The translations under genes and the position numbers were made by a program. Shown here in pieces: positions 1-64,000 of a stretch of DNA of 64,000 nucleotides. Numbering within the stretch: the stretch's first letter is position 1; every line of letters starts with the position of its first letter. The stretch is from positions 960,001 to 1,024,000 of the forward strand of contig OZ245002.1 in assembly GCA_965223415.1 (NCBI GenBank), read 5' to 3'. Source of the DNA: Myxococcota bacterium (GTDB lineage Bacteria; Myxococcota_A; UBA9160; UBA6930). The notes beneath the pieces are model-generated. The model was not told where the DNA came from and did not search any database. It worked only from the letters and a program-made list of their open reading frames with translations.

Positions 1-46
1 TCCGATGCTGTGTCCCCCGTCACGTTTTTGGGGCAGGCTTCCGGAC

Positions 47-1306
47 ATGACCGAGACACGAATTCCCGACGGCGAGGGGCGTGAATTCCGCGTCACCCTC
101 GACCGGGCCGGGACGCGCACACCCGAGCACCCGACGCACCCGCAGGTGAGCCTGCTCTCGCCGGACTTCTACGCCGGCCCCCATCCGCTCCTCACCTGGA
201 TGCGCGAGCACGCCCCCGTCTACTGGGACGACGCCACCGGCATCTGGGGAATCGCCCGCTACGCGGACGTCATGCAGGTCTCGAAGGACTGGGAGACGTT
301 CTGCTCGGGTGAGGGCTCGCGGCCCGACAGCTCGGTACCCAGCATGATCAACCGCGATCCGCCGGAGCACATCCTGCGGCGGCGCTTGATCAGCGCCGGC
401 TTCACCCCCCGGCGGGTGGAGGACCACGAGCCCTTCCTGCGCCGCAAGGTGAACGAGCTGATCGACGGAGTGTGCGAGCGCGGCGAATGCGACTTCGTCG
501 CCGAGCTGGCCACGCCGCTTCCCATGTACATGATCGGCGCCCTGATGGGCCTCCCGGAGGCGGACCACGAGAAGCTCCTGCGCTGGTCCGATCTCTTCGC
601 CACCGGTGGCGAAGAGGTGCTCGAGGACGTGGTGCCCGCGGTCCGGGACTACGCCGACTACATCATGGCCATCGTCGAGGAGCGGCGGGGCGGAGCGGGC
701 GAGGACCTGGTGAGCCTCGTCGTCAACGCCGACGTGGACGGCGAGCGCCTCAGCGATACGGACCTGATCTTCGAGACCATGCTGGTCCTCGTCGGCGGAG
801 ACGAAACGACCCGCCACGTGATCTCCGGAGGCCTCGAGGCGCTCCTGCGCCGCCCCGACGAGCGCCGCCGGCTCGAGAAGGACGCAGCCCTGCTCCCCAC
901 GGCCGTGGAGGAGATGCTGCGCTGGGTGACGCCCATCCAGAACATGAACCGCACCGCCACCCGCGACGTGGTGCTCGGCGGCCAGCGGATCCGCGAAGGG
1001 GATCGCATGCTGCTCCTCTACCCCTCGGCGAATCGGGACGAGCGCGTGTTCCCCGACCCCTTCCGCTTCGACGTGGGCAGGACGCCCAACGACCACGTCG
1101 CCTTCGGCGGCTTCGGCCGCCACCACTGCCTGGGGGCCCAGCTCGCGCGCCTGGAGCTGCGTGTGCTCTTCGAGGAGCTCTTCGCGCGCCTTCCGGACGT
1201 GGCGCTGGCCGATCCGGAGGTGGAGCTGCCGCGACGGCGCGGAAACTTCGTGCTCGGGCTGGAATCGATGCCGGTGCGCTTCACGCCGGCCGCCGCTCGC
1301 GGCTGA
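47..1306 (+). CDS. Cytochrome P450 (steroid/lipid-oxidising CYP125/CYP142-like)
   Basis: Heme-thiolate motif FGGFGRHHCLGAQLA, ExxR (EEMLR), I-helix GGDETT; ATG at 47 preferred over 5. Confidence 0.93.
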   Translation: MTETRIPDGEGREFRVTLDRAGTRTPEHPTHPQVSLLSPDFYAGPHPLLTWMREHAPVYWDDATGIWGIARYADVMQVSKDWETFCSGEGSRPDSSVPSMINRDPPEHILRRRLISAGFTPRRVEDHEPFLRRKVNELIDGVCERGECDFVAELATPLPMYMIGALMGLPEADHEKLLRWSDLFATGGEEVLEDVVPAVRDYADYIMAIVEERRGGAGEDLVSLVVNADVDGERLSDTDLIFETMLVLVGGDETTRHVISGGLEALLRRPDERRRLEKDAALLPTAVEEMLRWVTPIQNMNRTATRDVVLGGQRIREGDRMLLLYPSANRDERVFPDPFRFDVGRTPNDHVAFGGFGRHHCLGAQLARLELRVLFEELFARLPDVALADPEVELPRRRGNFVLGLESMPVRFTPAAARG

Positions 1307-1684
1307 TCAGTTGCGAGCGGCTGCCAGGCTCACGATCTCCGGGTAGAACGCCAGGAGCCCTTCGATCGCCGCGACCTGGTCGAAGGCGTCTTCGTAGGTC
1401 CACACCGCGTTCTCCGCCACGGCGTCGCCGCAGCGGAGGGTGTAGTAGCGGGCGTGGCCCTTGAACTTGCACCAGGTGGTGTGATGGGTGCGCTCGAGGA
1501 GGGCCGGGGCGACGTCTTCCCGCGGCAGGTAGTAGCGGGGCGGACAGCGGGATTCGCGGAGCACCCGCGCCCGCGAGCTCTCGGCCACGACCCGGCCGCC
1601 GAAGGTGACGCGCACCCGGGTCGGCTCGTCGTCGATCGTGATGCGGTGGTGCGGATGCTCCGCGTAGGCAGGCGAGCCGGCCAT
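1307..1684 (-). CDS. DUF427 domain protein
   Basis: RVRVTFGGRVVAES, PPRYYLP, TWCKFKGHARYY, ENAVWTY motifs typical of DUF427; ATG at 1684. Confidence 0.85.
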   Translation of the reverse strand: MAGSPAYAEHPHHRITIDDEPTRVRVTFGGRVVAESSRARVLRESRCPPRYYLPREDVAPALLERTHHTTWCKFKGHARYYTLRCGDAVAENAVWTYEDAFDQVAAIEGLLAFYPEIVSLAAARN

Positions 1685-1701
1685 GCGGGGTAGGATACGG
1701 C

Positions 1702-2580
1702 ATGAACGACGCCTGGGAGCTGGACGAGCTGCTCGCCGTCCTCGAGCCCTCGGAGACCGGCCCGGGGCGCTTCCGCGGCACTTCGGCGCCGGCGCGCCTG
1801 CGTCCCGACGAAGGGCAGCGCGCCATGGTGGACGGAAGCCAGCTCCTCGCCCAGGCCCTGGTGGCCGCACGGCGCACCGCTGACGACCGCTTCGTGAAAT
1901 CCGCCCACATGATCTTCGCGCGAGCTGCCAGCGCAGCCGCCCCGGTCGAGCTGCACGTCGACCCTCTTCACGCTGGCCGCAGCTTCAGCAGCCTCTCCGT
2001 CGACGTCCGCCAGGGCGAGCGCGCCTGCGCCCGCGGCCTCTTCCTGCTCGACACCGGCGCCCCGGACTACGTCCACCACGCCATGCCGATGCCCGCCGTC
2101 CTCCCGCCGGAAGACGCCACACCTTTCGCCTACCCCGTCCGCGGCCGGGAGATCCGCATCGCCGAAGGCGCGGACTTCCGGGATCCCGACGCCATCGGCC
2201 CGCCCCGCCTCGACGCGTGGATCCGCTACACCGCCCCACCCGACGACCCGGCCCTCGGGCAGGCCCTCCTCGCCCACGCCTGCGGCCCCTTCACCATCGG
2301 CACCTCCATGCGCCCCCATCCGGGCTACGGCGAAGCCCTCGCCCACCACACCCTCACGACCGGCGTGCTCTCCCTCACCGTGCACTTCCACGAGCCCTCC
2401 GCCCTCGAGGGCTGGCTCCTCTACGCCCACGAGAGCCGCCACGCGGGCCGCGGGCTGTGCGACGGCGACGGAAAGATCTTCGAGCGCGGCGGACGGCTGG
2501 TGGCCTCGTTCCAGCAGGCGGCGCTGCTGCGGGAGATGGCGTCGGGAGTGTTCGGAAAGGATGTGCGGGCGCGGTTCTGA
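1702..2580 (+). CDS. Acyl-CoA thioesterase II (TesB-like, double hotdog)
   Basis: DGSQLLAQALVAA, VKSAHMIF, GRSFS, GRGL...GRLVASFQQ. Confidence 0.85.
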   Translation: MNDAWELDELLAVLEPSETGPGRFRGTSAPARLRPDEGQRAMVDGSQLLAQALVAARRTADDRFVKSAHMIFARAASAAAPVELHVDPLHAGRSFSSLSVDVRQGERACARGLFLLDTGAPDYVHHAMPMPAVLPPEDATPFAYPVRGREIRIAEGADFRDPDAIGPPRLDAWIRYTAPPDDPALGQALLAHACGPFTIGTSMRPHPGYGEALAHHTLTTGVLSLTVHFHEPSALEGWLLYAHESRHAGRGLCDGDGKIFERGGRLVASFQQAALLREMASGVFGKDVRARF

Positions 2581-2800
2581 GCGGGGGCGGCGTGGAGGTG
2601 CGGGCGGCCTTCTTGCCTGTGGGCGCGGAGGAGGCGCGCCGGTTCGGGCGCGACCTCCGGTCTCCGACGCACGTGCGGAATGCCATCCGCTACGTGCTTC
2701 TGAAAGCCCGGCGGCACCTGCGGCAAGCGACCGGCGTCGTGCCGCTGGATCCGGCCTCCTTGGCCCGCTGGTTCGACGGCTGGAAACGAGAAGCGTCCGT
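2581..2800 (+). pseudogene. Remnant of a Y1/HUH (RAYT-like) transposase
   Basis: From 2655 reads LRSPTHVRNAIRYVLLKARRH...LDPASLARWFDGWKR, resembling the catalytic-Tyr helix and C-terminus of RAYT-like proteins; no HUH core and no start codon. Confidence 0.5.
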
Positions 2801-2872
2801 TCTGGTTCGCGAGGCCCGCACCCGCCCCGGCGGCCATCTCCGCGCCGTCGCCCGCCGCGATCGACCCAGCCC

Positions 2873-4390
2873 CTAGGCGACCCCCGGCCGTCGCTCCCCC
2901 CAAGGCCGCGCCGCCTCCAGCTCGTACGCCAAGCCGAGAAGCGTCCCCTCCTCCCCGGTCCGCGCCGCGAAGTGGCTCCCGATCGGAAGTCCGTCGGAGC
3001 TCCAGCCGAGGGGCACGGACATGGCCGGCTGGCCCACGGCGTTCCAGGTCGGCGTGTAGGACACGTAGTCGAAGAGGGGCTCGCGGATCTGGTCGAAGCT
3101 GAGGGTGCCGCCCTGGGTTCCGAGGCGAATTGGCGGGGTGCGCAGCACCGGGGTGAGCAGCAGGTCGTAGCCCTCGAAGAAGGCGGCCATCTGGCGCTGG
3201 TACTCGGCGAAGAAGGCAACGCCGCGCTCCGTCGTGTCGGCCGGCTGGCGGCGGAAGTGCTCAGCCATGCCCAGGGTGACGGGCTCGAGGACGTCTGCGG
3301 GATCGAGGCCGCGCTCCCGGGCGGCGGCGACGAGGCCGGCGGGGCCGGAGGTCCACAGGTTCAGGAAGTGCTCGCGGAACTCGGGGCCTCGGTAGTCGGG
3401 GCCTGCGGGCTCGACCCGGTGGCCGAGCTCGGCGCACAGGGCCGCGGTGGCTTCGATCGCCGCCTTCACTTCCGGGTGGGCTTCGTCGCCGTAGGCGTTG
3501 GCGGTGTGGAAGGCGATGCGCAGGCGGCGGCCCCGAGGCCCGTCCACGACGCCGGTCGGCGGGAGCTCCCGGCCGGCGTCGTGGCGCTCGGTCACGGCCA
3601 GGTAGTGGGCGCTGTCGCGCACCGTGCGGCTCACCGCGTGCTTCACGGAGATGTCGAGGGCTCGATTGCGCGGCTGCTTGGGGTTGCGCCCGCGGCTCGG
3701 CTTGAGCCCGAACACGCCGCAGCAGGAGGCGGGGATGCGGATCGAGCCGCCGCCGTCGGAGGCCTGGGCCATGGGCAACATGCCGGCGGCCACCGCCGCC
3801 GCGGCGCCACCGGACGAGCCGCCGGTGGAGTGCTCGAGGCTCCAGGGGTTGCGGCAGGGGCCGAGCAGCGCCGATTCGGTCGTCGCGACCAGGCCGAACT
3901 CGGGCGTGTTGGTCTTGCCGAGCACCACGAAGCCGCCCTCGAGGGTCTTCTCGGTGTGGGGGGAGCTCTGGGCCGGCACGTAGTCGGCGAACAGCCGCGA
4001 GCCCATGGTGGTGCGCACGCCGGCCAGATCGTTCAGGTCCTTCAGCAGGAACGGCACCCCCCGGAAGGGGCCGTCCGGCAGCGGACCCTCGGCCCGCTCG
4101 AGGGCACGCTCGAACACGCGGGTGACCACCGCGTTGATCGGTCCGTCCAAGGCCTCGATGCGTGCGATCGTCCGCTCCACCAGCTCGCGGGGAGTCGCCT
4201 CACGGCGGCGCACCAGCGCGGCCTGGCCGAGGGCATCGAGACCTTCCAGTCCGTCTCCGCGGTCGGCGGCAGCCGGCGGAGAGGCCACGGGCTCGAAGCC
4301 GAGACCGCCGCAGGCGGCGGCCCCGAGGCCGGCGGTGACGATGAGGAACTCGCGCCTCCGCAGGCGCGCGGCGAAGCCGGTCGAACTCAT
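2873..4390 (-). CDS. Amidase-signature family protein with Tat/lipoprotein-like signal
   Basis: GGSSGGAAAAVAAG, SDGGGSIRIPAS, LLKDL, GKTNTPEFG; N-terminal LRRREFL + hydrophobic stretch + AAAC. Confidence 0.92.
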   Translation of the reverse strand: MSSTGFAARLRRREFLIVTAGLGAAACGGLGFEPVASPPAAADRGDGLEGLDALGQAALVRRREATPRELVERTIARIEALDGPINAVVTRVFERALERAEGPLPDGPFRGVPFLLKDLNDLAGVRTTMGSRLFADYVPAQSSPHTEKTLEGGFVVLGKTNTPEFGLVATTESALLGPCRNPWSLEHSTGGSSGGAAAAVAAGMLPMAQASDGGGSIRIPASCCGVFGLKPSRGRNPKQPRNRALDISVKHAVSRTVRDSAHYLAVTERHDAGRELPPTGVVDGPRGRRLRIAFHTANAYGDEAHPEVKAAIEATAALCAELGHRVEPAGPDYRGPEFREHFLNLWTSGPAGLVAAARERGLDPADVLEPVTLGMAEHFRRQPADTTERGVAFFAEYQRQMAAFFEGYDLLLTPVLRTPPIRLGTQGGTLSFDQIREPLFDYVSYTPTWNAVGQPAMSVPLGWSSDGLPIGSHFAARTGEEGTLLGLAYELEAARPWGERRPGVA

Positions 4391-4466
4391 GGGCGGGTCG
4401 CTCCCTGGCCGCAGTCTAGTGGCTTTCGTTGCCGAGGGGCCGCGGCCGTGATAGCTCCCGCAGGCC

Positions 4467-5852
4467 ATGGCTCATCCCAGCGAGGTCGTCGTCCTCACGC
4501 CGCCGTCGCCGAGCGGCGGGCGCGGCAGCCTCCGCGAGGTGGGCTGGCTCGCCTACCCGGTCATCCTGAGCCAGATCTCCAGCACGGCGATGGGTGTGGT
4601 CGATTCCGCGATGGTCGGCCGCCTGGGCGCCACCGAGCTCGCCGCCGTGGGCTTCGCGGGAATCTGGTGCTGGACGCTGTTCTCGTTCTTCTACGGCACG
4701 GCGACCTGCGTGCAGACCTTCGTGTCCCAGGACCACGGCGCCGGGCGCGAACGCCACTGCGGGCACTGGGCGTGGCAGACCCTGTGGCTGGTCGTCCCCG
4801 CCGCCGTCCTGGCCGCCGCCGTCCTCGCCCTCGTGGCAGGCGAGGCACTGCGCCTGCTGGGGCCCTCCCCCGAGCTCCAGGAGAGCGCCGAGGCCTACCT
4901 CCGCCCCCGGCTCCTGGGCTCCGTGGGCATGAGCCTCGCCTTCGTGTGGATCTCGTTCTTCCGGGGCATCGGCGACACCCGCACGCCGATGATCGCCGCC
5001 GTGGTCGCGAACGTGATCAACGCGGTGCTCGACTACGGCCTCATCTTCGGGGAGCTCGGCCTGCCCGAGCTGGGCGTGGTCGGCGCCGGCACCGCCACGG
5101 CTGTCGGCGAGTGGAGCTACGCCCTGTTGGTGCTGGTCCCGGCCCTCCGCTGGCGGCGGGTGCGCGAGACCTTCGGCACGGCGCCGGTGGGCCCGCGGCC
5201 AGGCGACCTGCGCCGCCTCCTGCGCACCGGGGTCCCAGTCGGCGGCCAGTGGGTGATGGACATGCTCTCCTTCGCCGTCTTCACCACCTTCGTCGCCCGC
5301 ATGGGCGACGCTTCGATGGCCGCGAGCCAGGCCTTCGTGGCACTCCTCTCCATGTCCTTCATGCAGGCTTCGGGGATTGCCGTCGCCGCATCGACCCTCG
5401 TCGGCCGCTACATCGGCGCCGGGGACCTGCAGGCCGCCGTTCGCAGCTTCTGGACCTCCCAGCTCTTCGCCGGCGTGCTTGCGGTGATGGTGGCCGCCCT
5501 GTTCCTGGCGGTTCCCGACGTGATGATGGGCATCTTCAGCGACGACCCGGAGGTCATCTCCCTCGGCGCGCCGCTCGTGCGGCTCGGCGCCTTCTTCCAG
5601 CTGATGGACGCCGCCGCCATCGTCTCCTCCGGCGCCCTCCGCGGCGCCGGCGACACCCGCTGGCCCTTCGCGGCGCAGACGCTGCTCGGTTGGGGGCTCC
5701 AGGTGCCGTTGGCGTGGCTCCTCGGCGTCGCCCTGGGCGGCGGCCTTCGCTGGGCCTGGGTCGCCGCGACGATCTACATCACGATCCTGTCGGGCCTGCT
5801 GCTCTGGCGCTTCCGCTCGGGGCGCTGGCAGGAGATGGACATCCGCGCCTGA
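4467..5852 (+). CDS. MATE family efflux transporter
   Basis: About 12 hydrophobic segments; DSAMVGRLG...LAAV, RGIGDTRTPM, GALRGAGDTRWP. Confidence 0.93.
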   Translation: MAHPSEVVVLTPPSPSGGRGSLREVGWLAYPVILSQISSTAMGVVDSAMVGRLGATELAAVGFAGIWCWTLFSFFYGTATCVQTFVSQDHGAGRERHCGHWAWQTLWLVVPAAVLAAAVLALVAGEALRLLGPSPELQESAEAYLRPRLLGSVGMSLAFVWISFFRGIGDTRTPMIAAVVANVINAVLDYGLIFGELGLPELGVVGAGTATAVGEWSYALLVLVPALRWRRVRETFGTAPVGPRPGDLRRLLRTGVPVGGQWVMDMLSFAVFTTFVARMGDASMAASQAFVALLSMSFMQASGIAVAASTLVGRYIGAGDLQAAVRSFWTSQLFAGVLAVMVAALFLAVPDVMMGIFSDDPEVISLGAPLVRLGAFFQLMDAAAIVSSGALRGAGDTRWPFAAQTLLGWGLQVPLAWLLGVALGGGLRWAWVAATIYITILSGLLLWRFRSGRWQEMDIRA

Positions 5853-5892
5853 CCTCAGCCTGCCGACCGGGACCGGACGTGCGCGCCTGACG

Positions 5893-6411
5893 CTAGGCCC
5901 GCCAGTCCCGGTGCTGGAGGTAGGCCGGCTGGGCCCGGGCCTTCCGCTGCCTCCGGCCGAGCTGCTCCGCCAGCCACTGGAACCACTCGTGGGTGTCGTC
6001 GCGGCCCTGCTCCTCGCGCAGGGTCTCGACCCAGCTCTCCACCTTCGTCCAGAGCGTGACGATCGCTCCGCCCATCAGATCGTCGACGACCTCCATGGGA
6101 ACGATGCGCCGGAACACCATCACGCCGATGCTCTCGATGGTGGTGGACACCACCATGGCCAGGGTCTCCGCCTCGGCTCCGCGCTCGCGCAGCTCCGTCG
6201 CCGGCATCCGATCGGGGAGCGACAGCAGGAAGGTGTAGGCCCGTGTGAACTCCGCGCTCTGGAAGGAGCGGAGCAGCTCGATCGAAGCCGCCTCCAGGCG
6301 TTGGCGTCGGAACTGGCGGATCTGGATCACAGCGAAGGCGACGCCGCCGACGACGAAGAGGGCGCCGAGGATCTCGGCGAGATCCGCCAACGTGCCGAGC
6401 TGGGTTTCCAC
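5893..6411 (-). CDS. Hypothetical membrane-anchored protein (DUF4760-like)
   Basis: N-terminal TM helix followed by QIRQFRRQR; ESIGVMV and EWFQWL motifs. Confidence 0.6.
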   Translation of the reverse strand: METQLGTLADLAEILGALFVVGGVAFAVIQIRQFRRQRLEAASIELLRSFQSAEFTRAYTFLLSLPDRMPATELRERGAEAETLAMVVSTTIESIGVMVFRRIVPMEVVDDLMGGAIVTLWTKVESWVETLREEQGRDDTHEWFQWLAEQLGRRQRKARAQPAYLQHRDWRA

Positions 6412-6460
6412 GGCTGCCGATGGTAGGAGCGCCGGGCGCCGCGTGGTAGGCCGCGGCCCA

Positions 6461-7531
6461 TCAGCGCAGTGCGTCGAGGGGGACCACCGCCGTCTTCGGC
6501 TCCGGCGTCTCCTCCGCGCCGACCCAGCGCAGCGCCAGGGCGCCGCGGGCGTGGCCGGCCGTGTCGAGCCAGTTCGGCACCCCCGGGTCGCGGCGCGCCA
6601 CGACGATGCGCACCCGGCCGCTTGCGTCGGCCACGGCGGTGTGATGGTTCACGTGGGTCTGGTGGCTCATGAAGTCGAGGGACTCGAGCCAATGATTGCC
6701 GATCTGCAGGTTCCAGTACTCGCAATCGGGCGGATCGAGGTCGACGATGAAGGCCTCGTCCTCGTCGATCTCCCAGTAGCCGTAGTGGTAGCTGGTGTTC
6801 GGGTCGCCCTGGGCGAAGGCCAGGAGGCTCGGGTCGAGAGGCCGGATCTCGTGGCGGTGGGCCTCGAAGCTCTTCGTCCAGTTCAGGAACTGCGCGGTCA
6901 CGCCGTCGATCATGGCGGCGGCCCGGGTGAGCGAGCCCGCGAAGCGCGCGGGATCCAGGGGACGCGGCGGGGGCGGCTCGCCCTGGCGGACGAGCTCCAT
7001 CTCGGCGCTGCGTTGGCGCGCGCGCTCGAGCAGGGTCTGGCGCACCTGGAGCGAGTTCGTGCGCTCGCCCATCGGCAGCCAGTTGCCCGGCCGTCGCTCC
7101 CGGGAGACGGCGATCTCGAAGCCGCCGTCTTCCTCCACCTGCAGTGCGCCGCTCTCCAGGTAGCCGTCGCGCACCAGGCCCTCGGGCGTGCCGAGGCCGC
7201 CGGAGTAGGTGCCGAAGCCCACCATGTGGGCATCGCCCAGGCTACCGCGGATCGCGTACTCGGCCTTCGGATCGAGGCGCGCCTGGCCGTAGACGTAGTC
7301 CGGGTTGTCGAGGCCGATCTTCGGGGTCTCGCCGAAGAGGGGCTGGCGGGAGCCGGCGGGGCGTTCGACCGCGGTGCGCAGGAAGGCGCGGGTGAGCCGA
7401 CTCAGATAGCGGAAGCCCTCGGAGCGATCGAAGTCGTCGTCGGGGGCGGCGTCCAGGATGCGCTCGCCGGTGCGCTTCAGGCTGTCGCAGAGCTCGGCCC
7501 AGGCGGCGGCGTCCTTCGGGGTCTCGGTCAT
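6461..7531 (-). CDS. DUF1214-domain protein of the sulfotransferase-associated type
   Basis: EGFRYLSR, GLDNPDYVY, PGNWLPM, YWNLQIGNHWLESLD, DPGVPNWLDTAGH. Confidence 0.82.
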   Translation of the reverse strand: MTETPKDAAAWAELCDSLKRTGERILDAAPDDDFDRSEGFRYLSRLTRAFLRTAVERPAGSRQPLFGETPKIGLDNPDYVYGQARLDPKAEYAIRGSLGDAHMVGFGTYSGGLGTPEGLVRDGYLESGALQVEEDGGFEIAVSRERRPGNWLPMGERTNSLQVRQTLLERARQRSAEMELVRQGEPPPPRPLDPARFAGSLTRAAAMIDGVTAQFLNWTKSFEAHRHEIRPLDPSLLAFAQGDPNTSYHYGYWEIDEDEAFIVDLDPPDCEYWNLQIGNHWLESLDFMSHQTHVNHHTAVADASGRVRIVVARRDPGVPNWLDTAGHARGALALRWVGAEETPEPKTAVVPLDALR

Positions 7532-7541
7532 GGCACGCTCC

Positions 7542-8708
7542 TCAGGTCTCGATCGTCACGTCACAAGCCTCGAGGTAGGCCCCGAAGCGCTCGCGGATGG
7601 CTTCGGCGCGGAGACCGAAGCGCTCCGCCTCGTAGCGATGGGGTTGCGACGGGTGGGAGGCGATCCACTTCGCCATGCGCTCCTCCGAGCGCGCGTCCCG
7701 CGCCAGCCCGGCGCGCTCCTGGATCCGGCGCACGACGGCGAGAGGATCGGCGACGAACGCCTCGAAGGCCACGTCGACGAAGCGCTCGGGCTCGCGCGCG
7801 CGCACGGCGAGGGTGCGCTCGATGCCCCGCGCCCACAGCTCGAGCTGCTCGCGGCCCAGGGCCGCGTCGTCGGGCACCCGGTCGTTCGCGCGCCGCGCCG
7901 TGGCGTTCAGGCTGCAGACCGAGGGCACCGACTTTGCGGGATCCCGGTGGGTCATCACCAGCAGGGCGTCCGGCACGACGGCCAGCAGGGCGTCGAGAGC
8001 GAAGAGATGACTCGGGTCCTTCAGCACCCAACGGCGATCGGGATCGCCGCGCCCGATCAGCCGCAGCTGATCGGCCCAGCGCCGGTAGGCGGGCCCCATG
8101 TCGCAGCCGGCCCACCAGGCGGCGTAGGAGCGCACGCGCGCCACGCACTCGAAGGTCACGCTGGCGAAGCTCTGGCGCAGGAGGTTCCAGCACTCGTCCG
8201 CCTCGTCGGCAGCCATCGCGTGGATGGCGGCCATCTCGGGGGCGGCGGCGTGCATGGCCTCGGTGGCCTGGACGCAGCGTCGGTAGGCGGGGTGCGCCTC
8301 CCAGGTGGAGCGCGCTGGCCGGGGCATGGGACTCTGGGCCAGCCACAGCTCCAGGCCCTGGTGGCGCGGATCGCTGCACAGCATCTTCTGGAGCGCCGTC
8401 GTGCCGGTGCGAGGCAGCCCCAGGATCACGATGGGCGCCGGGATCCCGGCGGTGCGGAGCTCCGGGTCCGCCGCCATCGAGGCCTCGGCCTCGAGGCGTC
8501 CGCTGAGTGCCGTCACGATCAGACCCGCACAGATCTGCCGGCCGGCGGGGGAGAGGTCGGCGTCTTCGTCGAGGCTGCGCAGCAGCATGCGCAGACCGGG
8601 CTTGTACTCGTCGGGCCCGAAGTCCCTGCGCCCGGTGCGCTCTCGCGCCGCCGCTTCGAGCCGCAGCTCGGCTTCGGCGAAGGAGAGCCCGTCGAGGAGG
8701 AGCGCCAT
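7542..8708 (-). CDS. Sulfotransferase (mycobacterial-type)
   Basis: PAPS-binding loop GLPRTGTT, WVLKDPSH, THRDP...VPSVCS; ATG at 8708. Confidence 0.9.
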   Translation of the reverse strand: MALLLDGLSFAEAELRLEAAARERTGRRDFGPDEYKPGLRMLLRSLDEDADLSPAGRQICAGLIVTALSGRLEAEASMAADPELRTAGIPAPIVILGLPRTGTTALQKMLCSDPRHQGLELWLAQSPMPRPARSTWEAHPAYRRCVQATEAMHAAAPEMAAIHAMAADEADECWNLLRQSFASVTFECVARVRSYAAWWAGCDMGPAYRRWADQLRLIGRGDPDRRWVLKDPSHLFALDALLAVVPDALLVMTHRDPAKSVPSVCSLNATARRANDRVPDDAALGREQLELWARGIERTLAVRAREPERFVDVAFEAFVADPLAVVRRIQERAGLARDARSEERMAKWIASHPSQPHRYEAERFGLRAEAIRERFGAYLEACDVTIET

Positions 8709-8762
8709 GACGTGGGGAGCGTACCGCGGTCGGGGGGCGCGCGAGCTACGCTGCTCTGCGGC

Positions 8763-9236
8763 ATGCCGATCCTGAACCTCGTTCACGTGAACCTGCACGT
8801 CACCGACCTGGAGCGCTCGATCGATTTCTACGAGCGCCTGGGCTTCGAGGTGATGTTCGACCTCGGCCGCCACCGGTCCACCTCGACCGAGCCGATCCGG
8901 GTGAGCGACCGCGTCGCCTACGGCGGCGGCGAGTCGAAGGCGGTGGTGCTCTCGCTCGGCGACGACCCGCGCTGCGCCACCAAGATCGAGCTGATGCAGT
9001 ACGTCGACCCGCCTCCGTTGCCGAAGCCGCCGAAGCCCCCCGAGGAGGCGGGTGCTCACCGCCTGGCGATGCGGGTGAAGGACCTGGACGGCACCATCGC
9101 CGACCTGAAGGCGCGGGGCGTTCCGATCGACGACGCGCCCCACGAGGTGCGCACCATGGGCGGCCGCCAGCGCTACGTGTTGTTCACCGACCCGGACGAC
9201 AACCTGCTCGAGCTGATCGAGCTGCATCGGGCATGA
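8763..9236 (+). CDS. VOC/glyoxalase family protein
   Basis: HVNLHVTDLERSIDFYERLGF, IELMQY, FTDPDDNLLELIE. Confidence 0.88.
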   Translation: MPILNLVHVNLHVTDLERSIDFYERLGFEVMFDLGRHRSTSTEPIRVSDRVAYGGGESKAVVLSLGDDPRCATKIELMQYVDPPPLPKPPKPPEEAGAHRLAMRVKDLDGTIADLKARGVPIDDAPHEVRTMGGRQRYVLFTDPDDNLLELIELHRA

Positions 9237-9335
9237 GCGAGCTGCGGAGCTGCTCGGCATCGAGGCCCCGATCGTGCTGCCGGGCATGATCTCGGAGCCA
9301 CCCCTCGTCGCGGCGGTGAGCGAGGCCGGCGGGCA
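9233..9335 (+). pseudogene. 5' remnant of a nitronate monooxygenase/FabK-like gene
   Basis: ATG overlaps the VOC stop; a shifted frame reads AELLGIEAPIVLPGMISEPPLVAAVSEAGG, the typical N-terminus of this family, then runs into the convergent gene. Confidence 0.6.
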
Positions 9336-9359
9336 CCCCAGGCGGGCCGGACCCGACGC

Positions 9360-10157
9360 TCAGTCGGGCTCGTGGATCGCCATCACGTTGAAGACGGCGA
9401 ACTGCGGATCCGCGACGACGGCGAAGCGCCCGGGGGCGATGTCGACCGGCGGGACCAGGAGCTGGCCGCCCAGCTCCTGCGCCTGCTTCACGGTCTCGTC
9501 GCAATCGCGCACCGCGAAGTAGACGGCCCAGGCCGGCGGCATGTCGCCCATCTCCGGCTGCCAGGGCAGGATGCCGCCGTTGATGCGGCCGCCGACCTGG
9601 ATCTCCTGGTACCCGCCCTCCGCTCCCTCGGCTGGCGCGATCTTCCAGCCGAAGAGCGGCTCGTAGAAGCGCTTTGCGGCCTCGACGTCCCGCGTGATCA
9701 GCTCGTTCCAGGCGAAGCTGCCGGGCTCGTTCGCGATGGCGGAGCCGGCGTGGCTGCCGGGCTGCCAGAGGGAGATGCGCGCGCCTTCCGGATCGATCAC
9801 GACGGTCATGCGCCCGACCAGGTTGCCGCCCACCTCGATGTCGATCACGGGCATCTGCAGCTCGCCGCCGAGATCTCGGGCGTAGGCCGCCGTGGCGTCG
9901 CAATCCTCGACGGTGACGTAGCTCGACCAGACCGCCGGCATGCCGGTGGCCTTCATCTCGTCGCTCATCACGCCCATGCCGGCGACGTCCTGGCCCGCCA
10001 GCTGGAACATCGTGTAGGCCCCGCCCTGGTCGTCGCGATCGTCGGCGCCCGTCCAGCCGAAGAGCGCGCCGTAGAACGCCTTCGACGCGGCCGGGTCCTT
10101 GCTCATCAGGTCCACCCACGAAAACTGTCCGGGTGCGTAGCGGTCGAAACGGGCCAT
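9360..10157 (-). CDS. Two-domain VOC family protein (CFP32/PhnB-like)
   Basis: PGQFSWVDLMSKD...FYGALFGW and PGSFAWNELITRD...FYEPLFGW; ATG at 10157. Confidence 0.88.
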   Translation of the reverse strand: MARFDRYAPGQFSWVDLMSKDPAASKAFYGALFGWTGADDRDDQGGAYTMFQLAGQDVAGMGVMSDEMKATGMPAVWSSYVTVEDCDATAAYARDLGGELQMPVIDIEVGGNLVGRMTVVIDPEGARISLWQPGSHAGSAIANEPGSFAWNELITRDVEAAKRFYEPLFGWKIAPAEGAEGGYQEIQVGGRINGGILPWQPEMGDMPPAWAVYFAVRDCDETVKQAQELGGQLLVPPVDIAPGRFAVVADPQFAVFNVMAIHEPD

Positions 10158-10283
10158 GAGCGATCCTCCCGTGTGATGCATCGATGCTACGCGCCGCGAG
10201 CCGGGCGCGTCCAGCGCGGACCGGCTCGTTGATGCCAAGCCCTGACACGAGGGGGTATACAGGGGCCCTGAGGAGGATCCTTC

Positions 10284-12269
10284 ATGAGCCGCGCCCCGAC
10301 TCGTCTCGCCCTGGTGCTCGCTTCCTTGCTCGCCGCGTGCGGAGGTGAAGAGGCTCCGCCGCCTCTTCCCTCGGCCCCGGACGCGGACGCCCACGGCCAT
10401 ACGGCGCCCACGGCGGCGACGTTGGCGGCTCGGGAAGCGCGGGTCGCGGGCCTGCCGCTCGGCGACCCCCAGGACCGCGAGGACGCGACGCGCGGGCTCG
10501 TCGCCCGCGACGAAGCCCTCGATCTGGTGTGGGACCGTCCCGCCTACGACTTCGTCGAAGGGGACGCGCCGGACTCGGTGAACCCGAGCCTGTGGCGCCA
10601 GGCGGAACTGAACAACCTGCACGGGCTCTTCGAGGTGGTGCCCGGGATCCACCAGGTGCGCGGCTACGACCTGGCGAACATGAGCCTGATCGAGGGAGAG
10701 ACGGGCTGGATCGTCGTGGATCCGCTCGGCTCGAAGGAGACCGGGACCGCGGCGTTGGCCTTGGCGCGCAAGCACCTGGGCGACAAGCCCGTGCGCGCCG
10801 TGATCCTCACCCACAGCCACGTCGACCACTTCGGCGGCGCGCTCGGCGTGGTGACACCGGCGGATGTCAGCCGGGGGGACGTGCGGATCGTCGCGCCGAG
10901 GGGTTTCCTGCACGAGGCGACGAGCGAGAACCTGCTCGCGGGCCCGGCCATGGCCCGGCGCGCCGCCTTCATGTACGGCTTCCGCCTGCCTCGGAGCCCG
11001 CGTGGGCACCTCGACTCGGGGCTTGGCAAGGAGCCGGGCCGCGGGAGCACGACGATCCTCCCGCCGACGGACCTCGTCGATCGCACGCCCCTGGAGATGA
11101 CCCTCGACGGCGTGCGCTTCGTCTTCCAGTACGCGCCGGAGTCCGAGGCGCCAGCGGAGCTGATGTTCTACCTGCCGGAGCACAAGGCGTTCTGCGGGGC
11201 GGAGGTGGTATCCCGCACGATGCACAACCTCTACACGCTCCGGGGCGCGAAGGTGCGGGACGCGCTGCGCTGGAGCGGATACGTCGACGAGGCGCTGCAG
11301 CTCTTCGGCGCGAAAGCGGAGGTGGCCTTCGCGAGCCACCACTGGCCGACCTGGGGCAACGAACGGATCCGCGCCTACCTGAAGCGGCAGCGCGACACCT
11401 ACAAGTACATCCACGACCAGACCCTGCGCCTGGCCAATGCCGGCTACACCGCCCAGGAGATCGCCGACGCCCTGGAGCTGCCGCCTTCGCTACGCCCCCA
11501 TTTCGGCAACCGCGGCTACTACGGCACCGTGCGCCACAACGCGAAGGCGGTGTACCAGGCCTACTTCGGCTGGTACGACGCGAACCCGGCGCACCTCGAC
11601 CCGCTGGCGCCGGCCGACGCTGCGCTGCGCTACGTGGCTGCGATGGGCGGCGGCGCGACGGTGCTCGAGAAGGCCCAGGCCACCTTCGATCGCGGGGAGT
11701 ACCGCTGGACGGCGATGCTGCTCGATCACCTGGTGTTCGCGGAGCCGGCCAACGACGGCGCGCGGGCGCTCCTCGCGCGCACCTACGACCAGCTCGGCTA
11801 CCAGGCCGAGTCGGCGCCCTGGCGGGACGTCTACCTCTCCGGCGCCTACGAGCTGCGACACGGCCCGCCCCCCGCCGACGCGCCGAGCCCGTTGGCGGGC
11901 GCCGAGGCCATGGTCCGCCACATCCCCGTGGCGCGCTTTCTCGACGCCATGGCCGCCCGGCTGAACGGCCCCGACGCCGCAGATCAGGAGGTGACCGTGA
12001 ACCTGGTCCTGACGGACCTGGGGGAGACTCACGTGCTCGCGATCGAGAACGCGGTCCTCCACCACTGGCAGCGGGAGCCGGCGCCCAACGCCGTGGCCAC
12101 GATCCAGCTCACCCACGGCTTCCTGCTCCGGCTGCTCCTCGGCCAGACGGGCCTGCGCGAGATGATCTTCTCCGACGAGCTCGACGTCGAAGGCAGCCGT
12201 CTCGAGCTGCTGGGCTTCTTCTCCCTCTTCGACCCCATGACCCCCAATTTCCCGATTGTCACGCCCTGA
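10284..12269 (+). CDS. Alkyl sulfatase (SdsA1-like MBL fold with dimerisation and SCP2-like domains), lipoprotein
   Basis: LLAAC lipobox; THSHVDHFGG; NPSLWRQ; HNLYTLRGAKVRDAL; SHHWP; RGYYGT; strong RBS GAGGAGG. Confidence 0.93.
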   Translation: MSRAPTRLALVLASLLAACGGEEAPPPLPSAPDADAHGHTAPTAATLAAREARVAGLPLGDPQDREDATRGLVARDEALDLVWDRPAYDFVEGDAPDSVNPSLWRQAELNNLHGLFEVVPGIHQVRGYDLANMSLIEGETGWIVVDPLGSKETGTAALALARKHLGDKPVRAVILTHSHVDHFGGALGVVTPADVSRGDVRIVAPRGFLHEATSENLLAGPAMARRAAFMYGFRLPRSPRGHLDSGLGKEPGRGSTTILPPTDLVDRTPLEMTLDGVRFVFQYAPESEAPAELMFYLPEHKAFCGAEVVSRTMHNLYTLRGAKVRDALRWSGYVDEALQLFGAKAEVAFASHHWPTWGNERIRAYLKRQRDTYKYIHDQTLRLANAGYTAQEIADALELPPSLRPHFGNRGYYGTVRHNAKAVYQAYFGWYDANPAHLDPLAPADAALRYVAAMGGGATVLEKAQATFDRGEYRWTAMLLDHLVFAEPANDGARALLARTYDQLGYQAESAPWRDVYLSGAYELRHGPPPADAPSPLAGAEAMVRHIPVARFLDAMAARLNGPDAADQEVTVNLVLTDLGETHVLAIENAVLHHWQREPAPNAVATIQLTHGFLLRLLLGQTGLREMIFSDELDVEGSRLELLGFFSLFDPMTPNFPIVTP

Positions 12270-12293
12270 TCCACCCCGGGGAGAATGCAAGTC

Positions 12294-12335
12294 GCAAGGA
12301 ACGTCCCCACTCTGCCGCTCTCGGGGGTGATGACC
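12294..12335. promoter_or_regulatory. 42-bp motif, copy 1 (upstream of the WS/DGAT pair)
   Basis: 35/42 identical to 18101-18142 (GCAAGGAACGTCCCC..TCT..CG.TCTCGGGGGTG.TG.CC). Confidence 0.55.
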
Positions 12336-12445
12336 CGTTCTGCCACGGTTCGCGATCGGGTTCGGGGCGTGAGGCCGCAGATCCCGCGCACGCGTGGGCC
12401 CGACGAGGGAGCGAGCCGGCGCGTCGATTGCAGCGGGATGGCCCC

Positions 12446-13840
12446 ATGAGCCACAGCGAGCCCGTGACGGCGCCGGAACGGCTGCACCTGGACCTCGACG
12501 ACGCCCACGTCCACATGCACGTGGCCGGCGCGTTCCTCTTCGAGCGCGGACCGTTGGCCCAGGGCTCCGGCGTGGACATCGACCGCATCCGCGATTTCGT
12601 CGAGGCCCGGCTCTACCGGGTGCCGCGCTGCCGCCAGCGCCTGTCTCGGGCACCGCTCGGGGACGAGCTGGCCTGGGTGGACGATGCGAGCTTCAACCTC
12701 CAGTACCACGTGCGGCACACCCACCTCCCGCATCCCGGCGACGAGCGGCAGCTGAAGCGGCTGTGCGGCCACATCGCATCCCAGCGCCTCGACCGGGAGA
12801 AGCCGCTCTGGGAGCTCCACGTCGTGGAAGGGCTGGAAGACGACCACTTCGCCCTCGTCGTCAAGGCCCACCAGTGCATCACGGGCGGCCTGTGGGGGAT
12901 CGGACTGATCGAGGCGCTCCTCTCCGAGAGCCCGGAGCCCGACGCCGACGAGCCCGGCCCCGTGTGGCTGCCGCGGCCGGCGCCCTCGGGCCAGGACCTG
13001 CTGCGGAGCGCCGTGGCCCGACGCCTCGAGGCGCCGTGGCAGCTCGGCCGCATCCTGCTCGACGCCGGCCGCGAGCCGGAGCGCATCTGGTCGGAGCTGA
13101 AGAGCGGCCTCGAGGGGTTCCGGGAGACGACGCCCGCCTCCGACTCGCCCTTCAACCAGCCCATCGGCCCCCACCGCCGCTTCGACTGGCTCGTCTCCGA
13201 CGCCGGCCGCGCCCGCGCCGTGGCGGACCGCTTCGGCAGCGGACTCGAGGCGGTGGTCCTCGCGACCCTGGCCGGCGCCATCGGGCGCTTCTTCGAGCAG
13301 CGTGGCATCCCGCGGGCCGATCAGCGCGACTTCCGCCTGCGCGCCGCGATGCCCGAGAAAGCGGGGGGCCTGCTCACCGGCGACACCGGCGGCGACACCC
13401 TCGCCTGGGCGGTGACCGCCCTGCCGATCGCCGAGGCCGACCCGCTGGCCCGGCTGGAGCAGGTGGCCGACGCCCTCGAGGCCTCGGCCCACGTGGGCTA
13501 CGAGCTCTTCTCGGCGGCCAGCGAGTGGCTGTGGCCGGGGCTCTACGGAGCGATGGCGCGACGCCAGCTCGCGAGCCGCGCGTCGAACCTGACCGTCGCG
13601 CTGCTGAACGGCCCGGAGACCGATCGCTACCTGCTGGGCGCCCGCCTCGGCGACGCCTTCCCCCTGCTTCCCCTCGTACCGGAGCAGGCCCTGCGCGTCG
13701 CGGCCTACGTCCGGGGCCCCCGGCTCCACTGGGGCTTCAACTCGGACTGGGACCTGCTCCCGGATCTGCACGACCTGGTACACGCCACCGACGCCTGCTT
13801 CCGCGAGCTGTGCGCCGCCGGCGACGCCCGCGCCGCCTGA
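12446..13840 (+). CDS. Wax ester synthase/DGAT-family protein with degenerate active site
   Basis: WVDDASFNLQYHVRH, LDREKPLWE, PFNQPIGPHRR; HHxxxDG replaced by HQCITGG. Confidence 0.88.
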   Translation: MSHSEPVTAPERLHLDLDDAHVHMHVAGAFLFERGPLAQGSGVDIDRIRDFVEARLYRVPRCRQRLSRAPLGDELAWVDDASFNLQYHVRHTHLPHPGDERQLKRLCGHIASQRLDREKPLWELHVVEGLEDDHFALVVKAHQCITGGLWGIGLIEALLSESPEPDADEPGPVWLPRPAPSGQDLLRSAVARRLEAPWQLGRILLDAGREPERIWSELKSGLEGFRETTPASDSPFNQPIGPHRRFDWLVSDAGRARAVADRFGSGLEAVVLATLAGAIGRFFEQRGIPRADQRDFRLRAAMPEKAGGLLTGDTGGDTLAWAVTALPIAEADPLARLEQVADALEASAHVGYELFSAASEWLWPGLYGAMARRQLASRASNLTVALLNGPETDRYLLGARLGDAFPLLPLVPEQALRVAAYVRGPRLHWGFNSDWDLLPDLHDLVHATDACFRELCAAGDARAA

Positions 13841-13850
13841 GGAACGATGG

Positions 13851-15278
13851 ATGGACCACTACCACTACGAGCGCCTGTCGGCCCAGGACAACGACTTCCT
13901 CGAGTGGGAGACGCCGAGCCTCACCATGCACGGCTCGGGCATCTCGGTCTTCGACGCCGGCCCGCTCACCACGGAGGACGGTGGCATCGACTTCGCCGCG
14001 ATCAAGCGGGGCTTCGCCGCGGTCCTCCACCACGTGCCGCGCTACCGGCAGAAGCTCGCCCGCCTTCCCGGCGACGACCGCCCCTACTGGGTGGACGACG
14101 CGCAGTTCAACATCGACTACCACATGCGCCACATCGCGCTTCCCCGCCCGGGCAGCGACGCCCAGCTGAAGCGCCTGGCCGCCGACATCATGGAGCGCCC
14201 CCTCGACCGGGGCCGCCCGCTGTGGGAGACCTGGGCGATCGAGGGCCTCTCGGGCGACCGCTTCGCGCTGATCTCCAAGACCCACCACTGCATGGTCGAC
14301 GGTGCGTCCGGCATGGGGCTCATGGAGCGCCTGTTCTCGATGAAGCCGGAGTACGAGCTCTCGGAGGCGCCGCGCTTCGTGCCGCGGCCCATGCCCTCGA
14401 GTATGGAGCTCTGGCGGGAAGGCTGGCGGCGGCGCCTCGACCTGCCCGGCCGCGCCCTGCGCGGGCTCCGCGAGTTCGTGGAGGAGAGCGACGACCTGGG
14501 CGACGAGATCCTGTCGCGGCTCAAGGCCGTGCGCGATCTCGCGAAGATGAAGCTCGTACCCGCCTCGGACACGCCGATCAACGGGCCGGTCGGCCCCCAC
14601 CGCATCTTCGACTGGCTCGAGCTCTCCCTGGCGGACTTCAAGGCCGTGCGCCGCGCACGCGACTGCTCGATCAACGACGTGGTGCTCACCACCGTCACGG
14701 GCGCCGTGCGCGAGCTGATGACCCTGCGGCAGGTGCGCCCGGAAAGCCTCGACTTCCGCGTGAGCGCGCCGGTGAACGTGCGTCCGAAGGGCGACGCGGA
14801 GAAGCTCGGCAACCACGTATCCTCCTGGATCGTTCCCCTTCCCCTGGACGAGGCCGAGCCCCTCGAGCAGCTGCGTCGCGTTCACGCCACCACCCAGGGG
14901 CTGAAGGACTCGCACCAGGCAGCGGGCGTCGAGATGATGACCGCTCTCCACGAGTGGATCCCCTTCGACATCCAGGGCGCCTCGACCGGCACCCAGAACA
15001 TGCTGGTCACCAACGTCCCCGGCCCGCCCTTCCCCCTCTACCTGCTGGGCGCGGAGATGTGCGGCCTCTACGCCCAGGCGCCCCTCATCGAGAACATCGG
15101 CCTGGCGGTGAGCGTGATCAGCTACAACGGCAGGCTCGGCTTCGGCTTCAACGCCGACTACGACCGGGTGCCGGACCTCGGCCAGTTCGCCCGGGCGATG
15201 CGGCGTTCCTTCGAGCGGCTCGCGAAGGCGGCGGGGACCGCCCCTGCCGAGCCCGCCCTCGTCGCCGCCGGTCGCTAG
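13851..15278 (+). CDS. Wax ester synthase/DGAT
   Basis: Intact THHCMVDG; LDRGRPLWE; SINDVVL; TNVPGP. Confidence 0.93.
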   Translation: MDHYHYERLSAQDNDFLEWETPSLTMHGSGISVFDAGPLTTEDGGIDFAAIKRGFAAVLHHVPRYRQKLARLPGDDRPYWVDDAQFNIDYHMRHIALPRPGSDAQLKRLAADIMERPLDRGRPLWETWAIEGLSGDRFALISKTHHCMVDGASGMGLMERLFSMKPEYELSEAPRFVPRPMPSSMELWREGWRRRLDLPGRALRGLREFVEESDDLGDEILSRLKAVRDLAKMKLVPASDTPINGPVGPHRIFDWLELSLADFKAVRRARDCSINDVVLTTVTGAVRELMTLRQVRPESLDFRVSAPVNVRPKGDAEKLGNHVSSWIVPLPLDEAEPLEQLRRVHATTQGLKDSHQAAGVEMMTALHEWIPFDIQGASTGTQNMLVTNVPGPPFPLYLLGAEMCGLYAQAPLIENIGLAVSVISYNGRLGFGFNADYDRVPDLGQFARAMRRSFERLAKAAGTAPAEPALVAAGR

Positions 15279-15280
15279 CC

Positions 15281-15309
15281 GTTGCGTTGGGGGCCGGTTC
15301 CGTTCGTTG
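15281..15309 (+). repeat. 29-bp dispersed repeat, copy 1
   Basis: 25/29 identical to 21901-21929; both copies follow a CTAGCC that contains a stop codon. Confidence 0.5.
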
Positions 15310-15642
15310 CGTTCGCGGCTCCCTTCATGCCGAGGCGAGCTCTCCGTGGCCGCGGGCGCGCACGGACTGCACGACGACGTGGGCGAGCGGCTGGCCTCCC
15401 TGGAAGGCGTGGCGCCGGACGAGCGCGGCCGGGAGGGGATCCGCGCCTACGTGCGGACGATGGCGGCGCACCCCGAGTTCTTCCGCTTCATCGTCGGCCA
15501 GGGGAACCGTTCCGACGCCCGCCAGCGCTGGCTGATCGACACGCACGTAGAGCCCGGCGTCCAGCTGATGAAACAGCTCGGGCTGCTCCGCCTGATCGGC
15601 GCTGGCGAGGACGAGCTGCCCCACGCGCTGTTCGCGATGCTA

Positions 15643-16854
15643 GTGTCCTGTTTCGGAAAAAAGTACGCAAAATAGTGCGAACTCCCAACGTGCAGGGGGC
15701 ATCTTACCGGCATCACGTTGGGGGGACGTATGGCGAATCGTGGCCGGCCCAAGACGCCGATTGTGCTGACGGATGCGGAGCGAGAAGAGCTCCAGACGCA
15801 CGCCAGAAGGCGGAAGAGCGCGCATCAGTTGGCCTACCGCTCGCGCATTGTATTGCTCGCAGAGCAGGGGCTGACGAATGGGGAAATCGCGGAACGCGTA
15901 GGCAAGCGACGAGAGACCGTCGGGATCTGGCGCAAGCGCTTCGTCGAAAAGCGGATCGCTGGGCTCTACGACGAGCCCAAGCCGGGAGCGCCCCGGACGG
16001 TGACCGACGAGCAGGTCGATGAGGTCGTGCGCTTGACGCTAGAGGAAACGCCCACGGGAGCGACGCACTGGTCCGTTCGCCTGATGGCGAAGCGGGTAGG
16101 CCTCCCGACGACGACGGTTCATCGCATCTGGCGAGCATTCAGCCTCCAGCCGCACCGAGTCGAGCGCTTCCGGCTCTCCAACGATCCCCATTTTGTGGAC
16201 AAGGTGGTGGATATCGTCGGCCTGTACATGTCTCCGCCGGCGAACGCGGTCGTCCTCTGCGTCGACGAGAAATCGCAGATCCAAGCGCTGGAACGGAACC
16301 AGCCTGTCTTGCCGATGCAACCGGGCCGGGCGGAGCAGCGCACACACGGATACCTACGCCATGGCACGACGACACTCTTTGCCGCACTCAACATCGCAAC
16401 GGGCGAAGTGATCGGATCCCTCCATCGCCGGCACCGCACGGAGGAGTTCCTGAAGTTCCTCAGGACGATCGACGACAACGTACCCGCCGAACTCGACATC
16501 CATCTCGTGCTCGACAACTACACCACGCACAAGACGAAGCGAACTCGGAGCTGGCTCGCGCGCCACCCTCGTTTCCACGTGCACTTCACCCCGACGTACA
16601 GCTCATGGCTGAATCAGGTCGAGCGGTTCTTTGCACTCATCACCGAGCGTTGCATCCGTCGCGGCGTGCATCGCAGCACGAGGGCGCTCGAGAACGACAT
16701 CCGGAGCTTCCTGAAGACGACGAACGACGATCCGAGACCCTTCGTCTGGACCAAGACCGCGGATCAGATCCTCGCGAGTGTGCGGCGCTACTGTGGTCGC
16801 GTCCTCGACGTCCACTCCGATTCTAATCGAGTGGTTTCTTCTGGAACAGGACAC
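15643..16854 (+). mobile_element. IS630-family insertion sequence
   Basis: Terminal IRs GTGTCCTGTTTCGGAAAAAA and (reverse complement) GTGTCCTGTTCCAGAAGAAA; TA duplication at 15641-2 and 16855-6 within CTAG; lower GC than flanks. Confidence 0.93.
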
Positions 16855-16857
16855 TAG
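15730..16857 (+). CDS. IS630-family DDE transposase
   Basis: [49 protein letters not shown]; stop TAG is formed by the duplicated TA plus target G. Confidence 0.96.
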
Positions 16858-16988
16858 GCGCTGGATCGCTGATCTTCGCGGTGCCGAACAACTGCCGCCG
16901 GCTCACCGACGTCGACCCGCGCAAGCCCGAGGCGATCGAGACCCACGCGAACTTCGTGGCCGACCTGCTGGTGCCGCGCGCGGGCTGA

Positions 16989-18056
16989 TCAGGCGCCGAG
17001 CTTGCGCGCGAACTCCATGGCCCGCCTCGCGATCGGCCGCACCTCTCCCATCTCGGTGGCGTGCTCGCTGGCGGCGGTGCCGTCGCGCACCCGGCCGAGG
17101 ATGCCCTGGACGATGGCGGCGCTGCGGAAGAGGTTGTAGGCGGTGTAGTAGTCGAGGTGGTCCACACGCTCCCGGCCGGTGCCGCGACAGTAGGTCTCGA
17201 CGATCTCGTCTGCCGTCGGAAGGCCGCGCTCGCGAAGCTCCGGGTCGGTGAGCTTCGCCCACGGGCTGCCCGGCGAGTGGCGCGCGGCAAGGGAGTAGGT
17301 GAGATCGCCCAGCGGGTGGCCGATCGTCGCCAGCTCCCAGTCGAGGACCGCGATCACGCGCGGCTCGGTCGGGTGGACGATCGTGTTGTCGAGCTTGAAA
17401 TCGCCGTGGACGAGGCAGGAGGCGTCGTCATCCGGGATGTTCTCGGGCAGCCACTCCATGAGCCGGTCCATCTCCGGGATGGACTCGGTCTCGCTGGCCA
17501 CGTACTGCTTCGACCAGCGGCGGATCTGGCGCGCGAAGTAGTTGCCGGGGCGGCCGAAATCGGCGAGGCCGATGGACTCGGGATCGATGCTGTGCAGGCG
17601 CGCGAGGGTCTCGGTGAGGGAGGTGTAGACGGCCCGCCGCTGGTCCGGCGCCAGCTGGGGAAGGAGCGGATCCCACAGCACGCGGCCCTCGACGCGCTCC
17701 ATCACGTAGAAGGCGGTGCCGATCACCTCCCGGTCCTCGCAAAGGAGGTGGGCGGTGGGCACCGCGTAGTCGACCTGGTTCAGGGCCGCGATCACCCGGT
17801 ACTCGCGGTCGACCGCGTGGGCCGAGGGCAGGAGCTTGCCGGGCGGCTTGCGGCGCAGCACCCAGCGGCCGGAGGGACTCTCGAGCTCGTAGGTAGGGTT
17901 CGACTGGCCGCCCTTGAACTCCCGCACCGCGAGCGGACGGACGAAGCCGGGGAGCCGGCTCGCCAGGTAATCCTCGAGCCGGCCGACGTCGAAGCGGTGG
18001 GGTGCCCGGACCTCTCGGGTCCCGGTGTAGACGGCGTCCAGGTCCTCGATCGGCAT
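16989..18056 (-). CDS. Aminoglycoside-phosphotransferase-like kinase (ACAD10/11 N-terminal type)
   Basis: GGQSNPTY, LRRKPPGKLLPSAHAVDREY, HGDFKLDN, VLDWELATIGHP. Confidence 0.92.
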   Translation of the reverse strand: MPIEDLDAVYTGTREVRAPHRFDVGRLEDYLASRLPGFVRPLAVREFKGGQSNPTYELESPSGRWVLRRKPPGKLLPSAHAVDREYRVIAALNQVDYAVPTAHLLCEDREVIGTAFYVMERVEGRVLWDPLLPQLAPDQRRAVYTSLTETLARLHSIDPESIGLADFGRPGNYFARQIRRWSKQYVASETESIPEMDRLMEWLPENIPDDDASCLVHGDFKLDNTIVHPTEPRVIAVLDWELATIGHPLGDLTYSLAARHSPGSPWAKLTDPELRERGLPTADEIVETYCRGTGRERVDHLDYYTAYNLFRSAAIVQGILGRVRDGTAASEHATEMGEVRPIARRAMEFARKLGA

Positions 18057-18100
18057 GGCGGCATGATAGGGCCCTCCCCTGAGGGCAAGAAGCGCAAGAT

Positions 18101-18142
18101 GCAAGGAACGTCCCCGGTCTTGCGTTCTCGGGGGTGGTGGCC
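18101..18142. promoter_or_regulatory. 42-bp motif, copy 2 (divergent region between kinase and thiolase genes)
   Basis: 35/42 identical to 12294-12335; a possible sigma54-like TGGCA-N8-TGCA lies just downstream at 18146-18161. Confidence 0.55.
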
Positions 18143-18199
18143 TTTTGGCAGGGGGTGTGCAAAAATCTTGCGCCATTCCTATTCGCAGGAGGTCTCCCC

Positions 18200-19396
18200 A
18201 TGGCCCGTGAAGCCGTCATCGTCGACAGCGTCCGCACCGGACTCACCAAGGCCCATCGCGGGTCGTTCAACCTGACCGAGCCGGTGGATTACACCGCCCA
18301 CGCCCTGCGCGAGGTCGTCGCCCGCCAGTCCGGACTCGACGCCGAAGAGGTCGAGGACGTGATCCTCGGCTGCGGCATGCCCGAGGGCTGCCAGGGCATG
18401 AACATGGGGCGGATCGCCGCGATGGCGGCGGGATTCCCGAAGACGGTGGCCGCCACCACCGTGAACCGCTTCTGCTCGTCGGGCTCCCAGGCCGTGGCCA
18501 TGGCCGCCCACCAGATCATCCACGAGGGCGCCGAGGTCGCGATCGGCGCCGGCGTCGAGACGATCACGATGATGCAGGACGGCACCCAGAACACCCACCG
18601 GCTGGCGAACGAGACGGCGAAGAACCGCTTCCCGGGCCTCTACTTCCCGATGGGCGTCACCGCCGAGATCGTTGCCGAGCGCTACGGCATCTCCCGCGAA
18701 GACCAGGACGCCTATTCCCTGCAGAGCCAGCAGCGCTACGCCGCCGCGGTGGACGCGGGCAAGATCGCGGAAGAGATCGCGCCCATGAAGGTCACCCGCC
18801 GGGTCCAGAAGAAGGGCGAGGAGCCCTACGACGAGGACTTCACCGTCGAAAAGGACGAGTGCAACCGGCCGCAGACTACCCTGGAGGGCCTCGCCGGCCT
18901 CCAGCCCGTGTTCAAGCCCGCCGACGAGGGCGGCACGGTCACGGCGGGCAACGCCTCCCAGCTCTCCGACGGCGCCTCGGCCACCCTGCTGATGAGTTCT
19001 GACCGGGCGAAGCAGCTGGGCCTCGAGCCCCTCGGCATCTACCGCGGCGCGGCGGTGGCCGGCTGCGGCCCGGAGGAGATGGGCATCGGCCCCGTCTTCG
19101 CCGTGCCGAAGCTGCTCGAGCGCCACGGCCTCAGCATGGACGACATCGACATCGTCGAGCTGAACGAGGCCTTCGCGTCCCAGCTCCTCTACTGCCAACG
19201 CGAGCTCGGCATCGACAACGACAAGCTCAACCCGCTCGGCGGCTCGATCTCCATCGGCCACCCCTTCGGGATGACCGGCTCGCGCATGACCGGCGCGCTG
19301 CTCCGCGAGCTGAAGCGCCAGAGCAAGCGCTACGGCATCGTCACCATGTGCGTGGGCGGCGGCCAGGGCCTCGCCTCGCTGTTCGAGGCCGCGTAG
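18200..19396 (+). CDS. Acetyl-CoA C-acyltransferase (thiolase)
   Basis: [47 protein letters not shown]. Confidence 0.96.
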
Positions 19397-19416
19397 CCCG
19401 AGGGCCAGGAGACCGC

Positions 19417-20436
19417 ATGACGCTGCCCACCCCCCTGCGTCTGATGGGCGCGCCGGGCTCGCCGTACACCCGCAAGATGCGGGCGGTGCTGCGCTACCGG
19501 CGCATCCCCTACCAGCTGATCTACGGAGGCTCGCCGGAGGCCAAGGGCCTGCCCCAGCCGAAGGTGCACCTGCTGCCCACCTTCTTCCTGCCGGACGAGG
19601 ACGGCAAGGAGGTGGCGGTCACCGACTCGACGCCGCTCATCCGGCGCTTCGAAGCAGAGTTCGAGGGCCGCAGCCTCATCCCCGAGGATCCGGTGCTCGC
19701 CTTCCTGGACGCGCTCCTCGAGGACTACGGCGACGAGTGGCTCACCAAGGCCATGTTCCACTACCGCTGGTACTACGACGCGGACGTGAAGAAGGCCGGC
19801 GCCATCCTCCCCCTGTGGCAGCGCATCGACGTCAGCGACGAGGAGCTCGCTCCGTTCTCGAAGATGATCTCCGAGCGCCAGATCGAGCGCCTCTGGGTGG
19901 TGGGCTCGAACGACACCACGGCGCCGGTCATCGAGGACAGCTACCGACGCTTCCTGCGGCTGTTCGACGCGCACCTCCAGCAACATCCCTACCTGCTGGG
20001 AGATCGCCCGGGCTCCGGCGACTTCGGCGTGTACGGCCAGCTCACCCAGCTCGCGCTGTTCGATCCGACGCCGGCGGCGGTCACCTACGAGGAGGCGCCG
20101 CGGGTGATCGCCTGGGTGGAACGCATGGAGGATCTCTCCGGCGTGGAGCCCCGCGCGTGGATCGGGAGGGACGCGATCCCCGAGACGCTGAAGGCCCTGC
20201 TCACCGAGGTCGGTCGGGTCTACCCACCCTTCCTGCTGGCCAACGCGGAAGCCCTCGAGAAGGGCGCCGAGCGCGTCGAGACCACCATCGACGGCAGGCC
20301 GTGGACCCAGAAGCCGTTCCCCTACCAGGGCAAGTGCCTGCGCTGGCTTCGCGAGGCCCACACGGCCCTCGGCGCGGGCGACCGCTCGACGGTGGACGCC
20401 ATCCTGGCGGGAACCGGCTGCGAGGCGCTCTTCTGA
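19417..20436 (+). CDS. Glutathione S-transferase-like protein
   Basis: GAPGSPYTRKMRAVLRY, DSTPLI, EDYGDEWL, YLLGDRPGSGDFG. Confidence 0.85.
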   Translation: MTLPTPLRLMGAPGSPYTRKMRAVLRYRRIPYQLIYGGSPEAKGLPQPKVHLLPTFFLPDEDGKEVAVTDSTPLIRRFEAEFEGRSLIPEDPVLAFLDALLEDYGDEWLTKAMFHYRWYYDADVKKAGAILPLWQRIDVSDEELAPFSKMISERQIERLWVVGSNDTTAPVIEDSYRRFLRLFDAHLQQHPYLLGDRPGSGDFGVYGQLTQLALFDPTPAAVTYEEAPRVIAWVERMEDLSGVEPRAWIGRDAIPETLKALLTEVGRVYPPFLLANAEALEKGAERVETTIDGRPWTQKPFPYQGKCLRWLREAHTALGAGDRSTVDAILAGTGCEALF

Positions 20437-20699
20437 TGATGATCGAGGTGAGCGAAGCCCAGATCCGGGAGCTGCTGGAGAATGCGGGCAACCGCTTGCG
20501 GCGGCCGCATCGTGTGGGTCGGCGCCGCCGAGCGCATGGTCGTCGGGGAGGACGCGCTCGACTGGGACCAGGTCGGCCTGGTCGAGGACCCGTCGGTGCC
20601 TTCTTCGAGATGACGGGCAGCGAGGCGTACCAGGAGATCCACGTCCACCGCGACGCGGGTCTGGCCCACCAGCTGCTCGTGCAGTGCCGGTCGGCCTGA
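20436..20699 (+). pseudogene. DUF1330-like gene remnant with deletion and frameshifts
   Basis: Three pieces separated by frame changes: MIEVSEAQIRELL / GGRIVWVGAAERMVVGEDALDWDQVGLVE / AFFEMTGSEAYQEIHVHRDAGLAHQLL. Confidence 0.65.
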
Positions 20700-20711
20700 C
20701 GCCGCGCTCGG

Positions 20712-21341
20712 CTACGGCTCCGCCGCCAGCAGCTTCGTGACGTGTGCGGCCTGGGCCCGCGCGAAATCCTCGTCGAGACGGAGCCGGAACACGCTCTCGA
20801 CCACCGGTCGCGCGAGGAACGGGAAGACGCTCATCGCCAGGACCGAGAGCAGGGAGAGCCGCGGGTCGAGGCCCTCCCGGAGCTGGCCCCGCTCGGAGGC
20901 GCGGGCCAGGACGCGGGCCCCGGCCGCGGCGATGCGGGGCGCGTAGCGGGAGGCGAAGTCGCCCCGCAGCTCGTCGCTCGCCAGCACGGTGCGCGCCATC
21001 AGGACCGGCAGCCAGGGACGCTCGCTCACCTGGACCAGCAGGTCCGCGAGCAGGGCCTCGGCGTCGCGGGGTCGGAGGGGCTCGGAGCTTCCCGCGGCCT
21101 CCTCGAGCCGCTCGAGCACGGGAGCGAAGCCTTCCTCGAGGAGCCCCAGCAGGAGCCCCCTCCGAGAGCCGAAGTAGTAAGGGACCATCGCGGGGGTCAC
21201 CTCGGCCCGGCCGGCGATCCCGCGGAAGGAGAGCGCGTCCGGCCCGTCCTCCAGGATCGCCTCGGCGGCCGCCCGGAGCAGGGCGGCCCGGACCCGGACG
21301 CCTCCTTTCGGACCGCGGCGGCCGGCTTGCAGCTCGGGCAT
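20712..21341 (-). CDS. TetR/AcrR family regulator
   Basis: HTH LSFRGIAGRAEVTPAMVPYYFGSRRGLL. Confidence 0.9.
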   Translation of the reverse strand: MPELQAGRRGPKGGVRVRAALLRAAAEAILEDGPDALSFRGIAGRAEVTPAMVPYYFGSRRGLLLGLLEEGFAPVLERLEEAAGSSEPLRPRDAEALLADLLVQVSERPWLPVLMARTVLASDELRGDFASRYAPRIAAAGARVLARASERGQLREGLDPRLSLLSVLAMSVFPFLARPVVESVFRLRLDEDFARAQAAHVTKLLAAEP

Positions 21342-21379
21342 CGCTGGAGTTTAATTCACTATTGAAATAAATACCAGCG
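21342..21379. promoter_or_regulatory. Putative TetR operator (imperfect palindrome)
   Basis: CGCTGGAGTTTAATTCA-CTAT-TGAAATAAATACCAGCG, 14/17 arm match, AT-rich, between the divergent tetR and methyltransferase genes. Confidence 0.7.
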
Positions 21380-21396
21380 TCCGTAGGAGACCTCCC

Positions 21397-21897
21397 GTGA
21401 GCAACACCCGCCTCGCCCACCTCCGCGCGATCCTGATCCTTCCCTTCAACGTCCTCGTGGTGATCCCCACGCTCATCGCGTGGCTCGCCCGCGACCCGGT
21501 GGCGGTGGCCGGGGTCGCGGACCTCCGGCTGTGGGGTGGGCTCGCCTGCCTCGTCGCCGGGGTCGGGCTCATGGCCTGGACCATCGGGCGCTTCTTCCAG
21601 GAAGGGGACGGAACCCTCGCTCCCTGGGACCCGACCCAGCACCTGGTGGTCGCCGGCGTCTACCGCCACGTGCGCAACCCGATGATCACCGGAGTCGTGC
21701 TCAACCTGGTCGGCGAGACGCTCGTCCTGGCCTCGCCGGGCATCGGCCTGTGGGCCGCCCTCTTCTTCGCCGGCAACGCCCTCTACATCCCCCTCGTCGA
21801 AGAGCCGGGCCTCGAGAAGCGCTTCGGCGAGGACTACCGACGCTACCGCGCCGCCGTTCCCCGCTGGCTACCCCGCCTGCGCCCCTGGACCCCCTAG
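21397..21897 (+). CDS. Isoprenylcysteine carboxyl methyltransferase/PEMT-like membrane protein
   Basis: GTLAPWDPTQHLVVAGVYRHVRNPM, EEPGLEKRFGEDY..Y...VPRW. Confidence 0.88.
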   Translation: MSNTRLAHLRAILILPFNVLVVIPTLIAWLARDPVAVAGVADLRLWGGLACLVAGVGLMAWTIGRFFQEGDGTLAPWDPTQHLVVAGVYRHVRNPMITGVVLNLVGETLVLASPGIGLWAALFFAGNALYIPLVEEPGLEKRFGEDYRRYRAAVPRWLPRLRPWTP

Positions 21898-21900
21898 CCT

Positions 21901-21929
21901 GTCGCGTTGGGGACCGGTTCCGCTTGTTG
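21901..21929 (+). repeat. 29-bp dispersed repeat, copy 2
   Basis: 25/29 identical to 15281-15309. Confidence 0.5.
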
Positions 21930-22060
21930 GGCCGCGGGGTCCAAGGCTTGGCTTCGGTGGCGTGGGCGGGCGGAGCCGAAGACCGCGAGTCCGAGGATGC
22001 CGCTGGCCAGCATCCACCTGGCGGAGGGCGCGGGCAACGGGGTTGTCGGCCCGCGGGCGG

Positions 22061-22083
22061 GGGCGACAACGAGGTTGTCGCCC
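22061..22083. terminator. Hairpin just after the PFK-2/FBPase-2 stop (REP-like or terminator-like)
   Basis: GGGCGACAAC-GAG-GTTGTCGCCC, perfect 10-bp stem; a degenerate copy lies at about 22032-22052; no U-tract. Confidence 0.4.
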
Positions 22084-22085
22084 GC

Positions 22086-23327
22086 TCAGCCCGTCTCTAC
22101 CCGGGGCGGGAGCGCGGCGCGCTCCTCGAGGCAGCCGTAGGCGGTCGGCGTGAGCTTGATCAGGGTGTGGAGCGGCATCTCCAGGTGGGGCGTCTCTTCG
22201 ATGGGCAGCTGGCGGAAGTAGGCGACCATCGCCCGCAGCACGGCGCGATGGGCGATCACCAGCACCGGCGTGCGATAGCGCTCGAGCTCGATCAGGACGC
22301 GATCGATGCGGTGGATCACGTCCAGATAGGACTCACCGCGCGGATAGCGGTAGGCGAGCTTGTCCTTCTTGCGCGCGGCGAACTCGCCGGGCATCGAGCG
22401 TTCGATCTCGGTGTAGGTCATGCCGTCGCAGGCGCCGGCCTGGATCTCGTCGAGGGCCTTCCACGACCCCGCCTCCACGCCGAGGGGCGCGGCCGTCTGG
22501 AGCGTGCGGCGCAGCGTGCTGGTCCACACGTCCAGATCCCCCTCGGGCGGGAACACCTCGCGAACGTGGACCGCCAGGTTGGTGGCGTACTCCTCCCCGG
22601 CCGGAGAGAGGGAGGCGTCGCCGCCGATCCGCCCATCCAGGTTGTAGAGGCTCTGGCCGTGGCGGGTCAGCCAGACCGGGCGCCGGGTCACCTGAAGGTT
22701 CGAGAGGAAGAAGACGACCCGCCCGACGATGTACCCGTAGACCTGGTTGATCACCACCTGCGCCCCGCGATTGCGCAGCCGCAGCCAGGGGCCCTCGTCT
22801 TCCCCCAGGGTCTCGTAGACCCGCTCGTAGTGGGCGATGCGCCGGCGGAAATCCGCCAGGGCGTCGGCCTCGGGCACGCCGCGGTAATCCGGCGAGCGGA
22901 GCTTCGTCTCGCGCAGGTTCGCCTCGATGATGGCCGGATCGTCGTTCACGATCTCGACGAAGAGGAGCTCCACGTCCTCCGCGAGGGCGCGCTCGCGGAT
23001 CCACTGGCGGCGCTCGCGGGTGGAGTTCGTGGCGTCGTAGACGGCGATTCGCCCGGGCCCCCGCAGCCACGCACAGGCCTCGTCCAGGGCCTCGCGGGCC
23101 AGCTCCGCCCGCCGCAGGGAGGCCTCCCGGTTCGCGGGATCGAAGAACTCGTGGGACGGGCCGGTCCCGACGGTGGCCCGACGGTGCTCTCCCACGTTGA
23201 AGGCCAGGGTCGGATACCCGAGCCAGGAGAGGTAGCCGACGAGCTTCCGCGCGGTGAAGGTCTTGCCGCGGGCCGGCAGCCCCACCATGGCGATCAGGTG
23301 CTTTCGCCCGCGCCGGGGCCGGCTCAT
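22086..23327 (-). CDS. Bifunctional 6-phosphofructo-2-kinase/fructose-2,6-bisphosphatase (eukaryotic PFKFB-type)
   Basis: Kinase: MVGLPARGKT, FNVGEHRR, AVYDATNSTRERR, SPDY. Phosphatase: RHGQS..N..GRIGGD, WTSTLRRTLQTA, WKALDEI, YRYPRGESY, HRAVLR, PLHT..KLTP.AYGC. RBS GGTGGAG before ATG 23327. Confidence 0.93.
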   Translation of the reverse strand: MSRPRRGRKHLIAMVGLPARGKTFTARKLVGYLSWLGYPTLAFNVGEHRRATVGTGPSHEFFDPANREASLRRAELAREALDEACAWLRGPGRIAVYDATNSTRERRQWIRERALAEDVELLFVEIVNDDPAIIEANLRETKLRSPDYRGVPEADALADFRRRIAHYERVYETLGEDEGPWLRLRNRGAQVVINQVYGYIVGRVVFFLSNLQVTRRPVWLTRHGQSLYNLDGRIGGDASLSPAGEEYATNLAVHVREVFPPEGDLDVWTSTLRRTLQTAAPLGVEAGSWKALDEIQAGACDGMTYTEIERSMPGEFAARKKDKLAYRYPRGESYLDVIHRIDRVLIELERYRTPVLVIAHRAVLRAMVAYFRQLPIEETPHLEMPLHTLIKLTPTAYGCLEERAALPPRVETG

Positions 23328-23376
23328 CTGTCTCCACCCTCCCGGATGCGCAACCCTAGCAGCCGGAGGTGGCACC

Positions 23377-24618
23377 ATGGCGACGATCGGAATCCTGGTG
23401 GGCGGAGGCCCGGCCCCGGGCATCAACGGCGTGATCGGCGCGGCGGCCATCTATGCCCGCCGTCACGGCGCGCGAGTGAAGGGCCTGCTCGACGGCTTCC
23501 GCTGGCTGATGGAAGGCGATGCGAGCAAGGCGACGGACCTGCACATCGGCACCGTCTCCCGCATCCACCTGCTGGGCGGCTCGGTCCTGCAGACCTCGCG
23601 GGCGAATCCGACCAAGAACCCGGAGCACCTGCGGAAGGTGGTCTCCACCCTTCGCGAGCTCGAGATCGATCACCTGGTAACGATCGGCGGGGACGACACC
23701 TGCTACTCGGCGCTGCGCGTCGCCGAGGAGGCCGGTGACGCCATCCGGGTGGCCCACGTTCCGAAGACGATCGACAACGACCTCCCGTTGCCCGAGGGGA
23801 TCCCCACCTTCGGCTTCGAGACGGCGCGCGAGACCGGCGCCACCATCCTGAGCCATCTGATGGAGGACGCGCGCACCACCAGCCGCTGGTACCTCGCGGT
23901 GATGATGGGCCGCTCCGCGGGGCATCTGGCCCTGGGGGCGGCGAAGGCCGCCGGCGCCACCCTGGCCCTCGTCGGAGAGGAGTTCCCGGAGGGACCGATC
24001 CGGCTCGCCGAGGTCGTGCGGCGCATCGAGGCGTCCATCGTCAAGCGGATCGCCTTCCATCGGCCCTACGGCGTCGCCGTGGTGTCCGAAGGCATCGGCG
24101 AGCGGCTCCACCCGGAGGATCTCGAGCGGCTCCCGGAGCTCCCGCGGGACGATCACGGCCACGTGCGGCTGGCCGAGCTACCCCTGGGGCGCCTCCTGGT
24201 CGACGGTGTGAAGCAGGATCTCGGCGAGCTCGGGCTCTCGATGACGATGGTCGCCAAGGACGTGGGCTACGAGCTTCGCTGCGTGGCTCCGAACGCCTTC
24301 GACGCCGAGTACACCCGGGACCTGGGCGCCGGCGCCGTGCGCTGCCTGCTCGACGGCACCCACAAGGTGATGATCACCCGCGAGGGCAACGGCATCCATC
24401 CGGTGCCGCTCACCGACATCCTCGATCGCCAGACCGGCCGCACCCGCGTGCGCCTGCTCGACGTGACCAGCCCGTCCTACAGCATGGGGCGGGCGCTACA
24501 GGTTCGCCTCGAGCAGGAGGACCTCGAGGATCCCCGGGCGGTGCGGCTCCTGGAAGAGGCCACCGGCCGATCGATCGGCCAGCTCCAGGAGCGATGGGCG
24601 AGCGTGCTCGGAGGCTAG
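23377..24618 (+). CDS. pfp: Pyrophosphate-dependent 6-phosphofructokinase
   Basis: GILVGGGPAPGIN, IGGDDT (Asp indicates PPi type), PKTIDND, MGRSAG, GYELRC; RBS GGAGGT. Confidence 0.92.
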   Translation: MATIGILVGGGPAPGINGVIGAAAIYARRHGARVKGLLDGFRWLMEGDASKATDLHIGTVSRIHLLGGSVLQTSRANPTKNPEHLRKVVSTLRELEIDHLVTIGGDDTCYSALRVAEEAGDAIRVAHVPKTIDNDLPLPEGIPTFGFETARETGATILSHLMEDARTTSRWYLAVMMGRSAGHLALGAAKAAGATLALVGEEFPEGPIRLAEVVRRIEASIVKRIAFHRPYGVAVVSEGIGERLHPEDLERLPELPRDDHGHVRLAELPLGRLLVDGVKQDLGELGLSMTMVAKDVGYELRCVAPNAFDAEYTRDLGAGAVRCLLDGTHKVMITREGNGIHPVPLTDILDRQTGRTRVRLLDVTSPSYSMGRALQVRLEQEDLEDPRAVRLLEEATGRSIGQLQERWASVLGG

Positions 24619-24717
24619 GAGCCGACGCCCGCGGGGCACGTGCGCATTTCGCACGGCTCCACCGACGGTGACGGACGAAAACCACCGGGGCGGTGGCGGC
24701 CGATGCGCACCCAGGTA

Positions 24718-24788
24718 GTGACGAACGACACGAACGTCGCGGTGACGAACGACACCAACGAAGCGTCCGTCACTGTGACGAGAGTTAC
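24718..24788. promoter_or_regulatory. Iterated GTGAC-N4-G(A/T)(C/T)AC sites upstream of the mamK-like operon
   Basis: GTGACGAACGACAC(G/C)AACG repeated at 24718 and 24742 (24-bp period), plus GTGACGAGAGTTAC at 24775. Confidence 0.5.
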
Positions 24789-24967
24789 TGCGAGCGCCGT
24801 CGGTGAACGTGCGCGCTTCTCGTGTTCCACTCACTTCGACCGGCGGTTCAATCGCGCGTCCATTTTTTTCGTTCGGGACGCGTTTCTTTTTGACCGCGAT
24901 CACGCGTCGACTCTATGATGCGCCTCGTTCGAACGGCCCAAACAGCAGTTGCCGCGGACGCTCCCCC

Positions 24968-25810
24968 ATGCGCGAACCCACGCCCACCGACGGTGGACAG
25001 AGCTTCAAGATCGACGTCGCGCGCATCATCGATGCGAGCTCGCGTCGCGTTGCGGCGGACGAGCTGGGTGGCCAGGTCGTCCGGGTGGTGGACGCCAGTC
25101 GCATCGACGAAGCGATCGCCCGGGCCGTCGATGACGCCTTGCGCGCCCAGGAGACCAAGCTCGGCCGCTCCCTTCGGCGCGAGGTGGGGTTGGAGGCGAG
25201 CCGGCGCTTCGTCGACCTGATGGGCCGGCACCAACGGGCGGAAGAGGAGCGCCGCGAGGCCCATCGAGCCCGCCGGAAGCTGGAGAAGGAGCTGGACGCG
25301 CTGCGCGAGCAGCTCGCCGCGGAGAGAGCCCGGCTCGAGGGCGAGCACACAAAGGCCGCCGAGCGCGCCTTCTCCCTCTCCGACGACGGGCTTCGGGAGC
25401 TCGAGGCGCACCTGCGCCGGATCGTTTGGGGGTTCGTGAGTGACCAAAGGCGGCGGCGAGCGTTGAGCCCCGGAGGGGCGGACCTCCCGGAGCTCGCTGA
25501 GCTCGAGCGGGTGCTCGGACGCGTGCTCCATCGAGTGCTGGTCCGTGAGCGACTCGCCGCCGCCAGGCCCCTGGATCCCCCGAGCTTGCGTGAGCTCGAG
25601 AACCTGACCCACCGGCTCTTCGACCTGCACGAGCGCCTGGGCGTGCAGGAGCGGGAGATCGCGGAGCTCCGTCGGCTCCGCTCGGTGCCGCCCCGCAGCC
25701 CGCGCGGCGCTTCGACGCCGCGCCCCGGGGGCAACGAGAAGCAGGCCGTCCTCGCGGTGATCTTCAACGAGAACCTGAAGCTCCGCGCCCAGTTCCACCA
25801 AGCCAGCTGA
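24968..25810 (+). CDS. Coiled-coil protein, possibly related to deltaproteobacterial Mad proteins
   Basis: N-terminal IDVARIIDASSRRV..DEL...VRVVDASRIDEAIARAV, heptad-rich middle, C-terminal KQAVLAVIFNENLKL; directly upstream of the mamK-like gene. Confidence 0.65.
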   Translation: MREPTPTDGGQSFKIDVARIIDASSRRVAADELGGQVVRVVDASRIDEAIARAVDDALRAQETKLGRSLRREVGLEASRRFVDLMGRHQRAEEERREAHRARRKLEKELDALREQLAAERARLEGEHTKAAERAFSLSDDGLRELEAHLRRIVWGFVSDQRRRRALSPGGADLPELAELERVLGRVLHRVLVRERLAAARPLDPPSLRELENLTHRLFDLHERLGVQEREIAELRRLRSVPPRSPRGASTPRPGGNEKQAVLAVIFNENLKLRAQFHQAS

Positions 25811-25834
25811 TCCACAGGATCGAAAGGGAGTCCC

Positions 25835-26920
25835 TTGACCGAAACGAACCCCGGGCCCGAGGAGGCCCGTCCGCCCGCCGACATCCTCTATCTCGGAATC
25901 GACTTCGGAACCTCGCGAACGTCGATTGCGGCCAGCAACGGCGTCCGGGACACGGTGCTCTCCTACGTCGGCTACCCGAAGGACCACGTGGCCCGAAAGC
26001 TGCTCCAGAAGGACGCGCTCTTCGGGGAGGAGGCCCTGGAGAAGCAGCTGGCCCTCGACTTCTACCGGCCCCTCGCAGGAGGGCAGATCAAGCACTCCGA
26101 GGACGGCGAGCCAATGGACCCGAAGGTCTTCGAGGCCAACACCCGGGCGGCGGGCGAGCTGCTCCGGCACGCCATCAGCCTCGCGGGGGCGGAGGAGGGC
26201 GCAGTGGTCTACGGCGTGCTCGGATCGCCCGCCCAGGCCAGCATCAAGAACAAGAAGGCCCTGCTGGACGCCTGCGCCGGCGCCCTCGACTCGGTGATGC
26301 TCTGCTCGGAGCCCTTCGCCGTCGCCTACGGCATGGATCGCCTGGACGATGTGCTGGTCATCGACATCGGAGCCGGCACGACGGACCTGTGCCGCATGCA
26401 CGGCACGATGCCCGACGAGGCGGACCAGCTCACGATCCCCTTCGCCGGAGACTGGATCGATCGGCAGCTCGCCGAGCTCTTCGCCCGCAAGTGCGCGGGT
26501 GCCGACTTCACGCTCAACATGGTGAAGCAGGCGAAGGAGAAGTTCGCCTTCGTCACCGAGCCCCAGGCCCGGGCGATCGTCGAGTTTCCGGTGAAGGGGA
26601 AGCCGACCCAGTTCGACGTCACCGACGAGATCCGCGAGGGCTGTGGGCGCATCGTGCCCCACATCGTGAAGGGGCTCCAGGAGCTGATCGCCTCCTTCCA
26701 TCCGGAGTTCCAGGCGCGGCTGCGCCAGAACGTGCTGCTCGCTGGGGGAGGCGGGCAGATCATCGGCCTCGACATCGCCATCGAGAGCTACATGCGGGAG
26801 CACCTGGGAGGCGGAAACGTCACCCGGAGCCAGGAGCCCATGTACGGCGGGGCCCACGGTGCCCTGAAGATCGCCTACGACATGCCGGCCGAGTATTGGG
26901 AGCAGCTGAGCACCGGCTAG
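25835..26920 (+). CDS. mamK: MamK-like bacterial actin
   Basis: GIDFGTS, SYVGYPKD, YRPL, SEPFAVAYG, IDIGAGTTDLCRMHG, AGDWID, FHPEFQ..LRQNVLLAGGG, GALKIAYDMPAEYW; TTG start with RBS AAGGGAG. Confidence 0.88.
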   Translation: MTETNPGPEEARPPADILYLGIDFGTSRTSIAASNGVRDTVLSYVGYPKDHVARKLLQKDALFGEEALEKQLALDFYRPLAGGQIKHSEDGEPMDPKVFEANTRAAGELLRHAISLAGAEEGAVVYGVLGSPAQASIKNKKALLDACAGALDSVMLCSEPFAVAYGMDRLDDVLVIDIGAGTTDLCRMHGTMPDEADQLTIPFAGDWIDRQLAELFARKCAGADFTLNMVKQAKEKFAFVTEPQARAIVEFPVKGKPTQFDVTDEIREGCGRIVPHIVKGLQELIASFHPEFQARLRQNVLLAGGGGQIIGLDIAIESYMREHLGGGNVTRSQEPMYGGAHGALKIAYDMPAEYWEQLSTG

Positions 26921-26962
26921 CCTTACACCGCCGGTGCCGTCGAGCCGGGGCGGGGGCCGAGG

Positions 26963-28345
26963 GTGAAGTCGATCGAGGACGTGTTTCCGGCGCGCTCCGG
27001 GGAGGCGGGCGAGTACGTCGCCCGTCCGGCCGTGGAGCGCGCCCGAAGCGAGCTGCTGCAGCTGCTGCGAGGCGGCGAGACCTGCGTCCGGCTCGCCGGG
27101 CCGGCAGGCCTGGGCAAGACCCTCCTGCTCCGCCTCGTCGCCCAGGATCTGGGGCCCGACTGGCGCTGCGTCCACCTGTCGAACCCGCGGATCGACGCGG
27201 ACGAGCTGTGGAGACGCATCGCCCGGCGGCTGGCCTCCCGGGGCGCGGCGCCGCGGGTCGTGGCCCGGGTCGCAGCGCAGGCCTACGAGCGCCAGGGCGC
27301 GCTCCTGGTGATCGTCGACGACGCCCACCACCAGCCCGCGCCGACCCGGCGCGCGCTCGCCAGGGCTTGCGCCCATCACGCCGGGCTGCGCGTGTTGCTC
27401 TGCGAGACCGTTCCGGCCGGGGAATCGGACCAGGCGGGCCCCGGGGAGGTGTGGCTGCGCGAGCCCATGACGGCGGCGGAGGCGCGGGCGTACCTGCACG
27501 AGCGGCTCGATCGGGGGCGCGTCCCGGCGGAGCTGCGCGCGCGCTTCGACGGGCCGACGATCGACCGGCTGCAGCGCGAGGCGAAGGGAAGCGTCGCGAC
27601 CTTCCACGCCCTGGCCGGAGCGGTCCTGCGCGAGGAAGACGCCGCCGAGCGGGCAGCGAGCGAGGCCGTGACGCAGGCTCCGGCCCCCCGGGAGCCCGAG
27701 CCCCTGGTCGTGCTGGTTTCGGCCCCGGAGCCGCCGCCCCGGGAGGAACCCCCGAGGCTCCGCAGCGGGAGGCGTCCGCAGACGGTCCGCGAGGCGATCA
27801 AGGCCACGTCTCCGCGCCGGCGACCGCCGGCAGAGCTCCCGTCCGCTCGTCCTCCGGCGTCGACCCGGCGCCAGCCCGCAGTGCGGACCGCACCTGCGCC
27901 CGTCCCCGCGGACGACGCCCCCCCCCGGCGGGCGCTCCCCCGCGCGCGCTCGGGCTGGCTCGCCGGAAGTCTGGTGGTGGGGCTGCTGCTCGGAGTGGCC
28001 GGCACCCGGCTGATGGCGAGCGACCCCGACCCGGCCTCCCCCGTTCCGGAGCCGCCTCCCGTCGCGAGCGCTCCCCCGCCCGCGGTGCCGCTCGGGCGGA
28101 TCAACGTGAACGCGGTTCCCTGGGCGCGGATCGAGATCGACGGCGAGCCGGCGGGCGAGACGCCGCTCGGCGAGCACGAGCTGCCCCGCGGGCCCCACCG
28201 ACTGGTCGCGCGCTTCCCGGACGGGAGCGTGGTCGAGAGGACGGTGGAGCTCGGCAAGGAGGAGGTCTTCCTGCTGCTCCGCCCCGAGGACACCTCGTCC
28301 CCCGCTACCCCGACGAGCCCACTCGCGGAAGCACCCGCTCCGTGA
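26963..28345 (+). CDS. ExeA/GspA-like AAA ATPase + Pro-rich linker + TM helix + PEGA-like domain
   Basis: Walker A GPAGLGKT, Walker B LLVIVDDAH, TM WLAGSLVVGLLLGVAG, C-terminal NAVPWARIEIDGEPAGETPL...GPHRL. Confidence 0.75.
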   Translation: MKSIEDVFPARSGEAGEYVARPAVERARSELLQLLRGGETCVRLAGPAGLGKTLLLRLVAQDLGPDWRCVHLSNPRIDADELWRRIARRLASRGAAPRVVARVAAQAYERQGALLVIVDDAHHQPAPTRRALARACAHHAGLRVLLCETVPAGESDQAGPGEVWLREPMTAAEARAYLHERLDRGRVPAELRARFDGPTIDRLQREAKGSVATFHALAGAVLREEDAAERAASEAVTQAPAPREPEPLVVLVSAPEPPPREEPPRLRSGRRPQTVREAIKATSPRRRPPAELPSARPPASTRRQPAVRTAPAPVPADDAPPRRALPRARSGWLAGSLVVGLLLGVAGTRLMASDPDPASPVPEPPPVASAPPPAVPLGRINVNAVPWARIEIDGEPAGETPLGEHELPRGPHRLVARFPDGSVVERTVELGKEEVFLLLRPEDTSSPATPTSPLAEAPAP

Positions 28346-29303
28346 AGAGCTCAAAGGAGCGCTCCGAGAGCGGTGCCAGCATCAGGTAGGAGAGCGACAT
28401 CGTCTCGCGCAGCGCCTCGAGCTGGTCCGCCACCCGCTCGGGGCTTCCGTGCACGACCACGTCGTCCAGGTAGTGGTCGACCGGGTCGATCTCCGCTCCG
28501 TCGCCGCGGAACGCCTGCACCGCCTGCTTCGTGATGTAGGCGCCGCTGGTCCAGGCCGCGCCGCGGCGGGCCACCTCGAGGGCCTCCGCGTCGGTCTCGG
28601 CGACCGCCACGAGGCGCGTCATCGGAATCGGCCGCCCTTCGGCGACGTGGCCCGCGGCCGTCATGCCCTCGGCCCAACGCGCATGCTTGCGGGCGATCTC
28701 CGCGTGGGGTGAGTGGGGGTCCATCAGGATCGAGAAGCCGCGGGAGGCCGCCCAGTCGACCGCTGGATCCGAGGTGGCGGCGACCCAGGTCGGCGGATGC
28801 GGCTGCTGGTGCGGCTTCGGCAGCACCTCGAGGCCCTCGAAGCGGTGGAACTCGCCCTCGAAGTCGAGCTTCTCCTGGGTCCAGGCGGCGATCACCAGCT
28901 CGACCGCCTCCCGGAAGCGGGCCTGACTCTCGTCGATCGGCACACCGAATGCCTGGAACTCCCGGGGCTCGAAGCCGCGGCCAGCGCCCCAGTTGATGCG
29001 TCCGCCGGTCAGCACGTCGAGCAGCGCGATCTCCTCGGCGATGCGCAGGGGCTGGTAGAGAGCCGCCAGGGTCACGGCGGTCCCGATGCGCAGGTTGCGT
29101 GTGGCGCCCGCGACGTGGCTCGCCATCACGTGCACCGAGGGGCAGACGCTGTAGCCGGTGAAGTGGTGCTCCGCGAGCCACACCGCGTCGTAGCCGTTGG
29201 CATCCATCGTCGCGATCCGCTGCATCGCCCGCGCATACACGCTCTCGAGCGGCAGCTCGCGATTCGGCCAGGAGAAGAACTGGAGGACGCCGACACGCAT
29301 CAC
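28305..29303 (-). CDS. Luciferase-like (LLM) flavin-dependent oxidoreductase
   Basis: WLAEHHF, LRIGTAV, PLRIAEE..LLDVLTGGR..WGAGRG, PKPHQQPHPP. Confidence 0.93.
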   Translation of the reverse strand: MMRVGVLQFFSWPNRELPLESVYARAMQRIATMDANGYDAVWLAEHHFTGYSVCPSVHVMASHVAGATRNLRIGTAVTLAALYQPLRIAEEIALLDVLTGGRINWGAGRGFEPREFQAFGVPIDESQARFREAVELVIAAWTQEKLDFEGEFHRFEGLEVLPKPHQQPHPPTWVAATSDPAVDWAASRGFSILMDPHSPHAEIARKHARWAEGMTAAGHVAEGRPIPMTRLVAVAETDAEALEVARRGAAWTSGAYITKQAVQAFRGDGAEIDPVDHYLDDVVVHGSPERVADQLEALRETMSLSYLMLAPLSERSFELFTERVLPRVGSSG

Positions 29304-29340
29304 CGGACGGTAGCCCAGGCCCGTTCGAGCTCCGTGGCTG

Positions 29341-30387
29341 CTAGTCCGCGGCCCGCGCCAGCTCCGCGGCTCGCCCCAAGGTGTCGAGCCGCTCCGCGTC
29401 GCCCTGGGCGACCGGGTCGAGGCGCAGCACGCCGACGCCCACCTCCCGATAGCGGGCGATGCGCGCCGCCACCTGGGCCTCGCTGCCGAAGAGCGTGGTC
29501 TGCTCGATCATGGCGTCGGGGACCGCCTTGGCGGCCTCCTCCCGCTTGCCGGCGACCCAGAGCTTCTGCACCTCCACCGCTGCATCCTCGAAGCCGCCGC
29601 GCTTGTAGGCGTCGTTGTAGAAGTTCGTCGTCGGCGAGCCCATCGCGCCCAGGGTGAAGGCCATGGCGGGCTTGGCGCGCTGGATGAAGGGCTCGGGGTC
29701 GTCGGTGAAGGCCACCGCGGCACCGACGCAGAGGGTGAGATCGCCCAGGCTGCGGCCGGCCCGCTCGGCGCCGAGCCGCAAATATGCGAAATGGGCATCC
29801 GCGTGCTCGGGGGTGAAGGAGGTACCGAGCCAGCCGTCCGCCAGCTCGCCGGTCAGCTCGAGGGCCCGGGGCGAGAGGGTGGCGAGCCAGATGGGCAGGT
29901 CCGGGTTCGGCGGCTGGGAGAGGCGCAGGGCCTTGCCCTCCCCGCCGGGCCGGGGCAGCACGTAGTGCTCGCCCTGGATCTGGAGCTTCTCGCCGCGGGC
30001 GGCCATGCGCACGATCTCGATCACCTCCCGCATGCGCGCGAGGGGCTTCACGAAGCGCTCGCCCTGCAGCCCTTCGACGACCTGGGGCCCGGAGTTCCCG
30101 AGGCCCAGGATGAAGCGATCGCCGGTGAGAGCCGCCATGCTGAGGGCCGTCATGGCGGTCATGCTCGGCGCCCGGGCACTCACCTGCATGATGCCGGTGC
30201 CGAGGGTCATGCGCTTCACGTGACCGGCCAGGTAGGCCAGGGTGCTCACCGCATCGAGGCCCCAGGCCTCGGCGCTCCAGGCCTGGTCGATCCCGAGCTT
30301 CTCCGCCTCCACGGCGAAGGCCACCGTGCGCTCGAAGTCCCGCTTGCCCCCAGATCCCGCGCCGCCGACCCCGATCGCCGTCTTCAT
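29341..30387 (-). CDS. LLM-class, probably F420-dependent, oxidoreductase
   Basis: WSAEAWGLDA, LGTGIMQ, LGLGNSGPQVVEG, GELADGWLG, GAMGS...NFYN; ATGA overlap with the upstream gene. Confidence 0.9.
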   Translation of the reverse strand: MKTAIGVGGAGSGGKRDFERTVAFAVEAEKLGIDQAWSAEAWGLDAVSTLAYLAGHVKRMTLGTGIMQVSARAPSMTAMTALSMAALTGDRFILGLGNSGPQVVEGLQGERFVKPLARMREVIEIVRMAARGEKLQIQGEHYVLPRPGGEGKALRLSQPPNPDLPIWLATLSPRALELTGELADGWLGTSFTPEHADAHFAYLRLGAERAGRSLGDLTLCVGAAVAFTDDPEPFIQRAKPAMAFTLGAMGSPTTNFYNDAYKRGGFEDAAVEVQKLWVAGKREEAAKAVPDAMIEQTTLFGSEAQVAARIARYREVGVGVLRLDPVAQGDAERLDTLGRAAELARAAD

Positions 30388-32741
30388 GCCGCCTCCACTC
30401 GCTCGACGCGACACAGCGTGTACTTGTGATGGGGGCAGCCGGTGATGGGATCGCGATCCGCCGCGTCGGAGAGATCGTTCACGTTCGCGCCCTGCACCTC
30501 GAGCGCGCCGTCGGGCCCGCTCGGATAGGCCATGCCGAAGCCGTTCGGAATCCAGACGTGGCCTTGCTGCACCTTGGCGTCGACGGCGGCGGGCAGCTCG
30601 ACGGTGCCGCGGCGGGTCGCGACGCGTACCCGCTCTCCCTCGCCGATCCCGAGCTGCTCCGCGTCGGCCGGCGACAGGTGCAGCGAGCAGTGGGGACCGC
30701 GGCCCTTCCGCCACTTCGGATCGCGCTGGATCGTGTTGGCGTTCCACTGGGTGCGCAGGCCGCTGGCCAGGACCAGGGGATAGTCCGGATCGGTGGCGAG
30801 AGGCGTCGCGATGGCACGGGCGATCTCGGGCAGCATCTCCTCCGGCGCGAGGCGGACCTTCTTGTCCTCCCAGCCGACGTGGTCGTCGTAGGCCTCTTCC
30901 GCCGGCGCGGCCCGGGCGATCTCGACGCCTTCGGGATGGGCCAGGATGCGGCGGAAAAGCTCCATCGCCAGCTCGAAGGGCCCCGCCCCCTTCCAATCGT
31001 CGCCGAGGGTGCGGAGCACCGACTCGCGGCGACCGAAGGCGTTCTGCAGAGCGGTCACCCAGAGCCCGATCACCGCCGGCGCCGGCAGCTCCTCGCCCAG
31101 GGTGCGGTAGCCCCAGAAGAGGAGCTCGGTGCGGTTCGACGCCAGCTCCTGCACCTTGGCGAAGAGCGCTGCGGCGCCTTCGGGCGTGGTCCCCTGCTTC
31201 GCCAGCGCGTGGAGCTCGGAGGGAGCCTCCCCGACGAGGCCCATCGCCTCGGCCAGCCGCACGTAGATCTCCGGCTCCGGCAGCGCCTCCTCGGGGCCCG
31301 GAATGATCGGCGGTCGCAGCTGGACGTAGACCTCCGGGTAGCCGCGCGGGAAGCCGCAGTTCTCCCACTTCTCGTAGCCGCAGGGCGTCGGCAGCACGTA
31401 GTCGGCAAGCTCCGCGGTCTCGGTCATGGCGGGATCGATCACCACCAGCAGGTCGAGCTGCTCGCGCGCCTCCCGGAACGCACGCGCGTCGGAGTAGGAG
31501 AGGATCGGGTTCGCACCCTCGACGATGAGCGCGCGGATGCGCTCCGGGTGGTCGACCGTGATCTCCTCGGAGAGCAGGGTGGGCGAGAACATCGGGAAAC
31601 CCCCGATCGCCGAGATGCCACGGATGCCCGCGGCGCGGGTGCGGGGCGGCGCGTCCCAACGCTTCGGGCTCCACTCCGGCGGCGACTGGGTCTCGACGAA
31701 GAGGTTGCCGCCGGGCTGCACGGCGTTGCCCGTGAGGGTCGACACGACGCGGATCAGGTACGAGATCAGGGTCGAGAACGGGAGCTGCTCGACGGCCAGG
31801 TCCCACATGATCGCGGCGGATTCCGCGTGGGCGAGCTCGCCCGCCAGGCGCCGCAGCTCGTCGCCGGTGATCCCGCAGCGGCTCGCCATCTCGTCGACGT
31901 CCACCTCGGAAAGTGCCGTCTGGAGGACCCCAAAGTCCGTGGTCCGGCTCTCGACGAAGGCCGCGTCGGCCAGGCCCTCGCTCGTGGCCAGGGCCGCGGC
32001 GAGGCCGAGCAGGAGGTAGGCATCGCTGCCGGGCTTCGTCTGCAGGTGCCAGTCGGCCTGCCGGGTCGTCTCGGTGTGGCGCGGGTCGACGGCGACGAGC
32101 CTCTGCTCCGGGTTCTCGGCCAGCCGCTTGAAGGTGTCGTTCGGGTTGTGGCCGCGGTTCGAGACGCGTGGATTGGTCCCGAGGGTGAGGAGCAGCTTCG
32201 TGTTCTCCACGTCCGGGTGGAACCAGTTCTGCGGCGGCGAGTCGAACATCCACTGGTCGACGAGGAAGTGCTGGGTCTTCTCCTGGGCCAGCGCACAGAA
32301 CCACCACGGCGAGCCGATCGCGTCCATGAAGCTGAGCGCGTAGGTGCCGTCCATGTGGTTCGCCTGCCCGCCGACGCCAGCCAGGGCAATCGCGTTGGGG
32401 GAGTGCTCCTCGCGGATCGCGGCGAGCTTGGCGGCGATCTCGCGGATCGCCGTGTCCCAGTCGATGCGCTCGAAGCTGCCGTCGGCGCGCCGCCGCAGGG
32501 GGTGCCGTGTGCGTTGGTCGTGGTGGGCGTAGCGGGCGATGCTGAAGCCCTTGTTACAGACGTAGCCCTTCGAGATCGGGTTCGTCTCGTCGGCGCGCAC
32601 CTTCGCGATCCGGCCGTCCTTCACGTCCACCCGCAGGCCGCAGTTGTGGCTGCAGAGCACGCAGACCGTGGGCAGGCCCTCTGCGTCGAGGGGAAGGGGC
32701 GCCTTCGAGATGGCGGGATCCACGTGGGCGACGTCGTTCAT
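30384..32741 (-). CDS. Molybdopterin-dependent oxidoreductase with N-terminal 4Fe-4S site
   Basis: CVLCSHNC...C-K-G, VDPRHTET, DPAMTETAELADYVLP, C-terminal molybdopterin-dinucleotide domain; ATG at 32741. Confidence 0.92.
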   Translation of the reverse strand: MNDVAHVDPAISKAPLPLDAEGLPTVCVLCSHNCGLRVDVKDGRIAKVRADETNPISKGYVCNKGFSIARYAHHDQRTRHPLRRRADGSFERIDWDTAIREIAAKLAAIREEHSPNAIALAGVGGQANHMDGTYALSFMDAIGSPWWFCALAQEKTQHFLVDQWMFDSPPQNWFHPDVENTKLLLTLGTNPRVSNRGHNPNDTFKRLAENPEQRLVAVDPRHTETTRQADWHLQTKPGSDAYLLLGLAAALATSEGLADAAFVESRTTDFGVLQTALSEVDVDEMASRCGITGDELRRLAGELAHAESAAIMWDLAVEQLPFSTLISYLIRVVSTLTGNAVQPGGNLFVETQSPPEWSPKRWDAPPRTRAAGIRGISAIGGFPMFSPTLLSEEITVDHPERIRALIVEGANPILSYSDARAFREAREQLDLLVVIDPAMTETAELADYVLPTPCGYEKWENCGFPRGYPEVYVQLRPPIIPGPEEALPEPEIYVRLAEAMGLVGEAPSELHALAKQGTTPEGAAALFAKVQELASNRTELLFWGYRTLGEELPAPAVIGLWVTALQNAFGRRESVLRTLGDDWKGAGPFELAMELFRRILAHPEGVEIARAAPAEEAYDDHVGWEDKKVRLAPEEMLPEIARAIATPLATDPDYPLVLASGLRTQWNANTIQRDPKWRKGRGPHCSLHLSPADAEQLGIGEGERVRVATRRGTVELPAAVDAKVQQGHVWIPNGFGMAYPSGPDGALEVQGANVNDLSDAADRDPITGCPHHKYTLCRVERVEAA

Positions 32742-32774
32742 GGGGTCTCCTGGCGGGGCGCCTCGATCAGGTGA

Positions 32775-32789
32775 GTTGCGAAATGAAAC
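32775..32789. promoter_or_regulatory. Possible operator of the HxlR-type regulator
   Basis: GTTGC-GAAAT-GAAAC, an imperfect inverted repeat in the short divergent region. Confidence 0.3.
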
Positions 32790-32813
32790 CATATAGGGTC
32801 TCCTCCCACAACC

Positions 32814-33296
32814 ATGCGGTGGGACGAGATCGGCACCCAGACCTGCTCTATCGCCCGGGCGCTGGGCGAGATCGGCGACCGCTGGAGCCTGCTCGTGCTG
32901 CGAGAGGCCTTCCTTCGCACCCGTCGCTTCGGCGACTTCGTGGAGCGCACGGGCGCCTCGCGGAACCTGGTCGCCGACCGCCTCCACAAGCTGGTCGGCG
33001 CGGGGATCCTCGAACGCCGCCGCTACCAGGAGCACCCGCCGCGCGACGCGTATCGGCTCACGGAGAAGGGCCGGGATCTCTACCCGGTCATGATGGCCCT
33101 GGTGCGCTGGGGCGACCGCTGGCACGACGACGGGCGCGGCGCGCCGGTGGAGCACGTGCACCGGAGCTGCGGGCAGGCCATGCACGCGGAGCCAGTCTGC
33201 TCCGAGTGTGGGGAACGCCTCGACCCGCGGCAGGTCGCGGTGCGCGCGGGCCCGGCGCTGGGCGGCAGCCGCGAGGGCGCGCGTTTCAGGGAGTGA
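32814..33296 (+). CDS. HxlR-family winged-helix regulator
   Basis: CSIARALGEIGDRWSLLVLRE, YRLTEKGRDL, WGDRW, C-terminal H..CG...CSECG. Confidence 0.92.
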   Translation: MRWDEIGTQTCSIARALGEIGDRWSLLVLREAFLRTRRFGDFVERTGASRNLVADRLHKLVGAGILERRRYQEHPPRDAYRLTEKGRDLYPVMMALVRWGDRWHDDGRGAPVEHVHRSCGQAMHAEPVCSECGERLDPRQVAVRAGPALGGSREGARFRE

Positions 33297-34290
33297 TCAC
33301 GATCTTGCCGACCACCCTGCGCTCGGCCAGATCACGGATCGACTCGGCGACCCGCTCGAGGGGCCGCACCGCCTGGATCTCGGGCAGGAGCTCGCCCTTC
33401 GCGACCAGCTCGAGCACCGCGCCCTGGTCCGCCGGCGTCCAGCCGTTCGAGCCGAGGATCGTCTGCTCGTAGGTCCAAATGAAGCGGATGTCCGTCGGCG
33501 GCGCATAGCCGGCGGTGGCGCCGCAGGTGATCATGCGACCGTGGGCGCCGAGGCAGCGCAGGGCGGCGGCCCAGGTATCGCCGCCGATGTAGTTGACGAC
33601 CACGTCGACGCCTCCGCCTCCCAGCATGTGCGGCTTGCCGAAACGCTCGTGGACCGCCGCGACGAAGTCCTGCTTCGAGGTATCGATCAGGTGGTCGGCC
33701 CCGAGGGCGCGGAGTCGCTCGAGCTTCCAGTCCGCACTGCCGGCCACGATCATCTCCGCGCCGATCCGCTTGCCGAGCTGGAGACAGGCGACGCCGACCC
33801 CACCCGTGGCACCGAGCACGAGCACCTTCTCGCCCTTCTTCACGCCTCCGCGCGCGTGCATCAAGCGGTGGGCGGTGCCGTAGGCGATCGGCAGGCTGGC
33901 CGCCTGCTCGAAGGAGACGCCATCCGGGATGGGAAGCAGGCTGGTCACCGGGATGCGCACCCGCTCGCAGGCGGCGCCGAGGCGGGTCTCCCCGGTCATG
34001 CCTTCGCCGGGCACGAAGGGGTGGGGGCAGACCCGGTCGCCGATCGTCCATCGCCCCGCGTCCGTGTTGGGACCGAAGGCGACGATGCGGCCGGCGACGT
34101 CGCCGCAGGGAACCATCGGCAGGGGCGTCTTCAAGCCGGTCGTGCCGCCGACGATCATCGGATCGAAGCCGTTGATGGAGGTCGCGGCGACCTCGAGGAC
34201 GACGTCGCCGGAGCGCGGCTCGGGATCCGGGAAGGACTCGACCCGGATCTCCTCCGGGCTTCCGTGGCGATGGAACACGGCGGCGCGCAC
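33286..34290 (-). CDS. MDR-superfamily (quinone/enoyl) oxidoreductase
   Basis: GATGGVG, AASLPIAYGTAH, CGATAG, GKIVI. Confidence 0.9.
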   Translation of the reverse strand: MRAAVFHRHGSPEEIRVESFPDPEPRSGDVVLEVAATSINGFDPMIVGGTTGLKTPLPMVPCGDVAGRIVAFGPNTDAGRWTIGDRVCPHPFVPGEGMTGETRLGAACERVRIPVTSLLPIPDGVSFEQAASLPIAYGTAHRLMHARGGVKKGEKVLVLGATGGVGVACLQLGKRIGAEMIVAGSADWKLERLRALGADHLIDTSKQDFVAAVHERFGKPHMLGGGGVDVVVNYIGGDTWAAALRCLGAHGRMITCGATAGYAPPTDIRFIWTYEQTILGSNGWTPADQGAVLELVAKGELLPEIQAVRPLERVAESIRDLAERRVVGKIVITP

Positions 34291-34347
34291 GTCCCTCTTC
34301 TAGCCCATCCGGCGCAGGCGCACCGGGTCTCGTAGGATGGATCGGCC

Positions 34348-36381
34348 ATGCGCGTCTTCCTCCCGGCCATCGTCGCGCTCGCACTGGCCCACGGTGCCGG
34401 TGGGGAGACGTCGCCAATCGTGGCGCGCTCGGAGCTGCCGGGGGGTGGCAGCGCAGGGGACGTCTTCTTCCTGCCCGCAGCGGAAGGAGCGGTCGCCGTG
34501 GGCGCCGCCCACTCCTTCGACCGCGCCCAGCTTGCCGAGGCGCTGGAGATCCACTTCCTGGGGCCCGGAGGGGAGCCGATCGCCCGCTCGCGTCGCTACT
34601 TCGCGCCCCCCGGTCGCCCCTACCACGCAGCGGGGGCGACGATGCGGGACGACTTCCTCGTGTTCGCCCTGCCGGAGCCGCCCCGCGGCGTGCGCGTCCT
34701 CGAGCCGGCGCCGGCGCTGCCCGGGGAGGGCGCGGCGCTCCGCATCGTGAACGCGTCGGGAAGCGAGATCCGCGGCCGGGTCGCCCGAAGCGATGGAGCA
34801 CGCATCGAGGTGGACCTGGAAGGGCTGCCGGACCTACGCGGCTGGGGCGGTGCGCCGGTGCTCGAGGGGGAGAGCGGGCGGGTGATCGGGCTGCTCCAGG
34901 CCGCCTGGCCGGCCGGGGGACGTTGGCGGGCCGGGGTGGGGCCGATCGGAGGCGTGCTGGAGGCGATCGCCCGGCCCTACGACGGGGGACTGGGACGCCT
35001 CTTCGCGACGGAGGCCCCGCAGGCGAGCGCGGCCAACAGCCCCCTCGCCCGGCGGCGCGAGGCGACCGGCTCCGCCCACGGCGATCCGGGCGCCGAGGCG
35101 ACTCGGCTCGCGGTGGCGAGCGCCGCCCAGCGCGCACCGCAGCCGCCGCGCGCGCGCGAGGGCCCACCCTCCCTCGCGATCGAGTACCCGCCCCGGGGCA
35201 GCCGTATCGGGGATGCGGGCGTCGCCTTCGTGAGCGGCCACGCCACGGCGGTGGGCCCCAGCGGCGGACGCTTCGACCTGGTGATCGTCCTCGACGTGTC
35301 GGACTCGACGAGCGCGCCCTCGGGCGCGGACGTGGACGGCGACGGCGTGGTCGGACACCCGGTGGCGGCGCGCTTCGGGGCGAGCAGCGACCCGGGGGAT
35401 TCGATCCTCGCCGCCGAGACCGCGGCGGCGCGGCGCCTGCTCAGCGGGCTGGACGCCCGTCGCACCCGGGTCGGCCTGATCGTCTTCGGCGGAGACGCGA
35501 TCGTCAGCCCGGGCCTGGGGCGGGGCGTGGTGCAGGTGAAGCGCGCCGCCCTCACCGTCGAGCCGCTGACCTCGGACGTGGCCCGCATCGAGCGCGCCCT
35601 CTCGGAGCTGCGCGAGCCGAGCCCCGGAGAGGCCACCCACATGGCCGCCGGCATCGACCAGGCCACCCTCGAGCTGCTGGGCCTGCGTGGGGCCCTCTCC
35701 CGCACGGATCGGGGCAGCGAGAAGATCGCCCTCTTCTTCACCGACGGGCGGCCCACCCTGCCGGTACCCGATTCGGAGGCGGCCAACGTGCGCGCCGTGC
35801 TCGAGGCCGCGCGCCGCGCCCGCGCCCTGGGCGTGCGCATCCACTCCTTCGCCCTCGGCCCCGAAGCCCTCGCCGGCCCGATCGCTCCCGTGGAGATGGC
35901 GGCGATCACCGACGGCCTCTTCACCCCGGTGCGCCACCCGGGGGAGCTGGCGCGCTTCGTGGACACCGTGCGCTTCGCCGCGGTGGACGAGGTCGTCGCC
36001 CGGAACGCGACGAGCGGCCAGCCGGCCCACCAGGTTCGCCTGCACGCGGACGGAGCCTGGGAGGCCCTCGTCCCCCTCGAGCCCGGGGAGAACCGGCTGG
36101 AGATCGTGGCCCGGGCCGACGATCGGCAGCGCCGGGAGGAGATCGTCGTCGTGCACGAGCCGGCCGCCGCCGGCCCGCCCATTCCCGCCGAGCTGGTGGC
36201 GCGCCGCGGGCAGCTCCTGCGCGGCCGCCTCGAAGCCCTCGAACGCGAGCGCATGCAGCGCATTCGCAAGGAGCTGGTCATCGAAATCGAGCGCGAGCGC
36301 ACCGCAGCCGTGGAACGCGCCCGGCGGATGCGCAAGAAGCTCCGCATCGAGGTGGAGCGACGGAATCCCGGCGAGCCCTAG
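34348..36381 (+). CDS. Secreted vWA-domain protein with degenerate trypsin-like N-terminal domain and C-terminal coiled coil
   Basis: Signal peptide; AAHS/DDFLV/GWGGAPVL; MIDAS DVSDST, T in EATHMAAGI, FTDG; DVDGDG loop. Confidence 0.8.
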   Translation: MRVFLPAIVALALAHGAGGETSPIVARSELPGGGSAGDVFFLPAAEGAVAVGAAHSFDRAQLAEALEIHFLGPGGEPIARSRRYFAPPGRPYHAAGATMRDDFLVFALPEPPRGVRVLEPAPALPGEGAALRIVNASGSEIRGRVARSDGARIEVDLEGLPDLRGWGGAPVLEGESGRVIGLLQAAWPAGGRWRAGVGPIGGVLEAIARPYDGGLGRLFATEAPQASAANSPLARRREATGSAHGDPGAEATRLAVASAAQRAPQPPRAREGPPSLAIEYPPRGSRIGDAGVAFVSGHATAVGPSGGRFDLVIVLDVSDSTSAPSGADVDGDGVVGHPVAARFGASSDPGDSILAAETAAARRLLSGLDARRTRVGLIVFGGDAIVSPGLGRGVVQVKRAALTVEPLTSDVARIERALSELREPSPGEATHMAAGIDQATLELLGLRGALSRTDRGSEKIALFFTDGRPTLPVPDSEAANVRAVLEAARRARALGVRIHSFALGPEALAGPIAPVEMAAITDGLFTPVRHPGELARFVDTVRFAAVDEVVARNATSGQPAHQVRLHADGAWEALVPLEPGENRLEIVARADDRQRREEIVVVHEPAAAGPPIPAELVARRGQLLRGRLEALERERMQRIRKELVIEIERERTAAVERARRMRKKLRIEVERRNPGEP

Positions 36382-36506
36382 GGCCCGTCTCGGAGATATC
36401 CTGCGCGCCCGTCTCACCGAGGAAGGCCGGTACGCGCTCCACGTTTCTGAGACCGGCCCTGGGTCGAGCGAGCTAGACTGCGGCCTGCAGGCAGGAGGAC
36501 GGGTTC

Positions 36507-36848
36507 GTGACGGATCGGGTCTGGCGTGTGTTCCAGGTGGAGGACGTGATCCAGGAGCTCGAAGGGGATGGGAGCCCCTACCGCGAGTTCCTCCGCGTCC
36601 CCTCGCTCTCCTGCGGCATCTATCGTCTGGCCGCAGGCGCCAAGGACCTCCAGGGCCCCCACGACGAGGACGAGGTCTACTTCGTCCTCGACGGCCGGGC
36701 GCGGCTGCGCGTCGACGGCGAGGAGCAGGAGGTGCGCCGCGGCTCCATCCTCTACGTCCGCGCGACCTCCGAGCACTCCTTCGTCGAGATCCTCGAAGAC
36801 ATCACCCTCCTCGTCTTCTTCGCCAGCGGCGGACCCGGAGCCAGCTGA
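36507..36848 (+). CDS. Cupin domain protein
   Basis: DLQGPHDEDEVYFVLDG, G..LYV..TSEHSF; RBS AGGAGG. Confidence 0.88.
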   Translation: MTDRVWRVFQVEDVIQELEGDGSPYREFLRVPSLSCGIYRLAAGAKDLQGPHDEDEVYFVLDGRARLRVDGEEQEVRRGSILYVRATSEHSFVEILEDITLLVFFASGGPGAS

Positions 36849-36853
36849 GGGAC

Positions 36854-37112
36854 GCCGCTTCGCTCCTCCCAGGTTGATCGCGCCTGCAACCGGGGCCCGC
36901 GTCGCCGGCTCCGCGCCCGGGCCGGGCCGGGCGGAAGAAAACCGCAGGCAGGCACGATGCCCGCCGTGGGCGCTGGTCGCCGCCGGCCGAAGGCCGGAGA
37001 CGGCGACCCGTCCATGCGGCTCACGACGCGGGCTTCGCGTCCCGGCCGAGCCATGGAGCCCGGCCCGGGTCGGGAGCCGGCGACTCGATGCGGGCGGAGA
37101 GAGCGAAGCGGC
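36854..37112. other. Highly structured intergenic element of about 260 nt (MITE-like or structured RNA)
   Basis: Three nested perfect 12-bp inverted pairs (36854-65/37101-12, 36901-12/37073-84, 36916-27/37058-69) plus inner hairpins. Confidence 0.6.
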
Positions 37113-37113
37113 C

Positions 37114-38253
37114 TCAGTTCGGGAGCTGGGGGTCCTGCTGGAGGAGGGCGGCCTGGGCCATGAGCTCGCGGAACTTGCTGCGCTCGATGCGTTCCTCGAA
37201 GCCCGCGCGGCGGAGGCGGTGGAAGTACTCCTCCACCTGCTTGATCTGGAGGAGGCCGACGATCTCGACGCCCTTCTGGATCTGCTCGGGCTTCGTGCCC
37301 TTGCCCGCCAGGACGATCATGGCCTCGAAGAGGGAAGAGTCGAACTGGCTGAGGGTGAGGTTCTCGGCCTCATCGAGAGCCAGGTGGAGCTGCTCGCGGC
37401 GCTCGGGGCTGTGGTCGACGATCCACTTCAGGTGCTGCAGGCCGTAGGAGACGTGCCGCGCCTCGTCCTGCATGACGAGCTGGAACATCTTCTTGTCCAC
37501 CGGCGTCGGCGAGATGAACTCGCTGAAGCGGAAGAGGGTGAGGATGTTTCCCTCGGCCAGCAGGTGCATGAAGGCGCTGGCCTCGCTGTAGGTGTCGCCA
37601 TCCAGGATGGCCTTGAGGGAGTGCTCGACCTGGGGCAGGGCCTCCATCAGGCCCACACCGCCGGCCAGCGCGCGCTTGCGGAAGACCTCCGCATGGCGCG
37701 CCTCGTCGATGGCCTGGGTGGCAATGAAGTGCTTCACCTCGTGGAACTGGTTGTTCATGCGCCACAGCCACTTGGCCGGCAGGTCCGTGGCGATCATCTC
37801 CACCTCGGTGAAGAAGGTGCAGAGCTGGGCGAAGGCGATCTCCACCTCCTGGGAGCGCTCGCAGTCGGGCAACTCGTGCCAGGGCACGTCGGTGGTGGCG
37901 TCCCACTGGCGACTCATCGCCTCTTCCGTGAAGGAGGCCACCTTGTAGGCCCAGACGTCGCTCTTGCGGTTCAGCTCGGGGCCGAGATCGGCCTGGCCCG
38001 CCACGTCGTAGGCGGCGCCCCGCGGCGCGGCACCCCGGGGCCCGCGCGGAATCTCCGGAAGATCGTCGAAGCCGTAGCTGCCCCGGTTCAGATCCAGGTA
38101 GGTAAGCCCACGGCGATGGTTCTCCGCGTTCACCTCGACCTGCTCGGTGCCGGCCTGCATCCAGGCGAGGTCGAGGTTGCCCTTGCGGATGTCCTTCATG
38201 CGCTGGACGAAGTCGCCGTTCTCGACGTAGTCGGTGGGGCCGTAGTAGCTCAT
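37114..38253 (-). CDS. Ferritin-like di-iron protein (ligands intact)
   Basis: FTEVE...DEARH...LAEG...DEARH pattern of a carboxylate di-iron four-helix bundle. Confidence 0.88.
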   Translation of the reverse strand: MSYYGPTDYVENGDFVQRMKDIRKGNLDLAWMQAGTEQVEVNAENHRRGLTYLDLNRGSYGFDDLPEIPRGPRGAAPRGAAYDVAGQADLGPELNRKSDVWAYKVASFTEEAMSRQWDATTDVPWHELPDCERSQEVEIAFAQLCTFFTEVEMIATDLPAKWLWRMNNQFHEVKHFIATQAIDEARHAEVFRKRALAGGVGLMEALPQVEHSLKAILDGDTYSEASAFMHLLAEGNILTLFRFSEFISPTPVDKKMFQLVMQDEARHVSYGLQHLKWIVDHSPERREQLHLALDEAENLTLSQFDSSLFEAMIVLAGKGTKPEQIQKGVEIVGLLQIKQVEEYFHRLRRAGFEERIERSKFRELMAQAALLQQDPQLPN

Positions 38254-38262
38254 GAATGGTCC

Positions 38263-39345
38263 TCAGTCCTGGAGCAGGGCCAGGAATTGCGAGATGGGGC
38301 TGCGCCCGCGGCGATCGCCGAGGCCGGCGGCCTCGCAGCGGCGGGCGTACTCCTCGAAGCAGCGGGCGTAGAGGTCGGCCACCGGCCCGAGCCCGTCGCT
38401 CAGCACGATCAGCGGCTCGATCACTTCGCGAGCGCCGAGGGCGCCGACCATTCCGTTCTCCATCAGGTCGAGGTGGCCGTTCAGCGCATCCCGCTCGGCA
38501 GGGCGCGAGGCCACCAACGAGCGAACGTGGTCCACGCCGTAGGCGATGAAGCGCGTCGCGTCCTGCATGAGACGCGCGCCGAGGAAGGTGTCCGCCTCGT
38601 TGCGCGACGCCCACTCCCAGTGGCGGCCGAGGCCCTGCACGAAGGAGAAGAGCATCAGGTTCATCGAGGCCGAGGCGCAGGGGTAGGTGCCGGACTCGAT
38701 CACCATCTTGAGCAGGTCGCCCAGCTCGGCGGAATCGCGGCCCAGGTGCCCGGCACCGTAGAGGGCGCGCTTGCGAAAGGCCTCGGCGATGCGCGCGGCG
38801 TCGATCATCTGCAGGCACATCAGGTACTTGATCTCGTGGAACTCCTGGTTCATCAGGAACTCCCAACGCGCCGGGAGGTCGCAGGTGACCAGACCGATCG
38901 AGACCAGGTCGGTGGCGAGCTGGCGCAGCGCCGCGTCCTGCTCCGCGCCGAGCTCGGCCCCGTCGAGGGCCTCCCAGGGCACGTCGCGGGCCGGCCGCCA
39001 GTGCCGGGTCTTGCCCTCCTCGTAGATCCGGGTCGCCGCGTCCGCCCACAGCTCGCTCTTGCGGTTCAGGCGGTAGCCCAGCGAGGGAAGGTTCGCGGGC
39101 AGAATGGCGCCGCGGGGTGCCATCGAGAAGTTGTGGCGGACGATTTCCGGCAGGTGCTCGGGGCCGTAGCTGCCCTTGTTGATGTCGTCGAGGGTGAGGC
39201 CGCGCTTGGGCTCGGCGGCCCGCGCCTCGATCCGCTCGCGGATGCTGTCCATCCAGTCGAGCTTGAGATCGCCGGAGAGGGTGCGCCCCAGCATCTCCAT
39301 CAGCTCGGGATCCAGAGAGAAGTCCTTCGGTGCGATGTAGGCCAT
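38263..39345 (-). CDS. Ferritin-like paralogue lacking metal ligands
   Basis: Colinear with 37114-38253 (LNRKS..WA, DLPA.W...MN..FHE.K, FRKRAL) but DAARI and DATRF replace both DEARH motifs; ATG at 39345. Confidence 0.8.
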   Translation of the reverse strand: MAYIAPKDFSLDPELMEMLGRTLSGDLKLDWMDSIRERIEARAAEPKRGLTLDDINKGSYGPEHLPEIVRHNFSMAPRGAILPANLPSLGYRLNRKSELWADAATRIYEEGKTRHWRPARDVPWEALDGAELGAEQDAALRQLATDLVSIGLVTCDLPARWEFLMNQEFHEIKYLMCLQMIDAARIAEAFRKRALYGAGHLGRDSAELGDLLKMVIESGTYPCASASMNLMLFSFVQGLGRHWEWASRNEADTFLGARLMQDATRFIAYGVDHVRSLVASRPAERDALNGHLDLMENGMVGALGAREVIEPLIVLSDGLGPVADLYARCFEEYARRCEAAGLGDRRGRSPISQFLALLQD

Positions 39346-39353
39346 GACGAGCC

Positions 39354-39776
39354 TCAGCCGACGGCCACGTCGAGGTGACGCGCCTGGTCGAAGAACTCCT
39401 GGATCGTGGCCATGAAGCGATAGAAGCAGTCGTGGCCCTCGGCGTCCTCGTACTCGACGCTGATCACGTCGCCCACGTGGGAGAGCGTGTTCAGGGTGTG
39501 GGCGGCGTCGGCGCCGCCGTTGTCCAGGATCGAACGGACCATCTCCTTCCAGGTATCGACCGGCGCGGCAAGCACGAAGTCGAGCGCCGCGGCGTCGCCG
39601 CCCTCCGCCACCTCCACGCACTCGTAGACCTCGAAGCGGATGCGCGTGAGCTCGTCGCCGATGCGCACGCCGAAGGTCGTGTCGCAGGTGCCGAGCTTCT
39701 CGAAGGTGACCGGATCCTCGGTCGTCCGCTTCTGCAGGGCTTCGAAGAACTCGAGAGAGGGGAAGGGAATGGCCAC
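39354..39776 (-). CDS. Small acidic SCP2-like hypothetical protein
   Basis: GTG start after GAGGAGG; PFPSLEFFEALQ...DFVLAAPVDTWKEM...FYRFMATIQEFFD. Confidence 0.7.
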   Translation of the reverse strand: MAIPFPSLEFFEALQKRTTEDPVTFEKLGTCDTTFGVRIGDELTRIRFEVYECVEVAEGGDAAALDFVLAAPVDTWKEMVRSILDNGGADAAHTLNTLSHVGDVISVEYEDAEGHDCFYRFMATIQEFFDQARHLDVAVG

Positions 39777-39966
39777 GGCGGGTCCTCCTCGAGCGCCTTG
39801 AGGTCGCAAGAGGCGTGCCGTGCGAGGCGCGCCGCGGGCGCGCTCGACCGGTCGGGCGGCCCATTGCGCCCCATTCCAGTGGGCCGACCTGCCCCACTTC
39901 CGCCATGGGCAGGGCGGCACCGTTTCCCTGCCCCGGGCATGGGGCTTGCGTCGGAGGCTCGGCAGC

Positions 39967-41385
39967 ATGCAGGCAGAGGTGCATCCCGAGGCGGCCGAGC
40001 CGGTCCATCCGATCCCGGAGCCGGGACGGCTGCGGGAGCTGATCCGCCGCTATGGTGGCCCCGGGCCCCGCTACACGAGCTATCCGACCGCGCCGGAGTG
40101 GTCCGACGGCTTCGGCGCGGCCGACTTCGCCGGCGCTCTGGCCACCTGCGGTGCGCGCACGCTCTCCCTCTACGTGCACGTCCCCTTCTGCGAGCGGCTG
40201 TGCTCGTTCTGCGCCTGCAACCGCATCATCACCCAGGACCATTCGGTCGGCGGCCCGTTCCTCGACCGCATCGAGCGCGAGATGGACCTCGCTTCCGGGA
40301 AGCTGGGCGCCGGCCGGGCGCAGGTGCAGCTCGCCGTGGGTGGCGGCAGCCCGAACTTCCTCCGCACCGAGGAGCTCGAGCGATTGGCCCGGATCGTCGA
40401 CGAGCGCTTCCCTCCGGCCGCGAACGCGGAGCGCAGTATCGAGCTCGACCCACGCCGCGCCGAGGACGAGCAGGTCGAGCTGCTGCTGGCGCGCGGGTTC
40501 AACCGTTTGAGCTTCGGCGTGCAGGACCTCGACCCCGGGGTCCAGCAGGCGATCAACCGCCACTCCCGACCCGAGCGACTCGCCGCCCTGGTCGGGCTGG
40601 CTCGCGCCCGCGGGGTCGACAGCATCAACTTCGACCTGATCTACGGGCTGCCGGAGCAGACGGTCGCGTCCTTCCGGCGAACCCTGGACCAGGTGCTGGA
40701 GCTGCGGCCCGACCGCATCGCCCTCTACGGCTACGCCCACGTCACCTGGATCTCGAAGGCGCAACGCAGCTTCGAGAAGAAGGACCTCCCGACGCCGGAG
40801 CAGCGCCTGGCCATCTTCCAGACGGCGATCGAGAAGCTGTGCGGCGCGGGCTACCGCTACCTCGGGATGGACCACTTCGCCCTGCCCACCGATGCCCTCG
40901 CCGCGGCTTCGCGGGAAGGTCGGCTCACCCGCAACTTCATGGGCTACACCGTGGCCGCGGGCAAGGCACTGCTCGCCTTCGGCCCGAGTGCGATCTCCGA
41001 GCTGGATGGGGTCTACGCCCAGTCCGAGAAGGATCCGGAGGTCTGGGCTTCGCAGGTGGACGCCGGGCACTTCGCCACCACCCGCGGCGTGCTGCTCAGC
41101 CCGGACGACCTGGAGCGACGCTGGCTGATCCGCGCGCTGCTCTGCGACGGTCGCGTTCCGGACAAGGCGTTCTTCGAGACCTTCGGCGAGGCGCTGCGCG
41201 ATCGAATCCCGGACCTGGACGTCGAGCTCGAGCCCTTCGTCCGGGACGGCATGATGGTGCCCGACGGCACCGGCTACCGGGTCACCGACGGCGGCTGGCT
41301 CTTCCTTCGCCCGATGGCGATGACCTTCGACGCCTATCTGAAGAACGGTGGGACGGCGCCGCGGCGCTATTCCTCCACCGTGTGA
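39967..41385 (+). CDS. hemN: Oxygen-independent coproporphyrinogen III oxidase
   Basis: GPRYTSYPTA, radical SAM CERLCSFCAC, FDLIYGLP, GMDHFA, RNFMGYT. Confidence 0.95.
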   Translation: MQAEVHPEAAEPVHPIPEPGRLRELIRRYGGPGPRYTSYPTAPEWSDGFGAADFAGALATCGARTLSLYVHVPFCERLCSFCACNRIITQDHSVGGPFLDRIEREMDLASGKLGAGRAQVQLAVGGGSPNFLRTEELERLARIVDERFPPAANAERSIELDPRRAEDEQVELLLARGFNRLSFGVQDLDPGVQQAINRHSRPERLAALVGLARARGVDSINFDLIYGLPEQTVASFRRTLDQVLELRPDRIALYGYAHVTWISKAQRSFEKKDLPTPEQRLAIFQTAIEKLCGAGYRYLGMDHFALPTDALAAASREGRLTRNFMGYTVAAGKALLAFGPSAISELDGVYAQSEKDPEVWASQVDAGHFATTRGVLLSPDDLERRWLIRALLCDGRVPDKAFFETFGEALRDRIPDLDVELEPFVRDGMMVPDGTGYRVTDGGWLFLRPMAMTFDAYLKNGGTAPRRYSSTV

Positions 41386-41395
41386 GGAGAACCCC

Positions 41396-42697
41396 ATGTC
41401 CCGAGTGGTCTTCGAGAACGCGAACCTGGTCGACGGCAGGAACCCCGCTCGCGACGGCGTGACCGTGGTCGTCGAGGACGAGCGCATCGCCCGCGTGACC
41501 GACGGCCCGGTGGAGACCGGCGGCGACGACCGGGTGATCGACCTCGCCGGCAAGACCCTCATGCCCGGCATGGTGCAGGCCCACTTCCACTCCCACTTCG
41601 GTGCCTTCGGCGAGGGCGTGACGGCGCCGGCCCTCGGGCTGGAGGCCGCGCCCCCCTTCCTCTCGATGCTCGCGGCGGAGAACGCGAAGACGGCGCTCCA
41701 CTGCGGCTTCACCGGTGCCCTCGGCTCGAGCAGCGGTCACGGCATCGACGTGTGCCTGAAGGAGGCGATCCTCCTCGGACTGGTCCAGGGCCCGCGCTAC
41801 CAGGCCTGCACCCGCGAGCTGGTCACCACCGGCGAGAGCTCCGACTACCCGAACAACCGCACCTGGTTCATGGAGCTCGGCAACCACGGCCTCACCTACG
41901 AGGTGGACGGTGCCGACGCCTGGCGCTTCGCGACGCGGGCGGAGCTGGGCAAGGGCGCCGACATCGTGAAGATCTCGGTCAGTCCGGGCCACGGCTCGGT
42001 GCCGGCCCGCGACGTCATGTACCTGACCCAGGAGGAGCTCTTCGCCTGCGTCGACACCGCCCACAATCTCGGCAAGCGCGTTCGCGCCCACGTCGCCTCG
42101 CGCACCGGCGTGCTCGAGTGCGCGCGGGCCGGCGTCGACGTGATCGACCACGCCGACCGCCTCGACGAGGAATGCATCGAGGCGATCCTCGAGGCCGGGA
42201 GCTTCGTCGTCCCGAGCATGCTCTGGACCGTGCGCTTCCTGGAGATCGCCGAGAGCTGGGACCACGCCGAGAAGCCGCTGCCGATCAGCGAAGGCTATCC
42301 CGAGGAGCTCGAAACGACCCTCGCGCGCATCCGCGGCGTGCGCGAGGACTTCGAGCACACCCGCCGCATGATGCCCGAGGCCAACCGCGCCGGCGTGAAG
42401 ATGGTGGTGGGGGACGACTACGGCACGCCGGTGATGCCCCACGGCAGCTACGCCGACGAGCTCGAGCTCTACGTGAAGGAGCTGGGCTTCCCCGCCCTCG
42501 ACGTGATCCGCTGGGCCACGGCGAACGGCGCAGCTCTTCTCCAGATGGAGGACGACGCGGGCACCGTCGAAGAAGGCAAGCTCGCCGACCTGCTGGTCGT
42601 CGACGGGGACCCCCTCGCCGACATCGCCTGCCTCAAGGACACCGCCAACCTCCACGCCATCCTGAAGGGCGGCGCCTTCGTGAAGGACACCCTCTAG
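41396..42697 (+). CDS. Amidohydrolase family protein (Xaa-Pro dipeptidase-like)
   Basis: MPGMVQAHFH, GADIVK, RAH, IDH, GDD, GKLADLLVVDGDP. Confidence 0.88.
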   Translation: MSRVVFENANLVDGRNPARDGVTVVVEDERIARVTDGPVETGGDDRVIDLAGKTLMPGMVQAHFHSHFGAFGEGVTAPALGLEAAPPFLSMLAAENAKTALHCGFTGALGSSSGHGIDVCLKEAILLGLVQGPRYQACTRELVTTGESSDYPNNRTWFMELGNHGLTYEVDGADAWRFATRAELGKGADIVKISVSPGHGSVPARDVMYLTQEELFACVDTAHNLGKRVRAHVASRTGVLECARAGVDVIDHADRLDEECIEAILEAGSFVVPSMLWTVRFLEIAESWDHAEKPLPISEGYPEELETTLARIRGVREDFEHTRRMMPEANRAGVKMVVGDDYGTPVMPHGSYADELELYVKELGFPALDVIRWATANGAALLQMEDDAGTVEEGKLADLLVVDGDPLADIACLKDTANLHAILKGGAFVKDTL

Positions 42698-42737
42698 GGA
42701 GCGCTTCGGGGTACCATCGGGCATCGGGAGGCCTCCC

Positions 42738-44150
42738 ATGCCCGTCAGCTACGAAGAGTGGATGAGCGACGGCGACGCGCTCATGTGGAACATCGAGCGC
42801 GATCCCGTGCTGCGCTCGACGGTCACCAGCGTCTGGATCCTCGACCGCATGCCGGACCTCGAGCGCTTCGAGGCCACCTTCGATCGGGCCCTCCACAAGA
42901 TCCCCCGGCTGCGCCAGCGGGTGGTCGCCGACGGCCTGGGGGTCGCGACGCCGCGCTGGGAGGACGACCCGCTCTTCGACCGCAGCTTCCACGTGCGGCG
43001 CCTCCGCGCGCCCGGGGAGGGGGACCTCCGCGATCTGCTCGACCTGGCGGCCCCGCTGGCGGGCCAGGCCTTCGACAAGGACCGGCCGCTCTGGGAGTTC
43101 CACCTGGTCGACGGCCTGGAGAGCGGCCGCGCCGGCGTGATCCTGCGCCTGCACCATGCGATCTCCGACGGCGTCGGCATGGTGCGCATGACCAACACCC
43201 TGATCGAGCGCTCCCGCGAACCGAAGCCCGGCCGCGAGCTGCCCCGGACCGTCGCCGACGACCGGGAGCCCGCGCCCTGCGCGCGCTCGGGCGAGATGGA
43301 GCACCTGGCCTCGGCGGTGCAGCAGCGGGTCATGAACGCCACCGAGCGCGGTCGCCGCGTGGGAAGCGCCCTCGGCCGCGGGCTGCTGGAAGCCGTGAGG
43401 GATCCGGCCGGCGCCGCCCAGAAGCTGGCGGACACGGCGGGCTCGGTGGGCCGGCTGGTGAAGCCCGCCAACGAGCCCCTCTCACCGATCTGGAGGGAAC
43501 GCTCCTTCTCGGTGCACCTGGACGCGCTGCTCGTCTCCTTCGACGCCCTTCGGGCCGCCGCCAAGACCGTGGACGGCACCCTGAACGACGCCTTCGTCGC
43601 GGCCGTCGCCGGGGGCCTGCGCCTCTATCACGAGGGGCACGGAAGGTCGGCGAAAGAGCTGCGCATGAACATGCCGATCAACATCCGCGACGGCGAGGAG
43701 CGGGACCGGGCGGGCAACCAGTTCGTCCCGGCCCGCTTCGCGGTGCCGGTCGGCATCGAGGATCCGAAGCGGCGCATGAGGGCCATCCGCGAGCTCGTCC
43801 GCGCCCAGCGCTCGGAACCCGCCCTGCCCCTGATGGACGAGGTCTCGGGCGCGATCAACCGGCTGGGCGTTGTGGCGGCCACCTCCGTCGTGAGCGGGAT
43901 GATGAAGTCGGTGGACTTCGTGACCAGCAACGTGCCCGGGCCGCCCTTCCCGGTCTACATGGGCGGGGCGCGGATCGAGCAGATGTTCCCCTTCGGTCCG
44001 CTGGCAGGCGCCGCTGTGAACGTGACCCTCTTCAGCTACGACGGCCAGCTCCAGCTCGGCATCAACTCGGACCGCCTCGCCGTGCCCGACCCGGACCGCC
44101 TGCTGGACTGCATCGAGGCCGGGATCGACGAAGTCACCTCCGTCTCCTGA
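42738..44150 (+). CDS. Wax ester synthase/DGAT
   Basis: HHAISDG, FDKDRPLWE, TLNDAF, SNVPGP. Confidence 0.93.
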   Translation: MPVSYEEWMSDGDALMWNIERDPVLRSTVTSVWILDRMPDLERFEATFDRALHKIPRLRQRVVADGLGVATPRWEDDPLFDRSFHVRRLRAPGEGDLRDLLDLAAPLAGQAFDKDRPLWEFHLVDGLESGRAGVILRLHHAISDGVGMVRMTNTLIERSREPKPGRELPRTVADDREPAPCARSGEMEHLASAVQQRVMNATERGRRVGSALGRGLLEAVRDPAGAAQKLADTAGSVGRLVKPANEPLSPIWRERSFSVHLDALLVSFDALRAAAKTVDGTLNDAFVAAVAGGLRLYHEGHGRSAKELRMNMPINIRDGEERDRAGNQFVPARFAVPVGIEDPKRRMRAIRELVRAQRSEPALPLMDEVSGAINRLGVVAATSVVSGMMKSVDFVTSNVPGPPFPVYMGGARIEQMFPFGPLAGAAVNVTLFSYDGQLQLGINSDRLAVPDPDRLLDCIEAGIDEVTSVS

Positions 44151-44154
44151 TGAA

Positions 44155-44228
44155 GAACCGGGGCCAGAGTTAAGAATTCAGTTACGCCCCTTGGGGCGTA
44201 ACTGAATTCTTAACTCTGGCCCCGGTTC
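44155..44228. repeat. Perfect 36-bp inverted repeat with a 2-nt spacer
   Basis: GAACCGGGGCCAGAGTTAAGAATTCAGTTACGCCCC-TT-its exact reverse complement. Confidence 0.95.
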
Positions 44229-44680
44229 CTGATCTGGGTGCCGGCGTAGATGGCGACCATGGCGCCGACCGCTCCCACGATGGCGGCGACGAAGAGCAGG
44301 TAGACGAGGCCGTTCCAGCCGAAGCCATCGAAAGCCAGACCCCGGGTCCCGGTGAGGGGGCCCAGCCAGGAGGCGACGATGTTGCCCCAGGCGCAGACGA
44401 GGAGGCCCTTCGTCACCCAGCCGGTGCCGCGCGGGCCGAGCGCCAACAGCGGCGCTACCGCGGCGACGCCGATCAGGAGCAGGCCGTTCAGGATTCCTTC
44501 GAGGTGCGCCATGCGCCAGCCGCGCGCGTCGCCGGGCAGGTCGACGGCGAGCTGACCGGGAATCGGCCACACCTCGACCCGCCCCAGGATCTCGAAGGCG
44601 AAGGGAAAGCCGGCCATCAGGCCGAGGAGGAAGACGAGGGCGCCATGGGCCACCAGGGTTCGACGGTCTCGTTCGGTCAT
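44210..44680 (-). CDS. Styrene oxide isomerase (StyC)-like membrane protein
   Basis: Four TM segments; HG.L, PG...GW..AH....LNG, W.N, RGL.F as in StyC; stop lies inside the palindrome. Confidence 0.7.
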   Translation of the reverse strand: MTERDRRTLVAHGALVFLLGLMAGFPFAFEILGRVEVWPIPGQLAVDLPGDARGWRMAHLEGILNGLLLIGVAAVAPLLALGPRGTGWVTKGLLVCAWGNIVASWLGPLTGTRGLAFDGFGWNGLVYLLFVAAIVGAVGAMVAIYAGTQIRNRGQS

Positions 44681-44722
44681 CGCTTGCTCCCGTGAGCCTC
44701 GCGGACGTGCGAGACTCGCCCC

Positions 44723-46231
44723 ATGATGCGACATCGCCTCGTCCTCGGGCTCGTCTGCTTCCCGCTGCTCCTCGCCGCGCCGAAGGGGTTCGCGGAGGAG
44801 CCGTGGGATCTGGTCCTGGCGGGCGGGCGCGTCCTCGATCCGGAGTCCGGCCTCGACGCCGTGCGCTGGGTCGGCGTGCGCGGCGGGCGCATCGGTGCGG
44901 TCTCCGAGGCACCCCTCGGAGGCGCCGAAGTCGTCGACGTCTCCGGTCTCGCGGTGGCGCCGGGCTTCATCGATCTGCACGTCCACGGCCAGGAGCCGCG
45001 GAGCTACGGCTACCTGGCCCAGGACGGCGTGACCACCGCCCTGGAGCTCGAGGCCGGCGTGCACCGGATCGACCGCTTCCTCGCCCGCAGGGAGGGCAAG
45101 GCGCGGGTGCACTTCGGCGCCTCGGCGGGGCACATGCCAGCGCGGGCCCTCGTCCTCGATGGCGTATCCCTCGAGCACTTCATGACGGCAGAGGTGATGG
45201 AGCGGGGCCTTCGCCTGCTGTGGACCGGCTTCCGCATGTGGCTGCGCGACGCCCCGCGCTTCGGCTACGTGATCGCCACCCGGGAGCAGCGCGAAGAGAT
45301 CATCGCCGCTCTGGCCGAGGAGCTCGATCGGGGGGCCATCGGGATCGGCATGGGCCTGGCCTACACGCCGGGCGCCGACGGACCCGAGATCGCCGGCGTG
45401 TTCGACCTGGCTGCCCGGCGCGGGGCTCCCGTCTTCGTCCACCTGCCGGCCCAGGCGGATCCGGAGGACATGCAGCCCCTCGAGACCGTGCTCGGCTACG
45501 CCCGCGGCTCCGGTGCAGCCCTGCACGTGGTGCACGTCAACAGCTCCAGCCAGGATGCGGTGGCGAGCTACCTGGAGCGCATCGAGACGGCGCGGTCCCA
45601 GGGGCTCGACGTGAGCGTCGAGGCCTACCCCTACACGGCCGGCTCCACGCGCATCGAGTCGGCGCTCTTCGACGAAGGCTGGCGCGACAAGCGCAACATG
45701 GACTTCGGCGATCTCCAGTGGGCCGCCACCGGCGAGCGCCTGACCGCAGAAAGCTTCGTCCACTTCCGGAAGCAGGGGGGCACCGTGATCCTCCACTTCA
45801 TGAAGCAGGAGATGGTGGATGCGGCCGTCGAGCACCCCCTCACCATGATCGCCTCCGACGGCATGCCGATGCAGGGCGCGAGCCCGCATCCGCGGGGCGC
45901 CGGCAGCCGCGCGCGGGTGCTGGCGCGCAACGTGCGCGAGCGCGGCGCATTGGGCCTGCTCGATGCCGTCCGGAAGATGTCCCTCGATCCCGCTCGCCGC
46001 CTCGAGGCCTTCGTACCCGCGATGGGTCGCAAGGGGCGCATCCGCGCCGGGGCCGACGCGGACCTGGTCGTCTTCGATCCCGAGACGGTGCGCGATCGCG
46101 CCAGCTTCGAGGAGCCCTTCCAGCCCTCCGAAGGCATCCCCCATGTGCTCGTCGGCGGGAACTTCGTCGTGCGAAACGGAGCCCTGGTGAAAGGCGCCGC
46201 TCCGGGCCGCGCCCTACGCGCGGGAGGCTGA
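44723..46231 (+). CDS. Secreted amidohydrolase (N-acyl-D-amino acid deacylase-like)
   Basis: Signal peptide; APGFIDLHVH, EAYPYTAGST, IASDG, HPRGAG, GADADLVVFDP. Confidence 0.88.
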   Translation: MMRHRLVLGLVCFPLLLAAPKGFAEEPWDLVLAGGRVLDPESGLDAVRWVGVRGGRIGAVSEAPLGGAEVVDVSGLAVAPGFIDLHVHGQEPRSYGYLAQDGVTTALELEAGVHRIDRFLARREGKARVHFGASAGHMPARALVLDGVSLEHFMTAEVMERGLRLLWTGFRMWLRDAPRFGYVIATREQREEIIAALAEELDRGAIGIGMGLAYTPGADGPEIAGVFDLAARRGAPVFVHLPAQADPEDMQPLETVLGYARGSGAALHVVHVNSSSQDAVASYLERIETARSQGLDVSVEAYPYTAGSTRIESALFDEGWRDKRNMDFGDLQWAATGERLTAESFVHFRKQGGTVILHFMKQEMVDAAVEHPLTMIASDGMPMQGASPHPRGAGSRARVLARNVRERGALGLLDAVRKMSLDPARRLEAFVPAMGRKGRIRAGADADLVVFDPETVRDRASFEEPFQPSEGIPHVLVGGNFVVRNGALVKGAAPGRALRAGG

Positions 46232-46242
46232 GGCCGTGGGGC

Positions 46243-47832
46243 TCAGCCCAGTGCGAAGCCCTCGTAGCCCTTCGCCACCACCTCTTCGCACTTCTCGACG
46301 TAGGGCGGGAAGCCCAGGTAGGGCATGAAGACCCGCGGCTTGCCGGGCACGTTCGCTCCCAGGTACCAGGAGTTGCAGCTCGGGAAGAGCGTCTCCCCCG
46401 CCACCTCGTTGACGTGGGCGACCCAGGCGTCCTCGGCCTCGACGGTCGCCTCGATGCAGGCGGCCTCACCCTGCCGCACCCACGCGATGCAGTCGGCGAT
46501 CCACTCCACGTGCTGCTCGATGGATGGGATCATGTTCGAGAGCACCGAGGGGCTTCCGGGACCGGTGATGGTGAAGAGGTTCGGGAAGCCGGCCGTCGCG
46601 AGCCCCAGGTAGGTGCGCGGGCCTTCGGCCCACTTCTCCCGGAGCGTGCACCCCGCCCGGCCGCGGATGTCGACCTTGAGGAGCGCGCCGGTCATCGCGT
46701 CGAAGCCGGTGGCGAAGACGATGGCGTCGAGCTCGAATTCGGCGTCCGCGGTCCGCAGGCCGGTCGGCGTGATCTCGCGGATCGGCACCTCCAGCACGTC
46801 GACCAGGCTGACGTTCGGCCGGTTGAAGGTGGCGTAGTAGTCGGTGTCGACGCAGAGCCGTTTACAGGCCACGACCGTGTCCGGCGTCAGCTTCGCCGCG
46901 ATCTCCGGATCGCGCACGATGCTCTCGATCTTGCCACGCAGGAACCGGGCGGCGGTGTCGTTCGCCTCCTTGTTGCTGAGGAGGTCGTCGAAAACGCCCA
47001 TGAAGGGCAGGCCTCCGTGCTCCCAGCGCGCCTCGTACTCCCGCTGCCGCTCCTCGGGCGTCACGGCCAGGGCCGAGGTTTCGTTCGGCGCCGTGTCCAG
47101 GCCGAAGGGCATCTGTTTCGCCCGGGCCCGCAGGCCCGCGTAGTCGGCCTTCACCCGCTGCTGGGTCTCCGCCTCCAGCTTCTGGTTGTGGGCGGGAACG
47201 GACCAGTTCGGGGTCCGCTGGAAGACGTAGAGGTGCTCCGCCTGCTGGGCGAGGATCGGGATCGACTGGATGCCCGAGGAGCCCGTTCCGATCACGCCGA
47301 CCCGCTGTCCGGTGAAGTCGACGCCTTCGTGGGGCCACTGGCCCGTGTGGTAGACGGGGCCGCGGAAGGAATCCCGCCCCGGGAACTCCGGCGTGTTCAC
47401 CGACGAGAGACAGCCGGTCGCGAAGACGACGAAGCGTGCCGTCGCGTCGCCGCGATCGGTGCCGACCCTCCAGCGCCCGGCCGCCTCGCCGAAGTGGGCG
47501 GCCTCGACCCGGGTCTCGAGCTGGACGTCGGCCCGGAGATCGAAGCGATCGGCGACGTGCTCGATGTAGCGCAGGATTTCGGGCTGCGTGGCATAGCGTT
47601 CGGTCCACTCCCACTCCTGCTGGAGATCCTCGTCGAACTGGTAGGAGTACTCCATGCTCTCGACGTCGCAGCGCGCACCGGGGTAGCGGTTCCAGAACCA
47701 GGTGCCGCCCACGCCGCTGCCAGCCTCGAACACCCGCACCGAGAGACCCTGCTGCCGCAGCCGATGGAGCATGTAGAGGCCGCCGAGGCCAGCGCCCACC
47801 ACGATCGCGTCGTACTCCGGCCCCTCCGCCAT
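46243..47832 (-). CDS. Baeyer-Villiger monooxygenase
   Basis: GAGLGG, GGTWFWNRYPGARCD, fingerprint FRGPVYHTGQWP, GTGSSG, ATGFD. Confidence 0.96.
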   Translation of the reverse strand: MAEGPEYDAIVVGAGLGGLYMLHRLRQQGLSVRVFEAGSGVGGTWFWNRYPGARCDVESMEYSYQFDEDLQQEWEWTERYATQPEILRYIEHVADRFDLRADVQLETRVEAAHFGEAAGRWRVGTDRGDATARFVVFATGCLSSVNTPEFPGRDSFRGPVYHTGQWPHEGVDFTGQRVGVIGTGSSGIQSIPILAQQAEHLYVFQRTPNWSVPAHNQKLEAETQQRVKADYAGLRARAKQMPFGLDTAPNETSALAVTPEERQREYEARWEHGGLPFMGVFDDLLSNKEANDTAARFLRGKIESIVRDPEIAAKLTPDTVVACKRLCVDTDYYATFNRPNVSLVDVLEVPIREITPTGLRTADAEFELDAIVFATGFDAMTGALLKVDIRGRAGCTLREKWAEGPRTYLGLATAGFPNLFTITGPGSPSVLSNMIPSIEQHVEWIADCIAWVRQGEAACIEATVEAEDAWVAHVNEVAGETLFPSCNSWYLGANVPGKPRVFMPYLGFPPYVEKCEEVVAKGYEGFALG

Positions 47833-47835
47833 CGG

Positions 47836-48969
47836 CTAGCCTCCCAGCGACTTGTAGGCCGCCATCACGACGCTGCCGCCCCGAACGTCGCCCAGCAGGT
47901 CCGCGTCCATGCGGTTCATGACGTAAGCCACGGACATGCGCGCATCGAGATCGATGATCGAAAGCGATCCGCCCCATCCGCCCCAGAAGAAGGTGCGCTC
48001 GTTGGGGCTGAGCGGGAAGGTCGGGTCGATCAGCCCGAAGCCCATGCCGAAGCGAATCGGCACGCTCATCACCCGATCGATCCCCTGGCACTGCTCCTCG
48101 AGCGCCTTCTCGACGCCCGCCGCCGAGAGGATCCGCACGCCGTCCACCTCGCCGCCGCAGGCCAGGGCCGAGTGCACCCGCGCTATCGAGCGGGCGTTGC
48201 CGATGCCGCCGGCCGCGGGGATCTCGGCGCGCCGCCAGCCGGGGGTGCGCGGCTCGGTGCCGTCGATGGGGCAGCTCGTCATCGTACGCACCGCGATCGA
48301 GTCCGCATCGCCGGGCTGCGCTCCCGGCGGCGCACCGGGCGGCACGAGCTCACCGACCCGGTCGTCGTGGGCCGGGTCGAGACCGATGTGGAAGTCCGCA
48401 CCGAGAGGCTCCGCGATCTCCTCCCGGAAGAAGGTGCCGAGGCTCCGGCCGGTGACGCGGCGAATGATCTCGCCCTGGAGGAAGCCCTGGGTGACGGCGT
48501 GGTAGCCGGAGCCGTCTCCCGGCGTCCACCAGGGCGTCTGCGCCGCCAGCCGGCTGGCTATGCCCTCCCAGTCGTAGAGCTCCGCGAGGGAGGCGAGCGG
48601 CGGATCGAAGCCCGAGAGCCCAGCGCTGTGGCTCATCACGTGCTTGACCAGTACGCGCTCCTTCCCGTTCGCCGCGAACTCCGGCCAGTAGGCCGCGACC
48701 GGAGCCTCGAAGTCCAGGAGCCCCCGATCGGCCGCGACGAGCATGCACGCCCCGGCCATCGTCTTCGTCGTCGAGTACACGTTGACGATCGTGTCCCGCT
48801 GCCACGGGGTGCCGTTCGGGTCGGCGTCTCCGGCCCAGAGGTCGACGACGGGTACGCCGTCCAGTGTCACCGCGGCGCACGCTCCCACCTCCAGGCCGCT
48901 GGCGAAGTTCGCCGCGAAGGCCTCGCGGACGGGCTCGAAGCGGGCGTCGCAGGTTCCGTGGATCTCCAT
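47836..48969 (-). CDS. Beta-lactamase-fold serine hydrolase (esterase)
   Basis: SxxK (STTK), YWPEF, SH.AGL, GYH, WGGWGGS. Confidence 0.92.
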   Translation of the reverse strand: MEIHGTCDARFEPVREAFAANFASGLEVGACAAVTLDGVPVVDLWAGDADPNGTPWQRDTIVNVYSTTKTMAGACMLVAADRGLLDFEAPVAAYWPEFAANGKERVLVKHVMSHSAGLSGFDPPLASLAELYDWEGIASRLAAQTPWWTPGDGSGYHAVTQGFLQGEIIRRVTGRSLGTFFREEIAEPLGADFHIGLDPAHDDRVGELVPPGAPPGAQPGDADSIAVRTMTSCPIDGTEPRTPGWRRAEIPAAGGIGNARSIARVHSALACGGEVDGVRILSAAGVEKALEEQCQGIDRVMSVPIRFGMGFGLIDPTFPLSPNERTFFWGGWGGSLSIIDLDARMSVAYVMNRMDADLLGDVRGGSVVMAAYKSLGG

Positions 48970-49313
48970 GGGGCCTCCCGGAGCGTGAGGGGGCCGCCAT
49001 ACTAGCTCGATCCGGCGGGTAGGGGCGTGAGGGGTGTGGCGGCCGGCGGCTAGGAGGCGTGGACACGAACGGCCGGCGGGCCGGGGCGCTCCTCGGCCAC
49101 GGCGGAGGGCTGCGTCATCCATTCGGGAACCGGGCAGGCCTCTGGATCCACTCACTCCGCAGTCCATGCCGTGGCTGCGGCGCGAGGAAGACGGACGGGG
49201 AACCGGACATGGGCGTCCGAGTCGAGCCCCCACGACGAGAGGGCGTTGAACGGATCCGCGCCCTGCCCAGACCTCGCGTTGGGCGGGGCGCCCGCGCCGC
49301 CCGAGACGGGCGG

Positions 49314-49460
49314 CTACGCTCCCGCCGGGGCCGCAGACCGATCGACGGGCTCCGCGTCGGCCAGGGGGCGCAGGAAGGCGACCCCGAAACCGACGTGGTC
49401 GTCCTTCGGTCCGGACGTGCGGATGACCTCGCCCTGCACGACGACGGGCGTCGCGAAAGT
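49314..49460 (-). pseudogene. Possible C-terminal remnant of a PilZ-like domain
   Basis: Reads TPVVVQGEVIRTSGPKDDHVGFGVAFL...*, resembling the last strands of PilZ; no in-frame start nearby. Confidence 0.35.
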
Positions 49461-49593
49461 CGAGCATGGCCCCCCAAAATCGGACGGACGGGCCGGAAAG
49501 TTGACGGGGGGCGGAAGACGATTGAACCGACCCGGGCCGCCTCAGGACCGACGTCCAACCACCTCCCGTGAGCGCCCATCGAGGAATCGGCCG

Positions 49594-50566
49594 ATGTCGA
49601 CCCCGGTCCAGGATCTGTTCCGGCAGCGCACCTTCGTGACCAACGCCGGAACGGAGACCTATCTCGTCTTCCAGCAGGGGTTTCCCCTGCCCGAGTTCTG
49701 CGCCTTCACCGTGTTCGACGACGCGGAGGCGTGGGCAGCCCTCGAGCGCGACTACCTGGCGCCGATCCTGCAGGCTGCGGCCGAGCACGGCCACGGAGCG
49801 CTGATCGACGCCCTCGTCTGGCGGGCCCAGCCCGACTTCATCGTGAAGCTCGGTCACGGCCCGGACGAGCTCCGCCCGATCAACGCGAGAGCCGTGGAGC
49901 GCACCCGGGAGAGCATCGACCACTGGCGGCGGCTGAACGGGCACGACCAGGACAGCCTCCCGGCGCTGATCGCGGCCGATCTCGGCCCTCGCGGCGACGG
50001 CTACCGCCTGGACGACACCTCACCCACCACCGATGCGGCTCGCGACTACCACCTGCCCCAGATCCGCGCCGTCGCGGAAGCCGGCGCCGACCTGGTGTGC
50101 GCGCTCACCATGACGAGCCTGGTCGAGTCCGTCGGCATCGTCGAGGCGGCGGCGATCACCGAGCTGCCGATCATCGTCTCACCCACCGTCGAGACCGACG
50201 GGCGGCTCCCCGACGGGAGCGAGCTGGGGACGTTCGTGTCGAGGGTCGACCTCGCCACCGATGCGGAGCCGCTCTTCTACATGGTCAACTGCGCGCATCC
50301 GAGCCACGTGCGGCGCCCTGGAGTCCGCTCGGTCGGCGGGCGAGGCCTGGCTGCAGCGCTTCCGGGGCTTCCGTGCGAACGCGTCCCGCAAGAGCCACGA
50401 GGAGCTGGACAAGAGCACCGAGCTCGACCGCGGCGACGTCGACGAGCTGGCCCGCGAGATGGCCGAGCTGAGCGAGGCCTTCGACCTGCGCGTCATCGGC
50501 GGCTGCTGCGGCACCGATCAGGAGCACCTGGCCGCGATCGCCGCGTGCGGGGGTGCCCGGAGCTGA
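49594..50566 (+). pseudogene. Homocysteine S-methyltransferase family gene with a frameshift near 50311
   Basis: GTET...LPEFCAF, GPRGDGY, VNCAHP in one frame; RANASRKSHEELD and GGCCGTD in the +1 frame. Confidence 0.85.
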
Positions 50567-50596
50567 GCTCGCCAGGCGGGGGGGTATGCTCCGCCC

Positions 50597-51352
50597 ATGG
50601 CCTCCCCCGCCCGGCTCACGCCCCTCGGCTGCGGATGGCTGACCGGCGCGCTCGGCCTGTTCCTCCGCGGCCTCGAGGGTCGCCTCCGGGTGCCGGTGCC
50701 CGCCTACCGGATCGAGCATCCCCGGGGAACGGTGCTGTTCGACACGGGGATGCACCCGGACGTGGCCCGCGATCCCGAGGGCCGCTTGGGCTTCCTGGCC
50801 AAGGTCTTCGAGGTGGAGATGAGCGACGACGACCCTGTCGCCCGCCAGCTCGCCCTCCGCGACACGGACCCGGAGCGGGTCGACCTCGTGATCGTCTCGC
50901 ACCTGCACTTCGACCACGCCGGAGGCCTGGCCACCGTCCCCAACGCCGATCTCGTGGTGCAGCGGCGCGAGTGGGAGGCGGCCCTTGACCCGGAACTGGC
51001 CCGGCAGAACGCCCTGGACCCCAAGGACTTCGACCACGGCCACCGCGTCCGCCAGGTCGACGGAGAGTACGACGTCTTCGGCGACGGATCGGTCGTTTGT
51101 CTGCCGACCCATGGGCACACTCCGGGCCACCAGTCCCTGCTGGTGCGCACGGACGACGGAGACGCCGTCCTGACGGGCGATGCCTGCTACCTGCGGCGCA
51201 CCCTCGCCGAGCGCCATCTCCCGAACGTCGTGCACGACGAGGCGGGCATGCTCGACTCGCTGGAACGGCTCGCGCGGCTGGAGAAGGCCGGCGCCCGCAT
51301 CTACTTCGGTCACGACCCGGAGTTCTGGGCCGAGCTCGCGGCTTCGGGCTGA
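50597..51352 (+). CDS. N-acyl-homoserine lactonase-family MBL hydrolase
   Basis: SHLHFDHAGG, GHTPGHQS, LTGDACY, FGHD. Confidence 0.9.
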   Translation: MASPARLTPLGCGWLTGALGLFLRGLEGRLRVPVPAYRIEHPRGTVLFDTGMHPDVARDPEGRLGFLAKVFEVEMSDDDPVARQLALRDTDPERVDLVIVSHLHFDHAGGLATVPNADLVVQRREWEAALDPELARQNALDPKDFDHGHRVRQVDGEYDVFGDGSVVCLPTHGHTPGHQSLLVRTDDGDAVLTGDACYLRRTLAERHLPNVVHDEAGMLDSLERLARLEKAGARIYFGHDPEFWAELAASG

Positions 51353-51816
51353 TCCGTCACGACCAGGCGCACGAGGGGAATCCGGCGCGACGTCCTCTCC
51401 TGGTACCGCCCGTAGAACGGGCGATCCAGCGTCAGCGCGCGCCACACCGCCTCCCGATCGTCCCCGTCCAGCACCTCGGCGCGGGCCCGGAAGACGAGCC
51501 GCTTGTCCCGCACGCGAACGTCGGGGTTGGCGCCGCGGTCGCGCAGGTTGTGGAACCAGGCGGGATGCCGCGGCCCACCGGCGAGGGACGCCACCAGGAT
51601 GCGGCGACCGCCCTTGTCGAGCCAGAACGGCAGACACGCCACGTTCGGCCGCCCCGACCGACGGCCGGCGGTGTAGAGGAGGAGGTGGTCCATCCTCATG
51701 GCCCTCGTGAAGAGCCGGCCGCCGGTCTTCTCGTAGATCCACACCTGGAGACGCGTCGTCCAGGGAATCAGCCAGAGCGGGGGCGTGGGGAACCAGCGAG
51801 CGCGTTGGTCAGGCAA
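51310..51816 (-). CDS. Deazaflavin (F420)-dependent nitroreductase/quinone reductase family protein
   Basis: LLLYTAGRRSGR, VAS.AG...HPAWFHNL, YQERTSRRIP. Confidence 0.85.
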   Translation of the reverse strand: MPDQRARWFPTPPLWLIPWTTRLQVWIYEKTGGRLFTRAMRMDHLLLYTAGRRSGRPNVACLPFWLDKGGRRILVASLAGGPRHPAWFHNLRDRGANPDVRVRDKRLVFRARAEVLDGDDREAVWRALTLDRPFYGRYQERTSRRIPLVRLVVTDQPEAASSAQNSGS

Positions 51817-51825
51817 GACGCGGCC

Positions 51826-52299
51826 TCATCCTCCCGAACGTAGCCGCGTTTCCGCGAGGCGTTTCTCCATCCGAAACGAGGGGAGCGGCGGCGCGCCCTC
51901 GACCTCGATCCACTCCCAGGCGACGACCCGATAGCCCTGGGAGGCGTACAGGGGTCGGCCTGCCACGGTGGCCTGCAGCAGCGCGTGCCGATAGCCATGG
52001 GAGCGGGCCGCCTGCTCGGCGTGGGACAGGATCCGGCGGGCGATCCCCAGACGGGCGAAGGCGGGATGGACGAAGAAGCCCCGCATCCGCGCGGGCGCAA
52101 CACCCGGCTCCTCCGACGCGGCGTCTCCCGGGGCCGTGTCGCCGCCGCCGAACAGGCGACGGCGAAAGCTCCACCCCCCGCAGCCGACGATGCGCTCGTC
52201 CCGGGTGGCGACGAAGTAGGTGCCGTCCTCGACCAGCCGCCTCCGCGGAGGCCGGCCGAAGGCGAACGCCGCCTTCCCGATCTCCCTGCAGGCACGCAC
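51826..52299 (-). pseudogene. GNAT acetyltransferase, probably N-terminally truncated
   Basis: LVEDGTYFV...VGCGGWS, FFVHPAFARLGIA, LY...GY; first strand and helices not recognisable. Confidence 0.6.
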
Positions 52300-52472
52300 T
52301 AGACCAGCTCCGCCAGCCAGGGCGTGAGCGAGGTCGCCAGCATGGCGAGCAGGAGCGCCGGCACCGTGTAGCGGAGCGCGACGCGCCACAGGCGCAGGCC
52401 GCGCACCCGCTCCGCACCGAACCGCACCTCGTGGATCGGCCGGTCCATCCCGAAACTCACCAGCAGCGACAT
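52299..52472 (-). pseudogene. Short hydrophobic ORF, possible remnant of the last TM of a Na+-dependent (NSS) transporter
   Basis: LRLWRVALRYTVPALLLAMLATSL resembles NSS C-termini; only 57 aa. Confidence 0.3.
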
Positions 52473-52495
52473 CCGCCGACGGAAGGGGCCCGAGG

Positions 52496-52885
52496 CTAGC
52501 GGCTGCCGAAGCCCCGCTTGGCAGGGCCCTTCCGGGTGAGCTCGAGGGCCTTCTCGGCCACGGCCCGGGCGGCCTCGGCCTGGCTCTCGTAGATCTCGTC
52601 CTGCAGCAGCTCCTTCGCGCGCCGGAAGTCGTCCTGCCGGAAGGTTTTGTCGACCCGGGGCTTCAGAGCGAACACGTGGCCGACGTGCACCTCGCGGGCC
52701 GACGCGCCGGCGGCCTTCGGCTTCGCGGCGGGCTTCTTCGCCGCAGCCTTCTTCGAGGCAGCCTTCGGCTTCGCCGCGGCCTTCTTCGAGGCAGCCTTCG
52801 GCTTCGCCGCGGCCTTCTTCGTCGCGGCCTTCTTCGTCGCGGCCTTCTTCGTGGACGTCTTGCCGGCGGTCTTGCGCGCTGCCAT
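52496..52885 (-). CDS. Lys/Ala-rich histone H1-like protein with a small C-terminal globular domain
   Basis: KKAAT and AAAKPKAASKK tandem repeats, then VHVGHVFALKPRV... Confidence 0.75.
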   Translation of the reverse strand: MAARKTAGKTSTKKAATKKAATKKAAAKPKAASKKAAAKPKAASKKAAAKKPAAKPKAAGASAREVHVGHVFALKPRVDKTFRQDDFRRAKELLQDEIYESQAEAARAVAEKALELTRKGPAKRGFGSR

Positions 52886-52925
52886 CCGCGGAGCCTAGCC
52901 CTCGGGCAGCTCCCGCACCGCCCGG

Positions 52926-53399
52926 TCAGAGATGGCTGCGGACCGCCTCCCCGATCTCCTCCGGCGTCGTCGCCGGCCCGTAGCGGGCGATCACCTGGCC
53001 GTCCTTCCCGACCAGGAACTTGGTGAAGTTCCAGCCGATGTCCTCGTTGCCCTCTTCGTCCGGGTGGCCGGCCTTCAGGAACCGGTAGAGGTCGCAGGCG
53101 CCGTCGCCGTTCACCTCGATCTTGGCGAACATCGGGAAGCTCGCGCCGTACTTGGAGCGCGCGAACTCGAGGATCTCCTCGTTCGTGCCGGGCTCCTGGG
53201 CACCGAACTGGTTGCAGGGGAAGCCGAGGACGCTGAGCCCGTCGGTCTCGTCGTGGAGGGTACGCAGACCTGCGTACTGGCCGGTGAGGCCTCACTGGCT
53301 CGCGACGTTGACCACCAGGCTGAGCTGTCCCTCGAACTCCGAGAGGGCAACGTCTTCGCCGGCGATCGACGGCATCGTGAAGTCGTGCATGCTGGCCAT
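52926..53399 (-). CDS. gpx: Glutathione peroxidase, selenoprotein (Sec36 encoded by TGA at 53292-53294)
   Basis: NVASQ-TGA-GLT in frame with LGFPCNQFG.QEPG and WNFTKFL; RBS GGAGG; SECIS hairpin follows the TGA. Confidence 0.92.
53260..53277 (-). promoter_or_regulatory. Bacterial SECIS element
   Basis: mRNA GUACGCAG-GU-CUGCGUAC begins 14 nt after UGA; apical GCAGGUCUGC matches the E. coli fdhF SECIS. Confidence 0.85.
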
Positions 53400-53456
53400 G
53401 GCGCCCTCCGATGTGGTTGACTCCGAGTCTACCAGAGCGACGGGAGCGGGAGGTAC

Positions 53457-54920
53457 ATGATGGCATCCTGGGCCTACCAGACGACGAGCGAGCTCCTCGC
53501 GGCCATGGACCGCGGCGAGCTGACGAGTGTGGCGCTCCTCGACCTCCTCCTCGCCCGCATCAAGCGCTGGAACGGCGAGCTGAACGCCGTCGTCACCCTG
53601 GCTGCCGACGAGGCGCGGGCTCGCGCTCGCGAGGCCGATGCGGCCCGGGCGCGGGGCGAGCGGTGGGGCCCCCTGCACGGCCTGCCCATGACCGTGAAGG
53701 AGTGCATCGAGGTCGCGGGGCAGCCGACCACGAGCGGGGCGCCGGAGCTGGCCGGCCACGTCCCGACCGCCGACGCCGACACGGTGCGCCGCCTGAAGGA
53801 CGCGGGCGCCATCGTCTTTGGCGGCACGAACCTTCCGCTGTTTGCCGGCGACCTCCAGAGCTACAACGCCGTGTACGGAACGACGAACAATCCCTGGAAC
53901 CCGGAGCGGGGGCCCGGCGGCTCGAGCGGCGGCTCCGCGGCGGCCCTCGCCGCGGGCCTCACGCCCCTCGAGCTGGGCAGCGACATCGGGGGCTCGATCC
54001 GCAACCCGGCCCACTTCTGCGGCGTGTACGGGCACAAGCCGAGCTGGGGCATCGTGTCGGGGCGCGGCCACGTCCCCGGCCCTCCCGGCCAACGCTCGCG
54101 GCCTGACCTGGCCGTGCTGGGGCCCCTGGCCCGCTCCGCCGGCGACCTGGCCGTCGCAATGGACGTGCTGGTCGGACCCTTCGAGGAAGACGCCACCGCC
54201 TGGAAGATCGAGCTTCCCCCGCCGCGCAGGAATCGGCTCGCGGACTTCCGCGTCGCGGTGCTGCCGGACCTGCCGGGGCGGCCGGTGTCCGAGGCCGTGC
54301 GCAGCCGCATCCAGGCGGCGGCCGACGCGATCGCCGCTGCCGGCGCGAAGCTGGACACCCAGGCGCGACCCGACGTCGACTTCGAGGAGACCCACGAGCT
54401 CTACCTGCGGCTGCTCGCCGGCGTGATGGGCACGGGCTACCCGCCGACGGTCATCGCCGAGATGGAGAAAGCGCTGGCGGAGCTCGACCCGAGCGACCGG
54501 AGCCCGGACGCCCAGAGCGTGCGCGGTGCCGTGGGTCCCCATCGCAGGTGGCTCTCGGACCACGAGCGCCGGGAGCAGCTGCGCGGCCGGTGGGCCGACT
54601 TCTTCCGCGACCATGACGTGCTGCTGTGCCCGGTCGCGCCCACCACGGCCTTCCCCCACGATCACCGCCCCTTCGCGGAGCGCCGCCTCGCCGTCGACGA
54701 TCAGGAGATCCCGTACTTCGAGCAGATCTTCTGGGCGGGGATCGCCACGGTCGCCTACCTGCCGGCGACCGTGGTGCCGGTGGGCCCGGCGGACGACGGG
54801 CTGCCCGTGGGGATGCAGGTGATCGGCCCCTACCTGGAAGACCGCACGACGATCGCCTTCGCCGGCCTGATCGAGCCCGTCGTCGGCGGCTTCCGGCCTC
54901 CCCCCGGATACGGGGACTGA
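53457..54920 (+). CDS. Amidase-signature family protein
   Basis: TVKE, GGSSGGSAAALAAG, GSDIGGSIRNPAHFCG. Confidence 0.93.
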   Translation: MMASWAYQTTSELLAAMDRGELTSVALLDLLLARIKRWNGELNAVVTLAADEARARAREADAARARGERWGPLHGLPMTVKECIEVAGQPTTSGAPELAGHVPTADADTVRRLKDAGAIVFGGTNLPLFAGDLQSYNAVYGTTNNPWNPERGPGGSSGGSAAALAAGLTPLELGSDIGGSIRNPAHFCGVYGHKPSWGIVSGRGHVPGPPGQRSRPDLAVLGPLARSAGDLAVAMDVLVGPFEEDATAWKIELPPPRRNRLADFRVAVLPDLPGRPVSEAVRSRIQAAADAIAAAGAKLDTQARPDVDFEETHELYLRLLAGVMGTGYPPTVIAEMEKALAELDPSDRSPDAQSVRGAVGPHRRWLSDHERREQLRGRWADFFRDHDVLLCPVAPTTAFPHDHRPFAERRLAVDDQEIPYFEQIFWAGIATVAYLPATVVPVGPADDGLPVGMQVIGPYLEDRTTIAFAGLIEPVVGGFRPPPGYGD

Positions 54921-54966
54921 ATCCGGTGTAGGATGGACGGTCCCGGGGGGCGAAGGGAGCAGTCCC

Positions 54967-56388
54967 ATGCAACAGCTGTCCGGAATGGACGCCGCGTTCC
55001 TCTACTTCGAGACCGCCAACGCGCCGACCCACATCGGCTCCTTCGCGATCTACGACCAGTCCACGGCGCCGGGCGGCAGGGTCACCTTCAAGGGCATCCT
55101 CGCCAATGTCGAGCGCCGCCTGCACCTGGCGCGCTGCTTCCGCCAGAAGCTCGTCTACGCGCCGCTGAACCTCGACCACCCCTACTGGCTCGAGGATCCG
55201 GAGTTCGACCTCGAGTTCCACGTGCGCCACATCGCCCTCCCCCATCCCGGGGATTGGCGACAGCTTTGCATCCAGGTCGCGCGCATCCACGCGCGGCCTC
55301 TCGACCTCTCCCGGCCCCTGTGGGAGATGTACGTGATCGAGGGCCTCGACAACGTCGAGGGGGTTCCCGCGGGCAGCTTCGCCGTGATGACGAAGATCCA
55401 CCACGCGGCCATCGACGGCGTGTCGGGCGCCGAGCTCGCCGGGGCCATCCACGATACGGCCCCCGACGCGGAGCCCGCGCCCCCGGACGAGGAGTGGCGC
55501 GCCGAGCGCGAGCCCAGCCTGCTGGAGATGGCGACGCGCACCACCCTGAACAACATGCGAAGCCCCTTCCGCTTCGCGCGCGTGCTGGGCCAGACCGCAC
55601 CGGGTCTGATGAACTTCTTCCGCAGCACGCCGGAAGAGGAGTTGGACGAGGTCAAGGAGGTGCCGCGCACGCGCTTCAACGGCACGATCTCGTCCCACCG
55701 CGTGATCGAAGGTCGGGCCTTCTCGCTCCAGGACATCCGCGAGATCCGCAAGCGAGTCCCGGGCTCGACGGTGAACGACGTGATCCTCACCGTGTGCGCC
55801 GGCGGCCTGCGCAAGTACCTCGAGTTCCACCGCGAGCTGCCTCGCGAGAGCCTGGTGGCGATGGCGCCGATCTCGGTGCGCAGCGAGGAAGAGGCGGGCA
55901 CGGCGGGCAACGTCATCTCGGCCATGTCCGTCACGCTCTACACGGACGAGGCCGACCCCCTCGAGCGGCTGGGCAAGGTGCACCGCGGAACCCGCGGCTC
56001 GAAGAAGACCGCCGAGGCCGTCGGCGCCCGGACGATGACCGACATCAGCCAGTTCATGCCGGGCACCCTGGCGGGCCTCGCCGCCCGCCTCTACACCCGG
56101 CTCGGCCTCGCCAACAACGTGAAACCGTTCCTGAACACGGTGATCACGAACGTCCCGGGCCCGCAGATCCCCCTCTACTTCACCGGCGCGAAGATGTGCG
56201 GCCTGTACGGCCTCGGCCCGATCATGGATGGCATGGGCATCATCCATCCCGTGTTCAGCTATTCGGGACGTATCAGCATCTCGGTGACGGCGTGCCGGGA
56301 GATGCTGCCGGATCCGGGCTTCTATGCGGATTGCCTGGAGGCGGCCTTCGACGAGCTCCTGGTGGAGGCGCGCAAGCCGGCGCCCTAG
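54967..56388 (+). CDS. Wax ester synthase/DGAT
   Basis: HHAAIDG, LDLSRPLWE, TVNDVIL, TNVPGP. Confidence 0.94.
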   Translation: MQQLSGMDAAFLYFETANAPTHIGSFAIYDQSTAPGGRVTFKGILANVERRLHLARCFRQKLVYAPLNLDHPYWLEDPEFDLEFHVRHIALPHPGDWRQLCIQVARIHARPLDLSRPLWEMYVIEGLDNVEGVPAGSFAVMTKIHHAAIDGVSGAELAGAIHDTAPDAEPAPPDEEWRAEREPSLLEMATRTTLNNMRSPFRFARVLGQTAPGLMNFFRSTPEEELDEVKEVPRTRFNGTISSHRVIEGRAFSLQDIREIRKRVPGSTVNDVILTVCAGGLRKYLEFHRELPRESLVAMAPISVRSEEEAGTAGNVISAMSVTLYTDEADPLERLGKVHRGTRGSKKTAEAVGARTMTDISQFMPGTLAGLAARLYTRLGLANNVKPFLNTVITNVPGPQIPLYFTGAKMCGLYGLGPIMDGMGIIHPVFSYSGRISISVTACREMLPDPGFYADCLEAAFDELLVEARKPAP

Positions 56389-57913
56389 CCCTGATCCGGC
56401 ATTGAGATCACGGATCCGAGCGTAGGTCTGGCGGGCTCACGCGGCGAGCGCGGTCTCGGCGGCCCGGATGGTGGAGCGGCTGCGCGAGGACGCGGCGATT
56501 CGGAGCGAAGCGCGTCCGGCAGGCCGAGCGATGCGGCCAGGGAGCTGGATCAGCTCGAAGCGGAGCGTGCGGAGCGAGGGGAAGCGGAGCCGGGCGGTCC
56601 GCTTTCGGCCGTTGGGTCGCTCTGGCAGGCCAAGCGTGGCTTGGAAGTCCCGCACCAGGTTGTGGGTCAGGGCACTGAGCAGCTGCCAGTTGCTGTTGGC
56701 GTCCCAGTCCTGGGTCGGGATGGTGGCGAACGCCAGGTGCTGTTTGAGCTCGGCCAGCGTCTTCTCGTGGCCGCCGCGTCCGGCCATGAAGGCCCAGACG
56801 GCGGCCTCGCTGGTCCGCTTGTTCGTCGCGACCATCGAGTACTCGTAGTGGCCATCGTCCGGGGTGAAGAGGTCGAGCTGGAAGTTCTTCGCGCTTCGCC
56901 CGGAGACCTTCTTGCGGAACACCACGATCCGCTCGCAGCGCTTCCACTGTGGGATCCGGTGGACGACGGAGAAGGCGTCGACGCTCGCGTTGACGCGGTG
57001 CCAACGCTTCCGGGCGGCGATCTTCTCACGCACGCCGAGCCAGCGCCACATGGGGACCTTGAGGGCGTACTCCACGCGAGAGGCCGTGAGAACCTCGAGA
57101 ACGGCCTTCTGGAAGAAGGCGCCATCGAGCCGCACCTCGATCGGGACCCGATCGAGGCGCCGCTTCGCGTCGCCCAGGAGAAAGGCCAGCTTCTCCGCAG
57201 CGCCCACCGCATCGTTCACATTGCCCGGCCGGTTCCATACGCCGAGCAGCTGGCTCGTCTGCGCCAGGTGCGCCGTCAGCGGGTAGTAGGACGGGTCCTT
57301 CGGGTGATGTGGGTTGAAGCCGCGCTCGGCGCCGTCCACGTACTCGCCCGTCCGAAGCACGGTGCCGTCCAGCTCGATCGTGGCCCGCTCCAAGCCGAGC
57401 CCTGTGTGGGTTCCATAGGCCATGTCCCGCAGCAGTTCGTTCAGACGATCGCGGTAGCCCGACGTCAGCTCCTTCAGGTTCCTCGCCAGGGTCCGCTCGT
57501 CCGGAAGCCGCTGCAATCGGACGAACCGCCGAAACAACGGATCCCGATCGAGCACCCGGACATGCGAGAGACGGCTCCCTCCCAGCAGCAGCATCCCCAC
57601 CACCACCAGCATGCAGCGGAAGGATCCGTAGTCCGAGTCGAACGCCCGATCCGCAAAGGCCGCTTTCAGGCGCTCTGCCCAAAAGCGGTCGAAGAAGCGC
57701 CGGAACAGCTCCAGCCCGCCGTAGCTCGTCAGCGCCTCATCCGTGAAGGCGATCGACAATTCGCCCTTGACGCGGGCTCGAATCCGGTGTCTGCTTAGCT
57801 TCACGAATGTGGCTCCTCGGAGGCATGATGGTGGTTGGCACTTCCATCAAGCACACCGACGGAGCCACTTTCAATTCCGGGCTTTCCCTACACCTCGCAA
57901 TGCCGGATCAGGG
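56389..57913 (-). mobile_element. IS1380-family insertion sequence (1525 bp)
   Basis: Perfect 16-bp TIR CCCTGATCCGGCATTG; 4-bp duplication CTAG at 56385-88 and 57914-17. Confidence 0.93.
56437..57804 (-). CDS. IS1380-family DDE transposase
   Basis: LTSYGGL, IELDGT, SYYPL, RPGN, VRLDGAF, RGGHEKTLAELK. Confidence 0.92.
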   Translation of the reverse strand: MKLSRHRIRARVKGELSIAFTDEALTSYGGLELFRRFFDRFWAERLKAAFADRAFDSDYGSFRCMLVVVGMLLLGGSRLSHVRVLDRDPLFRRFVRLQRLPDERTLARNLKELTSGYRDRLNELLRDMAYGTHTGLGLERATIELDGTVLRTGEYVDGAERGFNPHHPKDPSYYPLTAHLAQTSQLLGVWNRPGNVNDAVGAAEKLAFLLGDAKRRLDRVPIEVRLDGAFFQKAVLEVLTASRVEYALKVPMWRWLGVREKIAARKRWHRVNASVDAFSVVHRIPQWKRCERIVVFRKKVSGRSAKNFQLDLFTPDDGHYEYSMVATNKRTSEAAVWAFMAGRGGHEKTLAELKQHLAFATIPTQDWDANSNWQLLSALTHNLVRDFQATLGLPERPNGRKRTARLRFPSLRTLRFELIQLPGRIARPAGRASLRIAASSRSRSTIRAAETALAA

Positions 57914-57925
57914 CTAGGCGGGGCC

Positions 57926-58723
57926 TCAGGGCTCCACGGGCTCCGATGCGCTGCTCCGCGCCTGCTCGAGGAGCTCGAGGGCGCGCATGGAGAAGGCGCC
58001 CGGGGGCGGCACGTAGTGGGGCAGCAGATCGAGCACCTGGGCGAAGCGCTGGAGGGCCGCGGCGTCGTCGCCCTGGCCGAGGTTCACCATGGCGGTCATC
58101 AGGGCCACCTGGGCGCGCAAGCGTTTCGAGGGCTCGTCGTCGGGAAGATCGGCGGCGATCGCGTCGGCGCGGGCCAGCGCGTCGAGGGCGCCGTCGTAGT
58201 CCTCGCCCTGGTGGCGGGACTGGGCGTCCTCGAGCAGCGCCGCGACCTCGGCGCTGCGCCCGGCGTCCTGGGCGGGGGGCGGATCGCCAGCCGGGGGCGG
58301 AGGATCGGCGGCCGGGGGCGGAGGCGGATCGGCAGGCATGGTGGCTTCGGACGCACTCCGCTGCGGGGGCGGATCCGGGGCCTTCGCGCTCTCCCCCGCG
58401 TCGAAGTCGTGGGCGGGCGGGACGGCGGCCGCGGCGGCGACCGGAATGCGCAGCACGTGGCCGACCTCCAGGCGGTCCGGGTCCGGAATCGCGTTGGCCC
58501 CGACCACCTCCTCGAGGGAGACGGCATGGTCCCTGGCGATCTCGAAGAGGGTGTCACCTGCCACCACCTCGTAGCGGGTGTGGGCGGCGACGGCGGGCTG
58601 GGCGGCAGGGGGCGGCTCCTCGGCCAGGGGCGCCGGGGGCGCCGGAGGCGGGGCGGCACACGCCGCCATCGAGAGGAGCGCTGCGAGAGCGAGCTCCCAC
58701 GAGCGGCCGGGAATCTGCATCAT
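57926..58723 (-). CDS. LysM-domain lipoprotein with Pro-rich linker and TPR-like C-terminus
   Basis: MAAC lipobox; YEVVAGDTLFEIARDHAVSLEEVVGANAIPDPDRLEVGHVLRIP. Confidence 0.85.
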   Translation of the reverse strand: MMQIPGRSWELALAALLSMAACAAPPPAPPAPLAEEPPPAAQPAVAAHTRYEVVAGDTLFEIARDHAVSLEEVVGANAIPDPDRLEVGHVLRIPVAAAAAVPPAHDFDAGESAKAPDPPPQRSASEATMPADPPPPPAADPPPPAGDPPPAQDAGRSAEVAALLEDAQSRHQGEDYDGALDALARADAIAADLPDDEPSKRLRAQVALMTAMVNLGQGDDAAALQRFAQVLDLLPHYVPPPGAFSMRALELLEQARSSASEPVEP

Positions 58724-58858
58724 CCATCTCCTGCGGGGTGAACCGGGTGGATTTTACCCCATATCGATCGAAGAGGGCGGCCGGGGGACGACACGAGACT
58801 ACCGACCCTGGCGATCGCCGGAAGCGGGGCCGCCACATCCGCGTGCTACTCGTGCCGG

Positions 58859-61054
58859 GTGTCTCGGGCCCTGATCGCCGTGCTGCTGCTCGGAACAGTC
58901 GCGTGCGGCGAGCCCCCGTCCGGGGAGCCGTCGCCTCTCCGGTACGTCGGGGCCGAAGCCTGCGCGCCCTGCCACCCGGAGGAGCTCCAGCGCTGGCGAG
59001 GCTCTCACCACGATCTGGCCATGCAGGAGGCGAGCCCGGAGACGGTGCTCGGCGACTTCTCGGACGCGATGCTCGAACATCGGGGCGAGCGGTTCCGGTT
59101 CCGGCGGCGCGGCAACCGCTTCCTGGTGGAGACGGCCGGGGCGGACGGCGAGCCAGGCGAGTTCGAGATCGCCTACACCTTCGGCGTCGCGCCCCTGCAG
59201 CAGCATCTCGTGAGGCTGCCCGGCGGGCGCCTCCAGGCACTCGGCGTGGCCTGGGACACGCGGCCGGCGGCCCGGGGCGGGCAGCGTTGGTTCCACCTGC
59301 TCCCGGACGAGACGGTGCCGCCGGGGGACGTGCTGCACTGGACCGGCCCGGCCGGAGGCTGGAACGCGATGTGCGCGGACTGTCACTCGACGAACGTCAT
59401 ACGGGGCTACCGCCTCGGGCAGGACCGTTACGAGACGACCTGGTCGGAGATCGACGTCGCCTGCGAGGCCTGCCACGGCCCGGGGTCGGCCCATGTGGAA
59501 GGCGGCGAGCTGCCCGTCCGCCTCGGGGCCGAGCGCTCGTGGCGCTTCGCGGAGGGGGCCGCCATCGCCCATCGGGTACCGGCGGGGCGGAGCGGGGAGA
59601 TCGAAGCCTGCGCGCCGTGCCATTCGCGGAGGACGCGCATCGGGCCGGAAGCTCCCGGGCAGCCCTTCCTCGACGCCTATCACCCGGCCCTGCTGGAGGA
59701 CGAGCTCTACTTCGCCGACGGGCAGATTCGCGAGGAAGTGTACGTGTGGGGCTCCTTCGTGCAGAGCCGCATGTACGCGGCGGGCGTGACCTGCAGCGAC
59801 TGTCACGACCCACACGGGCTCGCGATCGAAGAGCCCGACGCGGTGTGCTCGGGCTGCCATCGCCCGGCGGTGTTCGCGACGACCGGGCACCATCGCCACG
59901 CCGCGGGGTCGGAGGGGGCGAGCTGCGTGGCCTGCCACATGCCGTCGCGCACCTACATGGTGGTCGACGCGAGGCGGGACCACGGCTTCCGGGTCCCGCG
60001 GCCAGACCTGGGCGTCGCCCTCGGCGTGCCGGATGCCTGCACCGGCTGCCACGAGGATCGGAGCCCGGCCTGGGCGGCCGAGGCCGTCGCCGGCTGGACG
60101 GGCCGGGAGCCGCAGCCTCACGCCGCCGAGGCCGTGCACGCCGGTCGGCGACGCACGCCGGGCGCAGCGAAGGCGCTGGCCGCGCTGGCCGACGACGACG
60201 GTCGATCGGCCATGGTGCGTGCGACCGCGCTCCGCTTGCTAGGCGATCAGCTCGACGCGCGCTCCGTGGCGAGCTTGCACGCCGGCCTCCGCAGTCGCGA
60301 GCCGCTGGTCCGGATGGCGGCCGCGGGCGCTGCGGCTGGGCTGCCCCCGGCGGAGCGATGGCTGGCCCTCGAGCCGCTGCTGCGGGACGCGAGCCGCGCG
60401 GTTCGCGTGCAGGCGGCGGGGGGGCTCGCGCCGCTCCGCGCCGGCGTCACGGATCCGCGAGCCCTGGAGCCCCTCGACGCGGCCCTCGAAGAGTATCGCG
60501 CGGCCCAGTGGCTGGCCCCCGACCGGCCCGAGAGCCACGTCAACCTGGGCCTCCTCCACCAACGGCTCGGAGAGACCGACCCGGCCCGGCGCGCTTTCGA
60601 GACCGCGCTGCGCGTGGGCCCATGGTTCGTGCCGGCCTACCTGGCCCTGGCGGAGCTGGAGCGCTCCGCCGGGCGAGACGACGAGGGCGAGCGCCTGCTG
60701 CGCGGGGCCCTGACGCGCTCCCCGAACCATGCCGACGCCCTCCACGCCCTCGGCCTGCTCCAGGTCCGAGACGATCGCCACGAGGAGGCGCTGACTTCCC
60801 TGGCCCGCGCCGCCGAAGGGGCGCCGGACAACCCGCGCTACGCCTACGCCCACGGCCTCGCCCTCCACGCCACCGGCGACCTACCCGGCGCCCTCGACCT
60901 CCTTGCCCGCGCCCACGAGCGCCATCCCGGCGACATCGACCTCCTGGTCTCCCTCGTCACCTTCCACCGCGACGCCGGCCAGCCCGAGGCCGCCCGCCGC
61001 TACGCCCGCAAGCTCCACGCACTCCACCCCGACCACCCCGCCGCCGCCCAGTGA
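58859..61054 (+). CDS. Octaheme c-type cytochrome lipoprotein with HEAT-like and TPR repeats
   Basis: Eight CxxCH motifs (CAPCH, CADCH, CEACH, CAPCH, CSDCH, CSGCH, CVACH, CTGCH); TVAC lipobox; C-terminal TPRs. Confidence 0.92.
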   Translation: MSRALIAVLLLGTVACGEPPSGEPSPLRYVGAEACAPCHPEELQRWRGSHHDLAMQEASPETVLGDFSDAMLEHRGERFRFRRRGNRFLVETAGADGEPGEFEIAYTFGVAPLQQHLVRLPGGRLQALGVAWDTRPAARGGQRWFHLLPDETVPPGDVLHWTGPAGGWNAMCADCHSTNVIRGYRLGQDRYETTWSEIDVACEACHGPGSAHVEGGELPVRLGAERSWRFAEGAAIAHRVPAGRSGEIEACAPCHSRRTRIGPEAPGQPFLDAYHPALLEDELYFADGQIREEVYVWGSFVQSRMYAAGVTCSDCHDPHGLAIEEPDAVCSGCHRPAVFATTGHHRHAAGSEGASCVACHMPSRTYMVVDARRDHGFRVPRPDLGVALGVPDACTGCHEDRSPAWAAEAVAGWTGREPQPHAAEAVHAGRRRTPGAAKALAALADDDGRSAMVRATALRLLGDQLDARSVASLHAGLRSREPLVRMAAAGAAAGLPPAERWLALEPLLRDASRAVRVQAAGGLAPLRAGVTDPRALEPLDAALEEYRAAQWLAPDRPESHVNLGLLHQRLGETDPARRAFETALRVGPWFVPAYLALAELERSAGRDDEGERLLRGALTRSPNHADALHALGLLQVRDDRHEEALTSLARAAEGAPDNPRYAYAHGLALHATGDLPGALDLLARAHERHPGDIDLLVSLVTFHRDAGQPEAARRYARKLHALHPDHPAAAQ

Positions 61055-61090
61055 ACGCACCACCGGTGTCGCGTTCAGGTGGCGGAGCGC

Positions 61091-64000
61091 TCAACGCGAC
61101 AAGGGTGTGGCGTTCAGGAACGTCCCCAGTATTGCGTTCAGGCGGTCGAAGAGGGTGGGGAGGATGGTGGGAGCGTCGGCTTCGGTAAGGGCGGTGAGGA
61201 GCTCGGCGAGGAGGGGCTGGGCGACATCGGGGCGGCCGCGGCGCAGCAGGCGCAGGGGGGTGCGCAGGCCTTGCTGGAGCTGGCGCTTGAGGGCGCGCTC
61301 CTCGACGGTGCCCTTCCAGACCTGGATATCCCGGTCCAGGGCCTCGAGCTCCCAGGCGAGGGCGGAGCCGGGCTCGGGGCGTGGCGCCAGGGGCGACACG
61401 CCGGAGTGCAGGTTCTGGGTGTTGCGGCGATCGCGGCCGAAGCCCTGCCAGGGGATGGCGGCCTCGGTGGCGGCGGCGGGGGTGTCCCACACGTAGAGGT
61501 TACCCTCCCGGGTCGCGGCGACGACTTCGATCCGGCCGTCGCCGTCCACGTCGCCGGCGGTCGGCGAGGCGATGATCCAGCCGTGGGTGAACTTCGGGAA
61601 GCCGGCGGGCTGGCTGCCGTCGGAGCGGTACGCCCGCAGCAGGTAGGCACCGCTGCCTTGCAGCACCTCGGCACGGCCGTCGCCGTCCACGTCCGCCAGG
61701 GCCGGCGAGGTGATGAACATCAGGTCGTCCATCACGGCGGGAAAGGCCGGCAGCACCTCACCGGTCGTCGTGTCCCAGGCCGTGACCTGGTGATCGCCCG
61801 GCGTCTGGAGCGCGGGCGCCGCCGTGTCGAAGAGCTTGCGGAGCCCGACCGTCGGTGCCGCGAACTCCGGGCGCCCGTCCCCGCTAAGGTCCCCGAAGAC
61901 ACCGGAGCCGACGGCGGCGAGGAACGGCGCGTCTCCCGAGCCCGCTGTCGCGGGCACCACGGGGAAGCCGGCGGGCAGGAAGTCCTGGGCGAAGGCGCGA
62001 GGAAGGCCGCCGAACTCGCCGAGACGCGGCAGGGCGTCCGGCCCCCAGAGCATCGCCGGCCCGGCCGTCGCGAAGAGCGCCGTCGAGGCACGGCCGTCGC
62101 CGTCGAGCTCGGCCATGGCCGGCGAACCCGGCGCGCCGGTGCCGACCGTGGGCAGCAGACCGGGTGTCAGCAGGGGGACCCGCACCGGCCAGCCCGGCAC
62201 GAAGGGCCCGCCGGGGCTACGCGTCCCTTCGGCGCGCACCGCGTAGAGCCGGCTCGACACGTCGAACTCGAGGCCCGCATCGAGAACCGAGAGCACCTGG
62301 ATCAGCAGGGTCTCCCGGGCGAAGCCGTCCGGCTCGCCCTCGTACTCCTCGTTGCTCGGAACCAGGATCTCGTCCCGTCCGTCGCCGTCCAGGTCGCCGA
62401 CCGCCGGCGAGCCCATCAGCTTGGCGCCGCGCTCGCGTACGCCTGCGGCCCGGGGCGTGGCGCGGCCGGTCGCCGGATCGACGTCGACGCGGCTGCGGTC
62501 GGCGATGCGCACCGGGAAGCCGTCGACCGGCTCGCCGCTGGCCCGCCACGCGTAGAGGTGACCGTCCATCGCCGCGATCACGATCTCGAGCGCCGGCTCG
62601 GCCCCGGGCGCGTCCAGGTCGACGAGAGTCGGCGCCGCGAAGATCCCAGGATCCGTGTCGTTCAGCACGTCGCGCTGGGCCGGATCCGAGAGGGCCGGAT
62701 CCGTCGACACCGGAAAGCCGCGCCGCAGGTCGCCGTGATCGTCGAACACGTAGACGCGTCCCTCGACCGACGCCACCACCACCTCGACCCGCCCGTCGCC
62801 ATCCAGGTCGTCGGCGGCGGTCGCCGCGAGGATCGCCTCGTGGGGCACCGGCACCTCGCCGCTCGTGTACGCGTGGCTGCGGTGCACGGGCAGGCGGCGC
62901 GTGCGCACCGGGAAGCCGGACAGCTCGGCCCCCGTGTCGCCCCGCCAGGCATGGACGGAGCCGTCGGCGGTGCCGTAGACGATGTCGAGCACGCCGTCCC
63001 GGTTCAGGTCCGCGAGGGCTGGCGAGCCTTCGGCCGAGCTATCGAGGGCGAGGGGCGGCCGGGCGAGGCTGGGATCGCTGTGCACCGCGACGGTGCGCCG
63101 ATCCTCGCCGACGAGCCCGTTGCGATCCGTGACCCGCAGCCGCAGCGTCACCGTGTGATCGTCCGGCGCGCTCACGACGGCCGAAGGATCGAAGCCGCAG
63201 GCGGCCGCCGTCTCCGCCGGCCGCCACGTTCCGAGCGGCGCCGTTCGCAGCGGCGTGTCCGACCGGTCCCTCGCGATCTCCGTGAAGCTCCCCGGCTGCA
63301 CGCCGCAGCCGACCTCGACCACGAGCTCGAAACTCCCGCCGACCCGCACCGCGCCGGCGGATCCCACGACGACCACCTCGGGCCGTTGGAGCGGATCGAC
63401 CGTGTCGAACCAGCGCAGGCCGCCGGAAAGGTCCGCTTCCGGCGGGATGTCGGTCGCGTCGATCGCGACCAGCCGGCCGGCGTCCGGCTTTCCGTAGCCG
63501 GTGAACTGGTCCCAGCCGGCCTGGGTGGCGTAGCGCTGGGAGCCGAAGAAGAGGCCGGCGGCGACGGACGAGAGCGCGGTCTGAAAGAGCGAGTCCATCG
63601 ACAGGTCGAAGAGATCGTGGCTGTGGTCGACGTCCAGCGCCGAGCGGCGCAGGAGCTGGCGGATCTCCTCCGCCGAGAAAGGCGTGCGGTCGGTCAGCCC
63701 CGGATAGGGACGCAGCCGCCCCGCCTCGACCAGGTTCCGTCCGCGCGAGACCAGCAGCGCCGCCAGCCCTGCGCCCCGGCCCGTCGCTTCCGAGCTGCAT
63801 GAGTTCGAGGAGACGGCCACCCAGGCCCGCCCGCCGAAGTTCGTGCAGCCGTTCAGCAGGTCGTACTCCTGCTCCTGCTCGACCAGGTCGCCATCGCCAT
63901 GAACGATCGAGTTCAGCCAGATCGTGTGGTCGAGGACCGCCGGGAAGTTGTGGTGGCGGCTCGACTCGTCGGCCGCGCTGGCCATCACCGGCACGCCGCG
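61091..64000 (-). CDS. Large FG-GAP/VCBS-repeat protein with a divergent S8-peptidase-like region (5' end outside the window)
   Basis: Many SPA(L/V)(A/G)D(L/V)DGDG repeats; ASAADE, SCSSEATG..AG.AALL, GWDQFTGYG. Confidence 0.8.
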   Translation of the reverse strand, partial: RGVPVMASAADESSRHHNFPAVLDHTIWLNSIVHGDGDLVEQEQEYDLLNGCTNFGGRAWVAVSSNSCSSEATGRGAGLAALLVSRGRNLVEAGRLRPYPGLTDRTPFSAEEIRQLLRRSALDVDHSHDLFDLSMDSLFQTALSSVAAGLFFGSQRYATQAGWDQFTGYGKPDAGRLVAIDATDIPPEADLSGGLRWFDTVDPLQRPEVVVVGSAGAVRVGGSFELVVEVGCGVQPGSFTEIARDRSDTPLRTAPLGTWRPAETAAACGFDPSAVVSAPDDHTVTLRLRVTDRNGLVGEDRRTVAVHSDPSLARPPLALDSSAEGSPALADLNRDGVLDIVYGTADGSVHAWRGDTGAELSGFPVRTRRLPVHRSHAYTSGEVPVPHEAILAATAADDLDGDGRVEVVVASVEGRVYVFDDHGDLRRGFPVSTDPALSDPAQRDVLNDTDPGIFAAPTLVDLDAPGAEPALEIVIAAMDGHLYAWRASGEPVDGFPVRIADRSRVDVDPATGRATPRAAGVRERGAKLMGSPAVGDLDGDGRDEILVPSNEEYEGEPDGFARETLLIQVLSVLDAGLEFDVSSRLYAVRAEGTRSPGGPFVPGWPVRVPLLTPGLLPTVGTGAPGSPAMAELDGDGRASTALFATAGPAMLWGPDALPRLGEFGGLPRAFAQDFLPAGFPVVPATAGSGDAPFLAAVGSGVFGDLSGDGRPEFAAPTVGLRKLFDTAAPALQTPGDHQVTAWDTTTGEVLPAFPAVMDDLMFITSPALADVDGDGRAEVLQGSGAYLLRAYRSDGSQPAGFPKFTHGWIIASPTAGDVDGDGRIEVVAATREGNLYVWDTPAAATEAAIPWQGFGRDRRNTQNLHSGVSPLAPRPEPGSALAWELEALDRDIQVWKGTVEERALKRQLQQGLRTPLRLLRRGRPDVAQPLLAELLTALTEADAPTILPTLFDRLNAILGTFLNATPLSR

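Follow-up and report, generated by a model that had tools for sequence, protein, structure and literature searches.

A Bacterial PFKFB Gene Head-to-Head with a PPi-Type Phosphofructokinase in Myxococcota and Its Co-Occurrence with Class I FBPase

Genes and Features of the Locus

The window, meaning the whole 64,000-nucleotide stretch of a Myxococcota contig that was analysed, contains two divergent genes that each encode a protein of 413 amino acids (aa). The gene on the negative strand (22086..23327) encodes a 6-phosphofructo-2-kinase/fructose-2,6-bisphosphatase (PFKFB), assigned from its Pfam domains (PF01591 and PF00300), PDB match and AF2 fold, and the gene on the positive strand (23377..24618) encodes a short PPi-type 6-phosphofructokinase (PFK) of the Trichomonas/Thermotogales type carrying GGDD, PKTIDND, MGR and GYELR motifs. 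Both begin with ATG and are separated by a spacer of 49 bp (23328..23376) that contains both ribosome-binding sites, with GGAG(G) upstream of each start. The head-to-head geometry, protein lengths and bacterial ribosome-binding sites described in a first-pass annotation of this DNA are confirmed, as are the host-like GC-rich codons, the GC3 of PFKFB and PFK (0.93 and 0.92) matching that of two neighbouring genes (0.94 and 0.92).

A putative extended -10 element for PFKFB (TG-n-TAnnnT; 23353..23361, negative strand) is suggested by its pattern and conservation, the 9-mer being retained in six of seven same-genus-like spacers and absent in four more distant aligned spacers. Because a consensus scan, which requires a -35 box, found no sigma-70 consensus promoter in the spacer, a promoter shared by PFKFB and PFK is at this stage presumed. 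The genome is a single 5.83-Mb contig, 97% complete, and contigs from two public runs span positions 21300-25200 of the window with 0 differences, both runs belonging to one study that is possibly the source of this very DNA. Since these contigs span the locus and the head-to-head arrangement recurs in relatives, a chimeric assembly is very unlikely.

Structure and Conservation of PFKFB

The PFKFB protein consists of the catalytic core only, its Pfam domains filling residues 7-399. A 6PF2K kinase domain (residues 7-214, 211.5 bits against a cut-off of 27) is followed by a His_Phos_1 phosphatase domain (residues 218-399, 122.7 bits against 21.7), both well above their cut-offs in the HMM search that the first-pass annotation had proposed, and all of the motifs it named were found (MVGLPARGKT P-loop, DATNxTRERR, SPDY, RHG, RIGGD and YRYPRGESY). 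Judged from domain coverage of the 413 aa, terminal regulatory segments (phosphorylation sites and CBM20) are absent; the median bacterial PFKFB open reading frame is also 413 aa. Such segments mark eukaryotic PFKFB isoforms, not the catalytic family.

The top PDB match is human PFKFB3 (E 3.5e-110), and the AF2 model (pLDDT 90.3) aligns with human PFKFB3 and PFKFB1 at TM-scores of 0.93-0.94. The two-domain fold is shared with full-length solved PFKFB structures (TM 0.91-0.94), and animal PFKFB1-4 (PDB 2axn, 6iby, 1k6m, 1bif and 5htk) and plant F2KP, at 44-46% identity, have the same kinase-then-phosphatase order, P-loop, phospho-His and catalytic Glu. The protein described here, known from its sequence, differs from these enzymes in its bacterial host, in the lack of phosphorylation tails or CBM20, in a Gln-to-Arg exchange in the phosphatase site and in the linkage of its gene to PFK.

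In alignments with PFKFB3 and 88 bacterial sequences, the residues for catalysis and substrate binding are present in both domains with one exception. In the phosphatase site, a Gln that contacts the substrate, presumably Q388 in PFKFB3 numbering, is Arg in this genome (Arg361) and in 21 of the 88 bacterial sequences. Residue roles and numbers, apart from Ser/Arg302, are those we take to apply. The F6P- and ATP-binding residues agree with the animal enzyme almost throughout. Both active sites are nearly invariant among the bacterial sequences, with 27 of 40 tested positions identical in 88/88, including the P-loop, phospho-His, Arg302-equivalent and catalytic Glu. Arg274 occupies the position of PFKFB3 Ser302, a residue that is reported to make PFKFB3 a weak phosphatase. 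With dN/dS values of 0.10-0.31 in three pairs indicating purifying selection, the gene is intact and native to this bacterial lineage, and its residues and fold suggest that the product is a working Fru-2,6-P2 synthase/phosphatase.

To our knowledge, PFKFB genes of bacteria have been regarded as an oddity, with no target assigned to them. PFKFB is carried by 81 of 401 phylum genomes, about a fifth of those sampled, and NCBI-named members occur in Sorangium and Minicystis. A PFK-2/FBPase-2 of Desulfovibrio desulfuricans, likened here by description, is called the lone bacterial exception in PMC9721465, which cites Rider 2004; the present case differs from it in breadth of occurrence, in the linked PFK and in the co-occurring FBPase. 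As the first-pass annotation had suspected, the gene in bacteria is not new; the literature searches turned up no paper describing PFKFB and PFK as a pair in bacteria, or PFKFB occurring together with FBPase. The sequences cluster largely by bacterial family in trees built without animals, fungi, other bacterial phyla or a reliable root, which are compatible with transfer either from bacteria to eukaryotes or the other way.

The Neighbouring Phosphofructokinase

A genome search identified the PFK as the only PF00365 (PFK-A) gene. Its top PDB match is Trichomonas PPi-PFK1 (9dqm, E 2.2e-107), and the AF2 model (pLDDT 92.8) has TM-scores of 0.92-0.94 to T. vaginalis PPi-PFK. The NF041103 equivalog model covers its full length at 543.7 bits against a cut-off of 550, indicating a close relative that misses formal membership. 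The GGDD (104-107) and PKTIDND (129-135) motifs noted in the first-pass annotation were confirmed, and together with Ser111, which lies in the adenine cleft and is bulkier than Gly, they point to PPi use and reversibility. The PFK has GGDD, PKTIDND, MGR and GYELR in common with Trichomonas vaginalis PPi-PFK1 (9dqm, 9mdt and 9mf6) and NCBIfam PFKA_PPi_Ttgales, at 45% identity, while the AMP-site aromatics of the Trichomonas enzyme are exchanged (Tyr65 to Ile57, Trp386 to Val376) and its basic residues kept.

Identity as a plant PFP was ruled out (TIGR02477, 137.7 bits against 587.95; no second subunit gene). The model for the tandemly duplicated PFK-1 of eukaryotes, which bears a Fru-2,6-P2 site (TIGR02478), had no match in this genome; such an enzyme was rejected as a general target, the model matching in just 7 of the 401 phylum genomes (four PFKFB-positive and three PFKFB-negative).

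Conservation of the Head-to-Head Pair

The pair is kept in 15 of the 29 PFKFB-positive genomes of the class, spanning three genera and two families; in the other 14 the genes lie apart. It persists in relatives whose PFK and PFKFB are as little as 54% and 63% identical, with different flanking genes and a spacer that varies from 49 to 281 bp. As the linked PFKs all fall in one clade (support 0.985), which also contains unlinked and PFKFB-negative members, the link may have arisen once. Outside the class the pairing was found at 0/59 loci, 56 of which include 1.5 kb or more of upstream sequence, and in metagenomes at 1/80 loci, of which 43 reach that far upstream. The adjacency that the first-pass annotation proposed to look for in other bacteria holds in about half of the PFKFB-positive genomes of the class and at none of the 59 loci outside it; the pairing is real but local, and a phylum-wide module was rejected. 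What looked like a cluster of PFK relatives next to PFKFB in family f19 proved to be a clustering artefact of a mis-called open reading frame, the true identity being an M24 peptidase.

It is conceivable, if on balance unlikely, that the two genes came together long ago by a chance rearrangement and stay adjacent only because of overlapping promoters in the short spacer; the enzyme might then still signal, with the pairing uninformative on its target. A single origin would suffice for this, the pair is nearly confined to the class, and the genes next to PFKFB elsewhere differ from lineage to lineage, most of them having no tie to sugar metabolism; neither FBPase nor pyruvate kinase was found beside PFKFB in 83 metagenome and viral loci or among the 131 and 61 neighbour proteins scanned. 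Against it, the neighbour happens to be an enzyme that shares F6P, and the pair has outlived both its flanks and the turnover of its spacer.

Co-Occurrence with Class I FBPase

Class I FBPase is the textbook target of Fru-2,6-P2. This genome encodes one (C1:3513010-3514014), outside the window and unlinked to PFKFB, which we propose as the main target. It matches PF00316 at 193.7 bits (cut-off 34.8), narrowly misses its best NCBIfam equivalog (359.3 against 368 bits), and is closer to mammalian enzymes (297 bits) than to that of E. coli (266). Alignment to mammalian enzymes shows the sugar-phosphate site kept and a replaced TGELT-type motif, identified as the FBPase AMP site in PMC12675262. 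Binding of Fru-2,6-P2 to the FBPase active site is described in PMC5108348. The Fru-2,6-P2-binding residues are also substrate residues, and their conservation therefore does not discriminate. Searches of the genome for GlpX and for a class V FBPase found neither, and there was no glycogen synthase above cut-off.

The class comprises 225 genomes. Of the 35 that have both PFK and FBPase I, 25 carry PFKFB, as do 1 of the 10 that have FBPase but not PFK and 3 of the 180 that lack FBPase; put the other way, FBPase I occurs in 26/29 PFKFB-positive and 19/196 PFKFB-negative genomes. The corresponding figures for the phylum sample are 73/81 and 138/320. These counts come from related genomes that are not independent and include many incomplete MAGs. 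Outside the home family, FBPase I occurs in six of eight PFKFB-positive genera against 10 of 71 negative ones (p 6e-4), and in one family (n = 44) the sole PFKFB genome is the sole FBPase genome. Tree distances of PFKFB correlate with those of FBPase (rho 0.77) and far less with those of PFK (0.18; 18 genomes). Common ancestry can account for some of this correlation and of the co-occurrence. There are exceptions: FBPase I is absent from 8/81 phylum and 3/29 class genomes with PFKFB, and PFKFB is absent from 10 of the 35 class genomes with both enzymes and from 138 FBPase genomes of the phylum sample, including whole families such as f24 (FBPase I 23/23, PFKFB 0/23). In the loci examined FBPase never adjoins PFKFB. 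PFKFB presence nonetheless tracks the unlinked FBPase far better than the neighbouring PFK, making FBPase the better-supported partner.

The first-pass annotation had cast the neighbouring PPi-PFK as a plausible target, and this expectation fared less well. Nearly every genome of the class has a PFK of this type (a match in 192/225), mostly without PFKFB, and the enzyme is not plant PFP; moreover, the link, perhaps of single origin, is absent from about half of the PFKFB-positive class genomes. According to a review, all characterised bacterial PPi-PFKs are non-allosteric, in agreement with what that annotation had itself noted for the short type. That the PFK is the main Fru-2,6-P2 target, activated like plant PFP and perhaps via a dimer-interface pocket, is accordingly doubtful. 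Some observations do favour it. The pair survives considerable divergence; the closest solved enzyme, that of Trichomonas, has AMP and sugar-phosphate sites at its dimer interface (bioRxiv 10.64898/2026.03.28.715000); and the linked PFKs, which lack the adenine-stacking Trp, keep Arg28, Arg29 and Lys223 in 16/16 cases, against 17, 19 and 39 of 40 PFKFB-negative genomes hand-picked from about 160. One genome (G233, 96% complete) has the head-to-head pair and no FBPase I match. In genus g3, all 8/8 linked PFKs have GGDG in place of GGDD, a nucleotide-type motif (GGDGTxx[A/V/I]) nearer to ADP-type GGDGSxxI than to ATP-type GGDGSxxG, and the linkage to PFKFB is retained. Activation of the PFK is compatible with control centred on FBPase.

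A Candidate Fru-2,6-P2 Switch

These observations are best accommodated by PFKFB acting as a switch at the F6P/FBP step, with Fru-2,6-P2 restraining a PFK/FBPase futile cycle mainly through FBPase inhibition, a reading based on sequence comparison to which we assign a probability of roughly 0.6. The genome would pair a reversible PPi-PFK with an irreversible class I FBPase, and from their two reactions it follows that both acting together amount to net PPi hydrolysis. When F6P is high, the kinase domain would make Fru-2,6-P2, which may bind in the FBPase active site and block the enzyme, as happens in liver and the plant cytosol; when F6P is low, the phosphatase domain would remove it and gluconeogenesis could resume. 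Co-transcription of PFKFB and PFK from their divergent arrangement would most likely couple production of the brake to that of the forward enzyme. Direct activation of the neighbouring PFK is a possible, as yet unsupported, second arm. At the gene level the set resembles the plant cytosolic trio of PFP, cytosolic FBPase and F2KP, in which a PPi-PFK that runs in both directions shares a compartment with a class I FBPase and an enzyme for Fru-2,6-P2; the PFK here, however, is the short single-gene type and not the long alpha/beta PFP.

It is improbable that PFKFB instead acts on another sugar phosphate, or in metabolite repair or F6P buffering, without Fru-2,6-P2 signalling. The missing regulatory tails, the Gln-to-Arg exchange and FBPase I families such as f24 would fit such a role, whereas the animal-like F6P and ATP sites do not, and dependence on FBPase together with PFK is what Fru-2,6-P2 control predicts. 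A long shot is a full switch in which the signal inhibits the mammal-like FBPase and activates the linked PFK via the dimer-interface pocket, which would make that PFK the first allosteric bacterial PPi-PFK. The g3 PFK would then have gone over to a nucleotide donor while staying under the same control, so that the PFK/FBPase circuit of eukaryotes arose a second time, and in Myxococcota the system would be of such age that eukaryotic signalling by Fru-2,6-P2 is its sister or descends from it. Eukaryotic contamination, chimeric assembly or recent non-functional transfer, to which the 45-50% identity of PFKFB to animal, amoebozoan and plant enzymes might point, is refuted by an intronless gene with host GC3, covered by independent contigs, widely distributed in the phylum, clustering largely by bacterial family and under purifying selection, and the first-pass annotation was right to discount it.

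Fru-2,6-P2 is usually presented as a regulator of eukaryotes. If the FBPase-centred switch is true, bacteria own a sugar second messenger dedicated to switching between glycolysis and gluconeogenesis, and they own it in a phylum that has already been connected with several pathways resembling those of eukaryotes. The locus and the comparative pattern name candidate targets and reduce the question to three soluble enzymes, and the cultured carriers Sorangium and Minicystis make an in vivo test possible. The PFKs of g3 offer, in addition, a natural phosphate-donor switch inside one clade.

The PFKFB gene and its divergent neighbour

The first-pass annotation described two divergent 413-aa genes with starts 49 bp apart, and both open reading frames were found as described: PFKFB (PFK-2/FBPase-2, which makes and destroys Fru-2,6-P2) at positions 22086-23327 on the negative strand, and a short PPi-type PFK at 23377-24618 on the positive strand. 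Ribosome-binding sites are present and GC3 is host-like, in agreement with the bacterial signals and codon usage claimed for both genes. The kinase-then-phosphatase order was recovered by Pfam, with 6PF2K followed by His_Phos_1, both far over their cut-offs; the protein can be aligned with human PFKFB3 over its full length (E 3.5e-110), and its AlphaFold model (pLDDT 90.3) matches the fold of solved PFKFBs at TM 0.91-0.94. The best PDB match of the PFK is Trichomonas vaginalis PPi-PFK1 (E 2.2e-107; model pLDDT 92.8, TM 0.92-0.94), and the PFK narrowly misses the Thermotogales PPi-PFK equivalog (543.7 vs. 550). The source genome is one 5.83-Mb contig, 97% complete, with a single PFKFB and a single PFK-A gene, and window positions 21300-25200 are spanned without differences by contigs from two public runs (one study, possibly the source of the DNA). 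This bacterial PFKFB is real, native and intact.

Across 88 bacterial PFKFBs, 27 of 40 tested positions do not vary, among them the P-loop, the DATN Asp, the kinase Lys/Arg/Tyr, the phospho-His and the catalytic Glu. Also invariant is an Arg at the position occupied by Ser302 in PFKFB3, which is described as a weak phosphatase (PMC6131595). A substrate-site Gln is replaced by Arg here and in 21 of the 88 sequences. Simple dN/dS estimates against three same-genus relatives are 0.10, 0.11 and 0.31, rough values because dS is near saturation. By residue conservation and dN/dS, the gene looks alive.

Distribution and history of the gene pair

PFKFB was identified in 81 of 401 phylum-sample genomes, and none of the 14 control genomes had it. 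A bacterial PFKFB gene by itself is not new; members of Sorangium and Minicystis carry the name at NCBI, and Desulfovibrio desulfuricans is still given as the sole bacterial exception in PMC9721465, which cites Rider 2004. No report of PFKFB-PFK pairing or PFKFB-FBPase co-occurrence was found in searches of an open-access library. The link of PFKFB to its PFK is lineage-limited, and its dependence on class I FBPase reaches more widely.

Conservation of the adjacency, proposed earlier as a check, holds in part of the class and fails at the loci covered outside it. The head-to-head pair is kept in 15 of the 29 PFKFB genomes among 225 class genomes (duplicate loci counted once), namely 6/6 in genus g1, 8/8 in genus g3, and G233, which belongs to another family; spacer lengths run from 49 to 281 bp. 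Two further cases are L002 and the metagenome locus L254. The genes lie apart in 14 class genomes, with some doubt over G474, where the contig stops after 449 bp. Outside the class, no adjacent PFK was present at 59 PFKFB loci (59 of 69 positive loci fetched), one of which has a different PFK approximately 5 kb away, and only 1 of 80 metagenome PFKFB loci has the pair.

A PFK tree for the class was built from 68 sequences: the 16 linked ones, 12 from PFKFB genomes in which the genes are unlinked, and 40 chosen by the author from approximately 160 PFKFB-negative genomes. All linked PFKs fall in one clade (support 0.985) shared with unlinked and PFKFB-negative members, and therefore one origin of the pair is enough. 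The pair outlives its flanking genes, persisting down to 54% PFK identity. A spacer 9-mer that 6 of the 7 same-genus-like sequences share may be read as a putative extended -10 box for PFKFB; a consensus scan of the spacer returned no promoter.

A quick ML tree placed 36 of 37 bacterial PFKFB rows in one cluster (SH-aLRT 93) that excludes the amoebozoan and plant clades, and the PFKFBs of the class in one group (support 99; a second tree was similar), which fits long residence of PFKFB in the phylum; the trees hold no animal or fungal sequences and none from other bacterial phyla, and their root is unreliable. With a dictyostelid query, Polyangiaceae proteins at 54-58% identity were among the best matches. 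The word "PFKFB" does not occur in PMC11976288 or in bioRxiv 10.64898/2026.05.08.723234, by a term search of their main texts. In proteins P0124-P0128 (808-1047 aa), PFKFB is preceded by a fused glycogen-binding domain of AMPK type at the N terminus; these proteins nest among bacterial PFKFBs in the trees. Three AT-rich contigs that bear a giant-virus MAG label (L334-L336) also hold PFKFB homologues, with 35-40% identity.

Co-occurrence with class I FBPase

The source genome encodes a class I FBPase 2.5 Mb from PFKFB (G000:C1:3513010-3514014, locus L126); neither GlpX nor class V FBPase gave a match in it. Within the class, FBPase I is present in 26/29 PFKFB genomes vs. 19/196 PFKFB-negative genomes, and in the phylum sample in 73/81 vs. 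138/320. By a hand tally of genera outside the home family, it is present in 6/8 PFKFB-positive genera vs. 10/71 (p 6e-4). PFKFB occurs in 25 of 35 class genomes having both PFK and FBPase, in 1 of 10 with FBPase only (73-95% complete, several small), and in 3 of the 180 that lack FBPase. Such a split would be expected if the purpose of the signal were to stop the two opposed enzymes from cycling. Tree-distance correlations over 18 genomes, on which common ancestry and the length of the g3 branch both have an influence, gave rho 0.77 for PFKFB vs. FBPase and 0.18 for PFKFB vs. linked PFK. FBPase co-occurrence is a stronger signal than PFK pairing. G233, which is 96% complete and has the pair with no FBPase I match, counts against the FBPase reading.

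The source FBPase scores 297 bits to mammalian enzymes vs. 266 to E. coli. The E. coli enzyme is inhibited in vitro by Fru-2,6-P2. The source protein keeps the sugar-phosphate site without the AMP motif (as given in PMC12675262), and the FBPase active site is described as binding Fru-2,6-P2 (PMC5108348). Class FBPases (L126, L187-L215) mostly have mammal-like SxNEAY and RY(I/V)GSM motifs, with Asn and Leu mostly at those sites in other phylum FBPases, and score higher against mammalian structures than against those of E. coli.

The most likely reading, with a probability of about 60%, is that PFKFB restrains the PFK/FBPase cycle: Fru-2,6-P2 made by PFKFB would inhibit FBPase, and this inhibition would limit cycling. 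Soluble and membrane pyrophosphatases, as well as pyruvate kinase, are encoded in the source genome, which suggests a competing energy-conserving use for PPi.

The neighbouring PFK as a target

Direct activation of the neighbouring PFK by Fru-2,6-P2, raised in the first-pass annotation, is possible but less likely than the FBPase reading. A review describes all characterised bacterial PPi-PFKs as non-allosteric (PMC12203962), much as that annotation had said of the short type. The same review names Fru-2,6-P2 as an effector of plant PFP and AMP as an effector of Naegleria PPi-PFK, and a Trichomonas PPi-PFK structure is reported in which the dimer interface holds sites for AMP and a sugar phosphate, of putative relevance (bioRxiv 10.64898/2026.03.28.715000). 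The Trichomonas AMP contacts align with PFK Arg28, Arg29, Ile57, Lys223, Phe227, Gln375 and Val376. Arg28 and Arg29 occur in 16/16 linked PFKs vs. 17/40 and 19/40 in PFKFB-negative genomes, a contrast that is confounded by kinship. The AMP-stacking Trp is lost in linked PFKs; with the retained arginines, this would be compatible with a candidate bisphosphate pocket.

The donor motif, compared with those published in PMC11609450, is GGDG in all 8 g3 linked PFKs and L254 and GGDD in the other 60 PFKs, and at the adenine cleft that follows, four of the g3 PFKs have Val, two Ala and two Ile. By motif, the g3 site would be nucleotide-type and would resemble the ADP form more than the ATP form; the g3 PFKs appear to have changed naturally to a nucleotide donor, which may be ADP. 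Neighbouring loops are altered too (L048, L049, L050, L051, L128-L131, L254). With an irreversible PFK in the same genome as FBPase I, the need for reciprocal control would be greater still. Seven of the 401 phylum genomes contain a eukaryote-type tandem PFK (TIGR02478; L246-L252), which scores over the cut-off in six; 4 are PFKFB-positive and 3, with the top scores, are PFKFB-negative members of family f59.

Other contexts and window neighbours

At L110 and L302, PFKFB is flanked on one side by a divergent gene for a TrmB sugar regulator and on the other by an alpha-amylase-family gene, so that carbohydrate genes surround it in a second setting; at L272 a separate histidine phosphatase gene follows it, and at L308 it faces an inositol-monophosphatase-family gene. 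In the window, the ORF at 13851-15278 (+) resembles a wax ester synthase/DGAT and the one at 15718-16857 (+) an IS630-type transposase. A MamK-family actin (25835-26920, +; NCBIfam 407.2 vs. cut-off 400) lies between a coiled-coil-like ORF without a Pfam match (24803-25810) and a Pfam AAA_22 ATPase ORF (26963-28345).

Follow-up and report, generated by a model that had tools for sequence, protein, structure and literature searches.

As a rule, MamK is taken to indicate a magnetotactic bacterium. The filaments of MamK and Mad28 are bound or regulated by helical or coiled-coil proteins, MamJ, McaA, McaB and Mad20/23/25/26, which link them to cargo (PMC12748827). A second mamK-like gene, located outside the magnetosome island, has been reported in M. 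magneticum (PMC2818848). Actins of this type have also been described elsewhere. According to a preprint (bioRxiv 10.1101/817700), saltatorellin, a MamK-like actin of Saltatorellus ferox, assembles into filaments when expressed in either E. coli or M. gryphiswaldense, and it is proposed to drive shape change. BeeR of Verrucomicrobiota (PDB 8R2N) is a three-stranded tubular actin to which the available sections of its source assign no function (PMC11929497). In the ParM-ParR system, the ParR C-terminal peptide binds in the space separating the IA and IIA subdomains of ParM and works at one end of the filament (PMC3794156). Planctomycetota lack FtsZ, according to a review (PMC11032199). How these bacteria divide and change shape is poorly understood.

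A MamK-family actin and its relatives

We analysed a stretch of DNA of 64 kb (the window, about 71% GC), in which an initial annotation had singled out three co-oriented genes separated by 24 and 42 bp. Indeed, the three open reading frames and their spacing were found as described (Table 1): the gap between the partner and actin genes covers 25811-25834 and that between the actin gene and gene 3 covers 26921-26962. All three frames have the GC3 periodicity typical of real genes.

Table 1. Features of the actin locus (positions in the window)
Feature	Position	Strand	Remarks
Repeat cluster, in a 349-nt intergenic region	24668..24774		GTGACGAACGACAC twice exact (24718, 24742; 24-nt spacing)
Sigma-70-like promoter, TTGACC-18-TATGAT	24890..24919	+	49 nt 5' of partner ATG; 10/12 matches
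Partner protein (gene 1), 280 aa, nearly all helical	24968..25810	+	Divergent short-form member of a family encoded directly 5' of MamK-family actins
C-terminal helix of partner, residues 255-279, ...KQAVLAVIFNENLKLRAQ...	25730..25804	+	Segment predicted to dock on actin
Shine-Dalgarno-like AAGGGAG	25824..25830	+	Ends 4 nt 5' of actin TTG start; direct sequence reading
MamK-family actin-like ATPase, 361 aa	25835..26920	+	Nucleotide-binding residues D23, E159, D177, G304-G306 intact
Gene 3: bitopic ATPase with AAA_22 P-loop, linker rich in Pro/Arg, one TM and PEGA-like C-terminal domain	26963..28345	+	42 nt 3' of actin

The product of the second gene belongs to the MamK family. It scores 407.2 bits on the NCBIfam MamK model NF040964 (cutoff 400), over profile positions 1-331 of 335, and its close relatives reach 413-431 bits. 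Its top sequence match in the PDB is MamK (5jyg, 242 bits, versus 115 for BeeR and 37 for MreB). The AF2 model has a pLDDT of 88.9, with about 15 low-confidence residues before strand 1, and in a Foldseek search the MamK filament 5ljv came first (E 6e-37, TM 0.82/0.91), followed by BeeR (2e-31) and MreB (3e-20). These scores agree with the initial view of the protein as MamK-like and not MreB-like, and the motifs on which that view relied (VGYPKD, SEPFAVAYG, DLCRMHG, FHPEFQ and DMPAEYW) are all found in the translation. We also compared the protein with the NCBIfam models of other bacterial actins, and rejected BeeR (NF053558, 182.3 bits for a cutoff of 530), MreB (42.2 and 29.4 bits on two models with cutoffs of 293 and 366) and ParM (14 bits for a cutoff of 417).

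The nucleotide-binding residues listed in Table 1 are invariant or nearly so across the clade. In the alignment with the PDB sequence, E159 and D177 face E143 and D161 of MamK, and we take them to be the counterparts of these positions, which have a role in MamK. The protein presumably polymerises with ATP.

At least 3045 homologues of the actin were found, with 488 relatives in species-representative genomes; the neighbourhood counts given below rest on the best 80 related loci. These best 80 relatives come from Planctomycetota-type MAGs (74 of the 80 record titles name that phylum or its subgroups), and members of the clade already bear the NCBI name 'MamK family actin-like protein'. In a careful maximum-likelihood tree of 64 rows, the window actin nests with 8 relatives, all of them its closest hits in two protein searches (support 96/95). 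A separate clade of 12 rows (100/98) holds two canonical MamK representatives, P0174 and P0226, which score 463 and 416 bits against PDB MamK, versus 242 for the window actin; the latter shares 33-39% identity with the canonical representatives. The outgroup of the tree consists of BeeR-like rows (100/100). Quick trees concur with this tree, and the backbone between the clades has no resolution. The phylogeny, called for by the initial annotation, sets the window clade apart from the canonical MamK clade. We also rejected the identification of the protein as canonical MamK, the magnetosome organiser, as it lies in a separate clade and no magnetosome gene family was found among the 49 other proteins of the 64-kb window. 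Nor is the gene an 'orphan', as it had been called: it is one member of a very large MamK-family clade found in non-magnetotactic bacteria, mainly Planctomycetota, and most of the family as defined by NCBI falls outside magnetotactic bacteria.

The upstream helical protein and its predicted docking on actin

The protein encoded upstream of the actin was modelled by AF2 with a mean pLDDT of 77.4; it contains a helix of 100 residues (67-166), and its N-terminus is a low-confidence helix. There is no Pfam or NCBIfam model for its family, and we found no description of it in the literature searched. By direct phmmer, the partner matches the frame immediately 5' of the actin in 15 of the 80 related loci; with an iterated profile, the family was found in 72 of the 80, at a distance from the actin of -152 to +166 nt in 67 loci. 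Any other gene family is common to at most 12 of these loci. When the family profile was built without the window sequence, the window partner scored 48.5 bits (E 1.5e-16) over residues 31-277 of 280, with a high compositional bias of 31.4. The nearest relative has an actin that is 86% identical and a partner that is 60% identical, on contigs of equal size (25,843).

With the other family members the window partner shares 12-29% identity. It lacks the motif D.G.(A/S)S(I/V)YR.VQGL, which is near-invariant elsewhere in the family before the last helix, through a deletion of 6 residues and substitutions, and the same loss was observed in its 60%-identical relative. The C-terminal pattern of the family, K..L...IF..NL.L, is present at residues 258-272 (KQAVLAVIFNENLKL), in which K258, F266 and N269 are 96-100% conserved in the family. 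A GGDEF-type domain occurs in 19 of 55 partners, and in many Planctomycetota a degenerate GGDEF domain constitutes the N-terminal part; in the window partner this part is a short helical region only. No DNA-binding domain was found in the partner with Pfam, NCBIfam or AF2.

The upstream protein is very probably a dedicated partner of the actin, as was anticipated when the coiled-coil product of gene 1 was proposed as an adaptor of the filament, and it is probably a dimeric coiled coil. The two-gene module occurs widely among non-magnetotactic Planctomycetota; the copy in the window is a divergent one.

A complex prediction for the pair, a check suggested in the initial annotation, gave an ipSAE of 0.72, the best of three controls reaching 0.00. 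Among solved complexes 116 of 157 reached this mark, and among mismatched pairs 2 of 215; these counts are rough because our own alignments were used. Contacts agreed between docking runs by at least 43%, and the partner had a pLDDT of 56-58 in the complex. In the predicted interface, residues 257-279 of the partner face residues 137-171, 190-192 and 346-358 of the actin. On the actin side, 13 of the 20 interface residues show a conservation of 90% or more across the clade, versus 140 of 361 overall (Fisher p 0.014); on the partner side, the enrichment in conserved residues is not significant (3/16 versus 8/85, p 0.17). From the order of the secondary structures and general knowledge of the actin fold, we infer that the docking site would be the cleft between IA and IIA, where ParR also docks on ParM. 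A helix placed in this cleft resembles solved complexes, namely the ParM-ParR peptide (4A62) and actin-WH2, so that the high score may reflect this likeness and not binding.

We consider it reasonably likely that the two genes form a cytoskeletal module of the filament-plus-adaptor type. The actin would be a filament-forming ATPase, and the conserved amphipathic C-terminal helix of the partner would insert into a groove of the actin, presumably the hydrophobic IA/IIA cleft. Since this cleft is the site of the ParR peptide on ParM and also that of the next subunit in the filament, the partner would have filament ends or monomers as its targets. It could thus be an adaptor or an assembly regulator, its N-terminal part holding whatever the filament is coupled to, and gene 3 could tie the system to the envelope.

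Gene 3, expression signals and alternative readings

The third gene had been annotated as an ExeA-like ATPase-TM-PEGA protein, and we recovered this architecture: the AAA_22 domain scores 36 bits (cutoff 27), with a Walker A motif GPAGLGKT at residue 46, the sole hydrophobic segment spans residues 333-351, and the C-terminal PEGA match is below cutoff (18.3 versus 20.8). Among 5.8 billion proteins we found 16 homologues. AAA_22 is present in 15 of them and PEGA at E ≤ 0.01 in 7, of which 2 are above cutoff; the motif INVNAVPWARIEIDGEPAGETPL, of the type INA.PWA.I..DG...G.TPL, aligns by eye with all 16.

Only one promoter-like site was found upstream (0.0 expected from 50 shuffles), and there is no terminator-like site on the + strand from 24400 to 28700. 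Together with the short gap and shared orientation of the actin gene and gene 3, this fits a single transcript, and here gene 3 is probably co-transcribed with the actin pair.

These same observations would suit a machine made of all three gene products, in which the actin forms the filament, gene 1 encodes the adaptor and gene 3 provides an ATP-driven membrane or envelope anchor, and which positions an internal cargo such as lipid bodies or vesicles. Gene 3 has the topology expected of an anchor, with its P-loop domain in the cytoplasm, one TM and an outer domain of the PEGA-like type, and the 64-kb window also contains four WS/DGAT genes. However, gene 3 has no homologue by phmmer in any of the 80 related loci, and no AAA_22 or PEGA domain was found in the 69 downstream frames scanned. 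None of the 16 homologues was found on a contig of the size that bears the actin and partner of the nearest relative; the best one (51% identity over 58% of the query) is on a contig that differs in size from that of this actin. Because of these absences the membership of gene 3 in the system is unproven, and gene 3 is at most a lineage-specific addition. The survey of related loci thus kept the partner and not gene 3, and the role of membrane anchor initially given to the latter finds no support in conservation. As for the cargo, the WS/DGAT genes lie at a distance of 10-30 kb and have no link to the operon, and beyond them nothing points to lipid bodies or vesicles. We therefore regard a three-component machine as rather unlikely.

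Alternatively, the filament could serve cell shape, budding or division and not the positioning of cargo, a role already suggested for the saltatorellin of Saltatorellota. The clade belongs mainly to Planctomycetota, bacteria without FtsZ according to the review (PMC11032199), and the actin of S. ferox (bioRxiv 10.1101/817700) forms filaments and is the proposed driver of shape change. In addition, the GGDEF-type domains of the 19 partners suggest a signalling input typical of life-style switches. However, the flanking genes vary from locus to locus and do not include cell-wall or division genes, and such a function appears unlikely to us. This reading concerns the cargo or purpose of the filament, and is compatible with the docking mechanism.

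A bolder version, which we judge quite improbable as a whole, would see in the pair a widespread cytomotive machine, so far undescribed, of the Planctomycetota, bacteria without FtsZ. Its dimeric adaptor would ride or cap filament ends via its ParR-like helix, and the long forms with GGDEF domains, in which RxxD is often kept, would couple filament growth to remodelling of the membrane or cell body under the control of c-di-GMP. The window copy would then be stripped-down and joined to an envelope-spanning AAA-PEGA protein.

We also considered a DNA segregation cassette of the ParMRC type, with the partner as the adaptor that binds the centromere and with a parC-like centromere formed by the upstream repeats. 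Docking by a C-terminal helix, predicted here, is the mode of ParR (PMC3794156, available part), a serine recombinase lies just 3' of the actin in three related loci, and a significant cluster of GTGACGAACG-type repeats lies just 5' of the promoter. Besides the two exact copies of GTGACGAACGACAC, this cluster comprises a degenerate third copy at 24668 and an inverted copy at 24764-24774. With up to 3 mismatches the sequence occurs 18 times in the whole window (6.5 expected), its sole two exact copies being those of the 349-nt intergenic region, and the 8 repeated 9-mers upstream of the partner gene were reached in none of 300 shuffles. However, a comparable enrichment was observed in only 2 of 57 related loci and is not a conserved feature of the family; the cluster is possibly an operator. 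Moreover, no DNA-binding domain can be recognised in the partner, its gene precedes that of the actin, which is the reverse of parM-parR, the ParM score is far below its cutoff, and the genomic contexts are chromosomal and variable. A segregation cassette is thus very unlikely.

In line with the initial annotation, no magnetosome, MreC or MreD family was detected among the 49 other proteins of the window (Pfam E ≤ 1e-5; NCBIfam E ≤ 1e-25), a search that small Mam proteins could escape. That the locus is a remnant or satellite of a magnetosome cluster, in an organism that is or was magnetotactic and with the main cluster elsewhere in the 5.8-Mb contig, is extremely improbable: the actin passes the NCBIfam MamK cutoff and the second mamK-like gene of M. 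magneticum offers a precedent (PMC2818848), but the actin lies in a non-canonical clade, far in identity from the canonical representatives, the partner family is its conserved neighbour in MAGs not labelled magnetotactic, and no Mam family is present among the window proteins. The displaced-cluster reading, put forward initially, is therefore not supported, and nothing in the window points to magnetotaxis or to the loss of a magnetosome island.

Comparison with known systems

Gene 3 shares its AAA_22 P-loop with ExeA of type II secretion, and one of its homologues is labelled ExeA by JGI. Gene 3 has one TM and an extracytoplasmic C-terminal domain, and ExeA is bitopic too. The outer domain of ExeA is a peptidoglycan-binding domain, unlike the PEGA-like one of gene 3, so that the similarity is at superfamily level only; no secretion genes are found near gene 3 within the window.

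For the two-gene module that we favour, ParM-ParR (4A62) may work alike, the predicted partner helix contacting a region that would be equivalent. The two pairs differ in that ours shows no sequence relationship to ParM-ParR, no DNA-binding domain, a reversed gene order and no conserved centromere-like repeats, and it does not belong to that family. By description, the partner can be likened to MamJ, McaA, McaB and the Mad proteins, all of which are specific to magnetosome clusters.

BeeR, the second-best structural match, is likewise MamK-related and found in non-magnetotactic PVC bacteria; it is described (PMC11929497) as having a disordered N-terminal extension of 30-50 residues, versus about 15 residues before strand 1 in the window actin. 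Saltatorellin is, like the window actin, MamK-like, and its host belongs to a non-magnetotactic lineage related to Planctomycetota (bioRxiv 10.1101/817700, accessible text). By our own reading of the reverse primer given there, it ends in ...YWEQLK, the clade consensus being ...AEYWEKLK and the window sequence ...AEYWEQLSTG; canonical MamK also has YW.QL at this position. Since the words coiled, operon, upstream, neighbo(u)r and GGDEF are all missing from the preprint text, the partner is not described in that text.

The main non-magnetic clade of the MamK family thus very probably has a dedicated partner protein of its own, for which there is no model in Pfam or NCBIfam. A conserved pair of actin and adaptor, with a docking prediction this specific, offers a starting point for work on the function of these filaments, and its relevance would be greatest in Planctomycetota. 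MamK itself (5JYG/5LJV) is in the same NCBIfam family as the window actin and is its best match in sequence and in structure; the window actin differs from it by its separate, well-supported clade, by the absence of a magnetosome cluster in the window and by its own, very probably dedicated, upstream partner.

The actin and its relatives

The product of gene 2 passed the NCBIfam model for MamK (407.2 bits, cutoff 400) and stayed well under the cutoffs of the BeeR (182 against 530 bits), MreB (42 against 293) and ParM (14 against 417) models. When we compared its sequence with those of the PDB, MamK was again the best match (242 bits), followed by BeeR (115) and MreB (37). Its AF2 model (pLDDT 88.9) was closest to the MamK filament 5LJV (E 6e-37, TM 0.82/0.91), and then to BeeR (E 2e-31) and MreB (E 3e-20). 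A grouping with MreB is ruled out by the family-model, PDB-sequence and structure matches, and the assignment to MamK-like rather than MreB-like actins made in the initial annotation therefore stands, as do its actin motifs, every one of which we found in the translation. In the PDB sequence alignment, E159 and D177 correspond to E143 and D161 of MamK, which we take to be the catalytic residues; D23, E159, D177 and G304-306 are conserved in the clade. The protein is thus a new member of a known, already annotated family.

A word-indexed search, in which 8000 candidates were scored, gave at least 3045 homologues at E ≤ 0.001, and an exhaustive search of representatives at 50% identity gave 865 clusters at E ≤ 0.001, 165 of them at E ≤ 1e-30. 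The closest homologues share 86, 80, 73 and 71% identity with the window actin and are followed by a dense block at about 55-64%, with many Planctomycetota; among the matches listed, 5 of 120 homologues carry the NCBI label 'MamK family actin-like protein'. Relatives are also encoded in 488 stretches of species-representative genomes, so that the actin is not the orphan that it had been called. The best 80 of these 488 (54-63% identity), hereafter the related loci, include neither the genome of the window nor the 86% relative, and their titles name Planctomycetota or subgroups in 74 cases and only 'bacterium' in 6. As far as the accessible texts go, non-magnetotactic relatives of MamK were already known, namely saltatorellin (bioRxiv 10.1101/817700) and BeeR.

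Trees were calculated on actin domains, with the window protein and 7 close relatives added to 66 full-length representatives: a quick one with all 74 rows, a quick one with 64 rows (10 long-branch rows dropped) and a careful one with the same 64 rows. All three agree on the clades. The window actin and 8 relatives, which had been retrieved as its closest hits, form one clade (96/95). Canonical MamK, labelled by two representatives (463 and 416 bits against PDB MamK; 39% and 33% identity to the window actin), forms a separate clade of 12 rows (100/98), and BeeR-like proteins fall outside both (100/100). Because the backbone between the clades lacks resolution, we claim no sister relationship for the window clade.

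Two further architectures were observed outside the window. Fourteen MamK-like actin domains (among representatives P0142-P0165) form a clade (100/99) in the careful tree and have E-, K-, S- and P-rich N-terminal extensions of about 190-900 residues. These share ..KKDRFREWTKSLGES.. at a conserved start and, ahead of the actin domain, the basic motif ..IKSRFSLRK.., and matched neither a Pfam domain nor the profile of the upstream partner described below. The extensions of 400-900 residues in some MamK-like proteins were rejected as fused partners, since this profile gave 0 matches and Pfam none. Representative P0202 (768 aa), which places with canonical MamK in the careful tree, joins a full FtsZ (TIGR00065, 351 bits) and an actin domain of the MamK family (446 bits) in one chain.

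The gene unit, its third gene and the flanking DNA

Long spurious ORFs are abundant because the G+C content of the window is about 71%; codon-position G+C singled out three co-oriented genes, and their ORF coordinates confirm the gaps of 24 and then 42 nt reported initially. The unit is separated from the upstream PPi-dependent phosphofructokinase gene by an intergenic region of 349 nt, and the 3' end of an AAGGGAG motif lies 4 nt ahead of the TTG start codon of gene 2. No terminator-like site was found on the + strand anywhere in the unit, nor on either strand at the junction where the end of gene 3 overlaps that of a convergent ORF.

Features of the window
Feature	Position	Strand	Remarks
WS/DGAT (wax-ester synthase/diacylglycerol acyltransferase) paralogue	12428-13825
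WS/DGAT paralogue	13851-15227
IS630-family transposase	15913-16815
Bifunctional 6-phosphofructo-2-kinase/histidine-phosphatase	22110-23303	-	divergent to PPi-dependent phosphofructokinase
PPi-dependent phosphofructokinase	23392-24591	+	NF041103, 538 bits, cutoff 550
Sigma-70-like site TTGACC-18-TATGAT	24890-24919		in the 349-nt intergenic region; 1 found, 0.0 expected
Gene 1, helical partner	24968-25810	+
Gene 2, MamK-family actin	25835-26920	+
Gene 3, AAA_22-TM-PEGA protein	26963-28345	+
Overlap of gene 3 with luciferase-like monooxygenase ORF	28305-28345		convergent ends, ~41 nt
Three consecutive genes (380, 364, 132 aa)	37117-39755	-	strong coding signal; no Pfam or NCBIfam match
WS/DGAT paralogue	42738-44144
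WS/DGAT paralogue	54985-56385
IS1380-family transposase	56542-57771

Gene 3 is a real gene of its own small family. Its 16 homologues all have one predicted transmembrane segment and a common C-terminal motif, and 15 of them match AAA_22 and 7 PEGA (E ≤ 0.01). We did not detect a homologue in any of the 80 related loci, and the 69 ORFs downstream of the actin in these loci contain neither AAA_22 nor PEGA; the role of membrane anchor proposed for gene 3 is therefore unsupported. The contig of its best homologue also differs in length from that recorded for the actin and partner of the nearest relative, a weak argument against gene 3 because contig ends could separate neighbours. Adjacency in the window is its sole tie to the actin, and we doubt that it belongs to the system.

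The four WS/DGAT paralogues in 64 kb suggest a neutral-lipid-storing organism. We found no link between these genes and the actin operon, which leaves lipid bodies or vesicles, the cargo put forward initially, unsupported. To our knowledge, the pairing of 6-phosphofructo-2-kinase/histidine-phosphatase with PPi-phosphofructokinase is a regulatory one uncommon in bacteria.

The upstream partner family

The product of gene 1 (280 aa) is predicted to be almost wholly helical, with one helix of 100 residues, and matched no Pfam or NCBIfam family. A direct phmmer search matched ORFs directly 5' of the actin in 15 of the 80 related loci, and the iterated profile converged on 75 ORFs across 72 loci, the gap to the actin being -152 to +166 nt in 67 of them (with a crude actin ORF boundary). 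Among the eight remaining loci, four are cut by a contig end and in four the upstream ORF matches weakly, mainly at the C-terminal helix. Against a profile built without it, the window partner scored 48.5 bits (E 1.5e-16, residues 31-277) with a high compositional bias. In the nearest relative, the 60%-identical partner and the 86%-identical actin each come from a contig with the same length, 25,843. The genes downstream of the actin are heterogeneous across the related loci, and no third gene family is common to more than 12 of the 80, in a reduced ORF set contaminated by antisense shadow ORFs.

Two partner-family genes each were observed in related loci L059, where both lie in tandem 5' of the actin, L064 and L075, where the second copy lies about 5 kb downstream. 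A serine recombinase (Resolvase + Recombinase) directly follows the actin in three loci without a strong partner match, two cut at the contig end (L023:1574-2461, L070:1605-2543) and one with a weak match (L020:7028-7909).

Conservation is found in the C-terminal part, which reads LERRI.KL...TE.EL, then D.G.(A/S)S(I/V)YR.VQGL and, in the last helix, K(K/R)..L...IF.ANL.L. The partners of the window and of the nearest relative have retained the last helix and lost the YR.VQGL motif. A GGDEF-type domain makes up the N-terminal third of 19 of the 55 aligned partners, with PDB profile hits; the window partner is a short form without it. GGDEF was also the sole NCBIfam model matched by the family, in some long forms. 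As read from the alignment, the long forms have ..DDR.. or ..GDR.. in place of the GGDEF signature (e.g. L016:4920-5969, L036:788-1876, L044:4913-5941), and an RxxD motif is often retained, in several of them a few residues upstream of the replaced signature. This RxxD may be a remnant of a c-di-GMP inhibitory site.

Foldseek with the partner model gave 0 matches in the PDB at E ≤ 0.001, and the top score in the ESM Atlas (0.86) was under the useful range. No description of the family was found in the accessible literature, and an earlier one may exist elsewhere; the terms coiled, operon, upstream, neighbo(u)r and GGDEF do not occur in the text of the Saltatorellota preprint. What looks new here is the partner, conserved next to the actin and predicted to dock on it in the manner of ParR.

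Predicted docking of the partner on the actin

We carried out a complex prediction with the actin and partner residues 196-280, each with its own alignment, and obtained a score of 0.72, the best of three controls reaching 0.00. Among solved complexes 116 of 157 attain this mark, among mismatched pairs 2 of 215, counts that are only rough because own alignments were used. Contact agreement between runs was at least 43% and partner pLDDT at least 56. The confident interface joins partner residues 257-279, in the last helix, to actin residues 137-144, 155-157, 165, 170-171, 190-192 and 346-358, which, from secondary-structure order and general fold knowledge, we infer to line the cleft between subdomains IA and IIA (IA/IIA cleft). 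On the actin side, the clade conserves 13 of the 20 interface positions at 90% or more, a level reached by 140 of all 361 residues (p 0.014); on the partner side the enrichment is not significant, and K258, F266 and N269 are 96-100% conserved.

With the predicted docking in the cleft and the conservation of the actin side of the interface, we read the partner as an adaptor or assembly regulator that would engage actin monomers or filament ends and would probably be dimeric via its long helix. Of the initial annotation, the stand-alone MamK-like system and its adaptor are retained, the orphan status and the magnetosome link are given up, and the anchor and the cargo go unsupported.

A role in shape or division, as proposed for saltatorellin in the accessible text of the preprint (bioRxiv 10.1101/817700), is compatible with such a mechanism. 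The last helix could also be an amphipathic helix that targets the membrane; its mean hydrophobic moment (0.45) and about neutral charge are not decisive, and we judge protein binding more likely. Two observations suggest a ParMRC-like partition cassette, the predicted mode of docking and a significant cluster of GTGACGAACG-type repeats 5' of the gene unit, where 8 repeated 9-mers reach a level attained by 0 of 300 shuffles. However, comparable enrichment was confined to 2 of 57 related loci and no DNA-binding domain is recognisable in the partner; parC-like iterons were dropped on the former count, and a local operator is the likelier reading of the repeats. A displaced remnant of a magnetosome cluster is unlikely, since the actin lies outside the canonical MamK clade, its conserved partner is a non-magnetosome protein and, as first annotated, no mam gene is recognisable across the 64 kb.

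The adaptor or assembly regulator that we favour would resemble that of the ParM-ParR system. According to the accessible part of PMC3794156, ParR-parC binds one filament end only, and ParR uses its last 17 residues to bind in the IA/IIA cleft of ParM. The docking result may owe something to this likeness, because complexes of this type have already been solved. Like the C-terminal peptide of ParR, the last helix of the window partner is predicted to lie in what would be the same cleft of its actin.
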